From: Gemmobacter sp. | GTDB taxonomy: Bacteria > Pseudomonadota > Alphaproteobacteria > Rhodobacterales > Rhodobacteraceae | Direction: 5' to 3' | Assembly (NCBI RefSeq): GCF_016792925.1 | Contig: NZ_JAEULU010000278.1 | Coordinates: 1-60,389, forward strand | Length of the DNA: 60,389 nt | Shown: one piece after another, positions 1-60,389 of the stretch | Numbering within the stretch: the stretch's first letter is position 1 | Layout of the letters: the number at the start of each line of letters is the position of its first letter | Translations under genes and position numbers: made by a program | The notes under the pieces: generated by a model | Databases searched by the model: none | Told to the model about the DNA's origin: nothing | Seen by the model: the letters and a program-made list of their open reading frames with translations, nothing else

Positions 1-124
1 GCACGCAATAGGCCGTGTCGGCTTGCGGGTTGCGCACGCGCTCCAGCTCGGCGGCTTCGGGGCTGGCGGGCAGCACGGTCGCGCCGCCCAACTGCTTGAG
101 ATTGCTATAGATCGTGTCGGTCAT
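1..124 (-). CDS. queF: NADPH-dependent preQ0 reductase QueF, 5' part only (runs off the window edge)
   Basis: Not in the ORF track. Manual translation from ATG 124 gives [41 protein letters not shown], typical of an alphaproteobacterial QueF N-terminus. GGAG RBS at 134-131; 15 nt downstream of queE. Confidence 0.85.
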
Positions 125-139
125 GGGACGCTCCAAAGT

Positions 140-847
140 TCAAACCCCGCGCTGATTGCCCCAGACCCAGACATGCAGCTGCGGCAGCACGCGGGGGGCA
201 AACCAGCCATCGGCGGCGACGGTCTCGATCAGCCAGCGCAGGCGCGCGGCGGCGGTGGGCAGGCAGACCGGGGCCTCGGGGTCGACCTCCGGGTTGCCGG
301 GTTGCAGATAGATCGGCAGGCCGGGATGGCGGGCATGGGCAGCGCGGGCAAAAGCGTAATCCTCTGTATCGAAGATCACGATCTTCATCACCACAGGCGC
401 CGCCCCTGCCGCCGTCAGGCAGGCGTCAAACCGCGCCCAGTCGGTCACCTCGCCGCTGGAGGGGGGCTTGGGGCTCAGCACCAGCATATCCAGCGCCGCG
501 AACCAGTCTTGCGCGAGGCTGCCTTGGGTTTCGCAGACAAAGCCATAGCCCTCGGCCCGGCCAAGCGCGATCAGCGGCGCGAAATCCTGGATCGCCGGAT
601 TGCCGCCCGAGATCGAGACGGCAAGGGGCCGCCCGCCGCTGAGGTCGCGGATGCGGTCCATCACCGCCTCGGGCGTCATGGCAGCCCAGTCATGGCGGAA
701 CCGGCTGTCCACCGCATGCAGGCTGTCGCACCAGACGCAGCGGTAATCGCAGCCGCCCGCGCGCACAAAGACCGTGGGCTGGCCGATCAAGGCGCCCTCG
801 CCCTGCACGGTGGGGCCGAAAATCTCGGCGATGCGCAGGCGGCTCAT
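140..847 (-). CDS. queE: 7-carboxy-7-deazaguanine synthase (radical SAM)
   Basis: [11 protein letters not shown] and CxxxCxxCD ([11 protein letters not shown]) motifs, C-terminal PQLH. Start moved to ATG 847, which overlaps the queD stop (ATGA). Confidence 0.95.
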
Positions 848-1197
848 GGCCGATACTCGGCCCAGGTCTTTGGCGTCTCCGACACCCGCACGGCGGCGGT
901 CTCGGGCCAGCGCGCCGCGCACCAGTCGTAGAAATGCCGCGCCATCGCCTCGGCGGTGGAGGGGCCGGGGAAGACATCGTTCAGGTGCCGGTGATCGAAC
1001 TGGCTGTCGATATAGTGTTTCAGCGCCGCCAGCTCGTGATAATCGCGCACGAAACCATCGGCATTGAGTGCGGGCGCCGCCAGCTCGACCATGACCACAT
1101 AGTTATGCCCATGCAGCCGCGCGCATTGGTGATCGGCGGGCAGATGGGTCAGTTGATGCGAAGCGGAGAAGTGAAATTCCTTGCAGATGCGAAACAT
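844..1197 (-). CDS. queD: 6-carboxy-5,6,7,8-tetrahydropterin synthase
   Basis: [25 protein letters not shown] and VSET motifs; TGATG overlap with the queC stop. Confidence 0.95.
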
Positions 1198-1898
1198 CAC
1201 GCCTCCGCCCGGTTGGCCACGGCCTCGCGCCAGAAATCGGGGTCGGCATAGGGGGTCGGATCGGGCAGGCCCGCCAGATCAAAGGCCTCGCGCCGCTCCA
1301 CACAGGTGCCGCAGCGCCCGCAATGCTGCGCGCCGCCCTTGTAGCACGACCATGTCTCAGTAAAGGGCGTGCCATGGGCCGCGCCCTCGCGCACGATATC
1401 GGCCTTGCTGCGATGCACGAAGGGCGTCCACAGCCGCACATCGGCGTATCCGTCCAGCGCCGCGCGCTGCATGGTGTCGAAGGCCTGGGTGAAAGACGGG
1501 CGGCAATCGGGATAGATGAAGTGATCACCGCCATGCACCGCCGTCGCCACCGCCTGATCGCCCTGCGCCGCCGCGATGCCATAGGCCACGGTCAGCATGA
1601 TGGCATTGCGATTGGGCACCACGGTGATGCGCATGGTTTCTTCGGCGTAATGCCCGTCCGGCACGTCGATATTGTCGGTGAGTGCCGATCCGGTCAGCGC
1701 GGCGCCAATGGCGCGCAGATCGATCAGGTGATGCGGCACGCCCAGCCTTGCGGCGGCGGCGGCGGCAAAATCCAGCTCCTTGCGGTGGCGCTGGCCATAA
1801 TCGAAGGAAACGAGCCGGGTCAGATCGCGGCTGCTGGCGGCGATATGGGCCAGCGATACGGAATCCAATCCGCCAGAGCAGATGACAAGTGTTTTCAT
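1197..1898 (-). CDS. queC: 7-cyano-7-deazaguanine synthase
   Basis: SGGLDS PP-loop, YGQRH, VPNRN, YPDCR and the Zn motif SCY..HCGRCGTC. Start moved to ATG 1898 (AAGGA RBS 6 nt upstream). Confidence 0.96.
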   Translation of the reverse strand: MKTLVICSGGLDSVSLAHIAASSRDLTRLVSFDYGQRHRKELDFAAAAAARLGVPHHLIDLRAIGAALTGSALTDNIDVPDGHYAEETMRITVVPNRNAIMLTVAYGIAAAQGDQAVATAVHGGDHFIYPDCRPSFTQAFDTMQRAALDGYADVRLWTPFVHRSKADIVREGAAHGTPFTETWSCYKGGAQHCGRCGTCVERREAFDLAGLPDPTPYADPDFWREAVANRAEA

Positions 1899-1905
1899 GG
1901 TCAGT

Positions 1906-1939
1906 CCTTGTTTTGATAACCGGGTAGGCTGCGACCGGT
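1906..1939 (-). ncRNA. preQ1 class I riboswitch (translational, overlaps the queC RBS)
   Basis: Minus strand reads ACCGG-UCGCAGCCUAC-CCGGU-UAUCAAAACAAGG: a 5-bp P1, a loop ending in the ligand-pairing C, and an A-rich tail running into the SD. Closely matches the T. tengcongensis preQ1-I aptamer (CUGGGUCGCAGUAACCCCAGUUAACAAAACAAG). Directly upstream of queC. Confidence 0.88.
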
Positions 1940-1993
1940 GCGGGCGTTTTAGGGAATTGAGGCCGGGGCCGCAACCCCGCCCAAAGGCGAGGG

Positions 1994-2980
1994 TCAGCCC
2001 TGCCAGATGACCGAGCCCCAAAGCGTGCCCGCCCCGAAGGCCGAAAGCAGCATGGGCCCTTCGCGCAGCCGCCCCTGTCCCGCCACCCGGCAGGACAGCG
2101 CCAGTGGCATGGTGGCGGCGGAGGAATTGCCATGCTGCGCAAGGGTGCCCGGACAATCGGCACCTTCAAGGCCAAGCCGCGCCGCCACCTTGTCCAAGAT
2201 GCGCTGATTGGCCTGATGCGGCAGCCATGTGGCGATCTGCGATGCGTCAAGACCAGCCGCGCGCAGCGCCTCTTGCGCCGATTGCACCATGCCTTCCACC
2301 GCGCGGGCAAAGACGGCGCGGCCATCGGGCATCCGCATGGTCAAGCCGCCCGAGCCCGCCCCCGACCCCGTGAAAGGCAGCCGCGAGCCGCCCCGCTCGA
2401 TGCGGATCATGTCATAGCCCGCGCCATCCGATCGCAGCACCACAGCGCGTGGCCCCAGTTCAGGATCGCGGGCCGGGCGCAGCAATACCGAGCCTGCGGC
2501 ATCGGCAAACAGCACGCGGCTGGCGGTCTCGGTCGGCTCGATCCGCCGCGACAGCAGATTGGCCGCGATGACCAGCACCGCCTGCCCGGTCATCCGCACA
2601 TGCCCCGCCCCCAGCACCAGCGCCTGCAAGAACCCGGCGCAGGCCCCGGCCAGATCAACCGCGCCGCAGGTCAGCCCCAGCCGATGCGCCACCAAGGGCG
2701 CCGTGGGGGGCAGCAGGTGATCGGGGGTCGAGGTCGCCAGCAGCAGCATGCCCACCTGCGCGGCGTCTTGCCCCTGCAAGGCCATCTGCCCCGCCGGCAC
2801 CGCCAGATCGCTTAACGCCTGATCGGGCGCGGCGTAATGGCGGCTGCGAATGCCAGTGCGCGTCTCGATCCAGCCTGCGGGCAGGCCCAGATCGGCCTCG
2901 ATCTCGGCATTCAGCACCCGGCGCGCGGGCAGGTAATGGCCAAAGCCCGCCATCTCCACCCCGCGCTCAGCCAAAGACAT
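1994..2980 (-). CDS. bioZ: FabH-like 3-oxoacyl-ACP synthase III for pimeloyl precursor synthesis (BioZ)
   Basis: KAS III triad GACAGF / PHQAN / GNSSAA; last gene of bioBFDA, the established position of bioZ in alphaproteobacteria. Confidence 0.88.
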   Translation of the reverse strand: MSLAERGVEMAGFGHYLPARRVLNAEIEADLGLPAGWIETRTGIRSRHYAAPDQALSDLAVPAGQMALQGQDAAQVGMLLLATSTPDHLLPPTAPLVAHRLGLTCGAVDLAGACAGFLQALVLGAGHVRMTGQAVLVIAANLLSRRIEPTETASRVLFADAAGSVLLRPARDPELGPRAVVLRSDGAGYDMIRIERGGSRLPFTGSGAGSGGLTMRMPDGRAVFARAVEGMVQSAQEALRAAGLDASQIATWLPHQANQRILDKVAARLGLEGADCPGTLAQHGNSSAATMPLALSCRVAGQGRLREGPMLLSAFGAGTLWGSVIWQG

Positions 2981-4232
2981 CGGCGGCCTCCAGCAGGGCC
3001 TCGTGGCAGGCGGTCAGGTCGGCCTCTGTGCTGCAATAGGGTGGCAGTAGATAGACCGTATTGCCCAAGGGCCGGATCAGCAGGTTGCGTTCGGTGAAAA
3101 ACCGCAGCAGCGCCGGGCCGGTTTCGGCCATATAGCTGCCCGGCCCGCCGATCTCGGCCGCCAGAAGCGTGCCAAGCTGCCGGGCGCCGCTGACCTTGGG
3201 ATGCGCCGCCAGCCGGGCCAGCCCCTTGGCCTGCGCCGCTGCCACTGCATCAATCCGGGCCTGCACAGGCTCTTGCGCCCAGATCTCCAGATTGGCGACA
3301 CCTGCCGCGCAGGCAATCGGATTGGCAGTATAGCTGGAGGAGTGGAAAAAGGTCTTGCGCCGGTCGGTCGACCAATGCGCGGCGAAGATCTCCTCGCGGC
3401 ACAGCGTCACCGCCAGCGGCAGATGGCCGCCGGTGATCCCCTTGGAGAGGCACAGAATATCCGGCACCACGCCTGCATGATCACAGGCCAGAAAGCGCCC
3501 GGTGCGGCCCCAGCCGGTCATCACCTCATCCGCGATCAGCAGCACGCCATGGCGGGCGCAGATCGCGGCCATTTCGGCCAGAATGGCGGGCGGATAGAAC
3601 AGCATCCCCCCGGCGCCAAGCGCCAGCGGCTCGATCAGCAGCGCCGCCGTTTCCGGCGCGCGGGCCAGTTGCTCCAGCGCGTCCAGCGTCGTTTGTTCGC
3701 GGCCCGGCGCCGGAAAGGGAATGCGGTCCACCGCGTAAAGCAGCGGGTCATAGGGCTGGGTAAAGGCGCCGCGCTCGCCCGCCGACATGGTGCCGACCGT
3801 ATCGCCATGATAACCGTTTTCCATCACCACGATGCGGTGCCGCGCCGCGCCCCGGCCTTCATTCCGGTGGCGGAAATGGCCAAGCGCCATCTTGATCGCC
3901 ACCTCCACCGCCGTCGAGCCACTGTCGGAAAAGAACAGCCGCGTCAGGGCGGGCGGCATATGCGCCAGCAAAAGGCGGGCAAAGTTTTCCGCCGGTTCAT
4001 GGGTATGGCCCGCAAAGATCACCTGATCCAGCCGCCCGGCCTGATCGCGGATCGCCTGCACGATATGGGGGTGGCAATGCCCATGGGTGACCACCCACCA
4101 CGAGGAGACCGCATCAAACACCCGCGCCCCCGCCGCATCGGTCAGCCAGGCACCGCTGGCGCTGGTGATGGCGCGCATCTCGGGGAACAGCGCGTGCTGG
4201 GTGAAGGGGTGCCAGATCGGCGAGGAGCTCAT
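2967..4232 (-). CDS. bioA: adenosylmethionine-8-amino-7-oxononanoate aminotransferase
   Basis: [40 protein letters not shown] (PLP lysine). Confidence 0.96.
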
Positions 4233-4876
4233 GCCGCGCCCCCCGGCCCGAAGGCATCGGGCGCAAAGCCCGCGTCAAAACCCGCGCGCAGGCTTTCGGG
4301 TGTGACGGTCTCCAGCCTAGGCAGACGGCCCAGAGGCCGGGCGGCGCCCATGCGGCAGATCGTGCTTTCCACATGCGGCTCGGCCGCGCCGATGAAGGCC
4401 ACGCCATGCAGCGGCACCCCGGCCCGGCGCAGTGCCGCCAGCGACAGCAGGCTGTGGTTGATGGTGCCAAGCGCCGTGCGTGCGCAAAGGATCACCGGCA
4501 ATTGCCAGCGCGCGAACACCTCCAGAAAGGTCACCTGATCGGTCAGCGGCACCATCAGCCCGCCCGCCCCCTCGATCACCAAGGGGCGGGTGGCGGGCGG
4601 CGTCAGGGTGGTGTCGTCGATCTCCACCCCTTCGGCGGCGGCGGCGATATGGGGCGAGGCGGGCAGCCGCAGGCGATAGGCCTCGGGGTGGCAAAAGGCG
4701 CCGGTCAGACGCGCGACGGTCTGGCTGTCGGTCTCCTCCTCCAGCCCGGATTGCACGGGTTTCCAATAGGTTGCGCCAAGGCGCGCAGCCAGCCCGGCGG
4801 AAAACAGCGTCTTGCCGATGCCGGTATCGGTGCCGGTGACGATAAAGGCGGGGGGCGCGGTGAAGCTGGGGGTCAT
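4229..4876 (-). CDS. bioD: dethiobiotin synthase
   Basis: [29 protein letters not shown]. Confidence 0.96.
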
Positions 4877-5997
4877 GCAAGCACCTGTTCAAGCGCGGCA
4901 AGGGCGGCGGGCAGCGCCGATGCGGGCGGGTTGAGTGTCAGTGACAGGCGCAGCCGCTCGGCGCCTTTGGGCACGGTCGGCGCGCGGATGGCGCGGATGT
5001 CAAAGCCCTGCGCTTGCAGGGTGGCGGCGGCGGCAAGGCAGGCGGCATCGCCCGGCAGGATCACGGGTTGGATCTGGCTGCCCGAGGGCACAAGACCGAT
5101 GCCCCGCGCCAGATCACCCGCCTGCGCCACCCGCGCCAACAGGGCAAGGCGGCGGCTCGGGTCGGCCTCCAGATGGGCCAGCACGCCGCGCAGCACCTCG
5201 GCCAGCAGGGGCGAGGGCGCGGTGGAATAGATGAAACTGCGCGCGCGGTTCACCAGCAGCGCGACCAGCACCGGCGCCGCGCAGACCAGCGCACCCTGCA
5301 CGCCAAGCGCCTTGCCGCAGGTGTGCAGCGTGATCACGTTTTCCAGATCGGCAAAGGGCGCGGCAAGGCCCCGGCCCTCCGGCCCCCAAAGGCCGGTCGC
5401 ATGGGCCTCGTCCACGATGAGGAAGGCCTGTTCCTCGGCGGCCAGCGCGGCCAGATCGGCCAGCGGCGCGAAATCGCCATCCATGGAGTAAAGGCTTTCC
5501 ACCGCCAGCCAGACCTGCCCTTTGCCACCCTGAGCCCGCCAGTTTCGCAGCGTGTCGCGGGCCGATTGCACATCATTATGGGCAAAGGCGCGGGCCTCGG
5601 CGGCGCCAAGGCGCAAGCCGTCGCGCGCGCTCGCATGGATCAGCGCATCATGCAGCACCAGATCGCGCGCGGCGGGCAAGACACTGAAAATCGCCAGATT
5701 GGCGCTATAGCCCGCAGCGAAATACAGCGCCGCCCCACTGCCGAAATGCGCGGCGGCAGCCTGTTCCAGCGCGGTGAAGGCGTCATGATTGCCGCGCAGC
5801 AACCGCGCCGCCCCTGCCCCCGGCGGGTGGCCCCGCTCCAGCGCCGCGCGGGTCAGATCGCGCAGCAGATCAGAGCCCGCCAGCCCCAGATAGTCATTCG
5901 AGGCGAAATCGAGGCCCGCCACCGGATGCAGCGCACGGCGGCGCCCGCGCTGATCCAGCGCCTGCAACAGCCCGCGCTGTGCCGCCAGCAGGCTCAT
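4873..5997 (-). CDS. bioF: 8-amino-7-oxononanoate synthase
   Basis: [37 protein letters not shown]. Start moved to ATG 5997 (ATGA overlap with bioB). Confidence 0.95.
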
Positions 5998-6989
5998 GCC
6001 TCGGGCGAGGCGCCGTCGCAGCGCGGCACCTCGGGGCGCAGCCCAAGTTTCTGGAACAGCTGCATGTCGCGATCCTCGCCCGGATTGGCGGCGGTCAGCA
6101 GCGTATCGCCCATGAACAGCGAATTGGCCCCGGCAAAGAAGCACAGCGCCTGCATCTCGTCGCTCATCTCGGTGCGGCCCGCCGACAGGCGCATATGGCT
6201 GCGCGGCATCAGAATGCGGCCAAGCGCCACCACGCGCACGAAATCAATCGGGTCCACCGGGGCGGCCTTGGCCAGCGGGGTTTCAGCGATGGGGATCAGC
6301 ATGTTGATCGGCACGCTTTCGGGATGTTCCGGCAGCGTGGCCAGCGCCAGCAACATGTCGATCCGGTCGCCCGAGGTTTCGCCCATGCCCAGAATCCCGC
6401 CCGAGCAGACCTTGATCCCGGCCTCGCGCACCCGGGCGAGGGTGTCGATGCGGTCGGCAAAGGTCCGGGTGGTGATGACCTCGGGGTAGAAGGATTCGGA
6501 GGTGTCGATATTGTGGTTGTAGTAATCCAGCCCCGCGCCCTTCAGGCGCAGCACCTGATGTTCATCCAGCATGCCCAGCGTCATGCAGGTTTCCATGCCC
6601 AGCTCGCGCACGCCGCGCACCATGGCCTCGATGGCGGGCATGTCGCGGTCTTTCGGGCTGCGCCAGGCCGCGCCCATGCAATAGCGCGTGGCGCCGGCGG
6701 CCTTGGCCTTGCGCGCCTCGGACAGCACGCGCTCCACCTCCATCAGCTTGGAGGCAGAGAGCTGCGCCCCGTTGCGCGCCGATTGGCTGCAATAGCTGCA
6801 ATCCTCGGGGCAACCGCCGGTTTTCACCGACAAAAGGCGGCTCATTTGCACCTGATTGGGGTCGAAATGCGCGCGATGCACGGTTTGCGCCTGAAACAGC
6901 AAATCCATGAAAGGCAGATTATAGATATTTTCTGCCTCGGCGCGCGTCCAGTCGGTGCGAACATCGCTGGTGATCAGATCTTTTGGCAT
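5994..6989 (-). CDS. bioB: biotin synthase (radical SAM)
   Basis: [43 protein letters not shown]. Start taken at ATG 6989 (GTG 7004 is an alternative). Confidence 0.97.
6919..6928. promoter_or_regulatory. putative BioR box inside the bioB 5' coding region
   Basis: TTATAGATAT matches the BioR consensus TTATMKATAA at 9/10 positions, and is conspicuously AT-rich within a GC-rich CDS. Confidence 0.6.
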
Positions 6990-7074
6990 GATGCTTCGCC
7001 CCACATCCTATGATGGGGCAAGGAATTGACAAGCTATCTATCTTTTGTCCATCATTTTTCAGATGGCGCTCGCA

Positions 7075-7084
7075 TTATCTATAG
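7075..7084. promoter_or_regulatory. putative BioR box upstream of bioB, overlapping the bioR stop codon
   Basis: TTATCTATAG matches TTATMKATAA at 9/10 positions and contains the bioR TAG stop (7081-7079). Confidence 0.65.
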
Positions 7085-7711
7085 TATGCGAGCCAGGTGC
7101 CCCTTGCGGATATGCTGCGCCAGATGGCTGGCGGCGCGCTCGGCCGATCCATCGCGCAGCGCGGCCAGAATGGCCTTGTGGTCGCGGTCATCGCGCGGCA
7201 GAGGCAGGCGCTGGCGCCCGCCCAGATGCATCGCGCCCCGGCGCAGCATCGCTTGCAGTCGCGCGATCTCGGCCATCAGGCCGGGCAGCGGGCAGGGTTC
7301 GATCAGCAGGTGATGAAAGTCGCGATTGGCGGCATCCCAGGCGGCATCCTCAAGGGCGGCGCTGCACGCGCGGTCGGCCTCCAGCAGCTTTGCCAGATGG
7401 CCCGGCGGATAATGCGGCTGGGCATGTTGCAGCGCCAGCGCTTCCAGCGCCGCGCGCATCTCCAGCGCCTCGAAATGCTGCGCCGCCGTCACGCCCGCAA
7501 CGCGCACCCCGCGGCGCGGCAGCGATTGCGCCAGCCCCATGGCCTCCAGCCGCCGGAAGGCCTCGCGCACCGGCACATGGCTGGCCGAAAAGCGCGCGGC
7601 GATCTCGTTTTGCAACAGCCGGGCCTCGGGCTGCAATCGGCCATCCTCGATCTCGGAGGCCAGAGCCGTTACGATGCGATCGGCGAGCGTCGGGTCAATT
7701 TCGTCCTGCAT
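7079..7711 (-). CDS. bioR: GntR/FCD-family biotin regulator
   Basis: wHTH with SHVPVREA and PRRG plus an FCD domain (ANRDFH, DHKAIL). Adjacent to the bio operon, with BioR-like boxes nearby. Confidence 0.85.
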   Translation of the reverse strand: MQDEIDPTLADRIVTALASEIEDGRLQPEARLLQNEIAARFSASHVPVREAFRRLEAMGLAQSLPRRGVRVAGVTAAQHFEALEMRAALEALALQHAQPHYPPGHLAKLLEADRACSAALEDAAWDAANRDFHHLLIEPCPLPGLMAEIARLQAMLRRGAMHLGGRQRLPLPRDDRDHKAILAALRDGSAERAASHLAQHIRKGHLARIL

Positions 7712-7771
7712 GGATTGGACCTACCCTTCACCCGCCGGGATTCCAACTGCAAACCTTGCGGTTCCGGCGCC

Positions 7772-8086
7772 TCAGCCGTCCTGAAGCAGGGCCATCAGGT
7801 TTTGATGGGCGTGCAGGATGCGGATGATCTCGACCTCATGATCTGTTCCGCGCCGATAGATCACCAGATGCGCCCCGCTGGCATGCACGCGCACCGGCGG
7901 CGTGATCTCGCGGCGCTCTGGCGCCATCTCGGGAAAGCGCGCCAAAAGGTCGAACAGCGCAAACAGCCCGTCGGCATAGCGGTCGGCCTGCGCCATGCCC
8001 CAGCGGGTCGCGCCCTGCTGCCAGATCTCTGCCAGATCCGCCTCGGCAGCCGGGCGCAGCGCCCAGCCGTTGTTATGCGCCGCCAT
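7772..8086 (-). CDS. parE: ParE/RelE-family toxin
   Basis: AEADLAEIW..G...WG..QA..Y, HLVIYR, IIRILH. Start moved to ATG 8086, overlapping the antitoxin gene. Confidence 0.9.
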   Translation of the reverse strand: MAAHNNGWALRPAAEADLAEIWQQGATRWGMAQADRYADGLFALFDLLARFPEMAPERREITPPVRVHASGAHLVIYRRGTDHEVEIIRILHAHQNLMALLQDG

Positions 8087-8318
8087 GCTGCGCCCGCAGC
8101 CGCGCCTTGAAGGCTTCGCGGTCCAGCGCCACGGCGGGGCCGCTGGCGAGGCCCGCATCGACAGCCGCCTGAATCTCGGCCACCGCCTCTTGCCGCGCGC
8201 GGTCGCGCCGGATCAGATCGCGGACATAATCGCTGGTATTGGCGTAACGGCCGGTTTTCGCCTGATCCTCGACCCAGGATTTCATCGGGTCCGGCAAAGA
8301 GATATTCATGCTGCCCAT
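8073..8318 (-). CDS. parD: ParD-family ribbon-helix-helix antitoxin
   Basis: MNISLPDPMKSWVE..GRYANTSDYVRDLIR..GLASG; AAGGAG RBS before ATG 8318. Confidence 0.9.
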   Translation of the reverse strand: MGSMNISLPDPMKSWVEDQAKTGRYANTSDYVRDLIRRDRARQEAVAEIQAAVDAGLASGPAVALDREAFKARLRAQHGGA

Positions 8319-8337
8319 GGCGGTCTCCTTCCGTGTC

Positions 8338-8366
8338 AGGATATGGCAAAGATTGCCATCTTGCAA
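8338..8366 (-). promoter_or_regulatory. sigma70 promoter of parDE with palindromic operator
   Basis: Minus strand reads TTGCAA-N17-TATCCT. The inverted repeat ATGGCAA-AGA-TTGCCAT (8343-8359) fills the spacer, as expected for TA autorepression. Confidence 0.7.
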
Positions 8367-8409
8367 GCCGGGCCTGCCGTTGACACCGGAACCCGTCCCG
8401 CCGGCGCCG

Positions 8410-9471
8410 TCACACCGGACGGCGACGGGCCATCATCCAGATGAAGAACAGCCCGCCCACGAGCCCGGTCACCACGCCGATCGGCATATCCTCGGGCGCG
8501 ACGGCCACCCGCGCCAGCGCATCGGCCCAGATCAGGAACACCGCCCCCGCCAGCGCCGAGCCCGGCAGGACGCGGGCCGCATCGCCGCCCAGAACAAGGC
8601 GCACCAGATGCGGCATCATCAGCCCGACAAAGCCGATCAGCCCGGAAAACGCCACCAGAACCCCGGTGATCAGCGCGGCCACGACAAACACCGTCAGCCG
8701 GAACCGCCCGACCTCGATGCCGAGGCTGGCGGCCGTTTCATCGCCAAGGCTCATCGCGTTCAGCCGCCCGGCCTGCGACCAAAGCCACAGCCCGCAGGGC
8801 ACAAGCACCGCTAAGGGCCAGACCAGATGCCCCCATTGCGCCAGCCCCAGCCCGCCCAGCATCCAGAACACAACCGTATGGGTGGCGCGCGGATCGCCCA
8901 GAAAGATCAGGATATTGGCGCAGGCCATGATGACAAAGCTGACCGCCACCCCCGCCAGCACCAGCCGGTCGGCACTGCTGGCCCCGGCCAGCCGGGCCAC
9001 CCCCAGCACCAGCAGCGTCGCCAGCAAAGCCCCGCCAAAGGCCATCAGCGGCACCGTCAGCAGGCCCAGAAACATGCCGGTATGCAGCAGCGCCGCAATG
9101 GCACCGAACGCCCCCCCCGAGGAAATGCCCAGCAGATGCGGATCGGCCAGCGGGTTGCGGGTCACCGATTGCAGGGCCGCCCCCACAATCCCGAGGCCCC
9201 CCCCCACTAGCCCCGCCAGCATCACGCGGGGAAAGCGGATTTCCCAGACGATATTCGCCCGCCCCGCGCTCCAATCCGGCGTGACCAGACCGTGAGCCGC
9301 CAGACCGGGCGCCACCTGATCCAGCGCGATGCGCCAGACCGTTGCCGGCGGGATCGCCACCGCCCCCACCGACACGGCCAGCACGACAGACAGCACCAGC
9401 ACCGCCGCCGCCACCAGCGCGAGGCCCAGACCGGCCCCCAAGCGCCGGACAGCAAAGGGCGGGCGGGCCAT
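8410..9471 (-). CDS. FecCD/BtuC-family ABC permease (cobalamin-riboswitch operon)
   Basis: IRFPR, TRNPLADP, LGDETAASLG, GLIGFVGL. Confidence 0.92.
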   Translation of the reverse strand: MARPPFAVRRLGAGLGLALVAAAVLVLSVVLAVSVGAVAIPPATVWRIALDQVAPGLAAHGLVTPDWSAGRANIVWEIRFPRVMLAGLVGGGLGIVGAALQSVTRNPLADPHLLGISSGGAFGAIAALLHTGMFLGLLTVPLMAFGGALLATLLVLGVARLAGASSADRLVLAGVAVSFVIMACANILIFLGDPRATHTVVFWMLGGLGLAQWGHLVWPLAVLVPCGLWLWSQAGRLNAMSLGDETAASLGIEVGRFRLTVFVVAALITGVLVAFSGLIGFVGLMMPHLVRLVLGGDAARVLPGSALAGAVFLIWADALARVAVAPEDMPIGVVTGLVGGLFFIWMMARRRPV

Positions 9472-9474
9472 GCC

Positions 9475-10407
9475 TCACTGCCCCCAGAAGCCGGAAACCA
9501 GCTTTTCCACCGCCTTGATATTGCGCGGCCCCGGCGTGGCCTCGACATATTCCAGCACCACGAAACGGTCATTCTTCACCGCGTCGATCTGGGCGAAGGC
9601 GGGGTTCTGCTTCATGAAGGCGATCTTTTGTTCGGCAGTGACATCGCCGTAATTCACGATCACCACCACTTGCGGGTTCCGCTCGATCACCGGCTCCCAG
9701 CCGATTTCGGCCCAGCTTTTCTCCAGATCGGACATGATGTTGACCCCGCCCGCCGCCTCGATCATCGCGGTCGGCATGGCATAGGCGCCAGCGGTGAACA
9801 CCGCCTCCTCGCCGCTGTCATAGACGAACACGCGCAGCGGCGCGCTGCGATCCACCCGCGCTGTCACCTCGGCCAGCCGGGCCTTCCAGCCCGCCACCAG
9901 CGCCTCGGCCTTGGCCTCGACCCCGAAGATGCGACCAAGGTTCAGAATGTCGATATACATGTCCTCCATGCTCGACTTCGGCTTGGGGCCAACGAAGATG
10001 CAGCTTTCGGTCAGCTCATAGGTCTTGATCCCGAAGGGGGCGAGGGTTTCCGGCGTCACCTCGCCGCCGACCTTCATGCCGTAATTCCAGCCCGCAAAGA
10101 AGAAATCGGCCTCGGCCCCGGCCAGCACCTCCTTGGTGGGGTATTTGGCCGAAAGCTCGGGCAGCTCTGCCACGCCCTCGCGCATTTCGGCATCCAGCGT
10201 TTTCCAGCCGGAAATGCCGGTATAGCCCACCATCCGGTCGCGCAGCCCCAGAACCAGCATCATCTCGGTCAGGTTCACATCATTGGAGATCGCGCGGGCG
10301 GGCGGGGCATCGAAGGTGACCTCGCGGTCACAGCTTTTGACGGTGACGGGTTGGGCCAGCGCGGCAGAGGCAGACAGCAAAACAGCAGCAAGCGAGAGGC
10401 GAAGCAT
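9475..10407 (-). CDS. periplasmic substrate-binding protein, helical-backbone (BtuF/FhuD-like) class
   Basis: Signal peptide MLRLSLAAVLLSASAALA, PARAIS, DAVKNDRF. Start moved to ATG 10407. Confidence 0.88.
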   Translation of the reverse strand: MLRLSLAAVLLSASAALAQPVTVKSCDREVTFDAPPARAISNDVNLTEMMLVLGLRDRMVGYTGISGWKTLDAEMREGVAELPELSAKYPTKEVLAGAEADFFFAGWNYGMKVGGEVTPETLAPFGIKTYELTESCIFVGPKPKSSMEDMYIDILNLGRIFGVEAKAEALVAGWKARLAEVTARVDRSAPLRVFVYDSGEEAVFTAGAYAMPTAMIEAAGGVNIMSDLEKSWAEIGWEPVIERNPQVVVIVNYGDVTAEQKIAFMKQNPAFAQIDAVKNDRFVVLEYVEATPGPRNIKAVEKLVSGFWGQ

Positions 10408-10429
10408 CAGGGGGCCTTTCAGGCAGGGA

Positions 10430-11305
10430 TCACAGATGGAAGGAAAAGCGCGGTGCATCGCCGGATCGGTCGATCCGGGTGCGCACGTTGAAGGCCTGGG
10501 CCAGATGGGCCTCGGTCAGCGCGGTCTCGGGCGGGCCATCGGCCAGAATGCGGCCCTCGCGCAGGATCAGCACCCGGTCGGCAAATTCGGCGGCAAGGGT
10601 CAGATCATGCAGCGTGGCGAGGACGGTCAGGCCAAGGCCCTTGAGCAGCGCCAGCAGTTCCAGCTGATGCCGGATGTCCAGGTGGTTGGTCGGCTCGTCC
10701 AGCACGATGATCTTGGGCTGTTGCGCCAGCGCGCGCGCTACCATCACCCGCTGCCGCTCGCCGCCCGAAAGCGTGGCGAAGGGACGGTCGGCCATGGTGC
10801 AAAGATCCATCCGCGCGATGGCCGCCGCCACGATCGCGGCATCGCTGCCGGAGGGCGTTGCCCAGCCCCAGCCCTTGCGATGCGGCAGGCGCCCCAGCGT
10901 GACGATCTGCCGGGCGGTCAGCGCGAAATCGGTGGGCTGTTCCTGCAAGACGGCGGCAAGGCAGCGGGCGGTTTCCATCGCGCCCATCTGCCAGATGTCG
11001 CGCCCCATCAGCCGCACCCGGCCCTGTCGCGGCGCCTGATGGCGATAGATCAGCCGCAAGAGCGAGGATTTGCCCGCACCATTGGCGCCGCAAATCGCCA
11101 TGATCTGCCCCTCGGGCACAGCGAAATCGAGGTCAGAGAGAATATCGCCCTGCCCCTTCGGCCCCCAGCTCACGCCCTCCAGCGCCAGAACCGTGGGCGG
11201 CGCAGGCAGCACGGTGGTAGCAGGCGTCACGGGCGCCACCGCAGCCACCGGCTGCGGCTTGGCAAAGGGCAACACGGCCTGGGGCCGCCGTTTCAAACTG
11301 TCCAT
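10430..11305 (-). CDS. ABC ATPase (BtuD/FecE family)
   Basis: GANGAGKS, LSGGERQR, LDEPTNHLD. Start at ATG 11305 after GGAG; Pro/Ala-rich N-terminal extension. Confidence 0.9.
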   Translation of the reverse strand: MDSLKRRPQAVLPFAKPQPVAAVAPVTPATTVLPAPPTVLALEGVSWGPKGQGDILSDLDFAVPEGQIMAICGANGAGKSSLLRLIYRHQAPRQGRVRLMGRDIWQMGAMETARCLAAVLQEQPTDFALTARQIVTLGRLPHRKGWGWATPSGSDAAIVAAAIARMDLCTMADRPFATLSGGERQRVMVARALAQQPKIIVLDEPTNHLDIRHQLELLALLKGLGLTVLATLHDLTLAAEFADRVLILREGRILADGPPETALTEAHLAQAFNVRTRIDRSGDAPRFSFHL

Positions 11306-11351
11306 CGCATGCTCCATCCGGGGCACCCCGCCCGGGTCGGTTATCGGGGGC

Positions 11352-11548
11352 GATGGCAGGTCTCCTGACTCGCGGGTCTCGGCTTGCCCCGCCTTCCCGC
11401 GCCAGCCGCAAGGGCCGGGCGCAGTGGCAGTGGGGGTCGCTCGCCGCTTACAGTTGCGGGGGCAGTCACGGATTTGGCGGCTTTTGCCTACACCACACCG
11501 TATTCCCTTTTCACCCGTCCGCGCTGTGCTTGGCCGGGAACCATCTTC
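11352..11548 (-). ncRNA. cobalamin (B12-element) riboswitch
   Basis: Minus strand contains AUGGUUCCC..GAAAAGGGAAUACGGUG..AAAUCCG..ACUGCCCCCGCAACUGUA..GCCACUG..GGGAAGGC..GAGUCAGGAGACCUGCCAU (B12 box). Ends approximate. Confidence 0.95.
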
Positions 11549-11726
11549 CTCAAGCCATGCAGGCCCGCGCGCCTTGCGTCAAGCCGCAATCCGACACGGC
11601 GACGCATCCGCCCGACATGGCGCCGTCTGACCCGGCGGGAAATCGCCTTGCGGCAGGCCCGTCGCGCGCCCGCCCGCCAGACGATGCAGCCCCGCTGCGC
11701 CTTGCGGCAGGGGGCTGCCCCGGCGG

Positions 11727-13643
11727 TCAGACGTTCAGCTGCGTTCCCAGCTCCACCACCCGCCCGGCAGGGATGCGGAAATAGTCGGAGGCGGGGGTCG
11801 AGTTGCGGGCCATCACCATGAACAGCCGCGCCATGAAGGTGGGAATCTCGCGCCGCGACGACAGGCGCAGCGAGCGGCGCGACAGGATGAACGAGGTCGC
11901 CATGATGTCGAACTTCCAGCCCAGCTTGCGGCACAGCACAAGGCCCTGCGGCACATCCGGCTCTTCGGCGTAACCCCAGGTCAGGATCACCTGCCGGAAG
12001 CGCGGCGCGATGTCGCGCATCTCCACCCGGTTCTCGGCGCTGACACGCGGCACATCGGCGGTGCGAATGGTCAGCACCACATTCTGTTCATGCAAGACCT
12101 TGAAATGCTTCAGGCTGTGCAGCAGGGCTGCGGGGGCAAACTCCGGGTCGGAGGTCAGATAGACCGCCGTGCCGGGCACCGAGGACAGGGATTTCGACTC
12201 CAGCTGCGGCAGCAGGGTCTCCAGCCGGATCTCGCCCTGCGCCTCCTTGCTGACCACAAGGCCGCTGCCCTTGATCCAGCTGACCATCAACAGGATCACC
12301 ACCGCCGCAATCGCCAGCGGCAGCCAGCCGCCATCGGCCAGTTTCAGCAGATTGGCCCCGAAAAACGTCACATCCAGCGCGAAGAAGGGCAGCAACAAGG
12401 CCACGGCTGCGGGCGCAGGCAGGCCCCAGGTCTTGTGCGCCACGATCATGGCCAGCGTCGCGGTGACCACCATCGTGCCGGTCACCGCGATGCCATAGGC
12501 AGCGGCCAGCGCCGAGGAATTGCCAAAGGCCATCACCAGCGCAATCACCGCCAGCAGCAGAAAGCTGTTCACGGCGGGCATGTAGATCTGGCCTTCCTGC
12601 GCGTCCGAGGTGTGGCGGATGCGCATGCGCGGCAACAGCCGCAGCTGGATCGCCTGCCGGGTCAGCGAATAGGCCCCCGAGATCACCGCCTGACTGGCGA
12701 TGATGGTGGCGGCGGTGGCCAGGATCACCACCGGCAGCAGCAGCGTTTCGGGGAACAGGCGGAAGAAGGGGTTCTCCATCGCCGAGGCGTCTTTCATCAC
12801 CAGTGCGCCCTGCCCGAAGTAATTCAGCAGCAGCGCCGGAAAGGCGACGAAAATCCAGGCCAGCTGGATCGGCTTGCGCCCGAAATGCCCCATATCGGCA
12901 TAAAGCGCCTCGGCGCCGGTCACCGCCAGAAATACCGCCCCCAGCACGATCAGCCCCAAAAGCCCGTTGCCGGTCAGAAACCACAGGGCATGCAGCGGGT
13001 TCAGCGCGGCCAGAACCTCGGGCGCATCGGCGATATGGGCCACTCCCCCCGCCGCCATGACCAGAAACCACAGCAGGGTGATCGGGCCAAAGAACCGCGC
13101 CACCGCTGCCGTGCCGCGGAATTGCACCAGAAACAGGCCGGTGATGATCCCGATGGAAATGGGCAGGATGAAAGGGGTGAAGGTGGTGGTCACGAGGCTT
13201 AGCCCCTCGACCGCCGAGAGAACCGAAATGGCGGGCGTGATCGCGGCATCCCCGAAGAACAGCGCCGCCCCGATCAGCCCCATGGCCAGCACCACGCCGC
13301 GCCGCTTGCCCAGGCCGCGCTCGGCCAGCGCCAGCAGCGACAACGTGCCGCCCTCGCCCTGATTGTCGGCGCGGGTCAGGATCAGGATATATTTCACCGT
13401 CACGATCAGCATCAGCGACCAGGTGATCAGCGACAGCACGCCCAGCACATCCTGCGCCTGCACCCCGCCATGCGAGGCCCCCGCCGCGTGCATCGCTTCG
13501 CGGAAGGCATAAAGCGGCGAGGTTCCGATATCGCCATATACCACCCCGATCGCCGCAAGCGACAGTGGCAGCAGCCCCGGGCCGGGGGGCGCATGGTCCT
13601 GCATCCTGGGGAGGGTTTCGGGCGTCACGCCGGCATCTGACAT
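11727..13643 (-). CDS. kup: KUP/HAK/KT potassium transporter
   Basis: GVVYGDIGTSPLY, ADNQGEGG, TPAISVLSAVEG, GAEALYADMGHF, GQIYMP, VVELGTQ. Start moved to ATG 13643. Confidence 0.96.
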   Translation of the reverse strand: MSDAGVTPETLPRMQDHAPPGPGLLPLSLAAIGVVYGDIGTSPLYAFREAMHAAGASHGGVQAQDVLGVLSLITWSLMLIVTVKYILILTRADNQGEGGTLSLLALAERGLGKRRGVVLAMGLIGAALFFGDAAITPAISVLSAVEGLSLVTTTFTPFILPISIGIITGLFLVQFRGTAAVARFFGPITLLWFLVMAAGGVAHIADAPEVLAALNPLHALWFLTGNGLLGLIVLGAVFLAVTGAEALYADMGHFGRKPIQLAWIFVAFPALLLNYFGQGALVMKDASAMENPFFRLFPETLLLPVVILATAATIIASQAVISGAYSLTRQAIQLRLLPRMRIRHTSDAQEGQIYMPAVNSFLLLAVIALVMAFGNSSALAAAYGIAVTGTMVVTATLAMIVAHKTWGLPAPAAVALLLPFFALDVTFFGANLLKLADGGWLPLAIAAVVILLMVSWIKGSGLVVSKEAQGEIRLETLLPQLESKSLSSVPGTAVYLTSDPEFAPAALLHSLKHFKVLHEQNVVLTIRTADVPRVSAENRVEMRDIAPRFRQVILTWGYAEEPDVPQGLVLCRKLGWKFDIMATSFILSRRSLRLSSRREIPTFMARLFMVMARNSTPASDYFRIPAGRVVELGTQLNV

Positions 13644-13734
13644 GGCAGTCTCATCAGTGGCACCATCCTGGCGATGGCAGGACTGGAGGTGCCCCGATCC
13701 CCCGTAAGGATGCGACAGGGAATCGCCATCCCCG

Positions 13735-13751
13735 CATAAGGAAGGCATAAA
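13735..13751 (-). promoter_or_regulatory. putative KdpE-type direct-repeat binding site upstream of kup
   Basis: Minus strand TTTATG-CCTTC-CTTATG, 11-bp periodicity, resembling the E. coli KdpE site TTTATA-N5-TTTACA; about 90 nt upstream of kup. Confidence 0.45.
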
Positions 13752-13752
13752 G

Positions 13753-15318
13753 ATGATGGACAGCGCCGGGTCCGGCAGCGCAGGAAGGCCAGAAAGCGGC
13801 AGGAGACCAAAGCAGGGGGACGGCGCGGGAATGGCAGCGGAAGGGCACAAGACACGGCCATTGGCGCCGCCGGTCCTGTTGCGCGGGCCAACCCTGTCCG
13901 GGGGGCTGATCGCCGGGGTGCTGGTGGGGCTGGCGGCGCTGGTGGTCTGGTGGCTTCAGGCCCTGCTGCCCGACACCACGCCGCCGCTGATCTTTCTGAT
14001 CGCCGTGCTGGTCTCGGCCGCGCGCTCGGGCTTCTGGACCGGGCTGGCCACGGCGGCGGCGGCCTTTCTGGTGATGAATTTCCTGTTCACCGAGCCGGTC
14101 TTCACCCTGCATGTGGCGCAACCGCATGATATTGTGACACTGGCGGTCTTTCTGGCGGTGGCGGGGCTGGTCGGCTCGCTGGCGGGGCGGCTGCGCGACA
14201 GGGCCGAGGCGGCCCGCGCCCAGGCGGAAACGCTGGCCGTGCTGGCCGGGGCGGCGGCCCAACTGGCCGAGGCCGACAGCCGCGCCGATCTGCTGGCGCG
14301 GGCGGTGCGCGCCCTGGCCGATCTGGCGCAGGGTCAGGCCGTGCTGGTCGATCTGCCGCATCTGCCGCATGTGCTGGCGGCCCATCCGCCGCTGACCGAG
14401 CTTTCGGCTGCCGATGCCCAGGGCGCCGAGCGCTGCCTTCGCTCGGGGCGGGCGCAACCGGCAGCGGCCGAGGGCTGGCCCGGCGCGTCGCAGGATTATC
14501 TGATCGTGCCGCAAGGCGGGGCGGCGCTGGCCTTTGGCCATGCCCGGCTGATGGGCCACGACACCGCGCAACGCGCCATTGCGATAGCAACTCTGGCCGA
14601 GCAGGTGGCGCTGGCGCTGCGGCGGCTGGAGGCCAGCACGCAGGAGGCCCTGGCCCGGCAGGAGGCCGAACGCGAGGCCACGCGCGCGGCGCTGCTCACC
14701 TCGCTCAGCCATGATCTGCGCACGCCGCTTGCCACCATCCTGGGCGCCGCCACCACCCTGAACGAGCTGCATGACGGCTTGCCACCCGCCGCGCGGACCG
14801 ATCTGCTGGCCGCCATCGCCGAGGAGGCCGACCGGCTGAACAGCCATGTCACCAACCTGTTGCAGATGACCCGCCTGTCGCGCGAGATCGTCTTGCGGCG
14901 GGATTGGGTCGACCTGAACGATATTGCCAGCGCGGCGCTGACCCGGGCGCGCCGCGCCCATCCGGCAGTGCCCTGCCTGACCAACCTTGCCGATCTGCCG
15001 ATGGTGCGGGCCGAGGCCGGTTTGCTGGAACAGGCGGTGTTCAACCTGATCGAGAATGCGATGAAACATGGCTTGCCGCCCGTCCGCATGACCAGCCGCC
15101 AAAGCGGGCAGACTCTCACCCTCACCATCGGCGATGCCGGGCCCGGCCCTTCCGCGCAGGTGCGGGACTGGCTGAAGGCCGCCCCGATGTGGCCGATGCC
15201 CGAACAGCGCGGGCTGGGCCTTGCCGTCGCCAAGGGGATTGCGCGGGTGCATGACGGGCAGTTGCACTGGGCCGAGGGCGCCTTCTGCCTGTCGCTGCCT
15301 GCGGGGGAGCGGCCATGA
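13753..15318 (+). CDS. kdpD: KdpD-like sensor histidine kinase lacking the N-terminal KdpD/USP domains
   Basis: 4-TM DUF4118-type segment (NFLFTEPVFTL), GAF-like linker, H-box SLSHDLRTPL, N-box NLIENAMKH, DAGPG, GLGLA. The start may be ATG 13831. Confidence 0.8.
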   Translation: MMDSAGSGSAGRPESGRRPKQGDGAGMAAEGHKTRPLAPPVLLRGPTLSGGLIAGVLVGLAALVVWWLQALLPDTTPPLIFLIAVLVSAARSGFWTGLATAAAAFLVMNFLFTEPVFTLHVAQPHDIVTLAVFLAVAGLVGSLAGRLRDRAEAARAQAETLAVLAGAAAQLAEADSRADLLARAVRALADLAQGQAVLVDLPHLPHVLAAHPPLTELSAADAQGAERCLRSGRAQPAAAEGWPGASQDYLIVPQGGAALAFGHARLMGHDTAQRAIAIATLAEQVALALRRLEASTQEALARQEAEREATRAALLTSLSHDLRTPLATILGAATTLNELHDGLPPAARTDLLAAIAEEADRLNSHVTNLLQMTRLSREIVLRRDWVDLNDIASAALTRARRAHPAVPCLTNLADLPMVRAEAGLLEQAVFNLIENAMKHGLPPVRMTSRQSGQTLTLTIGDAGPGPSAQVRDWLKAAPMWPMPEQRGLGLAVAKGIARVHDGQLHWAEGAFCLSLPAGERP

Positions 15319-16016
15319 GCGGCGGCCCGCGCATCCTGATCGTGGATGACGAGGCGCAGATCCAGCGCTTTCTGGTGCATGCCCTGACCGCCACCGGCTA
15401 TGAAACCGAAACGGCAGGCAGCGCCGCCGAAGCCCGTGCCAGCCTTGCGCGCGGGCAGCCGGATCTGGTGATCCTCGACATCGGCCTGCCCGATGCCGAT
15501 GGCAAGACGGTGATCGAAGCCCTGCGCGCGCGCTCGGATGTGCCGATCATCGTGCTGTCGGCCCGCGATCAGGAGATGGAGAAAATTCTGGCGCTTGATC
15601 TGGGCGCCGATGATTTCGTGGCCAAGCCCTTTGCCATCGGCGAGCTGCTGGCGCGGATCCGGGTCTGCCTGCGCCCGCGCCGCGACGAGGCGCCGCTGAC
15701 CCGCATCGGCTTTGGCCCGCTGGAGATCGACCTGGCGGCCCATCGGGTGCGGCGCGGGGCCGAGGTGATCCACCTGACGCCCAAGGAATTCGAGCTGCTG
15801 CGCGCCTTTGCCGAGGCCCCCGGCCGCGTGCTGACCCATCGCCAGCTTCTGACCCGGATCTGGGGCCCCGCCCATGCCGAGGATGTGCCCTATCTGCGCG
15901 TCTTCATCGGGCAGCTTCGGCAAAAGATCGAGGCCGACCCGGGCCATCCCCGGCTGATCCAGACCGAGCCCGGCATCGGCTATCGTGGCATGGCGGCGCT
16001 CGACGGGCGCGCCTGA
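15315..16016 (+). CDS. kdpE: KdpE-like OmpR-family response regulator
   Basis: ILDIGLPD, ALDLGADD, HLTPKEF, RVLTHRQLL, YLRVFIGQLRQKIE, TEPGIGY; ATGA overlap with the kinase. Confidence 0.88.
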   Translation: MSGGPRILIVDDEAQIQRFLVHALTATGYETETAGSAAEARASLARGQPDLVILDIGLPDADGKTVIEALRARSDVPIIVLSARDQEMEKILALDLGADDFVAKPFAIGELLARIRVCLRPRRDEAPLTRIGFGPLEIDLAAHRVRRGAEVIHLTPKEFELLRAFAEAPGRVLTHRQLLTRIWGPAHAEDVPYLRVFIGQLRQKIEADPGHPRLIQTEPGIGYRGMAALDGRA

Positions 16017-16031
16017 CGCCGCCGGCCGGGC

Positions 16032-16856
16032 TCAGCCCCCGAGGGCTGCAAGGAAGGCGTCGAATTCGGCATCCTTGATCGGCACGCTATGTTCCGCCGC
16101 CGGATAGCCGCCCTGATCCACATCGGCCTTGAAGGCGGCAAAGGCCGCGATCCGCGCCTCTTGCAGGGCCTTCATCTGCGGCGCCAGTTCGGCGTAAACC
16201 TTGCCATGGCGCGGCTTGTGGTTCAGGCCATAGCCGCAGACATCCTCGGTGAACAGATATTGCGCATCGGCATGTTTGCCCGCGCCCATGCCCAGCATGA
16301 CCACCGAGGAATTCTGCGACAGATAGGCCGCGACCCGGTCGGGCACCACCTCCAGCTCGGCGGCGAAAACCCCGATTTCCTCCAGCTTGCGGGCATGGCG
16401 CCACAGTTTTTGCGCCTCATCCGCCGTCTTGCCCACGGCGCGCCAGCCGGTCCAGCTGATATAGGAGGGGATCAGGCCGATATGGCCGACCACCGGGATA
16501 TGGTTGTCGCACAGCACCTTCTGGATGTCATAGGAGGCGGCGCAGTAATAGGCGTCTCCGCCCAGCGAGGCATAGTGAAAGGCCGCGCGCAGGTAATCCT
16601 CGGCGGTGGCAAGGGGGCGACCGTTGAAGCTGCCCCAGCCGCCATAGGGCAGGCCCACCTGCACAAAGCAATCGCCCGCCGCCTCGCGCATGGCGGCATC
16701 GAAAAAGCGCCCCTCGATGGAGAGCATATGAATGCCAGCCGCCGCTGCGGCTGCGGCCTCGTCATGGGTCTGGACATAAAGCATCGAGATTTTCTGCCCG
16801 CGCGCCTTCATGGCGCGGATGTCCTGGACGTGGGGTCGGTTGTGATACATGCTCAT
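16032..16856 (-). CDS. divergent PanB-family (hydroxymethyltransferase-fold) protein, probably not a pantothenate enzyme
   Basis: Keeps IPVVGHIGLIP, ELEVVP, GMGAG, DAQYL and YP..EHS. Lacks the LVGDS, ADLPF and VKIEG Mg/2-oxo-acid motifs. Start moved to ATG 16856. Confidence 0.8.
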   Translation of the reverse strand: MSMYHNRPHVQDIRAMKARGQKISMLYVQTHDEAAAAAAAGIHMLSIEGRFFDAAMREAAGDCFVQVGLPYGGWGSFNGRPLATAEDYLRAAFHYASLGGDAYYCAASYDIQKVLCDNHIPVVGHIGLIPSYISWTGWRAVGKTADEAQKLWRHARKLEEIGVFAAELEVVPDRVAAYLSQNSSVVMLGMGAGKHADAQYLFTEDVCGYGLNHKPRHGKVYAELAPQMKALQEARIAAFAAFKADVDQGGYPAAEHSVPIKDAEFDAFLAALGG

Positions 16857-16898
16857 GTGGGTCTCTTGAATGGGGGCCAAAGGGCGGGTGGCGCGAGG

Positions 16899-17204
16899 TT
16901 AAAGCTCGATCATCACGCGGCCCGCATCGACCTTGCAGGGATAGGTGCGCAGGTTGTTGCAGGCGGGGGGCGTCTCCACCTCGCCGGTTTCCAGATTGAA
17001 GATCGAGGAATGTTTCGGACATTCCACCGTGTTCTCGATCACCAGCCCGTCACAGAGATGCACATCCTCATGGGTGCAAAGCCCGTCAGTGGCGAAATAG
17101 CGGTCTTCGTGATTGCGATAGATGGCGAAGGTGCGGCCGTCATGGTCAAAGCGGCGCGCCTCTTCGGGGTCCAGCGTGGCGGGGCCGGTGTCGATCCAGG
17201 GCAT
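16899..17204 (-). CDS. mocE: Rieske [2Fe-2S] ferredoxin, MocE-like
   Basis: DGLCTHE and VECPKH Rieske ligands; 101 aa; context of inositol-type genes. Confidence 0.85.
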   Translation of the reverse strand: MPWIDTGPATLDPEEARRFDHDGRTFAIYRNHEDRYFATDGLCTHEDVHLCDGLVIENTVECPKHSSIFNLETGEVETPPACNNLRTYPCKVDAGRVMIEL

Positions 17205-17211
17205 GTGGTCC

Positions 17212-18171
17212 TCAGATGGCTTGGGGTTGGTAATCGGCGGGGGCTTGTGGCATCACGCCTTTCAGCAGCGCCACGGATTTTTCGAGGCCTTCGAGACCGT
17301 TCAGCAGCACGTCCTCATGCTCGATCGACAGCCAGCCGTCATAACCGGCCATCTTGAGCCGGTAGCAGAACTGCCGCCACCATTCCTCGCCATGGCCGAA
17401 ACCGAGGGTGATGTAAGACCAGGAGCGCGCCGGAATATCCATCAGGCTGCCGGTTTCCAGCAGACCCGTGGTGGCCTGTTTCGGGGCATTGAGGAAGGTA
17501 TCCTTGGCGTGAACGTGATAGAGCGCGGCGCCAAGCGCCTCGGCGGCGATCAGCGGGTCGGCACCCATCCAGAACAGGTGCGAGGGGTCGAGGTTCGCCC
17601 CCACCACCGGCCCCACCGCCGCGCGCAGTTTCAGAAGCGACGGCACGTTGTAGACGGCCTGATTGCCATGCAGCTCCAGCGCGATCTTCTCCACCCCGTT
17701 CTCGCGGGCCAGCGCCACGATCTCGGTCCAGAAGGGGATCAGCCTTTCCTCCCATTGATAACGCAGGATGGCCTGCGTCTCGGGTGGCCAGCTGGAGACG
17801 ACCCAGTTCGGCATCGTGTCCGTCGGGCTGCCCGCAGGCAGGCCCGACATTGTGCAGACGGTCTTGACCCCCATCAGCCCGGCCAGCCGGATCGTGTCGC
17901 GCAGGCCCTGACCCTGCGCCGGGTCGGTCGGGTGCAGCGGATTGCCATTGGCATTCAGCGCGATGATCTCCAGCCCGCGCGCGGCAAAGGCAGCGGCAAA
18001 GCGGGCGCGCGCCTCGGGCGAGGCCAGCAGGCCCTGTAGGTCGCAATGCGGCGCGGTGGACCAGCCGCAGGTATTGACCTCGACCCCCTGCACGCCCAGC
18101 CGGGCGGCATGATCCAGCAGGGTCAGGAAAGGCAGATTGCCCAGCGAGTCGGACACAAACCCAAGTTTCAT
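17212..18171 (-). CDS. xylose-isomerase-like TIM-barrel sugar isomerase/epimerase/dehydratase (AP endonuclease 2 family)
   Basis: Metal ligands in ALELHG, NLDPSH, HVHAKD and SIEHED. Start ATG 18171 overlaps the upstream stop. Confidence 0.85.
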   Translation of the reverse strand: MKLGFVSDSLGNLPFLTLLDHAARLGVQGVEVNTCGWSTAPHCDLQGLLASPEARARFAAAFAARGLEIIALNANGNPLHPTDPAQGQGLRDTIRLAGLMGVKTVCTMSGLPAGSPTDTMPNWVVSSWPPETQAILRYQWEERLIPFWTEIVALARENGVEKIALELHGNQAVYNVPSLLKLRAAVGPVVGANLDPSHLFWMGADPLIAAEALGAALYHVHAKDTFLNAPKQATTGLLETGSLMDIPARSWSYITLGFGHGEEWWRQFCYRLKMAGYDGWLSIEHEDVLLNGLEGLEKSVALLKGVMPQAPADYQPQAI

Positions 18172-19172
18172 GCGTAAAGCTCCGGTTTGGCGATCATCTG
18201 AACTGGCTGGCGCTGGCCGGTGGCCAAGGCCTTTGCGCCCGCCTCGGCCACGATGGCCGCCGCATAGCCATCCCAAGCCGAGGAGGCCTGGGCCGGAAAG
18301 ACGCCCGTGGTCACAAAGCACAGGAAGGCACGGTTCTGGCGGATATAGGCCTCGCGGTAGCGGCCCCGCCAATCGGCCTCATAGGCCGCATGGCTGCCAA
18401 GGGCGGCATCGCTGCGGGTATAGGCCACATGGGTCATGGCGATGGAGCCCGCCTCGCCCACCAGTTCGGCGCGCACGTCATAGCCATAGGCGGCGTTGTT
18501 GTTGATCTCGATATTCACCAGCTGGTGCTGATCGGTTTCCACCACCATCATCACCGGCGCCACACGCGCATCGCTGCGCCGGGGCTGGAAGGCCGAAATG
18601 GCGGTATAGTCACAGCCCAGCACATGCCGGACCACATCAAACTCATGCGGCGCCGAATTGGTGATCGCCATGGCGCCGGTGAAATCAGCCGCCGGAGTTT
18701 CCACATTGCGGTGAAAATTATGCATCATCAGCGCGCGGCCCAGCCGGCCCTGATCCAGCGCCGCCTTCATCTCGACATAGGCCTGATCGAAGCGGCGCAT
18801 GAAGCCCAGCATGACATGGCGCCCGGCGGCGGCCTCGGCCCGCATCACCGCCAGACATTCGGCGGGCGATTGTGACAGCGGCTTTTCGCACATCACCTTC
18901 TTGCCCGCCGCGATACAGGCCATCGACAGCGGCGCATGGGTGACATCGGGCGAGGCCACGATGACCGCATCAATATCGGCGCGCGCGATCACCGCCTCGG
19001 GGTCCGAGGCGACCTCGGCCCCATAAGGCGCCGCGACCGTGGCGGCGCGGGTGGTGTCGCGGTCGCAAATGGCGGCCAGGGTCGCCCCCGGCAGGTCTTC
19101 GGCCACGATCCTGGCATGGTCGGCCCCCATGAGGCCCGCACCAATCACGGCAACGCGGATGGTCATGTTCAT
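18168..19172 (-). CDS. Gfo/Idh/MocA-family NAD(P) dehydrogenase (inositol-dehydrogenase-like)
   Basis: VIGAGLMG, CEKP, GFMRRFD, NSAPHEFD, YGYDVR. Start at ATG 19172 or 19166. Confidence 0.88.
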   Translation of the reverse strand: MNMTIRVAVIGAGLMGADHARIVAEDLPGATLAAICDRDTTRAATVAAPYGAEVASDPEAVIARADIDAVIVASPDVTHAPLSMACIAAGKKVMCEKPLSQSPAECLAVMRAEAAAGRHVMLGFMRRFDQAYVEMKAALDQGRLGRALMMHNFHRNVETPAADFTGAMAITNSAPHEFDVVRHVLGCDYTAISAFQPRRSDARVAPVMMVVETDQHQLVNIEINNNAAYGYDVRAELVGEAGSIAMTHVAYTRSDAALGSHAAYEADWRGRYREAYIRQNRAFLCFVTTGVFPAQASSAWDGYAAAIVAEAGAKALATGQRQPVQMIAKPELYA

Positions 19173-19317
19173 GTCTTTCCTGTGAGAGGCGCCCTGGCCG
19201 GAGCAAAACCGGCCAGGGCCTTGGCACCTTGCGCAACAGGGAGAGCCGCAAGGATTGGGGAGGAGATTGGAGTGTGCCTCCCCGGGGGTGGGTCGGCCCG
19301 CCGGAGCGGGCCAGAGA

Positions 19318-20103
19318 TCATTGCGCCTGCGCTTCGATCTCGGCCTCCAGATTGGCCATGCTGGCGCCACCGGCCATCAGATCGGTGATCTCTTCGCGGG
19401 TCTTTTCGCCCTTGCCGAAATCCGCCGCCACGGCGCCCCGGATCAGCACGGCGAAGTGATCGCCCACGGCCATGGCATGCATGACCTGATGGGTGATGAA
19501 CACCACCGCCAGCCCGCGCCGCTTGGCCTCGTTCACGATGCGCAGCACATGGGTCGCCTGTTTCACGCCAAGCGCCGCCGTCGGCTCGTCCAGGATCAGC
19601 ACGCGGGCGCCGAAATGGACGGCGCGGGCAATCGCAAGGCTTTGCCGCTCGCCGCCCGACAGACCGCCCACCAGCCGGTCGCCATCGTCGATCCGGGTGA
19701 TGCCGAAATCCTGCACCGCTTTCACCGCGATCTCGTTTGCGGTCTTGCGGTCATAGCGCTTGAACGGGCCCCAGCCTTTGGTGGGCTCGACCCCCACAAA
19801 GAACGACCGGCCGATCGACATCAGCGGGAAGGTGCCGCCGAACTGGTGAACCGTCGCGATCCCCTGTTCCGAGGCCGCGCGCGGGCTGGGAAAGCTGACC
19901 GCCGCACCATCCATCAGGATCTGCCCCGAGGAGGGCTGATGCACCCCCGACAGCAGGCGGATCAGCGTCGATTTGCCGGCGCCATTATCGCCCAGCAGGC
20001 ACAGAACCTCGCCCGCCTTGATCTTCAGATTGATGTCGAACAGCACGTCGATGGGGCCAAAGCTCTTGTTGACACCCTTCAGTTCCAGAATTGGCGCGGT
20101 CAT
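19318..20103 (-). CDS. sugar (CUT2) ABC transporter ATPase, single NBD
   Basis: GDNGAGKS, LSGGERQ, LDEPTAALG. Confidence 0.93.
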   Translation of the reverse strand: MTAPILELKGVNKSFGPIDVLFDINLKIKAGEVLCLLGDNGAGKSTLIRLLSGVHQPSSGQILMDGAAVSFPSPRAASEQGIATVHQFGGTFPLMSIGRSFFVGVEPTKGWGPFKRYDRKTANEIAVKAVQDFGITRIDDGDRLVGGLSGGERQSLAIARAVHFGARVLILDEPTAALGVKQATHVLRIVNEAKRRGLAVVFITHQVMHAMAVGDHFAVLIRGAVAADFGKGEKTREEITDLMAGGASMANLEAEIEAQAQ

Positions 20104-21098
20104 GCCTTGGCCCTCTTTTTCTTGCTGGCGGCGCCAAGCGCCATCTTGCGGAAGGTTTCATTCATCGCCACGGCCCCCAGCAGGGTGATGCCGATGATCA
20201 GGTTGGCCCAGTTGCGTTCGATCTGGGTGAAGTAGATGCCCTGCGAGACGATGGCGAAGGTGATGGTGCCCAGCACGATCCCCAGAACCGAGCCATAACC
20301 GCCGGTCAGCAACACGCCGCCCACCACGATGGCGCAGATGGCGTTGAAGATGTAGCCCATCCCGCCCGACACCTGCGCCGAGTTGAACTGGATCGCACCG
20401 CAGACCCCCACGAAAGCCGCCGCCGTAGCCGAAAGCATGAACAGCGCAATCTTCAGCCGCACCGTGGGGATACCGGCATTGCGGGCCGAGGTCTGGTCGC
20501 CACCCATAGCCAGGATCCAGTTGCCCACCGGCGAGACATGCAGCAGCCAGAAGAACGCCGCCGCGAACCCGGCCCACCACAGGATGATGATCTGGTATTT
20601 GCCCGCCATCATCTGCCCAAGCGCCGCTTTTGCCCAGTCTGGCGGGGCAAGCGATACGCTCGCATTGCCGGTCAGGAACATCGCGGCAGACAGGATGAGG
20701 CCCTGCACCACCATCAGCGTGCCCAGCGTGATGATCAGCGTGGGCACCGAGGTGCGCGTGGCAATCAGCCCGTTGACGAGGCCGACAATCAGCCCGAGCG
20801 CCAAGGCGCCCGCAATCCCCACCGTGATCGGCAGGCCGAAATGCCCCGACAGGATTGCCACCGTCATCGACCCCGCCGGGATCATCGCGCCGATCGAGAT
20901 GTCGATCTCTCCGGCAATCATCAGCAGCCCCACGGGCAGTGCCACGATGCCCAGATTGGCCGCCAGGTTCACCCAGCTTGCGGCGCCCGCCAGCTGCCCA
21001 AGGTTCACACCGCCGCATAGCACATAAAAGGCAATCACCGCGATCAGGCTGAGGACCGAGCCGAATTCCGGCCTGCGGGTCAGGTTTGAAAGGTTCAT
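20100..21098 (-). CDS. sugar (CUT2) ABC permease
   Basis: GEIDISIG, P.LIITLG, GNWILAMGGD..SARNAG, GG..LTGGYG. Start moved to ATG 21098. Confidence 0.92.
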   Translation of the reverse strand: MNLSNLTRRPEFGSVLSLIAVIAFYVLCGGVNLGQLAGAASWVNLAANLGIVALPVGLLMIAGEIDISIGAMIPAGSMTVAILSGHFGLPITVGIAGALALGLIVGLVNGLIATRTSVPTLIITLGTLMVVQGLILSAAMFLTGNASVSLAPPDWAKAALGQMMAGKYQIIILWWAGFAAAFFWLLHVSPVGNWILAMGGDQTSARNAGIPTVRLKIALFMLSATAAAFVGVCGAIQFNSAQVSGGMGYIFNAICAIVVGGVLLTGGYGSVLGIVLGTITFAIVSQGIYFTQIERNWANLIIGITLLGAVAMNETFRKMALGAASKKKRAKA

Positions 21099-21105
21099 CG
21101 CGCCC

Positions 21106-22107
21106 TCACCTCTTGCGACCGGCCGCCAGCGCAAGCGCCATGGCCCGGAATTTGTCATTGGTCATCACCGCGATCAGCAGCAGGGCGCCGATGATGATGC
21201 TGCCGTAATTGGGATCGAGGCCCGAGAAGAAGATGCCCTGATTGACGATGCAGAAGGTCAGCGTGCCGATCACGATGCCCGCCACCGATCCAGCGCCGCC
21301 GGTCAGCAATACGCCGCCGATCACCACGCACATGATGGAGTTGAAGATGAAGGTCTGCCCCGCCGCGACCTGCGCCGCGTTGAAGGTCATCACCTGAAGC
21401 ACGCCCACGAAAGCCGCCGTAAAGCCCGAGAACATGTAAAGCCCGATGGTCAGCCACACGGTCGGAATGCCCGCATTGCGCGCACTGTCCTTGTCGCCGC
21501 CCAGGGCGAAGATCCAGTTGCCCAGCGGCGAGGCATGCAGCAGCCACCAGGTTGCGCCGACAAACAGCCCCCACCACAGGATCGAGACCTGAAACATATT
21601 GCCGACCAATTGGCCGAACACGGCCTTGGTGGCATCCTCCGGCACCAGAAACACCCCGGTGGAGCCATGGATCAGCACCGTCACGCCCAGCGTGAGGCCC
21701 ATGGTGCCAAACATCGTGCCGATGGTGATGATCAGCGACGGAATGCGCGTGCGGCTGACCAGCACGCCATTCACAAAGCCGATGGCAAGGCCGACGCCAA
21801 GCCCGCCCAGAATGGCCAGCACATCCGGCACCCCGAAATCCACCGCCAGCAGCGATACGGTCAGCGACGAGGCCGGAACGGTCGAGCCGACCGACAGGTC
21901 AAGCTGCCCCGCGATCATCAGCAGGCCGATGGCCAGCGCGATGATGCCGACCTCGGAGGTCATGTTGAGAAAGCTCGACAGCCCCGGCGCGCCGATGAAA
22001 TTGGCGCCCCCCATCGCAGCAAAGAAGACATAGACCGCAAGCAGGCCCATGAAAGACCCGGCCTCGGGTCTGCGGGCCAGCTGGCCCGCGGTTGTTCGAT
22101 TTGTCAT
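21106..22107 (-). CDS. sugar (CUT2) ABC permease
   Basis: GQLDLSVG, PSLIITIG, GNWIFALGGD..SARNAG; paralog of the neighbouring permease. Confidence 0.92.
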   Translation of the reverse strand: MTNRTTAGQLARRPEAGSFMGLLAVYVFFAAMGGANFIGAPGLSSFLNMTSEVGIIALAIGLLMIAGQLDLSVGSTVPASSLTVSLLAVDFGVPDVLAILGGLGVGLAIGFVNGVLVSRTRIPSLIITIGTMFGTMGLTLGVTVLIHGSTGVFLVPEDATKAVFGQLVGNMFQVSILWWGLFVGATWWLLHASPLGNWIFALGGDKDSARNAGIPTVWLTIGLYMFSGFTAAFVGVLQVMTFNAAQVAAGQTFIFNSIMCVVIGGVLLTGGAGSVAGIVIGTLTFCIVNQGIFFSGLDPNYGSIIIGALLLIAVMTNDKFRAMALALAAGRKR

Positions 22108-22172
22108 GCACACCCTCCGCGATGGCAGGCAAAGTCGGGCCGTCCGCCTGGCAGACGACCCGGATCAAAGGC

Positions 22173-23144
22173 TTAGCGGGTGCCTTGTTCTGCGCCAGCA
22201 AGGGTGGCCTTGATATTGACCGCATCCACGATGCCCGGCCCGGTCAGAATTTCGCGCGTCGGGATCGTCAGGCCGTAATTCACATAGCCGTTCAGGATCG
22301 ACACGGCATAGAAGCCCTGCTGATAGCCCTGCTGGTCAATGGCGCAGGCCTGGGTGCCCTTGTCGATCTGATCCAGGATGGCCGCGTCGAAGTTCACGCC
22401 ACACAGCTTGACCTTGCCTTCCATGCCCGCCTGCGCAATGCCCTGCACCGCGCCCACCGCATCCAGATTGGCGGTGGTGAAGACCGAGTCGATCTCGGGG
22501 TGTTCCAGCAGATAGGCCTTGATCGCCTGCGCCACCGCCGTCACGTTGCCCTGTGCCGTTGCGGGCAGGGGCAGCACGTCAACCTTGCCGCCCGCCGCGG
22601 TGATGCCATCGCCAAAGCCGCGGCAATAATCCTCGATATTGGCCGCGCCGGGCAGCGAGTTGATGCAGACGCCGGACTTGCCGCCCGCCTTGCCCAGATA
22701 TTCGCCCCCCGCCACGCCGGCCTTGTAATCCACCGCGCCGACATAGTTCATCGCGCCCAGACGGTCGGCGGCCTCGATCCCGCCGGCATTATAGATCACC
22801 AGCGGAATGCCCGCATCGACCACGGCCTTGAAGGCGGGGTCCATCGCTTCCGGCACCCAGTTCGGGCCGACAATGCCGGTGGCACCCTGGTCGATGGCCT
22901 GCCGGATCAGCTCGGCGGCATCCACGCCCAGATTGTCATAATTCTGCGGGCCAAGCCAAGTGACCGAGCCCCCTTGGGCCTCAGCCAGTTTGCCCGCGTC
23001 TTCGGCGCCGCGTTTCACGATGCCCCAGAAGGGATCGTCGGGCTTGCCACCGATCACGAAGATCTTGGCGCCCTCGGCATAGGCCATGCCCGCGCCCAGG
23101 GCGCAGATGGCTGTTGCCGCCAGAAGTTTGGTCAGTTTCATCAT
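22173..23144 (-). CDS. sugar/cyclitol ABC substrate-binding protein
   Basis: Signal peptide, DPFWGIVKRGA, AIDQQGYQQG, LTGP; same motif pattern as the inositol-type SBP at 27707. Confidence 0.9.
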   Translation of the reverse strand: MMKLTKLLAATAICALGAGMAYAEGAKIFVIGGKPDDPFWGIVKRGAEDAGKLAEAQGGSVTWLGPQNYDNLGVDAAELIRQAIDQGATGIVGPNWVPEAMDPAFKAVVDAGIPLVIYNAGGIEAADRLGAMNYVGAVDYKAGVAGGEYLGKAGGKSGVCINSLPGAANIEDYCRGFGDGITAAGGKVDVLPLPATAQGNVTAVAQAIKAYLLEHPEIDSVFTTANLDAVGAVQGIAQAGMEGKVKLCGVNFDAAILDQIDKGTQACAIDQQGYQQGFYAVSILNGYVNYGLTIPTREILTGPGIVDAVNIKATLAGAEQGTR

Positions 23145-23237
23145 GAGTCTCCTCCCTCACAAGGCCGTTTATCGGCACTTTTCTGTGTCAGGCCGCCACA
23201 GGGCTGCCCGGCATTCCTCCGCCGCCTTCACCCCCGG

Positions 23238-24248
23238 TCATTCGGCCGGGGTCTTGGCCGCCATGCGGTCTTTCTTGCGGCGGAACCGTTCCTTCATCTG
23301 TTCATCGGCGGCCTTGGTGCCGTCGTGCCAGGTGCCGAACCACTTATCGAGCGGGATCAACCCGTCGCCGCCGTAGTTCACCTCGAAGTATTTGTGGTGC
23401 AGGTAATGGGTATAGGCGTGGCTATCGACCGCCTGCCCCTCGGTCACTTCCAGCTTGTCAAAGCCGATATGACCCACGATGGCGCCATAGGCCGTGGAGG
23501 TCAGCTGAAACAGGGCCGCAATCGGCGCCGACGGGATCAGCAGGTGCCACAGCATCTCGGCAAAGAAGGCAAAGGCCTCGACCGGGTGCATCGACATGGA
23601 GGACCAGGGCGACGGGTTGATCGAATTGTGGTGGATCGAATGGATCCACTTATACAGTGGCGGCTGATGGATCGCCCAATGGATGCAGAAGAAATGCACC
23701 TCATGCAGCGCAGGCGCCAGCAGGATCAGCGCGGCAATCCAATAGGGATGCTCGGCCGGATCGACCCAGTTGCCGATGCCATTGGCAAAACACCAGAGCG
23801 TGAAACACTCCACCGCCGTCCAGAGCGGGATCGAGATGAAGAAGGTGCGCAGGAAATTGTCGATATTCTGGCTTTTGAACCAGAACACGTCAGACGGATT
23901 TTCCGACGGGAACTTGGCATTATACTTGAACCGAGTCCCCTGCTTGCGGCGCACATAATAGAAAAACTCGACCGAGCCATAGAGCAGGAACACCCCGCCC
24001 GCATTGACCGCGTGGATTCTCAGCACCCATTCCCAGCCGAAGGTCTTCATCACCTCGACCGGGGGCAGCACGAAATACATATAGGCCAGCGTGATGGCCA
24101 TGAAGATCGCATTATGCGGCCAGAGATAGGCAATCAGCCACCGCCCGAGCGCCGACCATTTGCCAAGCCAGAAGGGCGCGATCTCCAGAGGCTTTGCGGG
24201 TGCCCAGTTGCCGCGCTTGTCCCGCGTGCCGAATTGCAGGTCGTCCAT
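23238..24248 (-). CDS. sterol desaturase / fatty-acid hydroxylase superfamily membrane di-iron oxygenase
   Basis: His boxes HWAIH, HSIHH and HYLHH, plus MHPVE, NYG and DKWFGT; several TM helices. First gene of the operon, GGAGGGG RBS. Confidence 0.9.
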   Translation of the reverse strand: MDDLQFGTRDKRGNWAPAKPLEIAPFWLGKWSALGRWLIAYLWPHNAIFMAITLAYMYFVLPPVEVMKTFGWEWVLRIHAVNAGGVFLLYGSVEFFYYVRRKQGTRFKYNAKFPSENPSDVFWFKSQNIDNFLRTFFISIPLWTAVECFTLWCFANGIGNWVDPAEHPYWIAALILLAPALHEVHFFCIHWAIHQPPLYKWIHSIHHNSINPSPWSSMSMHPVEAFAFFAEMLWHLLIPSAPIAALFQLTSTAYGAIVGHIGFDKLEVTEGQAVDSHAYTHYLHHKYFEVNYGGDGLIPLDKWFGTWHDGTKAADEQMKERFRRKKDRMAAKTPAE

Positions 24249-24289
24249 ATCCCCTCCCGTAGAACGCGATGCCGACTCGTGCCGCCATT

Positions 24290-24305
24290 TGGAATATTCA
24301 TACCA
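24290..24305 (-). promoter_or_regulatory. IolR-like operator upstream of the oxygenase operon
   Basis: Minus strand TGGTATGAATATTCCA, 15/16 identical to the site before iolG; 41 nt before ATG 24248. Confidence 0.7.
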
Positions 24306-24408
24306 TTGACAAATATCTGCGCATTATTCATTCATCAGGCATATTTCACCTCTTTCCCTTCATTTTCTGCGGCGCAGAAATGAGGGATTCTTTCAAACGG
24401 AGCCGCCG

Positions 24409-25419
24409 ATGGCGCATCGCAGCACGATTCAAGACCTGGCAGAGGCCGCAGGTGTCTCGGTCTCGACCATCGACCGCATCCTGAACGGGCGCGCCAAGGT
24501 GCGCGGCGCGACGGCGGAAAAGGTGCTGGCCAGCGCCGAGGCGCTTGGCTTTTATGCCCTGCCCGCCCTGCGCGAGCGGCTGGGGCAAAAGCCCACGCTG
24601 CGGCTGGGTTTTCTGCTTCAGCAATCGCAGCGCAGCTTTTACCGCCTGATCGCCGAGGCCCTGCGCAAGGCCACCCCGCCCGAGGTGGAGGTGGTGATCG
24701 AGTTCATGGAGGATCTGAGCCCCGAAGCCGTCGCTGACCATGCGCTGCGCCTCGGGCGGCAGGTGCGTGCGCTGGCGCTGGTGTCAGCCGAACATGCCCG
24801 GGTCTCGCATGCGCTGGAGACCCTGGCCGCCGAGGGCGTGCCCGCCTATGCCCTGATCTCGGAGCTGACGGCGGGCTGCGGCGTGGGCTATATCGGGCTG
24901 GACAACTGGAAGGCCGGGCGCACGGCGGGCTGGGCGATCACCGGCCTGACCCGCAAACCCGGCAAGGTGGCCATCCTGGTGGGCAATCACCGCTATCGCT
25001 GTCAGGAATGGAACGAGATCGGCTTTCGCTCCTACTGCCGCGAACATGCGCCGGATTTCACCTTGCTGGAGCCGCTGCAAACCTTTGAAAGCGCCGCCAT
25101 CGCGCGGGATGTGGCGCATCAGCTTCTGGCCCGGGAACCCGAGCTGAGCGGGCTTTACGTCTCGGGCGGGGGGATGCCGGGCGTGCTGGAGGCCCTGCGC
25201 GAAACCGGGCGCGGCAAGGGGTTGATCACCGTGGGCAATGATCTGACGGAACACACAAGGCTTGGGCTGATTGACGGGGTGATGTCGCTGGTGGTGGCGC
25301 ATCCGCTGGCCCGCCTTGCCACCGAGGCCTTCGCGCAGATGCTGGGCGATCTGCACAGCGGCACATCGCCCGGCAAGCGCCTGATCAGCTTTGACATCTA
25401 CACGCCCGAAAGCATCTGA
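24409..25419 (+). CDS. LacI-family transcriptional regulator
   Basis: TIQDLAEAAGVSVSTIDRILN HTH plus a periplasmic-binding-protein-like domain; divergent from the oxygenase operon. Confidence 0.93.
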   Translation: MAHRSTIQDLAEAAGVSVSTIDRILNGRAKVRGATAEKVLASAEALGFYALPALRERLGQKPTLRLGFLLQQSQRSFYRLIAEALRKATPPEVEVVIEFMEDLSPEAVADHALRLGRQVRALALVSAEHARVSHALETLAAEGVPAYALISELTAGCGVGYIGLDNWKAGRTAGWAITGLTRKPGKVAILVGNHRYRCQEWNEIGFRSYCREHAPDFTLLEPLQTFESAAIARDVAHQLLAREPELSGLYVSGGGMPGVLEALRETGRGKGLITVGNDLTEHTRLGLIDGVMSLVVAHPLARLATEAFAQMLGDLHSGTSPGKRLISFDIYTPESI

Positions 25420-25434
25420 GAGCGGGCGCGCCCC

Positions 25435-26448
25435 CTATGCCGAGCCCCGCTCCATGAACCGCCCGGTCAGGAACACATCAGCCGAGGTGCTGCCACCATC
25501 ATTCAGCACGCGCACCAGTGCGCGGGCCATCTCGGTCACCGGCTGGCGATAGGTCGTCAGATCATAGGCGGGCGAGGCCGCCAGCGGCACATCGTCAAAG
25601 CCCGTCACCGCCACATCGGCGGGCACTGACAGGCCCAGACGGTGCCGCAGCGCGTCAATCGCGCCCAAAGCCAACACGTCATTCTCGCACACGATCACAT
25701 CGGGGCGGCCTTCTGCGGGCAGGGCCGACAGATGCGCAACCACCGCCTCGCAGCCAAGCGGCATGCTGTAATCCGGCACATGGATGACCACGGGCCGCGC
25801 GCCCCGCGCCTCCTCCTCCCAGACCTTGAGGAAGGTGTCCTTGCGCATCAGCCGCGTGGATTCGGTGTTCGGCCCGGCCAGAAAAAGCGGGCGACGGAAG
25901 CCCTTGGCCATCAGATAGCGTGCGATCTCGGTCATGGCGGCCACGTCATCGCAGGCGATGGAAATGGTGCCGGGCGCCGTGCCGGCCCGCGCAAAGACGA
26001 TCAGCTGCTTCACCCGCCGCGCCCCGAGCGCGGTGCGACGAATGCCATCGTCGAACTGGGTGCCGATCACCACCGCTGCATCCACCCGGCGCTGGCTGGC
26101 GGTCAGCAGCGCTTCCGGCGCGTCCTTCTCACCCAGCATATTGACCAGCAGCGTGCCATAGCCCGCAGCCCGCAGGATGCGCGTCAACCGCTCCAGCATC
26201 ACCAGCTTGTGCGGATTGTCGAAATCATCGACCAGCAGTGCCACAAGGTTCGAGCGGTCCGACGCCAGCGAGGCTGCCAGCAGATCCGGCACATAGCCCA
26301 GCTCTGCCGCTGCGGCCATCACCTTGGTGCGGGCCTTTTCCGAGATCACGCCATCTTTCTTGAAAGCGCGCGCCACCGTCCAGCGCGACACCCCGGCGCG
26401 GGCGGCCACGTCATCGGCGGTCACGGTTTCCACTGCCTGCTCGGTCAT
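25435..26448 (-). CDS. LacI-family transcriptional regulator
   Basis: VTADDVAARAGVSRWTVARAF HTH, ENDVLALG, VTGFDD, LTTYRQP; divergent from iolG. Confidence 0.93.
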   Translation of the reverse strand: MTEQAVETVTADDVAARAGVSRWTVARAFKKDGVISEKARTKVMAAAAELGYVPDLLAASLASDRSNLVALLVDDFDNPHKLVMLERLTRILRAAGYGTLLVNMLGEKDAPEALLTASQRRVDAAVVIGTQFDDGIRRTALGARRVKQLIVFARAGTAPGTISIACDDVAAMTEIARYLMAKGFRRPLFLAGPNTESTRLMRKDTFLKVWEEEARGARPVVIHVPDYSMPLGCEAVVAHLSALPAEGRPDVIVCENDVLALGAIDALRHRLGLSVPADVAVTGFDDVPLAASPAYDLTTYRQPVTEMARALVRVLNDGGSTSADVFLTGRFMERGSA

Positions 26449-26526
26449 GCCTCAGGGTCCTCCGGTCTGCGACCATAGCGACGCAAGGGCTGGTGGCAAG
26501 CGGTTCATCCGCGCGGGGCGCATAAA

Positions 26527-26563
26527 TGCACGCGCGTGCAAAAATGTGTTGCACGCGCGTGCA
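26527..26563. promoter_or_regulatory. two identical perfect palindromes TGCACGCGCGTGCA (probable LacI operators)
   Basis: Copies at 26527-26540 and 26550-26563 with a 23-bp period, in the lacI/iolG divergent gap. Confidence 0.75.
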
Positions 26564-26569
26564 GTCTTA

Positions 26570-26585
26570 TGGAATGAATATTCCA
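26570..26585 (+). promoter_or_regulatory. IolR-like operator (GGAA-N6-TTCC) upstream of iolG
   Basis: TGGAAT-GAAT-ATTCCA palindrome 40 nt before ATG 26626; fits the GGAA-N6-TTCC motif of alphaproteobacterial IolR. Confidence 0.75.
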
Positions 26586-26625
26586 CGGAACGGAAAGCCG
26601 GACCGAATCTACGGGAGGAATACGG

Positions 26626-27624
26626 ATGTTGAAGGTTGGCCTGCTGGGTGCGGGGCGGATTGCTGGCGTGCATGCCACGGCGATTTCGGGCAATCCGGGA
26701 TCAGCACTTGTCGCGGTCTCGGATATCAATGCCGAAGCGGCGGCAGCCCTTGCGGCGCAATGTGGCGCCGAGGCCCGCAGCACGGATGCTATCCTGAATG
26801 ATGCGGCGATTGATGCCGTGCTGATCGCCACCTCCACCGACACGCATTCCGACCTGATCGAACGCGCGACGGCGGCGGGCAAGGCGGTGCTGTGCGAAAA
26901 GCCGGTCGATCTCAGCCTGGCGCGCGCGCTGGCCTGCCAGACGGCCGCCACGGGCAAGCCGGTGATGATCGGGTTCAACCGCCGCTTCGATCCGAATTTT
27001 GCCGCGCTGAAGGCCGCGGCCGACCGGGGCGAGATCGGCAAGGCCGAGCTGCTGTCGATCACCTCCTTTGATCCGGCGCCGCCGCCAGTGGCCTATATCA
27101 AGGTCTCGGGCGGGCTGTTCCGCGACATGATGATCCATGATTTCGACATGGCGAATTTCATCATGGGGGCGGCCCCGGTGACGGTTTCGGCCGTGGGCAC
27201 GAGCATCGTCGATCCGGCGATCGGCGCGGCGGGCGATGTGGATACGGCGGTGGTCACCCTGACCTATGCCGATGGCCGGATCGCCGTCATCAAGAACAGC
27301 CGCCGCGCGGTCTATGGCTATGACCAGCGGGTCGAGCTGTTGGGCTCGGAGGGCCTGTTGCAGGCGCAGAACATGCTGGAAAACACCGTGGTGAAATCGA
27401 CCACTTCGGGGGTGACGGGGGCCAAGCCCACCTATTTCTTCCTCGAACGCTACATGCCCGCCTATGCGGCGGAATGGGCGGCCTTTGTGGCGGCGGTGAA
27501 TGGCGGCAGCGCGCTTCCGGTCACGCTGGCCGATGGCGTCGCCGCGCTCGCCATGGCCGAGGCGGCCACCAGATCCGCGCAAACCGGCGCCCCTGTCGCG
27601 CTGGCTGACATTCTCGGGGGGTAA
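26626..27624 (+). CDS. iolG: myo-inositol 2-dehydrogenase (IdhA/IolG)
   Basis: LGAGRI, CEKPVDL, GFNRRFDP, SGGLFRDMMIHDFDMA, YGYDQRVE, FFLERY. Confidence 0.93.
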   Translation: MLKVGLLGAGRIAGVHATAISGNPGSALVAVSDINAEAAAALAAQCGAEARSTDAILNDAAIDAVLIATSTDTHSDLIERATAAGKAVLCEKPVDLSLARALACQTAATGKPVMIGFNRRFDPNFAALKAAADRGEIGKAELLSITSFDPAPPPVAYIKVSGGLFRDMMIHDFDMANFIMGAAPVTVSAVGTSIVDPAIGAAGDVDTAVVTLTYADGRIAVIKNSRRAVYGYDQRVELLGSEGLLQAQNMLENTVVKSTTSGVTGAKPTYFFLERYMPAYAAEWAAFVAAVNGGSALPVTLADGVAALAMAEAATRSAQTGAPVALADILGG

Positions 27625-27706
27625 CCCCGGGCATCCGTTCCGGCACAGCCGGACAAGGGGCGGCAGGGGAGTGGCCGCCCATCCACAACCTTCCAGGGAG
27701 GAAGAC

Positions 27707-28633
<927 letters not shown>

Positions 28634-28702
28634 TCACAGCGCAACCGGCCGGGGCGGCGCCAGCCGTCGCCCCAGTTGCCGGGCAGGAGCAGGAGGAAAG
28701 AC

Positions 28703-29812
28703 ATGACCAACACCCCCGACAGCGCGCCTGTCGATGAACGCATCCGCGCCGAGCCGCTGGTGGCCCGCCTGATGAAACGGCCCGAACTGGGGGCCATTGC
28801 CGGGTTGGTGCTTGTCACCGGCTTCTTTCTGGCCACGGCGAGCGAGGCGATGTTCTCGCTCTCTGGTGTGCTGAACTTTCTCAGCCCGGCTGCGCAGCTT
28901 GGCATTCTGGCCATCGCGGCCTCTCTTTTGATGATCGGCGGCGAGTTTGACCTGTCGATCGGCTCCATGGTGGCCTTTGCCGGCATGATCTTTGGCGCCT
29001 GTGTCGTCAATCTGGGGCTGCCGCTGATCCTGTCCATTCCGCTGACGCTGGTCTTCGCGGCGCTGATCGGGGCGGCCAATGGCCTGATCGTGCTGCGCAC
29101 GGGCCTGCCCTCCTTCATCGTCACGCTGGCGGGGCTGTTCATGCTGCGCGGCCTCTCGCTGGTCGGCCTGAAATGGCTGACCGGCGGCTCGACCCAGCTG
29201 CGCGGCATCCGCGAGGCGGTGGCGGAAGACCTGCTGACGCCGCTGTTTTCCGGCGATGCCTTTGGCGGGCTGTTTGCCGGGCTGGCACAGGCGGGGCTGA
29301 TCGACAGCTTCCCCAATGGCGCGCCCAAGGTGCCGGGCATTCCGGTGGAAATCCTGTGGTTCATCGGGCTGGCTCTGGCCGCCACTTGGGTCTTGCTGCG
29401 CACCCCGGCGGGCAACTGGATTTTTGCCGCCGGGGGCGATGCGACGGCGGCCTCCAATTCCGGGGTGCCAGTGCGCAAGGTGAAAATCGCGCTGTTCATG
29501 CTGACCGCCGCCTGTGCCGCCCTGCTGGCCATCATGCAGGTGATGGATGCCGGATCGACCGATGCGCGCCGTGGCTTTCAGAAGGAATTCGAGGCGATCA
29601 TCGCCGCCGTCATCGGGGGCTGCCTGCTGACCGGCGGGTATGGGTCGGCCATCGGGGCCTTCTTCGGCTCGGTCATCTTCGGGATGGTGGTCATCGGCCT
29701 AACCTATAACGGCTTCGATCAGGATTGGTTCCAGGTGTTTCTGGGCGGCATGCTGTTGCTGGCCGTGATCTTCAACAATGCCATCCGCAAACGTGTGACG
29801 GGAGAGCGCTGA
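28703..29812 (+). CDS. inositol-type ABC permease
   Basis: RPELG, GEFDLSIG, PSFIVTL, GNWIFAAGGD, LTGGYGS. Confidence 0.92.
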   Translation: MTNTPDSAPVDERIRAEPLVARLMKRPELGAIAGLVLVTGFFLATASEAMFSLSGVLNFLSPAAQLGILAIAASLLMIGGEFDLSIGSMVAFAGMIFGACVVNLGLPLILSIPLTLVFAALIGAANGLIVLRTGLPSFIVTLAGLFMLRGLSLVGLKWLTGGSTQLRGIREAVAEDLLTPLFSGDAFGGLFAGLAQAGLIDSFPNGAPKVPGIPVEILWFIGLALAATWVLLRTPAGNWIFAAGGDATAASNSGVPVRKVKIALFMLTAACAALLAIMQVMDAGSTDARRGFQKEFEAIIAAVIGGCLLTGGYGSAIGAFFGSVIFGMVVIGLTYNGFDQDWFQVFLGGMLLLAVIFNNAIRKRVTGER

Positions 29813-29813
29813 G

Positions 29814-30593
29814 ATGTCGGACCCCATCATCAGGCTGGACAGTATCGAAAAGCACTTCGGCAATGTGATCGCGCTGAACGGTGTCAGTTTCGATGTGCGC
29901 CCGGGCGAATGCCATTGCCTTCTGGGCGATAATGGCGCGGGCAAATCGACCTTCATCAAGACCATGTCCGGCGTGCATCGCCCGACCAAGGGCACCATCA
30001 CCTTCGAGGGGCGCCCCATGAGCTTCGCCTCGCCCCGCGCGGCGATGGAGGCGGGCATCGCCACGGTGTTTCAGGATCTGGCGATGATCCCGCTCATGGC
30101 GGTCAGCCGCAACTTCTTCATGGGGCGCGAGCCGACCCGGGGCTGGGGGCCAACCCGCCGCATCGACCTTGCGCAGATGAACGCGGTGACCATGGCAGAG
30201 ATGCGCAAGATGGGCATCAACCTGCGCGGCCCCGATCAGGCCGTGGGCACCCTGTCGGGCGGCGAGCGGCAGACGGTGGCGATTGCGCGCGCTGTGCATT
30301 TCGGCGCCAAGGTGCTGATCCTGGACGAGCCGACCTCTGCGCTTGGGGTGCGGCAGACGGCGAATGTGCTGGCCACCATCGACAAGGTGCGCGCGCAGGG
30401 CGTGGGCGTCGTCTTCATCAGCCATAATGTGCGGCATGCCATGGCGGTGGGGGATCGCTTCACCGTGCTGAACCGGGGCAAGACGCTGGGCACCGCCGCC
30501 CGGGGCGAGATCACCTCGGAACAGTTGCAAGACCTGATGGCGGGCGGGCAAGAGCTGGCCCGGCTGGAAAGCACATTGGGCGGCACGGTCTGA
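29814..30593 (+). CDS. sugar ABC ATPase
   Basis: GDNGAGKS, LSGGERQ, LDEPTSALG. Confidence 0.93.
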   Translation: MSDPIIRLDSIEKHFGNVIALNGVSFDVRPGECHCLLGDNGAGKSTFIKTMSGVHRPTKGTITFEGRPMSFASPRAAMEAGIATVFQDLAMIPLMAVSRNFFMGREPTRGWGPTRRIDLAQMNAVTMAEMRKMGINLRGPDQAVGTLSGGERQTVAIARAVHFGAKVLILDEPTSALGVRQTANVLATIDKVRAQGVGVVFISHNVRHAMAVGDRFTVLNRGKTLGTAARGEITSEQLQDLMAGGQELARLESTLGGTV

Positions 30594-30607
30594 TCAAACC
30601 TCTCCCC

Positions 30608-30666
30608 GCCGGAACCCCCTCCACGGTTCCGGCCCCGGGTGGCCCGGTCCCCCGGCCGGGCCACCC
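30608..30666. repeat. two adjacent GC-rich intergenic hairpins
   Basis: GCCGGAACC/GGTTCCGGC (30608-30633) and GGGTGGCCCGG/CCGGGCCACCC (30637-30666). Confidence 0.7.
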
Positions 30667-30700
30667 CCTATTTCCCTGTTTCTGCCTGAAGGATCTGCCG

Positions 30701-31474
30701 ATGACTTTCCCGCTTGCGGCCTGCGCCGAAATGCTGTGGCGCGACAAACCGATCGACTGGCGCGCCGCGCGCCTGAAGGAGATGGGCTTTGGCGTCGGCC
30801 TGTGGAACTGGCCCGCCCATGACCTTGCCGCGCTGGAGCGCACGGGCGCCAGCTTCACCATCATGAATGGCTATCTGGAGGGCCGTCTGGCCGATGCCGA
30901 GGGCGCCGAGCGGCTGCTGGCTTCCGCGCGCGAGACGGCTGCGGTGGGCAAGCGTCTGGGTGTGCAGCGGCTGAACCTGCATGGCACCGGCCTCGGCGAT
31001 CAGGGCATCCCGATCCCGCGCATCGGCTCGCATGCCCCCGGCGCCGAGCAGCGCGCCCGCGACACGCTGCACCGCATCTGCGATCTGGCCGAGGAGATGG
31101 GCGTGGTCTTCACGCTGGAGAACCTGAACCCGATTGATCACCCCGGCTGCCCCTTCGGCTCCACCGCTGCCGTGCTGTCGCTGGTCTCGGCGGTCAACCG
31201 CCCGCAACTGCGCATCAATCTGGACCTCTACCACACCCAGATCGGCGAGGGCGACCTGATCCGCTGGTGCGAGGCCTGCCTGCCCTGGATCGGCGAGGTG
31301 CAGGTGGCCGACAATCCGGGCCGCTGCGAGCCGGGCAGCGGCGAGATCAATTACCGTGCCATCGCGCTGGCGCTGAAGGCCATGGGCTATGCCGGTCCGG
31401 TGGGGATGGAGGCCTTTGCCCAAGGCACGGCAGAAGCCGCGCTGGAGGCCTTCCGCGCAGCCTTCACCGTCTAG
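30701..31474 (+). CDS. hydroxypyruvate-isomerase-like TIM-barrel protein (possible inosose isomerase)
   Basis: LENLN..DHPG, DLYHTQI.EG, VQVADNPGR.EPGSGEINY, GY.G.VGME. Confidence 0.85.
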   Translation: MTFPLAACAEMLWRDKPIDWRAARLKEMGFGVGLWNWPAHDLAALERTGASFTIMNGYLEGRLADAEGAERLLASARETAAVGKRLGVQRLNLHGTGLGDQGIPIPRIGSHAPGAEQRARDTLHRICDLAEEMGVVFTLENLNPIDHPGCPFGSTAAVLSLVSAVNRPQLRINLDLYHTQIGEGDLIRWCEACLPWIGEVQVADNPGRCEPGSGEINYRAIALALKAMGYAGPVGMEAFAQGTAEAALEAFRAAFTV

Positions 31475-31510
31475 GAAAACCAGGCGGCGCTGATCTGCCG
31501 CCCGCGCCAC

Positions 31511-31552
31511 AGACGCGGCGCCCCGGCCCCGATCCGGGCGCCGCGTCTTTTT
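31511..31552 (+). terminator. rho-independent terminator ending the iolG operon
   Basis: 13-bp stem AGACGCGGCGCCC/GGGCGCCGCGTCT followed by a T run. Confidence 0.75.
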
Positions 31553-31686
31553 CTTGAAACCGGGCCGCCATCCGGTCAAGATGACGCATCTGCCAATGCG
31601 AGGCGGCCCGTCACCGCGGGCGGTCCCCCAGGGCAGCCGTTCCGCCAGTATCCGTTCCACCTGTGTCAGTGTGTCAGGAGCCCGCC

Positions 31687-32799
31687 ATGATGACCCGTCG
31701 TTCCCTGGTCCGTGGCTCTGCCGCTGTCGCGGGCCTTGGCCTGCTGGCGCCGGGCCCGGCACGGGCGCAGCGGGTGCAAGGCTCGGCCCGGGCCGCAGGC
31801 TTTTATGCCCCGATTGAAACCGAACCGCACGAGCGCAGCTTCCTGCAATGGCCGGTGAACACGACCATTCATGACGACCCCGATTTCCTGCATGATCTGC
31901 AAGGCACCATCGCCACGATCGCCAACACGATTGCCGCGTTTGAACCCGTCGTGCTGATGGCCGCGCGCGCACATCACAAGGCGATCAGACGCCGCGTCTC
32001 GGCCGAGGTCGCGCTGTGGGACATTCCGACAGATGATCTGTGGTGCCGCGACAGCGGCCCGTCTTTCGTGGTCGATGGCAAGGGCGGCCTTGCGGTGACC
32101 CAATTCAACTTGAATGGCTGGGGCGGCAAGCAGACCCATGCGCAGGATGGCCAGATCGCCGCGCGGGTGGCCGAACGACTGGGCCTGCCGGTGTTTGACC
32201 GGGGGCTGGTGGGCGAGGCCGGCGGGGTGGAGACCGATGGCAAGGGCACGCTGATCGCGCATGAAAGCAGCTTCATCAATCCCAATCGCAATCGCGGCTC
32301 CAAGGCCGAGATCACCGCCATGCTGCTGGAGACGATGGGCGCCGAAACGGTGATCTGGGCTCCCGGCATCAAGGGCGCCGACATCACCGATTACCATATC
32401 GACGCGCTGGCGCGCTTTGTCAGGCCGGGCGAGGTGCTGATCCAGATCGGTGCGGCGGTGGACCCGGACGATCCATGGTCGGTCGCCGCCTTTGAAACCC
32501 GCGAGAGGCTGGCCGCCGCCACCGATGCCCGAGGCCAGCGGCTAAAGCTCGTGCAACTGCCCGAGCCGCAGGACATCCGGGTCGACAGCCCCGATTTTGT
32601 CTCCTCCTATGTGAATTACTATGTCTGCAACGGCGCAGTGATCGCAGCAGGCTTTGGCGATGCAGAGGCCGATGCCGAGGCCGCAGACACGCTGGCCCGC
32701 CTTTACCCCGACCGCGAAATCATCCTGCTGAACATCGACCCGCTGGGCGAGGTGGGGGGCGGGATCCACTGTGCCACCCATGAACAACCCAAGGTGTGA
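31687..32799 (+). CDS. agmatine deiminase / peptidylarginine deiminase family protein with Tat signal
   Basis: DLWCRDSGP, TDYHID, SYVNYY and GGGIHCAT (catalytic Cys). N-terminus TRRSLV, hydrophobic stretch, ARA cleavage site. Confidence 0.88.
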   Translation: MMTRRSLVRGSAAVAGLGLLAPGPARAQRVQGSARAAGFYAPIETEPHERSFLQWPVNTTIHDDPDFLHDLQGTIATIANTIAAFEPVVLMAARAHHKAIRRRVSAEVALWDIPTDDLWCRDSGPSFVVDGKGGLAVTQFNLNGWGGKQTHAQDGQIAARVAERLGLPVFDRGLVGEAGGVETDGKGTLIAHESSFINPNRNRGSKAEITAMLLETMGAETVIWAPGIKGADITDYHIDALARFVRPGEVLIQIGAAVDPDDPWSVAAFETRERLAAATDARGQRLKLVQLPEPQDIRVDSPDFVSSYVNYYVCNGAVIAAGFGDAEADAEAADTLARLYPDREIILLNIDPLGEVGGGIHCATHEQPKV

Positions 32800-32802
32800 C
32801 GC

Positions 32803-33246
32803 TTGCGCAACTGGCTGATCCGGAACGCCCAACCCCTTGAAGCGCTTGGCGCCATCGCCACGGCCTTCGCCGCCCTGACCGCGCTGGTGGTGATCCCCTA
32901 TCAGGTGGCGCAGGCCGACCGCATCCAGCGCGACCAGACCGCCCGCGAAATCTATCGCGAGTTTCTCAGCCTGACGGTGCAGAAACCCGAACTGGCCCGC
33001 GCCGATTACTGCGCCCTGAAAGACCCTGCGCAGATCACCGCCTATGAGGCCTATGTCGAATATCTCGCCTATACGGCCGAGCAGATGATCGGCACCTCTC
33101 CGCAGTGGCGCGGTCCGATGGCCAGCTATCTCTCGGATCACAAACCCTATCTTTGCGGCCCCGATGTCTGGGACGCGAATGGCGATCTTGCGGCCCTTCT
33201 GGGGGATCTGGGCGTCATCTGCGCTGCCGCAGACCGCTGCCCATAG
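32803..33246 (+). CDS. hypothetical protein with one N-terminal TM helix
   Basis: TTG start 3 nt after the deiminase stop; GC3-biased codons and a natural amino-acid composition; no family recognised. Confidence 0.65.
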   Translation: MRNWLIRNAQPLEALGAIATAFAALTALVVIPYQVAQADRIQRDQTAREIYREFLSLTVQKPELARADYCALKDPAQITAYEAYVEYLAYTAEQMIGTSPQWRGPMASYLSDHKPYLCGPDVWDANGDLAALLGDLGVICAAADRCP

Positions 33247-33327
33247 CCGTTCCTATTCCCGCCGAAATACCCTATGGCAGCAGGGCGGCCCTGCCGCGCC
33301 TCCTCCCTGCTGCACAAGGATCTTGCG

Positions 33328-34209
33328 GTGACAGATTCCCCATTGGCCCAAGGTCTTGGCCTGCAAAACGGCACGCTCTGGTTTGATCTGGCCGACCGGG
33401 TGACGGGCGCGGTGCGGCGGGTGTTTCTCTGGGTGCCGCCGGGCGAGGCTCCGTCCGGGGGCTGGCCCTCGCTGACCCTGCTGGATGGCAATGCGGTGAT
33501 TGCCACGGCGGTGGATGCGATGCGGGCGCAGGCCTTTTACCCCTCGGGCACCAATCTGGGCTGGGGCGTGCTGATCGCGGTGGGCTATCCCACTGATGAC
33601 GCCTATGACCCCTTCCGCCGCAGCTGGGATCTGGGGCCGCCGCCGGGCGCCACCTATCCGCCATTCTGGCCCGATACGCCGCCTGTGAAAACCGGCGGCG
33701 GGGCCGAGATGGCGCGCTTTTTGCTGGAGGATCTGCGCGCGGCTCTCGCGCCCCGCGTGGCGCTGGACTGGTCGCGCGCCGGGCTGTTTGGCCATTCCTT
33801 CGGCGGGTTGTTCGCGCTGTGGCTGTTGTTCACCCGGGCCGATGCCTTTCAGCACTGGGTGGCGGCCAGCCCGGCAATCACCTGGGAGGACAGCTTTTTG
33901 CTGGCGCATCAGGCCGGGTTCGTGCCCAAGGCCCCGGCGCGGGTGCTGCTGTCGGCGGGGGAGTGGGAGGGTGACCAGCTCGCGCCGTTTCAGATTGGTG
34001 CCGAGGATGCCGCCAAGCGGCTGGCCGACAAGGCCACCACCCGCACCATCGCCGCCGCGCAGGATATGGCCGCCGCGCTGGACGCCCTGCCGGGCGTGAC
34101 CGCGCGATATGAGACCTATGCGGGTGAAACCCATATGTCGGTCCTGCCGGTGGCCGTGAACCGGGCGCTGCATTGGGTGTTCGGGCTGGATCAAGGCCCT
34201 GCGCTATAA
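33328..34209 (+). CDS. IroE/BesA-like alpha/beta-hydrolase (siderophore esterase)
   Basis: LLDGN, AVGYP, R..DL, GHSFGG nucleophile elbow, SPAI, ETH. Start moved to GTG 33328 after AAGGA. Confidence 0.85.
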   Translation: MTDSPLAQGLGLQNGTLWFDLADRVTGAVRRVFLWVPPGEAPSGGWPSLTLLDGNAVIATAVDAMRAQAFYPSGTNLGWGVLIAVGYPTDDAYDPFRRSWDLGPPPGATYPPFWPDTPPVKTGGGAEMARFLLEDLRAALAPRVALDWSRAGLFGHSFGGLFALWLLFTRADAFQHWVAASPAITWEDSFLLAHQAGFVPKAPARVLLSAGEWEGDQLAPFQIGAEDAAKRLADKATTRTIAAAQDMAAALDALPGVTARYETYAGETHMSVLPVAVNRALHWVFGLDQGPAL

Positions 34210-34971
34210 CCCTTTCGGCAGGATCACCGGGCCGCCATCGGGCAGGCTTTGGCGGGTAAAGCCGATGCCGAAGGTGGCCTGCAAGGGGGCCTCGGCCAGC
34301 ACCGCCTCGGGCGGGCCAGCCGCCACCAGCTGCCCCGCCCGCAGCGCCAGAACGTGATCGCAGATCCGCGCCGCGATGGTCAGATCATGCAGGATCATCA
34401 CCACCGCGCGGCTTTGCGACAGGCGGCGCAGCAGGGCGACCAGCTCGGCCTGATGCGGCAGATCGAGGAAGTTCAGCGGCTCGTCCAGCAGCACCGTGCC
34501 GCAATCCTGCGCCAGAACCAGCGCGATCCAGGCGCGCTGGCGCTGCCCGCCCGACAGCGCCTCCAGCGGGTGATCCGCCAGATCCGACAGGCCCACATCG
34601 GCCAAGGCCTGCGCGACTGCGGCACGATCGGCCCGCGCCATGGGCTGAAACGGGCGCAGCCAGGGCGTGCGGCCCCGCGCCACCAGCTGCGCCACGCTGA
34701 GGCCTGGCGGGGCCAGCGCGCTTTGCGGCAACAGCGCGATGCGGCGCGCGCGCGCCTTGGGCGCCAGCCCCGCCACCGCCTGCCCCTGATGCAGCACCCG
34801 TCCCGTCTCGGGGCGCAAGACCCCGGCCAGACAGCGCAGCAGGGTGGATTTGCCGCAGCCATTCGGGCCGATGATCCCGGTGATGCCTCGCGCGGGCAAG
34901 CTGGCGCTGATGCCGCGCAGCACTGGCTTGCCGCCAAGCGCCAGCGTCAGGGTTTCAATCGTGAACGGCAT
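34204..34971 (-). CDS. iron-siderophore ABC ATPase (FecE/FhuC-like)
   Basis: GPNGCGKST, LSGGQRQRAWIA, LDEP..FLD. Confidence 0.92.
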   Translation of the reverse strand: MPFTIETLTLALGGKPVLRGISASLPARGITGIIGPNGCGKSTLLRCLAGVLRPETGRVLHQGQAVAGLAPKARARRIALLPQSALAPPGLSVAQLVARGRTPWLRPFQPMARADRAAVAQALADVGLSDLADHPLEALSGGQRQRAWIALVLAQDCGTVLLDEPLNFLDLPHQAELVALLRRLSQSRAVVMILHDLTIAARICDHVLALRAGQLVAAGPPEAVLAEAPLQATFGIGFTRQSLPDGGPVILPKGL

Positions 34972-35932
34972 GCCCGCCTCCCTCGCGGCGCGCCGCCCGG
35001 CGCACCACCCAAATCAGCACCGGCGCCCCGATCAGCGCGGTGTAAAGCCCGGTCGGCAGCAATGCGGCGGGGGCGAGGCTGCGCGCCAGCAGGTCGGCCA
35101 GCGTGACAAAGCCCGCCCCGATCAGCCCCGCCGTCCCCGGCGCAGGCCGCCCGCCTTGCCACCAGCGCGCCACCGGCCCGGCGGCCAGCGCCACAAAGCT
35201 CATCGGGCCGCACAGCGCCACCGCCCCCGCCGCCAGCAGCGCCGCCCCAAGGCCAAGGCCAGCGCGCAGCGCCCCCACCCGCAGGCCAAGCGCGCGCGCC
35301 ATGTCATCGCCCATCTCCAGCCGGTCCAGCGCACGACCCGCCAGCACCAGCGGCAGCGCCAGCGGCAACAGCCACAGCGCATGCGCCACCTGGCCCCAGC
35401 CCGCACCATTCAGCGTGCCGCTCAGCCACAGCATCGCCATGGCCGCCGTGCCATCGCCCGCGCGCAGGATCAGCGCCTCGGTCCCGGCGGCGGCCATCAG
35501 CGCAAGGCCCAGCCCCTGCAACACCACCGCGCGCGGGGCGAGGCCCTCGCGCGGATGGGCGGCCAGCCAGCCAAGCGCCAGCAGCACCGCCAGCCCTCCG
35601 GCCCAGGCGCCGGGCAGGGGGGGCAGCCCCGCCACCAGCGCCGCCACCGCGCCAAAGGCCGCGCCCTGCGTGACGCCGATCACATCGGGCGAGGCCAAGG
35701 GGTTGCGCAGCAGCGATTGCACCACCGCCCCCGACAGGCCAAAGGCAAAGCCCACCACCAGCCCCACCGCCACGCGCGGCAGGCGCAGAGACCACACCAT
35801 CCGGCCCGCCCCCTCTGGCCCCGCCAGCAAGGCCTGCGCCAGCTCGCCCGGCGCCATCCATGTGCGCCCGGCGGCCAGCGCCAGCAGCACCAGCGCGAGC
35901 AGCGCCCCGATCAGCGCCAGCCCCCGCCTCAT
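34955..35932 (-). CDS. FecCD-family siderophore permease
   Basis: LRLPR, LRNPLASPDVIG, MGDDMARALG. The true start is ATG 35932 inside the longer track ORF (ATGA overlap). Confidence 0.88.
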   Translation of the reverse strand: MRRGLALIGALLALVLLALAAGRTWMAPGELAQALLAGPEGAGRMVWSLRLPRVAVGLVVGFAFGLSGAVVQSLLRNPLASPDVIGVTQGAAFGAVAALVAGLPPLPGAWAGGLAVLLALGWLAAHPREGLAPRAVVLQGLGLALMAAAGTEALILRAGDGTAAMAMLWLSGTLNGAGWGQVAHALWLLPLALPLVLAGRALDRLEMGDDMARALGLRVGALRAGLGLGAALLAAGAVALCGPMSFVALAAGPVARWWQGGRPAPGTAGLIGAGFVTLADLLARSLAPAALLPTGLYTALIGAPVLIWVVRRAARREGGGHAVHD

Positions 35933-36918
35933 GCCGCGCCCGCCCGCAGCATCCGCCGCACCAGCGCCATGAAGACCGGCGCGCCGATCAGTGCCAGCAC
36001 GATGCCCAAAGGCAGCTCGGCCGGGCGCGGCAGGCGGCGGCCCGCCAGATCGGCCAGCAGCGTGACCAAGGCCCCCAGCGGCGCCGCCGCCAGCACCTGT
36101 GCCGCCAGCCCCGCCGCCTTGGGCAGCACCCACCGCGCCAGATGCGGCGCGATGAGCCCGACGAAGCCCACCGGCCCCGCCAGCGCGACCGAGGCCCCGG
36201 CCAGACAGGTGATCGCCAGCAGCGCCCCCGCCGCCGCCCGCGCCGGATGCACGCCAAGCGCCCCGGCCAGCTCGGCGCCAAGGCCAAGCGCCTCGATCTG
36301 CCGCGCCACCAGCAGCGCCAGCCCCAGCCCGAACCCCGCCAAAGGCGCCATCCACGCCAGCATCGCCACATCGGCCATCGACAGCGAACCGACCATCCAG
36401 AAGCGATACACCCCGCGCGCCTCGGGGTTCAGCAGCACGACCAGCGCCACGATCGCCATGCACAGGCTGGAAAAGGCCGCCCCCGCCAAGGGCAGGCGCA
36501 GCGTGGTGTCGCCCGCCCCGGCCAGCCCGCGCACCAGCACCGCCGCCCCGGCCGCGCCCAGCAGAGCAAGGCCCGCCAGCCCAGCCGGGGCCAGCGGCCC
36601 GGCGCAGTAAAGCCCCGCCACCACTGCCAGCGCGGCCCCGGCATTCACCCCTGTCAGCCCCGGATCGGCCAGCGGATTGCGGGTCAGCGCCTGCATCATC
36701 AGCCCGGCCACCGCCAGCGCCGCCCCCACCAGCACCGCCGCCCCGGCCCGCGGCACGCGCATCTCGCGCAGAATCGCCAGCGTCGGGTCTTGGCCGCCGC
36801 GCAGTGCCTGCCAAACCGCCCCCGCCGGATAATCCTGCGCGCCAAGCGCCAGCGCGGCAAAGCCCGCGCCGGCCACCAGCAGCCACAGCAGCGCCAGCCG
36901 GGGCGCAAGACCTGTCAC
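35929..36918 (-). CDS. FecCD-family siderophore permease
   Basis: MRVPR, TRNPLADPG, GPVGFVGL. Start estimated at GTG 36918. Confidence 0.85.
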   Translation of the reverse strand: MTGLAPRLALLWLLVAGAGFAALALGAQDYPAGAVWQALRGGQDPTLAILREMRVPRAGAAVLVGAALAVAGLMMQALTRNPLADPGLTGVNAGAALAVVAGLYCAGPLAPAGLAGLALLGAAGAAVLVRGLAGAGDTTLRLPLAGAAFSSLCMAIVALVVLLNPEARGVYRFWMVGSLSMADVAMLAWMAPLAGFGLGLALLVARQIEALGLGAELAGALGVHPARAAAGALLAITCLAGASVALAGPVGFVGLIAPHLARWVLPKAAGLAAQVLAAAPLGALVTLLADLAGRRLPRPAELPLGIVLALIGAPVFMALVRRMLRAGAA

Positions 36919-37119
36919 GACGGGAAAGGGCGAAGCGGGCAAGGCGCAAACTCGGTTCGGGAATTGCGGCTGGCGTCGGGCTTGCCTTTTCCCCTCCTTG
37001 CCGGGACGGGGCGGCGCGGTCAAGACGGCTTGACCCCGCCGCCCCCGCCGGATAGCCCGCAACAGCCCAGCCAGACCGCCCCCAGCGGCAGCCAAGCGCC
37101 CCCAATTCATGGTGCGCCC

Positions 37120-38094
37120 ATGCTGTTTCGCCTGATCCTGCCGCTGCTTTTGTGCCTTGCGCCCGCCGCGCTGGCCGAGCCGGTCACCCTGCGCCATGGC
37201 TTTGGCGAAACCACGCTGGACCCGGCGCAGGTCACCCGCATCGTCTCGGTCGGCTATCACGAGCAGGATTTCCTCTATGCCCTCGGCCTTGCGCCGGTCG
37301 GCGTGCATGACTGGTTTGGCGATCACCCCTATGCCACCGGCCCCTGGGCCGAGGCCGCCCGGCAGGCCGTGGCCGCCACGCCCGAGGTGCAGAAGGGCTT
37401 CGAGATCGACGTGGAATGGGTCTGGTCGATGGAGCCGGATCTGATCGTGGCCAGCTTTGCCCCGATGGATGCGCAAACCTATGCGCTGCTGTCGGAAATC
37501 GCCCCGGTGGTCGGCCCGCCCGAGGGCTATCCGGCCTGGGGTGCGCCTTGGGAGGCCGAGCTGCGCCTGATCGCCCAAGCCACCGGGCGCGCGGCGCAGG
37601 CCGAGGCGGTCATCACCGGGGTTTCCGCCAAGATCGACGCGGCGGTGGCGGCGCATCCGGGGCTGCGCGGCCTGTCGGGCACGGCGGCCTATTTCAACGA
37701 CGGCCAGGCCATCGGCTATCGCAGCCATGACGGGGTGAACCGCCTGCTGGCGCAGATCGGCATCGCCACGCCGCCTGTGTTTGACACGATGGTGAATGAG
37801 GGCGGCCTGTTCTCGGTCAGCCCCGAGCGGCTGGATCTGTTTGATCTCGATGTGCTGCTCTGGCTGGTCGAGGCGCCCAAACGCCCCGGAATCGAGGCGC
37901 TGCCAAGCTGGCGCACCCTGCGGGTCGCGCGCGAGGGCCGCGCGATCTGGGCCAGCCCCGAGATGATGGGCGCCATGAGCTTTCAATCGCCGCTGTCGAT
38001 CAGCTGGGCGCTGGACCGGCTGCTTCCCCTTCTGGTTGCAGCGGCGGATGGTGATCCGGCCACAGGCGCCAACAGTCTGCCAAAACAGCCCTGA
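37120..38094 (+). CDS. iron-siderophore periplasmic binding protein
   Basis: Signal peptide MLFRLILPLLLCLAPAALA, H.FGET, RIVSVG, ALGLAPVG, EPDLI. Start ATG 37120. Confidence 0.88.
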   Translation: MLFRLILPLLLCLAPAALAEPVTLRHGFGETTLDPAQVTRIVSVGYHEQDFLYALGLAPVGVHDWFGDHPYATGPWAEAARQAVAATPEVQKGFEIDVEWVWSMEPDLIVASFAPMDAQTYALLSEIAPVVGPPEGYPAWGAPWEAELRLIAQATGRAAQAEAVITGVSAKIDAAVAAHPGLRGLSGTAAYFNDGQAIGYRSHDGVNRLLAQIGIATPPVFDTMVNEGGLFSVSPERLDLFDLDVLLWLVEAPKRPGIEALPSWRTLRVAREGRAIWASPEMMGAMSFQSPLSISWALDRLLPLLVAAADGDPATGANSLPKQP

Positions 38095-38290
38095 ATCCGG
38101 GCCATAAGGCGGCGTCACGGCTTGACTCCCGCCCCGCCGCTTCGCACAACCGCGCCACCCAGGCAGCACGCGCTCTCCCGTGCCACCCCGGCAGGAACCG
38201 GGGCGTGCCATCGCGCGCGTCCCACGGATTTTCAAGCTGCGCCCCCGGCCCCTCCGTCTCGCCGCGCCGCAGCTCTGCCATGGACCTGTC

Positions 38291-40456
38291 ATGCGCCTTT
38301 CTTCGCCGCCCCTGCGCCCCGCCTTCCTGACTCTGTGCCGCCGCCCGATGCTGGCCCTTGCCCTTGGCGGCTCGGCGCTGGTGCCCTCGGCCCTTCTGGC
38401 GCAAGAGGGCGAGACCGTGCTGGATACCGTCGTGCTGGATGGCGGCGCGGCCAGCCCGATTGCGGGCGGCACCGGCTATCTGGCCGAGACCAGCGCCACC
38501 GGCGTCAAGGCGGGCGTGCCGGTGACCGAGGTGCCGCAGGCCACCACCACCGTCACCGAGGCCGAGCTGGCCGACCGCGACCCGGTGCAGATCGAGGATG
38601 CGCTGGCCTATGTGCCGGGTGTCGTCGCCTCGCCCTGGGGGGTGGATGACCGCTATGACCAATTCGTGATCCGGGGCTTTGACCTGGGCACCAGCGGCAT
38701 TTTCCGCGACGGGCTGGTGAACAAATCCATGAGCTTCACCGGCTTCAAGATCGACCCCTATATGGTGCAGCGCATTGATGTGCTGAAAGGCCCGGCCTCG
38801 GTGCTGTATGGCTCCAATGACGCGGCGGGGCTGGTGAATATCGTCACCAAACGCCCGAGCTTTACCCCTGAATCCGAGGCGCGCCTGTCTTACGGCAGCC
38901 ACAACACCGCCGAGCTGGCGCTGGATACCGGCGGCGCCAATGCCGATGGCACGCTGGCCTGGCGGTTGACCGGCCTGACGCGCGAGGGGGCCAATGAGAT
39001 GCAAGGCTCGCAGGATGACCGCGACCTGCTGGCGCTTGGCCTGACCTGGGCCCCGACTGACCGCACGACGGTGACCTTCCTCGCGCATTGGCAAAAGGAC
39101 AACCTGACCGCCAACAGCTTCCAGCCCGTCGCGGGCGAGGATTACGCGCTTGGCCTGGGTGCGCTGCCCGACAACTTTGCCAATAGCCAGCACCCGTGGA
39201 ACCGCTTTGCCACCGAACAGACCAGCATCGGCTGGCAGGCCGAACACAGCTTCAGCGAGGCGCTGACCCTGCGGCAGAACTTCCGCCATGCGCGCCAGAC
39301 CACCGATTACCGGCACCTGTATTTCAACGGCATGATCCTGCCCGATTACACGCCCTCGGCCGACAGCATGAACTTCGCGGCCTTCGCGGTGGAGGAAACC
39401 GGCACCACCACGGCGCTGGACACGCAGCTGGAATACACGTCCGATTTCGGCGGGGCCGAGAATATCCTGACCTTCGGCGTCGATCTGTCGCGCAAGAAGG
39501 TGGATGGCACGATGGGCTGGGTGAACAGCTATCAGGTGCCGATTGTCGGCGCCGATTGGGATTTCGATGTGACGACGCCCGCGCCCTATCAGGATCAGGC
39601 CACCACGGTGGAGGAGCAGGGCCTTTATGTGCAAAACCACCTGCGCCTGTCCAATGGCGTGACGGTGACGGCGGGCCTGCGGCGGTCTGCGGTGGAGAAC
39701 CGGGTGCGCGATCACCTCTCGGGTGCCAGCAGCCGCCAGAAGGATGATGCCACCACCGGCATGATCGGCGCGACATGGGATCTGGGCAATGGTCTGGTGC
39801 CCTATGCCAGCTATGCCGAAAGTTTCACCACCAATATCGGCACCACCTTTGGCGGCGACCAGTTCGCCCCCACCGAGGGCCAGCAGCTTGAAGCCGGGCT
39901 GCGCTACAGCCCCGAAGGCAGCGGCCTGCAATTTGCCGCAGCACTGTTCGACATCACCAAATCGAACGTCCTGACCTCCGATCCCGCGCATGCCGGTTTC
40001 TCGGTGCAGACGGGCGAGGTGCGCCATCGCGGGCTGGAGCTGGAGGCGCGCGGCCAGATCACCGATCAGCTTTCGGTGATTGCGGGCTATACTGTGCTGG
40101 ATGCCAAGATCACCAAATCGAACGATGGCGACGCGGGCAACCGCACGCCGCTGGTGCCGCGCCAGCAAGCCTCGGTCTGGGCGCAATATGCCTTTGCGGG
40201 TCAGGCCAAGGGGCTCAATCTGGGCGCGGGCCTGCGCTATGTCGGGCAGGCCTGGGGCGATACCGCCAATACCCGCTCGGTCGATTCCTATCTGCTGGCG
40301 GACATGACAGTCAGCTATGACTGGGAGGCCAATTCGCTGGCCTTCGGCGTGACCAACCTGTTCGACAAGGATTATGCCGCCACTTGCGATTCCTCGGTGG
40401 GCTGCATCAAGGGCGAGGGCCGCGAGATGACCCTGACCCTCTCACGCAAGTTCTGA
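38291..40456 (+). CDS. TonB-dependent siderophore receptor (FhuA-like)
   Basis: TonB box LDTVVL, plug motifs EVPQ, IRGF and RIDVLKGPASVLYG, NLFDKDY, C-terminal Phe. Confidence 0.95.
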   Translation: MRLSSPPLRPAFLTLCRRPMLALALGGSALVPSALLAQEGETVLDTVVLDGGAASPIAGGTGYLAETSATGVKAGVPVTEVPQATTTVTEAELADRDPVQIEDALAYVPGVVASPWGVDDRYDQFVIRGFDLGTSGIFRDGLVNKSMSFTGFKIDPYMVQRIDVLKGPASVLYGSNDAAGLVNIVTKRPSFTPESEARLSYGSHNTAELALDTGGANADGTLAWRLTGLTREGANEMQGSQDDRDLLALGLTWAPTDRTTVTFLAHWQKDNLTANSFQPVAGEDYALGLGALPDNFANSQHPWNRFATEQTSIGWQAEHSFSEALTLRQNFRHARQTTDYRHLYFNGMILPDYTPSADSMNFAAFAVEETGTTTALDTQLEYTSDFGGAENILTFGVDLSRKKVDGTMGWVNSYQVPIVGADWDFDVTTPAPYQDQATTVEEQGLYVQNHLRLSNGVTVTAGLRRSAVENRVRDHLSGASSRQKDDATTGMIGATWDLGNGLVPYASYAESFTTNIGTTFGGDQFAPTEGQQLEAGLRYSPEGSGLQFAAALFDITKSNVLTSDPAHAGFSVQTGEVRHRGLELEARGQITDQLSVIAGYTVLDAKITKSNDGDAGNRTPLVPRQQASVWAQYAFAGQAKGLNLGAGLRYVGQAWGDTANTRSVDSYLLADMTVSYDWEANSLAFGVTNLFDKDYAATCDSSVGCIKGEGREMTLTLSRKF

Positions 40457-40470
40457 GGCGTCACGCCGCT

Positions 40471-40508
40471 CTGGCCGCCCCTCCTGACGCGCGGGGGGGG
40501 GCGGTCAG
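40471..40508. terminator. GC-rich hairpin between convergent genes
   Basis: CTGGCCGCCCCTCC..GGGGGGGCGGTCAG stem with G-U pairs; no clear U tract. Confidence 0.4.
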
Positions 40509-40512
40509 CGCC

Positions 40513-43191
40513 CTACTGGCCCCGGCCGCTCAGGGCAAGCTGCCATGCCCGCCGGGGGGCCGCCGCCCTCCCCTGCGCGCGCAGCGCCTGCCCCGCACGC
40601 GGCAGCAGGCCGAGAGCATAGCCGCCCAGCACTCCGGCCCCGATTCCGCCAACAATCGCCAACGCATGAAACTGCCAGGCCGGGATTAGCGGCACCAGTG
40701 GCTGCATCAGCACCTCGGGCACCAGCCGGTGCAGCAGATAGACCGGAAAGGCCGCCTGCGCGAGGTGAATGACCCCCCGCACCCAAAGCCGCGGCATCGG
40801 CACCGTCTGCACGAACAGCAAAAGCCCGGTCAGCCCCAGCAGGCTGAGATATTTGGCCCAGGCCCCATACCAGTTGCCGCCCAGCCACGCCGCCATCGGC
40901 AGCACCAGCCCGGCCAGACCCAGCACCAGCAGGCGCTGCGGCAGGCTGCGCGCTGCCGCGATGCACCAGCCAAGCGCGAACAGATACAGCACCCAGGGCA
41001 GGGTGAATTGCGATCGCCCGGCAGGCAGCGGCCAAAATTCCGGCACCAGCCGCAGCGCCGCCGCCAGCCCCAGCAGGCCCAGCCCCACCCCGAACAACGA
41101 GACCGAGAGCCAGCGGCGCAGCGCGGTTGGCTGGAACAGCAGAACCAGCAGCAGGCAGATCTGCACATAGGCCTCCACGAACCAGTAGAGATAGGGCAGC
41201 ATCAGGCGGGTTTCCGGCGTGGTGACGGCAAAATTGCCGATCAGGATGACCGAGGCCCAGGGGATCTGCTGCCAGACCAGCGCGTAACCGGCCAGAACGA
41301 TGAAATAGGGCAGCAAGACCCGCCGCAGCGGCGCCAGAAAGGCCGCCGCATCGCCCGCCGCCAGAAAGCGCGACCGATGTTCCGCCACGCTCATGCCCAG
41401 CAAGATCACCATGGCCGCCGCGCCACCATAAACCGGCCAGAGCGTCTGATGCGCCACCACCACCGCCAGGATAGCCAGCGCCCGCGCCAGAAGGGGCATC
41501 GGCACGGCGCTGCTGCGGGCGGGAGTCGCGGCCTCCAGCGCGGCGATGGTCTGGTTTTCCCATCCGGTCGGCAGCCCGCCCAATTGCTGATCCAGCACCA
41601 GCGACAGTTCCACATGTTGCAGCGAATCGCCGACCAGACTGCGAAAGCTGTCGCCCCGCCCGACGGGCGCCGGGGCAAAGCTGCGGGCAAAGGCCGCCAG
41701 AATGTCGCGCCCGGCGGGCTGCGCCGCCCGCGCCTTCAGCGCCGGATAGTCGATCTTGCCATTCGGGTGGCGCGGCAGCGGGGCGCAGGCCAGCAGCTCC
41801 ACATGCTGCGCGCCGATCCCGGCCAGATCGGCCACCCTGGCGCGCAATGCCTCATCCGGGGCCTCATCCGGGGCCTCATCCGGGGTCGCGCCCGGACCTT
41901 CCGTGGCGACCCAGATCTGCGCATCATCGCCCCAGATGGCCGCCGCGATACCCGCTGCCGCCAGCGCCTGTTCCAACGCATCATGGCCGATCCGCAGCCC
42001 CGCGATCTTCGACATGCGCGACCGGCGTCCGGTGATGCGGAACAGCCCGTCGCTGCCCTGCACCGCCATATCGCCGGTGGCCAGCTCCTCCAGCTCGGGG
42101 CCGCGCAACAGGTCTGCGGCCTCTTGCGCATAGCCCATCATCACATTGGGGCCGCGATAGACCAGCTCGCCTTCCTCGCCGGGCCGCTGAATGCGCTGGC
42201 CCGCCGCGCAGCGCAGCGCCAGCTGCCCGCCCGGAATCGCCTGCCCGATGGCCTCGGGCGCCTCTGCCGCCCGCGCGGGCGGCAGATAGGCGATGCGGGC
42301 GGTGGCCTCGGTCTGGCCATACATCACCACAAACCGGCCCGGACGGCCCGCGCGCTCGCGGTTCTGCATCTCGCGCGCCCAGGCAGAGACCTCGGCGGGG
42401 GGCATCGCCCCGCCCGCGACGGTCAGCGTGGTCAGCCGCGGCGGCAGCGGGTGCTGCGCCAGCGCCGCCCGCAACAGGCGAAAGTGATGGGGAACCCCGG
42501 CAAGGCTGGTGGCCTCCGCCGCCTCCAGCCCGGGCAGGAAGCCCGGCGCCAGCAGCGAGGGCGCCCCAAGCCACAGGCTTGCCCCGCGCAACAGATGCGA
42601 ATGCAGCACCGAAAGCCCGTAGGAATAGTGCAAGGGCAGCACCAGCGCCGCGCGCTCGGTCGGCTGGATCTCCAGATAGTCGGCAATTGCGGCGGCATTG
42701 GCGGCCACGGCGCTGTGCGACAACCGCACCCCCCGGCCCTGCCCCGTGCTGCCCGAGGTCATCAGAAGCAGCGCAAGATCGGGATGGATCGGTGCGCCAC
42801 CTGCGGTATGGGTCAGCGCGCAGGCGCCGTCCTGCTGGCGCCAGCAGGCGACCGGGCGAAACCGTGCCACCAGCCCGTCGCCGCTCCGCGCCTCGCCCGC
42901 CGCCAGCGGCATGACCGCATGACCGGCCTGAAGCGCGCCCAGATAGGCGGCGATCGTATCGGGGTCGGGCACCATCTCGATGGCGACCAGCCCGCGCCCG
43001 GCGGGCATCCGCGCCGCGAAATCGCGCGCGCGGCGGGCCAGATCGGCATAAGAGACCACCCGGCCCTCCGCCAGCAAGGCGGGCCGGTGTCCAAAGGCAG
43101 TGAGCGCGTCGAAACTGTGGAACATGGTGCCGGTCGCCGATGCAAGGCCGCAGGGATCGGGCCTCATAAGGCGGTTGATAGTTTTGGTCAA
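40513..43191 (-). CDS. fusion of adenylation (AMP-binding) domain, acyl/peptidyl carrier domain and acyltransferase-3-like membrane domain
   Basis: TSGSTG, YGQTE, TGD, GR.SR.SK and NGKIDY (adenylation); F.SL.GDSL (phosphopantetheine Ser); RALAILAVVVAH, YWFV and FPVYLLH with many TM helices. Start is TTG 43191 or ATG 43125. Confidence 0.85.
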   Translation of the reverse strand: MTKTINRLMRPDPCGLASATGTMFHSFDALTAFGHRPALLAEGRVVSYADLARRARDFAARMPAGRGLVAIEMVPDPDTIAAYLGALQAGHAVMPLAAGEARSGDGLVARFRPVACWRQQDGACALTHTAGGAPIHPDLALLLMTSGSTGQGRGVRLSHSAVAANAAAIADYLEIQPTERAALVLPLHYSYGLSVLHSHLLRGASLWLGAPSLLAPGFLPGLEAAEATSLAGVPHHFRLLRAALAQHPLPPRLTTLTVAGGAMPPAEVSAWAREMQNRERAGRPGRFVVMYGQTEATARIAYLPPARAAEAPEAIGQAIPGGQLALRCAAGQRIQRPGEEGELVYRGPNVMMGYAQEAADLLRGPELEELATGDMAVQGSDGLFRITGRRSRMSKIAGLRIGHDALEQALAAAGIAAAIWGDDAQIWVATEGPGATPDEAPDEAPDEALRARVADLAGIGAQHVELLACAPLPRHPNGKIDYPALKARAAQPAGRDILAAFARSFAPAPVGRGDSFRSLVGDSLQHVELSLVLDQQLGGLPTGWENQTIAALEAATPARSSAVPMPLLARALAILAVVVAHQTLWPVYGGAAAMVILLGMSVAEHRSRFLAAGDAAAFLAPLRRVLLPYFIVLAGYALVWQQIPWASVILIGNFAVTTPETRLMLPYLYWFVEAYVQICLLLVLLFQPTALRRWLSVSLFGVGLGLLGLAAALRLVPEFWPLPAGRSQFTLPWVLYLFALGWCIAAARSLPQRLLVLGLAGLVLPMAAWLGGNWYGAWAKYLSLLGLTGLLLFVQTVPMPRLWVRGVIHLAQAAFPVYLLHRLVPEVLMQPLVPLIPAWQFHALAIVGGIGAGVLGGYALGLLPRAGQALRAQGRAAAPRRAWQLALSGRGQ
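41849..41884. repeat. in-frame tandem repeat, 3 x 12 bp (GCCTCATCCGGG), encoding (PDEA)3
   Basis: Exact copies at 41849-41860, 41861-41872 and 41873-41884. Confidence 0.9.
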
Positions 43192-44492
43192 CTATTCTTG
43201 ACGGAAGGCGCCATGGCGGGCCACAGCAGGGCGGCGGCGCCATCCCAGGTCAGCGGCCGGAACCCGGCCCGAACCCGGCGCTCCCACCCCTCGCGCCAGT
43301 CGGCATCGGTCGACATGCGCAGGATCGCATCGCGCCAGGCCCTTGTGTCATAGGGCCCCAGATGCAACGCATGGCCGCCGCTGGCCTCGGGCAAAGACCC
43401 GGCATCCGAGGCGATCACCACCTTGCCCAGGGCCAGCGCCTCGGCCACCGGTAGGCCCCAGCCCTCGTAATAGGACGGGTAGACGCAGAACAGCGCGCGC
43501 CGATACAGCTGGCCCAGCTGCGCATCGGTGACATGGGGCAGGATCTTGAACTTGTGCGACACCTTCCGGTTCAGCGCGATGTCCTCCATCAGGTTTTCCA
43601 CCCGCCAGCCCTGCATCCCCACGAAACACACCGTCGGCAGGCGCGCGAAATCAGGATGAGAGGACAGCTCGGCATAGACGTCATACAGAACCTGATGGTT
43701 CTTGCGCCGCTCGATGGTGGAGACATAGAGGATGAACTCCTCCTCCGGCGCCACATCCGGCGCGGGCAGCACGTCCGATTGCGGCACATCGCAGCCCAGC
43801 GGCACGACCAGCGTTTGCGGCGCAGGCAGGCCCCGGCTGGCATGGTGCTGCACCACGTCGCGCTCGGTGCAGGCCGAGTTGCACAGAACCAGCGCCGAGC
43901 GCGCGAAAAGCGTGTCGAAATAGGTCACCATCTTGTCCTGATCGGCGCCCAGACAATATTCGGGAAAGCGCACCGGGATCAGATCGTGGCAAAAACTGAT
44001 CAGCCTTGCGCCATGGCCTTCGGTCACCTTGGTGAACAGAGTGGTAAAATCCAGCGCCCAATCATGCCCGACCGAGAGGAAGGCATCGCCGGGCTGGATC
44101 GCTGCGCGCGGCCAGGGCTGGTGACCCGCGCGGCGCTCGGACCAGCGGTTGCGCAGCGCCTTGGCCTTCTGGAAGGCGCGCGCCGCCAGCGGGCTGACCG
44201 TCGCCAGACGCAGCCAAAGCCCCCGCACCGCCAGCCATGCCGCCCATGGCAGCGCCAGCAGAAGGCCGGGCCGCCGGGCCGTTGCGGGGTCTTGCGGCGT
44301 GATCGTCATGGCCGAGGCGGGCACCTCGAACAGCTCGCCCCCCATGAAGATGCAATAGCGCAGCTCCGCCGCATCCGGCTGCCCCAGCCGGTGCCGCGCC
44401 AGCGCGGCGAACAGCTCCTGCTCCACCCGGATCACCCCGACCGCCGGCCGCGTCCAGGTGTAAGAGGAGGTGACATGCAGCCAGATGGTCAT
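43188..44492 (-). CDS. GT4 glycosyltransferase
   Basis: GVIRVE, HDLIP, VSTIERRKN, PSYYEGWGLPVAEAL. Confidence 0.92.
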   Translation of the reverse strand: MTIWLHVTSSYTWTRPAVGVIRVEQELFAALARHRLGQPDAAELRYCIFMGGELFEVPASAMTITPQDPATARRPGLLLALPWAAWLAVRGLWLRLATVSPLAARAFQKAKALRNRWSERRAGHQPWPRAAIQPGDAFLSVGHDWALDFTTLFTKVTEGHGARLISFCHDLIPVRFPEYCLGADQDKMVTYFDTLFARSALVLCNSACTERDVVQHHASRGLPAPQTLVVPLGCDVPQSDVLPAPDVAPEEEFILYVSTIERRKNHQVLYDVYAELSSHPDFARLPTVCFVGMQGWRVENLMEDIALNRKVSHKFKILPHVTDAQLGQLYRRALFCVYPSYYEGWGLPVAEALALGKVVIASDAGSLPEASGGHALHLGPYDTRAWRDAILRMSTDADWREGWERRVRAGFRPLTWDGAAALLWPAMAPSVKNS

Positions 44493-44529
44493 AGCGCTCT
44501 CCGCAGGCGGGCAATCGGGGGGACGGGCA

Positions 44530-46302
44530 TCACGAGACCAGATCCGCGCCGCGCAGCCGGGCCACGATGCGGCCCTGCTCCAGCCGGATCACCTGATCGC
44601 AGCGCGCGATGGTGGTCAGGCGATGCGCCACGATGATCAGGGTCTTGCGCCCGGCCAGCGCAGCCAACGCCTCCATCACGGCGGTCTCGGTCTCGGTGTC
44701 CAGCGCGCTGGTCGCCTCGTCGAACACGATCACATCGGGGTCACGATACAGCGCCCGGGCAATACCGATGCGCTGGCGCTGCCCGCCCGACAGCATCACC
44801 CCGCGCTCGCCCACCTGGGTGGCATAGCCCTCGGGCAATTCGGTTTCGATGAAATCGGCAATCCGCGCCATGCGCGCCACCTCGGCCACCCGCGCGCGGT
44901 CGATCTCGGCCTCGGGCAGGCCGAAGGCGATGTTTTCGGCAATGCTGCTGGCGGTTAGGTAAATGTCTTGCGGCACATAGCCCAGCCGGTCCTGCCAGGC
45001 GCGGCGATTGGAGGCGGTGACCGGCGTGCCATCCACCCGCATCTCGCCGGTCTGATGCTCCAGCAAGCCCAGCATCACATCGACCAGCGTGGTCTTGCCC
45101 GCGCCGGTGGTGCCGATGATGCCAAGGCTGTGGCCGACAGGCAGGGTCAGGCTGATCTCTGCAATCCCGGCACCGCGCGCGGTGGGTTGGGCTGATGTGG
45201 CCCCATAATCAAAGCCCAGCCCCTCAAGCTGCAAATCCCGCGTCAAGCGCATCTGCGCCGCCCCGGTGACAGGCGGGCGGGCCTGGCATTCGGCCAGCTC
45301 CTCGGCCAACCGCTCCACCACCGGCGCGACAAAGCGCAGGTTGCTGAGGTTCTGGTAAATGCTTTGCACCGCAGGCAGCATGCGATAGGCGGCAAAGGCG
45401 TAAAGCCCCAGCACCGGCAGCACCGCCGCGCTGTCGCCCTCGCGCCGCAGCGCCAGCCCCATGGCCAGCACGATGATGCCACCAAAGGCTGTCGCCTCGA
45501 TCACCATGCGCGGCATCTGGCCCAACGTGTTGTTCAGCACGATGCTTCGCGCCGCCACCACCGAGGGCACCCGGAACCGCGTGAGGGTGCGCCCCTCCAG
45601 CCCCATGATCTTGATCGACTTGATGCCCGCGAACCCCTCGCTCGCCGCCTCAAAGCGCGCGCGGTTGGCCTCCAGCCGTTCCTGCCCGCTGCGGGTCAGC
45701 CGCTCGCGGATCACGCGATAGATCAGCACATAGGCCCCGCCGATCACCGCCGCCGCGCTGATCGCCGTCAGCGGATCGACATAGATCAACAGCGACACAA
45801 GCGCCGCCAGCACAAGGCTGTAGCTGATGGTCTGCGCCATCGGCATCAGGGCGCTGTCCACGAACATGTCGACCTCGCTGAGAACAAGGTTCGACATCTC
45901 GCCACTGTGCCGCCCGAGGAAAAACCCATAGGCCTGATGCAGATAGCCTTCCAGCAAGCGGCAGCTGATCTCCAGCCTGCAGGCCTGGATATAGCGGCTG
46001 AGGCAAAACACCGTCAGCCCCCGGACCCCCGCCGCCGTCACCAGCAGCACGAAGGCCAGGACCCCCAGCATCACCATGAAATCCTGCGCGTCGGTAAAAC
46101 CGCCCAGCCGATAGGCCGCCGAAAGCACCGCGTTGCTGTCGATCCAGCCGGGGTTTTCAAGCACCGACAGAAACGGCACGACCGAAACGATGCCCACCAC
46201 CTCAAGGAAGGAACTGGCGACCATCAGCGCCAGAATCGCCCAGGCCTGCCGCCGTTCGCGGGGGGCCAGAATGCCATAGGCCTCGTGCCAAAGATGCAGC
46301 AT
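44530..46302 (-). CDS. ABC transporter, fused TMD-NBD (PglK/WlaB-type lipid-linked glycan flippase)
   Basis: TM domain with an external loop helix, R..P motif (YRMLP), GTTGAGKT, LSGGQRQR, DEATSALD. Confidence 0.88.
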   Translation of the reverse strand: MLHLWHEAYGILAPRERRQAWAILALMVASSFLEVVGIVSVVPFLSVLENPGWIDSNAVLSAAYRLGGFTDAQDFMVMLGVLAFVLLVTAAGVRGLTVFCLSRYIQACRLEISCRLLEGYLHQAYGFFLGRHSGEMSNLVLSEVDMFVDSALMPMAQTISYSLVLAALVSLLIYVDPLTAISAAAVIGGAYVLIYRVIRERLTRSGQERLEANRARFEAASEGFAGIKSIKIMGLEGRTLTRFRVPSVVAARSIVLNNTLGQMPRMVIEATAFGGIIVLAMGLALRREGDSAAVLPVLGLYAFAAYRMLPAVQSIYQNLSNLRFVAPVVERLAEELAECQARPPVTGAAQMRLTRDLQLEGLGFDYGATSAQPTARGAGIAEISLTLPVGHSLGIIGTTGAGKTTLVDVMLGLLEHQTGEMRVDGTPVTASNRRAWQDRLGYVPQDIYLTASSIAENIAFGLPEAEIDRARVAEVARMARIADFIETELPEGYATQVGERGVMLSGGQRQRIGIARALYRDPDVIVFDEATSALDTETETAVMEALAALAGRKTLIIVAHRLTTIARCDQVIRLEQGRIVARLRGADLVS

Positions 46303-46458
46303 CGCCGTGCCTCAATGTCCAAAGCGGCCATCCCGAAGCGGCGTGCCGACACAGGTCGCCGTGTCGCATGATCGCCGGGGGCAATCAAGCGGCCCTGCGG
46401 CAAACAGGCCGGTTCTGGTCAAGACCCCCCGGATATTTTAAGGATCAAGCGGCCCGAT

Positions 46459-48771
46459 ATGCCGAATAAAGAGGCCACGCCCAACATGTTTCACGCCCTG
46501 ATTGCGCCACTGATCGCCACAGTCGCGCTGTGCCTGTTGGCGCGGTGGGAATGGCGGCGCGCATACGGCCCCGAGCCGGGGGCGCAGCGCGAAAGCCTGC
46601 TGCATCTGGCGGGGCTCTGGCTGCGGCTAGCGGTGTTGTGGCTGGCGGTGGCGGCGGCTTTGGCCGCGCTGCCCGCCATGGCGGCGCTGCTGCTGGCGCT
46701 GGTTTGCGGGTTGCTATGGGCGATCTATGAAACGCTGGATCTGGTGGCGTGGAAATACCTCAACCTGTCGCTGTTTCGCGTGGCGCGCCATGCGCCGGTC
46801 AAGGCAGGTGATTCCGATGCCATGCCCAATCTGGTGAACGCCATCCGTACTTTCGTGCCACTGGCGGGCCTTGCCCGGCTGAGTGGCGGCGCGATGGCGG
46901 CGATGGCGCTATGTGCAGGCCCGCTGCGGCTCAGCCAACCGGGTGCCCTGCTGGCGCTGGCGCTGGCCTTGCCCTTGGGGGCGCTTGGCTTGCGGATCTG
47001 GGCTGCGCGGGTGGCGGCGGGGCTGCCAGTGCGCCCGGCGGAGCGCGCCTTTCTGACACAGGATGACAGCCTGCCCGAAGGGCGGCTGGAGGCCGCAGAC
47101 CGCAGCGCCGCCTGCCACGCCCTGCCCGGCACGCCCAGTGCCGCGCGCCATATCCTGCTGGTGCTGAACGAATCCACCGGCGAGGATGTCACCTGCCATG
47201 GCGGCCTGCCGCTGGCCGAGGCGATCCGCGCCGCCAGTGGTGACGCTGCCGCGTGGCTGCGCCCGACCAATGCGCTCACCCCCAGTTCCTGCACCGACAT
47301 CGCCTTGCCCTGCCTGTTCACCGGCTGCGCCCCGCAAGACAGCGCGCAGACCCTGCACCGCCTGCCCCTGCTGTTCGATCTGGCCAAAGCGCGCGGCATG
47401 ACCACGCTGTTTTATTCAGCCTCCACCCTGAAATGGGGCAATCTGGAGGGGTTTTTCGGCACTGCCATCGACGATCTCGCCACGCCACACAGCACCGGCC
47501 TGCCCTTCGTGCATGAGCTGGGCTGCGATGACTATCTGATGGCCGCGCGGCTGCGCGACCGTATCCTGACGGCCGAGGGGCCGCTGTTCATCGTGCTGTA
47601 TACTTACGGCCTGCACCTGCCCTTCCAGAACGCCAGCGCCGGGCCGATCCCCGATCACATCACCGACCGCCGCTGCCGCGCCGCCCATACCGTGACCGAG
47701 GCGCATCGCATGGTGTTTGACGCCCTGCGCCAGACCGGGCGCTATGATGACACGCTGATCCTGAGCCTGGGCGATCATGGCGAGGCCTTCGGGGTGGATG
47801 GCAGCGACCGCACCAGCCGATCCTCGCGGCTGACGAAACTCTCTGCCACCGTCACGCGGCCCCTGTTCCTGATCAAACCGCCCGCCGGGCTGGACCCCAC
47901 CCGCCGCGCCTGTCTGGAGGCGAATATGCAGCACCGGCTGGTCTCGCTGATCGACGTGGCGCCCACGCTGGCCTCGGTGCTGGGGGTAGGGCTGGCGCCC
48001 GACCTGCCGCCCTATCCGGGCCATGACCTCACGCGTGAGGAGGTGCCGGAGGAACGGTTGCACATCACCCTGACGGTGAATGAATGGCGCAACTGGCCAC
48101 AGGCGGCGCTGATGCTGGCGCAGGGCGGGCTGCGGCTGTGCGTCGATTACCAGACCACCACCGCGCTCAGCTGTGACAGCCACGGCCAGCCCCTGCCCGA
48201 GGCGCAGCACCCCGCCGCCGATGCGCTGCTGGCGCAGGCCATGGCGCTGCCGGTGCCGCGCAAGGTGATCGCGCGGGTGTTCCGCGACAAGCTGCACAAT
48301 CGCGCCACCCTGCAAACCGGGCGCTTTGCGCAAGTGATCCCCGATCTGCCGCGCCCTGCGCCGATGGCGGGCGAAACAGAGCGGTTCTTCGGCACCGACA
48401 TCCTGATCTCCGACCCCGGCGCCGGGCGGCTGCATTATGCAGGCCAGAACCACGAGGCGCAGGGCTTTGGCCTGCGGCGGCGGGATCGTGGCATAATGGT
48501 TTACGGCCCCTATCTCGACCTGCCCGCCGGGCACTATGCCGCCAGCTTTGCCTTCGCCCCCGGCGCGCGGCGCAAGCCCCTGCTGCTGGATGTCTGCGCC
48601 ACCGGCCTGCCCGCCATCGCCAGCCGGAAAATCACCCGATTGACCGAGGGGCGGCTGGCCGTGATCGAGTTCACGCTGGAGACCCCCGCCGAGGCGCTGG
48701 AGGTGCGGCTGCACAGCCATCAGGGCTTCAGCGGTTTCTGTCAGGGCCTGTTTCTCAGCCGCATCGGCTAA
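46459..48771 (+). CDS. membrane-anchored alkaline-phosphatase-superfamily enzyme (sulfatase/LtaS/pEtN-transferase-like) with C-terminal beta-sandwich
   Basis: About 5 N-terminal TM helices; LVLNES, SCT (putative Thr nucleophile), HLPF, GDHGE, SLIDVAPT; C-terminal YGPY..LPAG.Y. The start may be ATG 46486. Confidence 0.78.
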   Translation: MPNKEATPNMFHALIAPLIATVALCLLARWEWRRAYGPEPGAQRESLLHLAGLWLRLAVLWLAVAAALAALPAMAALLLALVCGLLWAIYETLDLVAWKYLNLSLFRVARHAPVKAGDSDAMPNLVNAIRTFVPLAGLARLSGGAMAAMALCAGPLRLSQPGALLALALALPLGALGLRIWAARVAAGLPVRPAERAFLTQDDSLPEGRLEAADRSAACHALPGTPSAARHILLVLNESTGEDVTCHGGLPLAEAIRAASGDAAAWLRPTNALTPSSCTDIALPCLFTGCAPQDSAQTLHRLPLLFDLAKARGMTTLFYSASTLKWGNLEGFFGTAIDDLATPHSTGLPFVHELGCDDYLMAARLRDRILTAEGPLFIVLYTYGLHLPFQNASAGPIPDHITDRRCRAAHTVTEAHRMVFDALRQTGRYDDTLILSLGDHGEAFGVDGSDRTSRSSRLTKLSATVTRPLFLIKPPAGLDPTRRACLEANMQHRLVSLIDVAPTLASVLGVGLAPDLPPYPGHDLTREEVPEERLHITLTVNEWRNWPQAALMLAQGGLRLCVDYQTTTALSCDSHGQPLPEAQHPAADALLAQAMALPVPRKVIARVFRDKLHNRATLQTGRFAQVIPDLPRPAPMAGETERFFGTDILISDPGAGRLHYAGQNHEAQGFGLRRRDRGIMVYGPYLDLPAGHYAASFAFAPGARRKPLLLDVCATGLPAIASRKITRLTEGRLAVIEFTLETPAEALEVRLHSHQGFSGFCQGLFLSRIG

Positions 48772-48774
48772 ACC

Positions 48775-49827
48775 TTAGCGCTGCTCGCAAAAGGCCAGAA
48801 AGGCGGGCAGGAAACGGTCGTGGCAAAAGCCATCGGGCGCAAAGCGGCGGCCCTGCGGATGGGCGGCCAGCTCGGCCCGGATGGCCGCCGCAAACTCTGG
48901 CCCGCGCGCGCAGATCACCTGACCGCTTGCCACCAGCGCCTCCAGCCCCGCGATGCCTGCGCAGGCCTCGGGCGTGGCGATCACCTGACAGCCATGATGC
49001 AGCGCCTCGGCCAGCTTCACCTTGGTGCCCGCGCCCTTGAAGATCGGCACTGCCACCAGCCGCGCCCGCGCATAAAGCGCCGCCAGATCGGGCACATAGC
49101 CCAGCACCGTGACCGGCCCGGCGCTGGCGAAGGCGCGCTCCATCCCGCGCCCGGCAAGGATCGTGGGCGCCGGGATCACCGGGGCCACCTGATCCAGATA
49201 CCAGCCAAAACCATGCAGATTGGCAAAGAAATGGCTTCCCACCAGCAGCACGAAATCTTCTGGCGCCGCGGTCGAGGGCACAAGGGGCGGCCAGCTGGGC
49301 GGCAACACCAGGGCGCGGCGCTGCGGATGGCGCGCACACTCATCGGGCGAGATGAAGACATGGCGCTGCGCCGCCCTCAGCCCCAGTCCCTGCCGCATCG
49401 CGACCAACGCCGCTTTGGCCCGCAAGCGCCAGCCGCGCAGGCCCATGGCTGCCAGTTCATCCCGCGCATAGCGCGCCTCGTCATTGTGGTGAAAGAGATG
49501 CATGCGCCCCGGCACCCGCAACAGCCGCAGCAAGGCCGCCACCGCGCCCAGCTCGCCATGGTCGATCCAGACATCGCCCCCCGCGCGGGCGTGGCGGATC
49601 ACCGAGGCCAGCTCGGACGGCGACAGGCGGAACAGCAGATGGCTGGCGCGCGCGCGCCAGCCCGCCCCCTTGGGCGGCTCCGGCACGATCACCGTGACCG
49701 CCCGCCCGCGCCGCGCCGCCGCCTGCTGCCAGAAGGCCAGATTGCGGTCGGTCACCACCTTGGCCCCGCCGACCTCATAGGCGGTGTGGCACAGGAACAG
49801 ATCGCGGGGCTGCGGGCGCGGGCTCAT
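48775..49827 (-). CDS. GT-B glycosyltransferase (GT4-like)
   Basis: HNDE, F.N..G..W, LGYVPDL, PIFKGAGTKVKLAEAL. Start moved to ATG 49827. Confidence 0.85.
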   Translation of the reverse strand: MSPRPQPRDLFLCHTAYEVGGAKVVTDRNLAFWQQAAARRGRAVTVIVPEPPKGAGWRARASHLLFRLSPSELASVIRHARAGGDVWIDHGELGAVAALLRLLRVPGRMHLFHHNDEARYARDELAAMGLRGWRLRAKAALVAMRQGLGLRAAQRHVFISPDECARHPQRRALVLPPSWPPLVPSTAAPEDFVLLVGSHFFANLHGFGWYLDQVAPVIPAPTILAGRGMERAFASAGPVTVLGYVPDLAALYARARLVAVPIFKGAGTKVKLAEALHHGCQVIATPEACAGIAGLEALVASGQVICARGPEFAAAIRAELAAHPQGRRFAPDGFCHDRFLPAFLAFCEQR

Positions 49828-49954
49828 AGAGCGGTCACTGGCGGGCGGCGCGCAGCCTGTCAAGCAGGCCCAGCCCATGCGCCCGGCCAAAGCGCTTGCA
49901 AAACCCCGGCCCGCTTGGCATTGCCGTGGCAACCCGCAGGCCAGACGGCAAAAG

Positions 49955-50845
49955 ATGGATCAGCCCGAGACCCAGCCCCGTTATCTGATTGTCAGCCGCA
50001 TCGGGCCTGACAGCCTGCACCCGCAATGGATCGCCGGTGCCGCGCAGGGCCGGTATGATGTGCTGCTCAGCAGTTTTGCCCCCCTGCCCCATCTGCACGA
50101 TACCCCCGGCGTCACGGTCGAGCATCGCCCCGGCCCCAAGGTGGCGGGCTATTCCGGCATCCTGCGCGACCATGCGGCGCGGCTGGCGCGCTATGATTAC
50201 GTCTGTTTCATGGATGAAGACCTGCGGATCAGCGCCGACCAGATCGCCGGATGCTTTGCCCTTGCCGCCGAACATCGGCTGAAGATCGCGCAGCCCGCCT
50301 TCGCCTGGGGCAGCCATTTCTCCTATGCCGCCACCCTGCGCCAGCCGCAATTCCGCCTGCGCTTCGTGAATTTCATCGAGATGTGCTGCCCGATCTTCCG
50401 CCAGGATGTGGTGGCGACCATCGCGCCGCTCTATCACAGTGGTCTGGAAAGCGGCATCGACCTGATCTGGTGCAATGCGGTGGCGGAAGGCCCGCGCGAT
50501 TTTGCGGTGATCGACGCCTTTCCCGCGCTGCACACCCGGCCCGTGGGCGGCAAGGCCCGGGCCAACGGCTTTGCCGATGTGCATGGCTATGAGGCGCATA
50601 TTCTGGACGCGCTGGCCCGCTATGGCGTGCCCCGGCACCGGATGGCGACCTATGAGGGGCTGCGGCTGGATGGCCGCACCGTGCGCGGGCGCCTGCCGCT
50701 GGCGCTGGCCTCGCTTTCGGTCTTTGGCGCCCTGCCGCAGCAACCCAAGGCGCGCACTTTGGTGAAATGTGGCTTTGACATGCTGTGGCAGCAGGTCTTG
50801 CTGGGCGCGCGCAACAGCAAGATCACGCTGGAGCGCGAGCCATGA
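49955..50845 (+). CDS. DUF707-like putative GT-A glycosyltransferase
   Basis: YDYVCFMDEDL, IAQPA, FIEMCCPIF and G.D..W match the DUF707 motif series. Start moved to ATG 49955. Confidence 0.7.
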   Translation: MDQPETQPRYLIVSRIGPDSLHPQWIAGAAQGRYDVLLSSFAPLPHLHDTPGVTVEHRPGPKVAGYSGILRDHAARLARYDYVCFMDEDLRISADQIAGCFALAAEHRLKIAQPAFAWGSHFSYAATLRQPQFRLRFVNFIEMCCPIFRQDVVATIAPLYHSGLESGIDLIWCNAVAEGPRDFAVIDAFPALHTRPVGGKARANGFADVHGYEAHILDALARYGVPRHRMATYEGLRLDGRTVRGRLPLALASLSVFGALPQQPKARTLVKCGFDMLWQQVLLGARNSKITLEREP

Positions 50846-51702
50846 CCGCAGCCCCCCGCATCGCCTATGTCATCCCGACCCTGGGCCGCACGGAACCGCT
50901 GGCCGCGATGCTGGAATCGCTCCTGCATCAGAACATCGGCCCGGCGGAGGTGGTCGTGGTCGATCAGAACCCGGCGCCGATCCTCGCCCCCCTTCTCGCC
51001 CGCTTTGCGGGCCGCCTGAACATCCGCCATCTGGACGTCGGGCAGCCCCTCGGCTCCTCTGCGGCGCGCAATCTGGGATGGCAGGCGGTGGCGGCCGATC
51101 TGGTGATCTTTCCCGATGACGATTGCACCTATCCGCCGGGCCTGATCGCGCGAATGCTGGCGGTGATGCAGCAGACCGGCGCCGATCTGGTCTCGGGGCG
51201 CTGCGCCGATGCGGCGGGGCAGAACAGCAATGGCAATTTCACCGCCGAGGCCGGATGGGTCGGGCGCGGGAATATCTGGCAGACGCAGATCGAATGGATG
51301 GTGCTGATGCGCCGCACCGTGCTGGAGGCGACCGGCGGCTATGATCCCGCATTGGGCGTGGGCGCCCGTTACGGCGCGTGCGAGGGGCAGGATCTGACCC
51401 TGCGCGCCCTCGCCGCCGGGTTCCGGCAGTATTACGACCCGGCCCTGACAGGCCAGCATCCCGATGTGCTGCACCGCCCCGATGCCGCCACCGCGCGCAA
51501 ATGCCGGGCCTATGGGCGCGGCATGGGGCATGTGCTGCGCCAGCATGGCTTTGGCCGCGCGGTGCAGGCGAAATACCTGCTGCGCCCGCTGCTGCGCGCC
51601 GCGTTCAATCTGGCGCGCGGGCAGGCGGGTGAGGCCAATCTGGCGCTGAACACCGCCCTTGGCCGATGGGAGGGGCTTTCGAAGTGCCACCCAAGCCCCT
51701 GA
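50842..51702 (+). CDS. GT2 glycosyltransferase
   Basis: VIPTLGR, VVVDQ, ARNLG, FPDDD, GGYD, E..D; ATGA coupling at 50842. Confidence 0.9.
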   Translation: MTAAPRIAYVIPTLGRTEPLAAMLESLLHQNIGPAEVVVVDQNPAPILAPLLARFAGRLNIRHLDVGQPLGSSAARNLGWQAVAADLVIFPDDDCTYPPGLIARMLAVMQQTGADLVSGRCADAAGQNSNGNFTAEAGWVGRGNIWQTQIEWMVLMRRTVLEATGGYDPALGVGARYGACEGQDLTLRALAAGFRQYYDPALTGQHPDVLHRPDAATARKCRAYGRGMGHVLRQHGFGRAVQAKYLLRPLLRAAFNLARGQAGEANLALNTALGRWEGLSKCHPSP

Positions 51703-52763
51703 AAATCCTGCATATCTGCGAAACCGCGCGCGGCGGGGTTGGCACCTATATCAATTTGCTGGCGCAGGGCGCGGGCGAGCATCGCGTGCTGTTGCCCGCC
51801 GAGGATCAAACCATGCTGGCCGCAGCCGTGGCGCGCGACACCTTCCGCCGCCCGCGCCGCTCGGTCGCGGGGCTGCTGCGCTTTGGCTTTCACGCCCTGC
51901 GCTGCGGGCTGCGGCAGCGGCCCGACATCGTGTTCTGCCATTCCAGCTTTTCCCTGCTGGCGCTCGCCTTGCTGCGCCCCTTGCTGCCGCGCAGCCGGTT
52001 TCTGTATTGCGCCCATGGCTGGGGCGGCGCGCGCGAAAGCCGCCATGCCCCCCTGCTGCGCCGGATCGAGGGGCGGCTCTGCGGGCTGGCGCATCGGGTG
52101 GTGAATGTCTCGTCGGGCGAGCAGGCCTTTGCGCGCCAGCATGGCTATCGCGCGCACCATCTGGTGATCGAGAATGCCGTGCGACCGGCGCTACCTTTAC
52201 CCCCTGCCCCGCTGCCCGGCCCTGCCGATGCGGTGCATCTGCTGTTCGTCGGGCGGCTGGACCCGCAAAAGGGCTTTGACCTGCTGTTGCCCGCCTTTGT
52301 CGCCGCGCGGCGGCAGAACCCGGCGCTGCATCTGCATGTGATCGGCGAGGCGGTGGTGCAGGCCAGCCCCGGCGCGGCTGCGCCCCTGCCCGAGGGCGTC
52401 ACCCGTCTGGGCTGGATCGGTGCCGACCGGATCGACAGCTTTTACCGCGCCGCGGATCTGGTTCTTCTGCCCTCGCGGTGGGAAGGCATGCCGCTGGTGC
52501 TGATGGAGGCCCTGCGCAATGGCACCCCGGTTCTGGTCAGCACTCGCTCGGATATGCCCACCCTGATCGAGGAGGGGATCAGCGGTTTCGCCACCGATCT
52601 GACCCTGCCCGCCCTGACCGAGGCGCTCGCCCGCTGCACCAAGCCCGCGCTGGCCGCCCTGCGCCCTGCCGCGCTGGCGCGCTATCAGGCGCGCTTCCAC
52701 AGCGACCGGCTGCACCGCGAGATGCAGGCGCTGTATGCCGAGGTGACGCATGATGCCGGATAA
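51684..52763 (+). CDS. GT4 glycosyltransferase
   Basis: GGVGTY, HSS, YCAHGW, VGRLDPQKGFD, PSRWEGMPLVLMEAL. Start GTG 51684 or ATG 51666. Confidence 0.9.
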   Translation: MPPKPLKILHICETARGGVGTYINLLAQGAGEHRVLLPAEDQTMLAAAVARDTFRRPRRSVAGLLRFGFHALRCGLRQRPDIVFCHSSFSLLALALLRPLLPRSRFLYCAHGWGGARESRHAPLLRRIEGRLCGLAHRVVNVSSGEQAFARQHGYRAHHLVIENAVRPALPLPPAPLPGPADAVHLLFVGRLDPQKGFDLLLPAFVAARRQNPALHLHVIGEAVVQASPGAAAPLPEGVTRLGWIGADRIDSFYRAADLVLLPSRWEGMPLVLMEALRNGTPVLVSTRSDMPTLIEEGISGFATDLTLPALTEALARCTKPALAALRPAALARYQARFHSDRLHREMQALYAEVTHDAG

Positions 52764-53859
52764 GCCTCTCACTTTGGCCGTCAATGCCCGCTTCCTCACC
52801 CGGCCTGCCAGCGGGGTGGACCGGGTGGCGATCGAATTGCTGAAGGCCATGGCGGCCCGCCCCGATGTGGCGCGGCTGATCCTGCTGCATCCCGCGCGCG
52901 GGTCGCTGCATCCGGGCTGGCTGGACAGCCTGCCCCCTGCCGCGCGGGCCAAGCTGGTGCTGCGCCCCTGCGGCGGCCCCTTGCGCGGCCATCTGTGGGA
53001 GCAACTGGCGCTGCCCCGTGCCGCGCGGGGCCAGACGCTGCTGTCGCTTTGCTCCACCGGGCCGCTGCTGCACTGCGATCAGGCGGTGATGATCCATGAC
53101 GCGCAGGTCTGGGATGCGCCGCACAGCTATTCCCGCGCCTTCCGCTGGCTCTATCGCCTGCTGTTGCCACGGCTGACGCGGCGGGTGCGGCATGTGCTGA
53201 CGGTCTCGGGTTTCGCGCAGCGGCGGCTGGAGGATCTGGGCATCGCCCCCAAAGGCGCCGTGCGGGTGGTGCCCAATGGCGCCGACCATATCCGGCAGAT
53301 CGAGGCCGACCCGCAGACCCTGCCCCGTCATGGCCTGCGCGCCGGGGGCTATCTGCTGGCCATCGGCAATCTGGCCCCGCACAAGAACCTCGCCCTTCTG
53401 CTGGAGGCCGCCGCCGCCCGCCCGCAAAGCGCGCCCGAACTGATCGTGGCGGGCGGCATGGATGTGCGGGTGTTCTCTGACGCCGGGTTGCGCGCCCCGC
53501 CCGGCACAAGGCTGATCGGCCGGGTCAGCGATGGCGAGCTGCGCGCGCTCTACGAAGGCGCCCTCGCGCTGGTCTTCCCCTCGCTGACCGAGGGTTTCGG
53601 CCTGCCCCCGGTCGAGGCCATGGCCTGCGGCTGCCCGGTGCTGGCCACCACCGGCGGGGCGGTGCCCAAAATCTGCGGCGAGGCGGCCCTTTTCATCGAC
53701 CCGACCGACCGCCCCGGCTGGACCGAGGCGATGACCCGCATCGCCACCGACCCCGGCTTGCGCGCCACGCTGACCGCCAAGGGCCACGAACAGGCCGCGC
53801 GCTATCGCTGGGCCACCAGCGCCGAAACCCTGCTGGCGCTGTTGCGCGGCCCCGCCTGA
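52750..53859 (+). CDS. GT4 glycosyltransferase
   Basis: VNARFL, GVDR, LWEQ, IHD, PHKNL, FPSLTEGFGLPPVEAM. Confidence 0.92.
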   Translation: MMPDKPLTLAVNARFLTRPASGVDRVAIELLKAMAARPDVARLILLHPARGSLHPGWLDSLPPAARAKLVLRPCGGPLRGHLWEQLALPRAARGQTLLSLCSTGPLLHCDQAVMIHDAQVWDAPHSYSRAFRWLYRLLLPRLTRRVRHVLTVSGFAQRRLEDLGIAPKGAVRVVPNGADHIRQIEADPQTLPRHGLRAGGYLLAIGNLAPHKNLALLLEAAAARPQSAPELIVAGGMDVRVFSDAGLRAPPGTRLIGRVSDGELRALYEGALALVFPSLTEGFGLPPVEAMACGCPVLATTGGAVPKICGEAALFIDPTDRPGWTEAMTRIATDPGLRATLTAKGHEQAARYRWATSAETLLALLRGPA

Positions 53860-55079
53860 AATCGGCGATACAGAACCAGCATCACCAGAATGCACAACCA
53901 GACCGGAAAGGCCCGGCTGGACGGCCAATAGAGAATGCGCCCGAGGTCGATCATCCCCACCATCCACACCGGATAGGCCAGCATCCCATGCAGCGCCCGC
54001 CGCCGGAACGCGTTGAACAGCCGCCCGCTGAGAAAGCCGAACCCCGCCATCACCCCCGCCCCGCCCGCGATGCCGAAATCCAGATAGGCCAGCCCCGGCC
54101 CGCTATACAGGTTGAACTCCGGGTGGCTGTGCAGCTCCAGCGCGGTCTGGAACAACAGCGTGTAAGCCTCGCCCCGCACCGATGCCAGCGGGTTGCCCGG
54201 CACCGGGAATTTATACAGGAAATCCAGCGTCCAAAGCGGCTGCCACAGCGGCTCGATATGCTGCAAGGCCATGCCGAAATTATTGACCGAGGAATAGTAA
54301 TAGCTCAGCAAGCGCTGCGTCGCGAACAGCAGCAGATGGCCCTGCCCCTCGCGGTAATGGGACCAGGTCCGGAAATATTCAAACAGCCCGAACAGCAGAA
54401 TGGCCGCCAGAACCGCGACCAGCGGCGCCAGCGCCAGCACGAGCGGATGGCGCAGCCGATAGGCCGACCAGATCACCGCCACCGGCACCGCGATCTCGAT
54501 GAAGGCCAGACGCTCGTGCCACAACACCCCGCGATAGACCGACAGCAGCGCCACGCTGGCCAGCATGAGCCAGACCCGTCGCCGCCCGCGCCGCGACAGC
54601 TCCAGCCCCGAAAACAGCACCAGGGCGCACCAGACCGCGACAAACACCCCGAATTGCGTGGCCGTGGTCAGGCCCGCAATGCTGTTGCCCATCTTCTCCA
54701 GAAAGGTGTCGCCGCGCAGCAGGCGCAGCAGGGTTTCGGCCTTCAGCGTCGGCGCGAAAGCCAGCAGATAGGCCGCCAGACAGCCCAGCCATGCCAGCCC
54801 GACAAACTGCCGCACCGGGCGCCAGATCAGGAAGGCCAGCCGCCCCGCCTGCACCTCGGCCCCGGCCGCCCGCCGCCCCGCCGAGGCGCTCGCCAGAAAA
54901 CTGCCAAGGCCGAAGAACCCATATAGCAGCAGCGCGGTCAGCACCGTGGTGCCATCGACATATTTGCCGCTGCGCATCAGGTCATAATAGCTGGCCGCCG
55001 GGGTTTGCCAGGCCGCCAGCACCACCCCGGCCCAGCACAGCACGATGAAAACCGGGTTCAGCCATGGCGCCGTTCTCAT
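53802..55079 (-). CDS. wzy: polytopic membrane protein, probable Wzy repeat-unit polymerase
   Basis: About 10-11 TM helices, ER motif, large periplasmic loop and YLDFG, typical of Wzy. Directly after wzc and the priming transferase. Confidence 0.7.
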   Translation of the reverse strand: MRTAPWLNPVFIVLCWAGVVLAAWQTPAASYYDLMRSGKYVDGTTVLTALLLYGFFGLGSFLASASAGRRAAGAEVQAGRLAFLIWRPVRQFVGLAWLGCLAAYLLAFAPTLKAETLLRLLRGDTFLEKMGNSIAGLTTATQFGVFVAVWCALVLFSGLELSRRGRRRVWLMLASVALLSVYRGVLWHERLAFIEIAVPVAVIWSAYRLRHPLVLALAPLVAVLAAILLFGLFEYFRTWSHYREGQGHLLLFATQRLLSYYYSSVNNFGMALQHIEPLWQPLWTLDFLYKFPVPGNPLASVRGEAYTLLFQTALELHSHPEFNLYSGPGLAYLDFGIAGGAGVMAGFGFLSGRLFNAFRRRALHGMLAYPVWMVGMIDLGRILYWPSSRAFPVWLCILVMLVLYRRFQAGPRNSASRVSALVAQR

Positions 55080-55084
55080 GGCCG

Positions 55085-55789
55085 CTAACGCCCGGTCCGC
55101 GACAGCAGCACCGGCAAGGTGCGCAGCAGAATGCGCGCATCCTGCGCCAGCCCGCAGGTCCGGGCATATTCCACATCCAGCAGGACGCGCTGGTCATAGT
55201 TCAGCCGGTTGCGCCCGCTGACCTGCCACAAGCCGGTGATGCCGGGACGCATCGCAAGGTAATGCTCCAGGGCGCCGCCATACATCCGCAGCTCCGAGCG
55301 CGTCACCGGGCGCGGCCCGACAAAGCTCATGTCGCCGCGCAGCACGTTCCAGATCTGTGGCAGCTCATCCAGACTGGTGCGGCGCAACATCTGGCCCAGA
55401 GGCGTGATGCGCGGGTCTTCGCGCAGCTTGAAATGCGCCGTCCATTCGGCCAGCGCCTGCGGATCGTCGGCCAGATGGCTGCGCAGATGCAAATGCGATT
55501 CCGGCACCATGCTGCGCAGCTTCCAGCATTTGAACGCCCGCCCTCCCTGACCGATGCGGGTATGGCCGTAAAACGGCCCGCCGCCATCGCGCATGACCAT
55601 CATCCCCAGCAGCAGGATCAGCGGCAAAACCACCGGCAGCAGCACAAGGGCGCCCAGAATATCCAGCCCCCGCTTTGACAGGCTTTGGCAAAACCGCCCG
55701 GCGCGGCAGGTGCCGCAACAGGCCCCGGCCCGGCGCCGCCCCTGCGGCCCGGCTGTTGTGAGAGGGTGATGGCCGTCGTTACATCCCAC
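55085..55789 (-). CDS. priming undecaprenyl-phosphate sugar-1-phosphate transferase (ExoY/WcaJ C-terminal type)
   Basis: KRGLD, K.RSM, DPRIT, RTSLDELPQ, GDMSFVGPRP, PGITGLWQ. Start uncertain. Confidence 0.93.
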   Translation of the reverse strand: MGCNDGHHPLTTAGPQGRRRAGACCGTCRAGRFCQSLSKRGLDILGALVLLPVVLPLILLLGMMVMRDGGGPFYGHTRIGQGGRAFKCWKLRSMVPESHLHLRSHLADDPQALAEWTAHFKLREDPRITPLGQMLRRTSLDELPQIWNVLRGDMSFVGPRPVTRSELRMYGGALEHYLAMRPGITGLWQVSGRNRLNYDQRVLLDVEYARTCGLAQDARILLRTLPVLLSRTGR

Positions 55790-55798
55790 GATTGCCGC

Positions 55799-57775
55799 TC
55801 ACGCCTGACCGTAGCGCTGGCCATAGCCATAGCCGTAATGGCGCAGGCCCTCGGCCGTCACCTGCGTGACCACCAGCCCCGCCACCCGCGCATGCACGCT
55901 CTCCAGCTGGCCAAGCGCCTCGGTCACCTGATCGCCCAGCGTGCGGTTCCAGCGCACCACGAACAGCACCGCATCCGAGGCCTGCGCGATCACCCGCGCA
56001 TCCGGCACCGCCAGCACCGGCGGCGTGTCGATCAACACCATGTCGTAAGCCCCCCGCGCCGTGGCGATCAGCGCGGCGAAACCGTCCGAGGCGAACAGAT
56101 CGACCGTATCGACCGGCGCCCGATCCGCCAGCAGCACATCGCCACCCCAGGGCGCGGCCTGCACCAGCCGCGCCAGATTGTCGGGCGCCGCGATCCCCTC
56201 GGAAAGCCCGGCAACCGGGGCCTCGCCAAAGCCCAGACTGCGGCTCAGCGTGCGGTTGCGCACATCGCCCTCGATCAGCAGCACCCGTCGCCCCATCCGC
56301 GCCATGTTCTGTGCCAGCGCCGCCGCCACCGTGGTCTTGCCCTCCTCCGGGTTGGCCGAGGTGATGGTCAGCACCTGCGGCACCGTCTCGCGGTTGCCCA
56401 GCAAAACCGAAGTGCGCAGATTGCGGATCGCCTCTGCCGGGGCCGAGGTCGGGTTGGCCTGCAACCAGGCAATGCTGGCCTGCCGCCCCTTGGCCGGAAT
56501 GACCGGGATCTGCGACAGCACCATGTGCCCGGTCAGCGCCTCCAAGGCCCGGGCCGAGCGGATGCGGCGGGTTTGCTGATCGCGGATCACCACGAACACC
56601 ACCCCCAGCAGCAGCCCAAGCAGGCCCGAGATCGCCAGTATCCGCCCCTTGCGCGGGGCGCTTGGCCGGTCGGGCAGCACGGCTTGCGACAGGATGCGGC
56701 TGTCGGCCTGCTGCAATCCCAGCTGCGCCGTGGTCTCCTTAAGCCGCGCCTGAAAATGCTCATAGAGCAGACGGCTCGATTCCGCCTCGCGCTTCAACTG
56801 GTCCAGCCGGATCAGATCCTGCGATTGCCCCTCGATGTTGGCCATCAGCCCCTCCACCGCCATGGAGAGCGAACGCGCCTGCGCCTCCAGCCGCGCGGCA
56901 TCGGCCTGCAAGCGCGCGCGCGCAGGCGCCCCCTCGGGCAGGGCCGCGATCTGCGCGCGCAGCGCCGCCAGATCGCCCGCCACCCCGTCGCGCCGCGCCC
57001 GCGTTTCCTTCAGCTGCCGGTCCATCGCGCCCAGGCTTTCGGCGTCGATCAGGCTGGTCGCCGCCTGAAAGCGCCGCACGGCGGTTTCGGCCGTTTCCAG
57101 CTCGGCCTGCAAATCGGCCAGCTCGCCGGTCAGCCAGCTTGCCGCCGCCTGCGTCGTCTCATAGCGGTAGCGGCGCTGGTCATCGACATAGGCCCGCGCC
57201 ATCTCATCGGCCAAAAGCCGCGCCCGTTCGGCGGAAAGGCTGCGCGCCGTGATGCGGAACACCAGCGAGCCCGAGACATTCTCGACCTCCACCGCCCCCA
57301 GCACCGCCGACACCGTGCCATCCAGCGTGGCGCGCTCGCGCTCGGCTGTGCTGCGCAGATCGGGGCGGTCGGGGGTGAACAGGCCCAGAAAGCGTTGCCA
57401 CAGGCTTGGCGCGCGCAGGGCCGCGTTGAACTCCGGGTCGCGCGTCAGGTCCAGCGCCGCCACCACCTGCGCCACCAGCTTGCGGCTGCGCAAGACCTCG
57501 ATCTCGGTGCGCACCACCGAGGTGGTGCCGGTGGACAATTCGCCCAGCACCGAATCCAGCCCCGCCACCGATTTGTCGCGCGATTCCAACACCACGACAC
57601 TGGCCGCCGTATAAACCGGCGTGGCGCGGATAAAGGCCTGCACCGCGCCCAGCAGCAGGCAGGCCGCCATGATCGCCGCAATCCAGCGCCGCCCGGCCCA
57701 GAGGCCGCGCGCCAGCCCGCCCAGATCGACCAGATCCTCGTCGGGGCCAGCCCCGCGCAATGCCGCGCCCCTCAA
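55799..57775 (-). CDS. wzc: polysaccharide co-polymerase / BY-kinase (Wzc/ExoP-like)
   Basis: P.Y.A, E.EVLRS, coiled coil, P..P..P before TM2, Walker A SANPEEGKT, IDTPP, C-terminal Tyr cluster YGYGYG. Confidence 0.93.
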   Translation of the reverse strand: MRGAALRGAGPDEDLVDLGGLARGLWAGRRWIAAIMAACLLLGAVQAFIRATPVYTAASVVVLESRDKSVAGLDSVLGELSTGTTSVVRTEIEVLRSRKLVAQVVAALDLTRDPEFNAALRAPSLWQRFLGLFTPDRPDLRSTAERERATLDGTVSAVLGAVEVENVSGSLVFRITARSLSAERARLLADEMARAYVDDQRRYRYETTQAAASWLTGELADLQAELETAETAVRRFQAATSLIDAESLGAMDRQLKETRARRDGVAGDLAALRAQIAALPEGAPARARLQADAARLEAQARSLSMAVEGLMANIEGQSQDLIRLDQLKREAESSRLLYEHFQARLKETTAQLGLQQADSRILSQAVLPDRPSAPRKGRILAISGLLGLLLGVVFVVIRDQQTRRIRSARALEALTGHMVLSQIPVIPAKGRQASIAWLQANPTSAPAEAIRNLRTSVLLGNRETVPQVLTITSANPEEGKTTVAAALAQNMARMGRRVLLIEGDVRNRTLSRSLGFGEAPVAGLSEGIAAPDNLARLVQAAPWGGDVLLADRAPVDTVDLFASDGFAALIATARGAYDMVLIDTPPVLAVPDARVIAQASDAVLFVVRWNRTLGDQVTEALGQLESVHARVAGLVVTQVTAEGLRHYGYGYGQRYGQA

Positions 57776-59136
57776 TTGGCCACCGCATCATTCAGCGGAA
57801 TCGCGATCAGGCTGGGCGAGATCTGGTCAATCGCGCGGTTCCAGCGCGTCACCGGCTGTTCGGCCACAAAGATCACGTCATTGGGCCGCAGCTCCATCCG
57901 CGTCACCATCACCATGCCCGAGGGCGTGCCGCCATCAATATGCCAGGCCGTGATGCCGCCAAATTCGCGCGGATCGGGCGAGCCGCGCAGCACATAGATC
58001 TGGCGCGGATTGCCGGTGCGCGACAGCACACCGCCGCCACCACCATAAATCGCATCCGCCACCGTGGGCCGCTGCTCAAAGGGCAGCGTCATGCGGCCGG
58101 GGCTGCGCAGCTCGCCCGCCAGATAGACATGGTCCTGATCCTCGGCCCCCAGCTCGAGCCGCTTGGCGAACAGGTCGCGCTGTTCGGTCAGGGCATCGCG
58201 GCGCAGGCTCACCTCGGTGGACAGCGCCGAAAGCGCGGCCTGACGGCTGGATTGTTTGAACTCGGCCAGCCGGATTTGCTCGGCGAAATAGGCCTCGGCC
58301 CGATCCAGATCGAAATCGGCATCCACGAACACGCTGTCGCCATCCATCAGCCGGGTCTTTTGCAGCGAAGGGTTGCGCAGAAAGGCCTCGACCGGGATCT
58401 GATACAGCCGCCCCTCGCGATAGATGCGGATCACCGCCGATTTGCGATCAGCCACCTTCACCCCGCCCACGCTGGCGATGGTGGCATCCAGCGTCAGCGG
58501 CGTCAGCGTCACCGGCACCACGCCCGGCGTCACCACCGCCCCGCCGACCGAGACGCGACGGGCGTTGAACTCGGCGATCTCGATGCTGAAACTGGGGTCG
58601 ATCTGGCGCGACAGCAGCGCTTGCAGCACCACCGGCTCGGCCTCCTCCAGCGTCATGCCCGCGATGCGCACGCGGCCCACATCCGGCACCGCAATGGCGC
58701 CGTCATCCTGCACGGTATAGCCTTGCCGCCGGTTTTCCGCCGCCAGCAGGCCCGAAAGTTCTGCCGCCGTGCTGCCCGCCGATTTGGTCGCCAGCAACAC
58801 CACATCGCCCACCCCGATGCGATAGGGCTGCTCGGGCACCGGCGGCGGCGCGAGGGTCTGCGGATCGCCCACGCGCGGCTCGGCCTCGCGCACCGGATCG
58901 GGGGCGCGCGCCCCCGCCCCGCCGCCGCCCGACAGCCCCGCCGTGCTGGCAAAGGCCGCAGGCAGGCCCTTCGGCGTCCAGGCCTCGCTATTGGCGGCCA
59001 GCACGCTTTCCGGCGTCACCGCCACCACGCGCACCTTGGCGCCATCCACCACGCCCTCGCGGATCGTGGTGCCCTGATACACCGCACCACAGCCAGCCAG
59101 CAGCCCCAGAACGGCAACAGCAGAAAACAGACGCAT
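57772..59136 (-). CDS. wza: outer-membrane polysaccharide export lipoprotein
   Basis: Lipobox LAGC, Poly_export motif YRIGVGD..V.DDG.I.VP.VG, SLBB repeats, P.TRWNR.I. Confidence 0.92.
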   Translation of the reverse strand: MRLFSAVAVLGLLAGCGAVYQGTTIREGVVDGAKVRVVAVTPESVLAANSEAWTPKGLPAAFASTAGLSGGGGAGARAPDPVREAEPRVGDPQTLAPPPVPEQPYRIGVGDVVLLATKSAGSTAAELSGLLAAENRRQGYTVQDDGAIAVPDVGRVRIAGMTLEEAEPVVLQALLSRQIDPSFSIEIAEFNARRVSVGGAVVTPGVVPVTLTPLTLDATIASVGGVKVADRKSAVIRIYREGRLYQIPVEAFLRNPSLQKTRLMDGDSVFVDADFDLDRAEAYFAEQIRLAEFKQSSRQAALSALSTEVSLRRDALTEQRDLFAKRLELGAEDQDHVYLAGELRSPGRMTLPFEQRPTVADAIYGGGGGVLSRTGNPRQIYVLRGSPDPREFGGITAWHIDGGTPSGMVMVTRMELRPNDVIFVAEQPVTRWNRAIDQISPSLIAIPLNDAVAN

Positions 59137-59235
59137 CAAGAGGGCAACTCCGGTTGGGCCGACAGATCGGGTATGGGACGAAGGGGTTTACAACCCGTAC
59201 TCAGCAAAACACCCGGCGGAGAGGCCCGCCCTTGT

Positions 59236-59868
59236 TTACGGCAGGAACAGCAACTGGATCACACCGATTTCCGGCCCCACATATTGCCAGCTCTGGCGCA
59301 GCACACCCGCCACAACCCAATGCCGGTTTTCAAACGGCCCGCGCGGGCCATGGCAGGTCTCGGTCACCACCTGCGCCTCGGCCCAGGCATTCTCGCCCAC
59401 GCGCAGCCGCTCGGCCCCCGCCGGGGACAGGTCGCAGACCCAGCTTTGCAGCTCCAGCCCGTCATCCCCGGTCAAGACCCGGTGCATCCGCGTGATCTGC
59501 CCGGCAGAGCCTCCGGCAATCAGCGCAGCCGCAGCACCGCTGTCCACCGTCATCACATCATGACCAAGCCCGCGCGTGCCAAGGATCATCCCGCCCTGGG
59601 TGTAGATCTGCACATTGTCGGTGGTGCGCCAGCGCTGCACGCCCGCGCGCGTGCCCGCCAGCAGCATCGTCACCGCCACCCCGCGCGCCGGAATGCGCAA
59701 CACCATTTTCGGCGTGGCGGGATCAGCCAGCAGTGGTGCCAAGGCCGCCTCCTCGCGCGCAAAGCTGGCGGCAGGCGGATCGCCGGTGACCGAGCGCAAG
59801 GCCCGGTCCGGCAGACCACAACCCGCCAGCAGCGCCAAAGCTGCCGCTATTGCCCAAAAGCCCCTCAT
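59236..59868 (-). CDS. yjbF: YjbF/GfcB-family lipoprotein
   Basis: Lipobox LAGC, G.ILGTRGLG.D, E.C, FEN..W, S.Q; between yjbH and wza. ATGA coupling at 59868. Confidence 0.8.
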   Translation of the reverse strand: MRGFWAIAAALALLAGCGLPDRALRSVTGDPPAASFAREEAALAPLLADPATPKMVLRIPARGVAVTMLLAGTRAGVQRWRTTDNVQIYTQGGMILGTRGLGHDVMTVDSGAAAALIAGGSAGQITRMHRVLTGDDGLELQSWVCDLSPAGAERLRVGENAWAEAQVVTETCHGPRGPFENRHWVVAGVLRQSWQYVGPEIGVIQLLFLP

Positions 59869-60389
59869 CGCCAGAACCTCGACCACCGCTTGCCCGCCGC
59901 CGCCTCGCGGTCATCCAGCGTCAGATCATACAGCCGGTTGCGCACCGACAGCCGCGCGCCGCCATCGCGCAACAAGGGGCGCAGCGTGACCGAAGAAGTC
60001 GCCCGCGTCGGCTGCCCCGCCCCCAGCGGCAGGGTGATGGTGATGCCCTTGTCAAAGGCGCCCTCGCCGAAATCGTCAAAGCCCACATCGGTCAGCGTCG
60101 CAAAGGCGCCCACCTCGATGCCATTGCCATAACGCCGCGTCAGGGTCAGCGTCGCGCCCAGATCGCCTGCCAGATAGCGCCCGGCATCCAGCTGCGCATG
60201 ATAGCCGCGCCCCATGTCCAGATAGGCCGAGGCATGGCCGGTCAACACCCGGTAATCCTGAAAGCCAAGCCCACCGGTCTCGCGCAGCATGGCATGGTTC
60301 AGCTCCACCCCCAGGGCCAGCCGCCGGTCCACCGGCGCCCACAGCAGCTCCGCCGAGACGCCGCCATACATCCGCTCGAACAGACCAAG
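59865..60389 (-). CDS. yjbH: YjbH/GfcD-family outer-membrane protein, 3' part only
   Basis: Frame open to the window edge (LGLFERMYGGV), GRYLAGD.G, FGEGAFDKG, RDGG. Confidence 0.88.
   Translation of the reverse strand, partial: LGLFERMYGGVSAELLWAPVDRRLALGVELNHAMLRETGGLGFQDYRVLTGHASAYLDMGRGYHAQLDAGRYLAGDLGATLTLTRRYGNGIEVGAFATLTDVGFDDFGEGAFDKGITITLPLGAGQPTRATSSVTLRPLLRDGGARLSVRNRLYDLTLDDREAAAGKRWSRFWR

Follow-up and report, generated by a model that had tools for sequence, protein, structure and literature searches.

Predicted oxidative demethylation of a methylated inositol by a Gemmobacter operon that encodes a PanB-like protein

A 60,389-nucleotide stretch of DNA from Gemmobacter sp. (NZ_JAEULU010000278.1; here called the window) carries a run of genes in which inositol-type transport and dehydrogenase genes stand beside an oxygenase, a Rieske ferredoxin and a protein resembling PanB. 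We asked what reaction such an operon performs. An earlier note on this DNA had proposed the removal of a methyl group from a methylated inositol, with a preference for a C-linked methyl released by PanB-type retro-aldol chemistry. It had listed nine co-oriented genes, and we observed all nine open reading frames on the minus strand, each with a family match (Table 1).

Table 1 Features of the operon and its surroundings in the window.
Feature	Position	Strand	Remark
PanB-like protein with PanB fold, without metal/keto-acid motifs	16032..16856	-	below PanB cut-offs
MocE-family Rieske ferredoxin	16899..17204	-	TIGR02377 above cut-off
Xylose-isomerase-like TIM barrel, predicted inosose isomerase/epimerase	17212..18171	-	PF01261 (AP_endonuc_2)
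Gfo/Idh/MocA dehydrogenase	18168..19172	-	family match; nearest named structure inositol 2-/D-chiro-inositol dehydrogenase
ABC ATPase	19318..20103	-	PF00005
ABC permease 2, BPD_transp_2	20100..21098	-	PF02653; start from ribosome-binding site
ABC permease 1, BPD_transp_2	21106..22107	-	PF02653; start from ribosome-binding site
Inositol-type ABC solute-binding protein (SBP), altered pocket	22173..23144	-	sugar SBP family match
Di-iron oxygenase PF04116	23238..24248	-	Pfam E 1e-17
Putative IolR-type operator, upstream of oxygenase	24290..24305	-	one mismatch to GGAA-N6-TTCC
LacI-family regulator, divergent	24409..25419	+	travels with the operon
Second operator copy, upstream of iolG	26570..26585	+	same 16-mer TGGWATGAATATTCCA
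Inositol 2-dehydrogenase IolG	26626..27624	+	TIGR04380 413 bits, cut-off 355
Hyi/ketose-epimerase-like TIM barrel	30701..31474	+	family match; orthologue in 54/80 relatives

Ribosome-binding sites corrected the start of the second permease to 21098, left 19172 or 19166 for the dehydrogenase, and place that of the PanB-like protein likely at 16856. The ferredoxin's score of 137.6 bits exceeds the cut-off of 136.15. For the dehydrogenase, the best NCBIfam model was IolG NF052679, where it falls below the cut-off (248 against 540 bits), and the PDB match was 3mz0 (E 1.6e-53). The xylose-isomerase-like barrel matched a single PDB entry, 2zds; its earlier designation as an isomerase holds as a family-level label only. 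A family search of the window's open reading frames found no ferredoxin reductase in the operon or the window, and the best candidate elsewhere in the genome (contig C277) shows 36% identity. The solute-binding protein has its best PDB match in 4ru1 (E 7.7e-28). Its pocket differs from that of the neighbouring operon's myo-inositol-type protein by H32G, F69Y, P96W, R173Y and D251N; this subtype has lost an Arg and an Asp that its sister subtype retains. It scored below the cut-off of the rhizopine-binding MocB family NF052284 (169 against 420 bits) and is 23.5% identical to the pRLa11 solute-binding protein. The pocket changes are compatible with either kind of methyl, O- or C-linked.

Next to the operon lie further inositol genes. 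The window contains exactly two copies of the 16-mer TGGWATGAATATTCCA, one upstream of the oxygenase and one upstream of iolG, which agrees with the earlier claim that the two operons share an operator; shuffled sequences held 0.02 matches on average, and none of 100 had two. We call both copies IolR-type on the assumption that GGAA-N6-TTCC is the IolR box, which is exact before iolG and has one mismatch before the oxygenase. Among 131 upstream regions of relatives, 20 contained the box with at most one mismatch (shuffled mean 5.8, maximum 11) and one contained it exactly. On contig C125, an RpiR-family gene before iolCDEB is flanked by boxes resembling the operator. A promoter scan returned 4 sites, with 3.0 expected by chance. 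Of 80 metagenome loci anchored on the oxygenase, 59 had a homologue of the LacI regulator (at least 40% identity). IolG orthologues occurred in 34 of 80 relatives anchored on the PanB-like gene, and in other genomes iolG lies within the demethylase operon itself. The Hyi-like barrel usually sits between the ferredoxin and the PanB-like gene in relatives and is therefore a likely pathway member.

The oxygenase matched PF04116 and no other Pfam family (64.9 bits, cut-off 31), and eight histidines in three boxes (H190, H194, H203, H206, H207, H281, H284, H285) were invariant in 30 sequences. Its membership in the sterol-desaturase superfamily, asserted earlier, is thus sound. The C-methyl chemistry drawn from that membership is not favoured by it, because the fatty-acid-hydroxylase motif family also holds AGMO, which cleaves ethers via a hemiacetal (PMC3617469); the argument is neutral. 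The predicted model is helical (pLDDT 85.9) and its best structural match, Scs7p, is weak (Z 5.4, rmsd 5.5, 184 aligned). A sequence search of the PDB gave no match at E ≤1, and ESM Atlas returned 'sterol desaturase family' only. The eight-histidine di-iron motif is common to AGMO, ERG25 and the oxygenase, a kinship judged by motif. The substrates of AGMO and ERG25 are lipids and their electron donors are different, whereas this operon encodes a Rieske ferredoxin, and we know of neither working with such a ferredoxin on a soluble cyclitol. By analogy, we predict that the oxygenase is a methyl hydroxylase. Homology to MocD (PF00487) was considered and rejected (hhalign against the MocD family: probability about 1.3%, E 0.042), and BLAST against rhizopine MocD gave no significant match; with its oxygenase outside the MocD family, the operon represents a MocDEF-like variant. 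Labels on the oxygenase tree (FastTree) were not used as tests, since the loci were mostly picked via the PanB-like gene and the name of the 'cyclitol' group was chosen once the first tree had been seen.

According to PMC13434037, which cites Bahar 1998, mocDEF serves the demethylation of 3-O-methyl-scyllo-inosamine. The rhizopine locus of R. leguminosarum pRLa11 reads mocD-mocE-mocF, PanB-like gene, purU, with MocR above its cut-off, and mocDEF with the PanB-like gene also occurs in R. etli and on S. meliloti 1021 pSymB. Like MocD-MocE-MocF of R. leguminosarum and S. meliloti L5-30, the window operon combines a membrane di-iron oxygenase with a MocE-family ferredoxin. Both have an inositol-pathway context and a PanB-like gene behind, and non-rhizopine MocDEF copies share the divergent LacI gene. 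Unlike MocDEF, the operon uses a PF04116 instead of a PF00487 oxygenase, has no reductase in the window, includes an ABC system, a dehydrogenase and TIM barrels of its own, and is without the aminocyclitol genes MocA/B/C/R. The host genome retains a true MocD cluster as well (contig C335, 71% to rhizopine MocD; this contig also has a copy of the PanB-like gene), so the window oxygenase probably has another substrate, which may be of another kind.

The earlier note had called the last gene product a degenerate PanB. It stays below NCBIfam cut-offs (116 bits where 272 are required and, for TIGR00222, 91 where 207.55 are) that a canonical PanB encoded elsewhere in the genome (contig C274) passes. 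Its predicted model (pLDDT 85.8) matched the KPHMT structure 1o68 with Z 25.9 (rmsd 2.8, 212 aligned), the next family reaching Z 15. Compared with PanB/KPHMT (EC 2.1.2.11; 1m3u, 1o68, 3vav), the protein shares the barrel fold and the equivalents of H136 and E181, kept in 186 of 186 sequences, but it is without the GDS segment and has D84 and K112 replaced. In E. coli PanB numbering, read off the alignment, the D45 and S46 columns of that segment were gaps in 186/186 sequences, the D84 column held G152 A21 S11 C1 T1 and the K112 column Y165 M10 F6 I3 H1 L1. These four we take to be the Mg2+/keto-acid residues of PanB. PanB itself is a class II aldolase requiring metal (PMC4814558). The PanB-like family has invariants of its own (H125, E167, E169, D205 and H217 in the 186 sequences), which, judging from the alignment, could form an alternative metal site. 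They are common to the window copy and the copy at the O-methyl rhizopine locus, and the role of the protein therefore seems independent of a C-branched skeleton.

In the tree, the window-type clade (100/100) has a long stem of 0.33 and is nested in a 28-row clade, 19 rows of which are MocD-partnered; monophyly of the MocD-partnered rows was rejected (p-AU 1e-47). Among 301 genomes from the host's family, 78 had a member, and the R. etli p42e copy did not complement panB (PMC3082293). The proteins form a large, mis-annotated sister family of PanB and are likely the C1-handling partner of demethylation. The closest functional analogy is Fae, whose proposed counterpart they would be in condensing formaldehyde with a pterin C1 carrier, an analogy of function only. 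The Fae carrier is tetrahydromethanopterin, whereas here we predict THF on a PanB barrel scaffold, with THF binding suggested by the fold and the gene neighbours.

To characterize the linkage in relatives, we used 80 genome loci anchored on the PanB-like gene. The ferredoxin was present in 71 of them, the oxygenase in 62, the dehydrogenase orthologue in 53, the orthologue of TIM barrel 17212..18171 in 52, any of iolG/C/D/B in 41 and a reductase in 26. An oxygenase from one of the two families was present in 61 of the 62 loci that offered 9 kb of upstream sequence. In the converse analysis, anchored on the oxygenase, the PanB-like gene was found in 16 of 21 metagenome loci extending 6 kb downstream; three of the other five are probably truncated by the flank. 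Linkage to inositol genes, whose absence the earlier note had named as evidence against its proposal, was thus found, together with purU in 16/80 loci, 8 of which also have folD, all ≤3.7 kb downstream of the PanB-like gene. The conserved module of oxygenase, ferredoxin and PanB-like protein, tied to inositol genes, makes oxidative demethylation of a methyl-cyclitol the likely function of the operon. The purU linkage is a minority pattern, and 10 of its 16 loci are kindred rhizobial ones. Around more distant members, a di-iron oxygenase lay on the same strand within 4.5 kb in 50 of 60 regions (39 MocD-type, 13 window family); purU or folD appeared in 0/60 with flanks of about 5 kb, and in 1/29 class-wide regions.

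These data led us to lean, by a little, towards O-demethylation of a methylated inositol with the PanB-like protein loading the formaldehyde-level carbon onto THF, an O-linked methyl being the more probable substrate than a C-linked one. The ABC system would take up the O-methylated inositol. The oxygenase, using O2 and electrons supplied by the ferredoxin and by a reductase whose gene would lie elsewhere in the genome, would convert O-CH3 to O-CH2OH, an unstable hemiacetal, as MocDEF and AGMO suggest. The hemiacetal would then yield free inositol and formaldehyde-level carbon. The PanB-like protein would join formaldehyde, or a bound hydroxymethyl, with THF to give 5,10-methylene-THF, which FolD and PurU, whose genes are linked, would carry on to formate. 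The dehydrogenase, IolG and the two TIM barrels, in an order we can only propose, would bring the stereoisomer to scyllo-inosose, which would enter iolEDBC on contig C125. The substrate may be quebrachitol, sequoyitol, bornesitol, O-methyl-muco- or scyllo-inositol, or others. ERG25-style oxidation of the methyl to CO2 was set aside because purU/folD and the PanB-like protein indicate that the carbon leaves at the formaldehyde level.

In the C-methyl route preferred earlier, the oxygenase would hydroxylate the C-linked methyl group of mytilitol or laminitol, the hydroxyl next to it would be oxidised, and the PanB-like protein or a TIM barrel would free CH2OH by retro-aldol cleavage, to THF or as formaldehyde. 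Algae make C-methyl inositols of this type, many carriers of the operon are marine or freshwater Rhodobacterales, and ERG25, the C-4 methylsterol oxidase, is a precedent for oxidising C-methyl groups. The long-stemmed window-type clade and the loss of Arg and Asp from the solute-binding protein would also fit, and an oxygenase that is of another family than MocD and coexists with it in this genome and in 11 of 80 loci could serve a different substrate class. However, the motifs for enolate chemistry are missing from the PanB-like protein throughout the alignment. The same family stands directly after mocDEF at the rhizopine locus, where the substrate is O-methylated, with the same invariants, and two minimal clusters (L004, L012) retain the mocDEF and PanB-like architecture with the oxygenase alone exchanged. 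Besides, Rhizobium, Shinella, Ensifer and Mesorhizobium frequently carry the operon, and the pocket changes suit an O-methyl equally. Cultured carriers include Tropicimonas sediminicola DSM 29339, Labrys okinawensis DSM 18385 and Rhizobium mesoamericanum DSM 28449. We therefore consider this route improbable, and O-methyl inositol with C1 capture, which the note had kept as its alternative, the better reading of the two.

O-demethylation could also proceed with a PanB-like protein that does not load folate but assists hemiacetal breakdown, binds a ligand or is structural, free formaldehyde passing to the glutathione pathway or condensing spontaneously. Most loci have neither purU nor folD, orphan copies of the PanB-like gene are common class-wide (18/29 regions without an oxygenase in view, although one, L122, has it just beyond the stretch), and the folate site is a prediction. 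A gene for a glutathione-dependent formaldehyde dehydrogenase, fragmented over contig ends, is present in the genome, so THF capture would not be obligatory. Against this unlikely reading, the ancestral substrate of PanB is methylene-THF, and purU and folD lie directly 3' of the PanB-like gene in several gene orders in both Rhizobiaceae and Rhodobacterales. In vivo, moreover, spontaneous condensation proceeds too slowly to be relevant (PMC7073904). Slightly more doubtful still is hydroxylation of a non-methyl site, such as the ring CH2 of a deoxy-inositol like quercitol, or action on an O-methyl sugar, with the PanB-like protein a passenger or the partner of a co-located MocD. The oxygenase cluster does occur without the PanB-like gene in Sinorhizobium sp. 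B11 and in 5/21 metagenome loci, 14 of 25 class-sample genomes with an oxygenase family member show no match to it, and the lost Arg and Asp would suit a missing hydroxyl. Yet L051, L052 and L065 hold the PanB-like gene, purU and folD in operons with a window-family oxygenase as the only one in view, and the IolR-type box and iol genes indicate cyclitols.

In plants and algae, methylated inositols serve as abundant osmolytes, yet bacterial demethylation rests on the 1998 MocDEF genetic model. Pinitol was the component of highest concentration measured in Mimosa root exudate (PMC5789663). Searching openly available papers, we found no study of bacterial mytilitol or laminitol catabolism by title or abstract opening, none on bacterial genes for quebrachitol, sequoyitol or bornesitol and none combining PanB, inositol and an oxygenase; on PanB-like or panB2 paralogs, PMC3082293 was the sole relevant paper. 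He et al. 2020 reported that spontaneous formaldehyde-THF condensation is too slow for growth, and that an uncharacterised enzyme for it could not be ruled out (PMC7073904). In conclusion, the operon likely represents a second, non-homologous oxygenase family for the same job as MocD. If the C-methyl reading were true, a sterol-oxidase-like enzyme, a retro-aldol step and a PanB-derived THF loader would open a route for the algal C-methyl inositols mytilitol and laminitol, by carbon-carbon demethylation and as the C-methyl counterpart of MocDEF, though we think this unlikely. Over the O- and C-methyl readings together, we find it somewhat probable that the PanB-like protein is a THF-linked formaldehyde-activating enzyme. 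It is a candidate for the condensation treated as spontaneous in PMC7073904 and, if it truly joins formaldehyde to THF, would be useful for synthetic methylotrophy.

The operon comprises, as the earlier note had claimed, nine co-oriented genes, all on the minus strand; neighbouring genes are separated by a short gap or overlap at their stop and start codons. Pfam and NCBIfam searches assigned a PF04116 oxygenase, a sugar solute-binding protein (SBP), two permeases, an ATPase, a dehydrogenase, an AP_endonuc_2 barrel, a MocE ferredoxin (score slightly over the cut-off) and a PanB-like protein that scores far under the PanB cut-offs. The Gfo/Idh/MocA dehydrogenase is nearest to inositol/D-chiro-inositol dehydrogenase, with a score below the cut-off (PDB 3mz0, E = 1.6e-53). 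A reductase is lacking from the window and from both paralogous host clusters (contigs C335 and C117); a stand-alone ferredoxin reductase candidate lies on host contig C277.

The proposed sharing of an operator with the neighbouring iolG operon held up: the window contains it twice, where 0.02 copies would be expected. Similar boxes occur in the host beside an RpiR-family gene preceding iolCDEB (contig C125), on contig C109 and before mocD (C335); we take GGAA-N6-TTCC to be the IolR site. Among relatives the box is retained in part (20 of 131 upstream regions; shuffled mean, 5.8), and the regulator that recurs more constantly is a divergent LacI. A second LacI regulator between the two operons is rare in related loci. 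Since the window iolG and hyi (Hyi/ketose-epimerase-like) genes are orthologous to genes found within the operon elsewhere, the two window operons likely form one pathway.

Coordinates of the window features and related loci
Feature	Location	Content
Nine-gene operon	window 16032-24248 (-)
PanB-like gene	window 16032-16856 (-)
SBP gene	window 22173-23144 (-)
Oxygenase gene	window 23238-24248 (-)
Second LacI regulator	window 25435-26448
iolG	window 26626
hyi	window 30701
Unrelated neighbours	window 2967-7004, 11727-16016, 43188-59139	from translations alone: biotin synthesis genes, Kup transporter with KdpDE-like pair, polysaccharide synthesis/export cluster
C335 cluster (host)	L081:2532-5978	lacI, mocD, mocE, PanB-like; true MocD, 71% to rhizopine MocD; IolR-type box
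C117 cluster (host)	L082:1408-6045	PanB-like, lacI, 53% paralogue of window oxygenase, MocB-like SBP, ferredoxin
R. leguminosarum pRLa11	L087:7249-11743	rhizopine mocDEF, then PanB-like and purU
Phaeobacter inhibens plasmid	L090:9308-11790	'inositol oxygenase family'-annotated protein, sterol-desaturase-family oxygenase, PanB-like
RpiR-like protein (example)	L056:11936-12253	~105 aa

The modelled PanB-like protein (pLDDT 85.8) folds like PanB (Z 25.9, rmsd 2.8, 212 aligned), but the protein is not a PanB. We aligned 186 family members to the host's canonical PanB, using E. coli numbering and the residue roles that we presume to apply in PanB. All 186 have lost the GDS segment and carry other residues in the D84 and K112 columns; in the E114 column A or S prevails (the six commonest residues make up 177/186). 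Equivalents of H136 and E181 are retained in 186/186, and E167, D205 and H217 are new invariants. PanB is described in two papers as a class II aldolase requiring metal (PMC4814558; PMC13488298). Villasenor et al. (PMC3082293) report that R. etli RHE_PE00443 showed no metal-binding domain and did not complement panB; we infer that it is the single PanB-like match of p42e, located after mocD-mocE-mocF-like genes.

A genome scan with the PanB-like protein gave 108 relatives, the best 80 of which were kept for locus counts; their carriers are marine and freshwater Rhodobacterales together with Rhizobium, Shinella, Ensifer, Mesorhizobium and Labrys. These loci hold the window-type oxygenase (62/80) or the MocD type (11/80), and one of the two is present in 61 of the 62 loci having 9 kb upstream. 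Ferredoxin (71/80), reductase (26/80), hyi (54/80), dehydrogenase (53/80), TIM barrel (52/80) and second dehydrogenase (36/80) genes accompany them, as do iolG (34/80), iolC (14/80), iolD (9/80) and iolB (6/80; any of these four, 41/80), purU (16/80) and folD (8/80). With the oxygenase as anchor (best 80 of 250 metagenome relatives), the PanB-like gene was found in 16 of 21 loci with 6 kb downstream, and three of the five misses were long operons reaching past the flank. A single sample from the class, of 401 genomes, includes 23 with the PanB-like gene and 25 with the oxygenase family; 11 have both, against 1.4 if independent, although related genomes are not independent; the oxygenase family stands without the PanB-like gene in 14/25. 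The PanB-like gene is present in 78/301 genomes of the host's family and in 250 plasmid records, mostly from Rhizobium (138) and Sinorhizobium (87).

Two-oxygenase operons (L003, L015, L040, L070, L077, L079; L002, L010, L016, L032), often with two SBPs, pair two window-type paralogues or a window-type with a MocD-type enzyme, which points to several methylated isomers or to a substrate methylated twice. In 11/80 loci a protein that is RpiR-like by eye, without Pfam or NCBIfam match, follows iolG or the PanB-like gene and often precedes the reductase.

PanB-like genes are not confined to the window-type oxygenase. On pRLa11 the genes run iolE-like, Gfo/Idh, SBP, MocR (751 bits; cut-off 650), desaturase, ferredoxin, reductase, PanB-like and purU, close to aminotransferase and GMC genes of the kind expected in rhizopine synthesis; its PanB-like protein is 47% identical to that of the window. 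The portions of the literature examined do not mention the PanB-like gene and purU as members of the rhizopine locus. MocDEF is reported to demethylate 3-O-methyl-scyllo-inosamine (PMC13434037, citing Bahar 1998), moc gene organisation is described (PMC10107442, PMC3538637, PMC6668481) and R. mesoamericanum mocDEF homologues are induced by pinitol-rich exudate (PMC5789663). This induction supports an O-methyl role for MocD, not for the window-type oxygenase. The host genome has three such clusters: those of the window, C335 and C117.

We also took 60 regions in the host's family around the 79 matches weaker than 1e-100. A same-strand di-iron oxygenase lies within 4.5 kb in 50/60 (39 MocD-type, 13 window-type), and no purU or folD was seen in any of the 60 at distances up to about 5 kb; class-wide, the oxygenase link is looser (11/29 regions). 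In a midpoint-rooted tree built from 40 rows picked by hand, window-type PanB-like proteins (100/100) nest among MocD-partnered rows, whose monophyly was rejected.

Some distant copies are found with PhyH genes; others (L310, L311, L312, L148, L134) lie with Rieske oxygenase alpha subunit, class II aldolase, creatinase-like, LysR or betaine-type SBP genes. Such contexts suggest other heteroatom demethylations, and these five are possible N-demethylation modules. Pairs of MocD-like and PanB-like genes are kept in small (1.4-1.6 Mb), low-GC alphaproteobacterial genomes (G030, G339, G209; loci L132, L133, L135, L136, L138), and G209 has four PanB-like copies, two in tandem adjoining PhyH dioxygenases. 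The P. inhibens plasmid carries a three-gene unit whose 'inositol oxygenase family'-annotated protein had no Pfam match at 1e-8.

The best solved relative of the SBP is 4ru1, presumably a structure with myo-inositol bound. Compared with the neighbouring iolG-operon SBP, the family has gained Y69 and W96 and lost H32; the window subtype (35 sequences) also has R173 and D251 replaced, and a sister subtype keeps them in 96/96 and 95/96. With residue roles assigned by inference, these changes would fit a bulkier, less hydroxylated ligand and are neutral between methyl kinds. The window oxygenase family has eight invariant His, and BLAST and profile comparison detected a His box in common with MocD but no further homology. 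In its superfamily, ERG25 oxidises C-methyls. AGMO, which has the same motif, hydroxylates the carbon beside an ether oxygen to a hemiacetal that breaks down (PMC3617469), so that the superfamily, spanning ether cleavage and C-methyl oxidation, does not decide the chemistry.

On the observed genes and their linkage, we lean towards a pathway in which an O-methyl inositol would be taken up and its methyl hydroxylated to a hemiacetal. The PanB-like protein would put the carbon on THF for disposal via FolD/PurU, and dehydrogenases and TIM barrels would channel the stereoisomer into iolEDBC. What the PanB-like contexts most simply have in common is carbon at the formaldehyde level together with folate, rather than a C-branched ketone. 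Cleavage of a C-methyl is unlikely but keeps some weight, because the window oxygenase family differs from MocD and coexists with it, the new invariants might make another metal site, and the retro-aldol step could fall to a TIM barrel. We consider it similarly improbable that the PanB-like protein acts without touching folate, and give slightly less credence to an oxygenase that hydroxylates a deoxy-inositol or an O-methyl sugar.

The O-demethylation system proposed here would work like MocDEF, although its oxygenase is not a MocDEF member. Our literature search, whose coverage lacked most subscription papers, found no description of the operon or of the function of the PanB-like protein. According to He et al. 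(PMC7073904), the condensation that formaldehyde and THF undergo spontaneously is too slow for growth and an unknown enzyme was left open, which makes the PanB-like protein directly testable.
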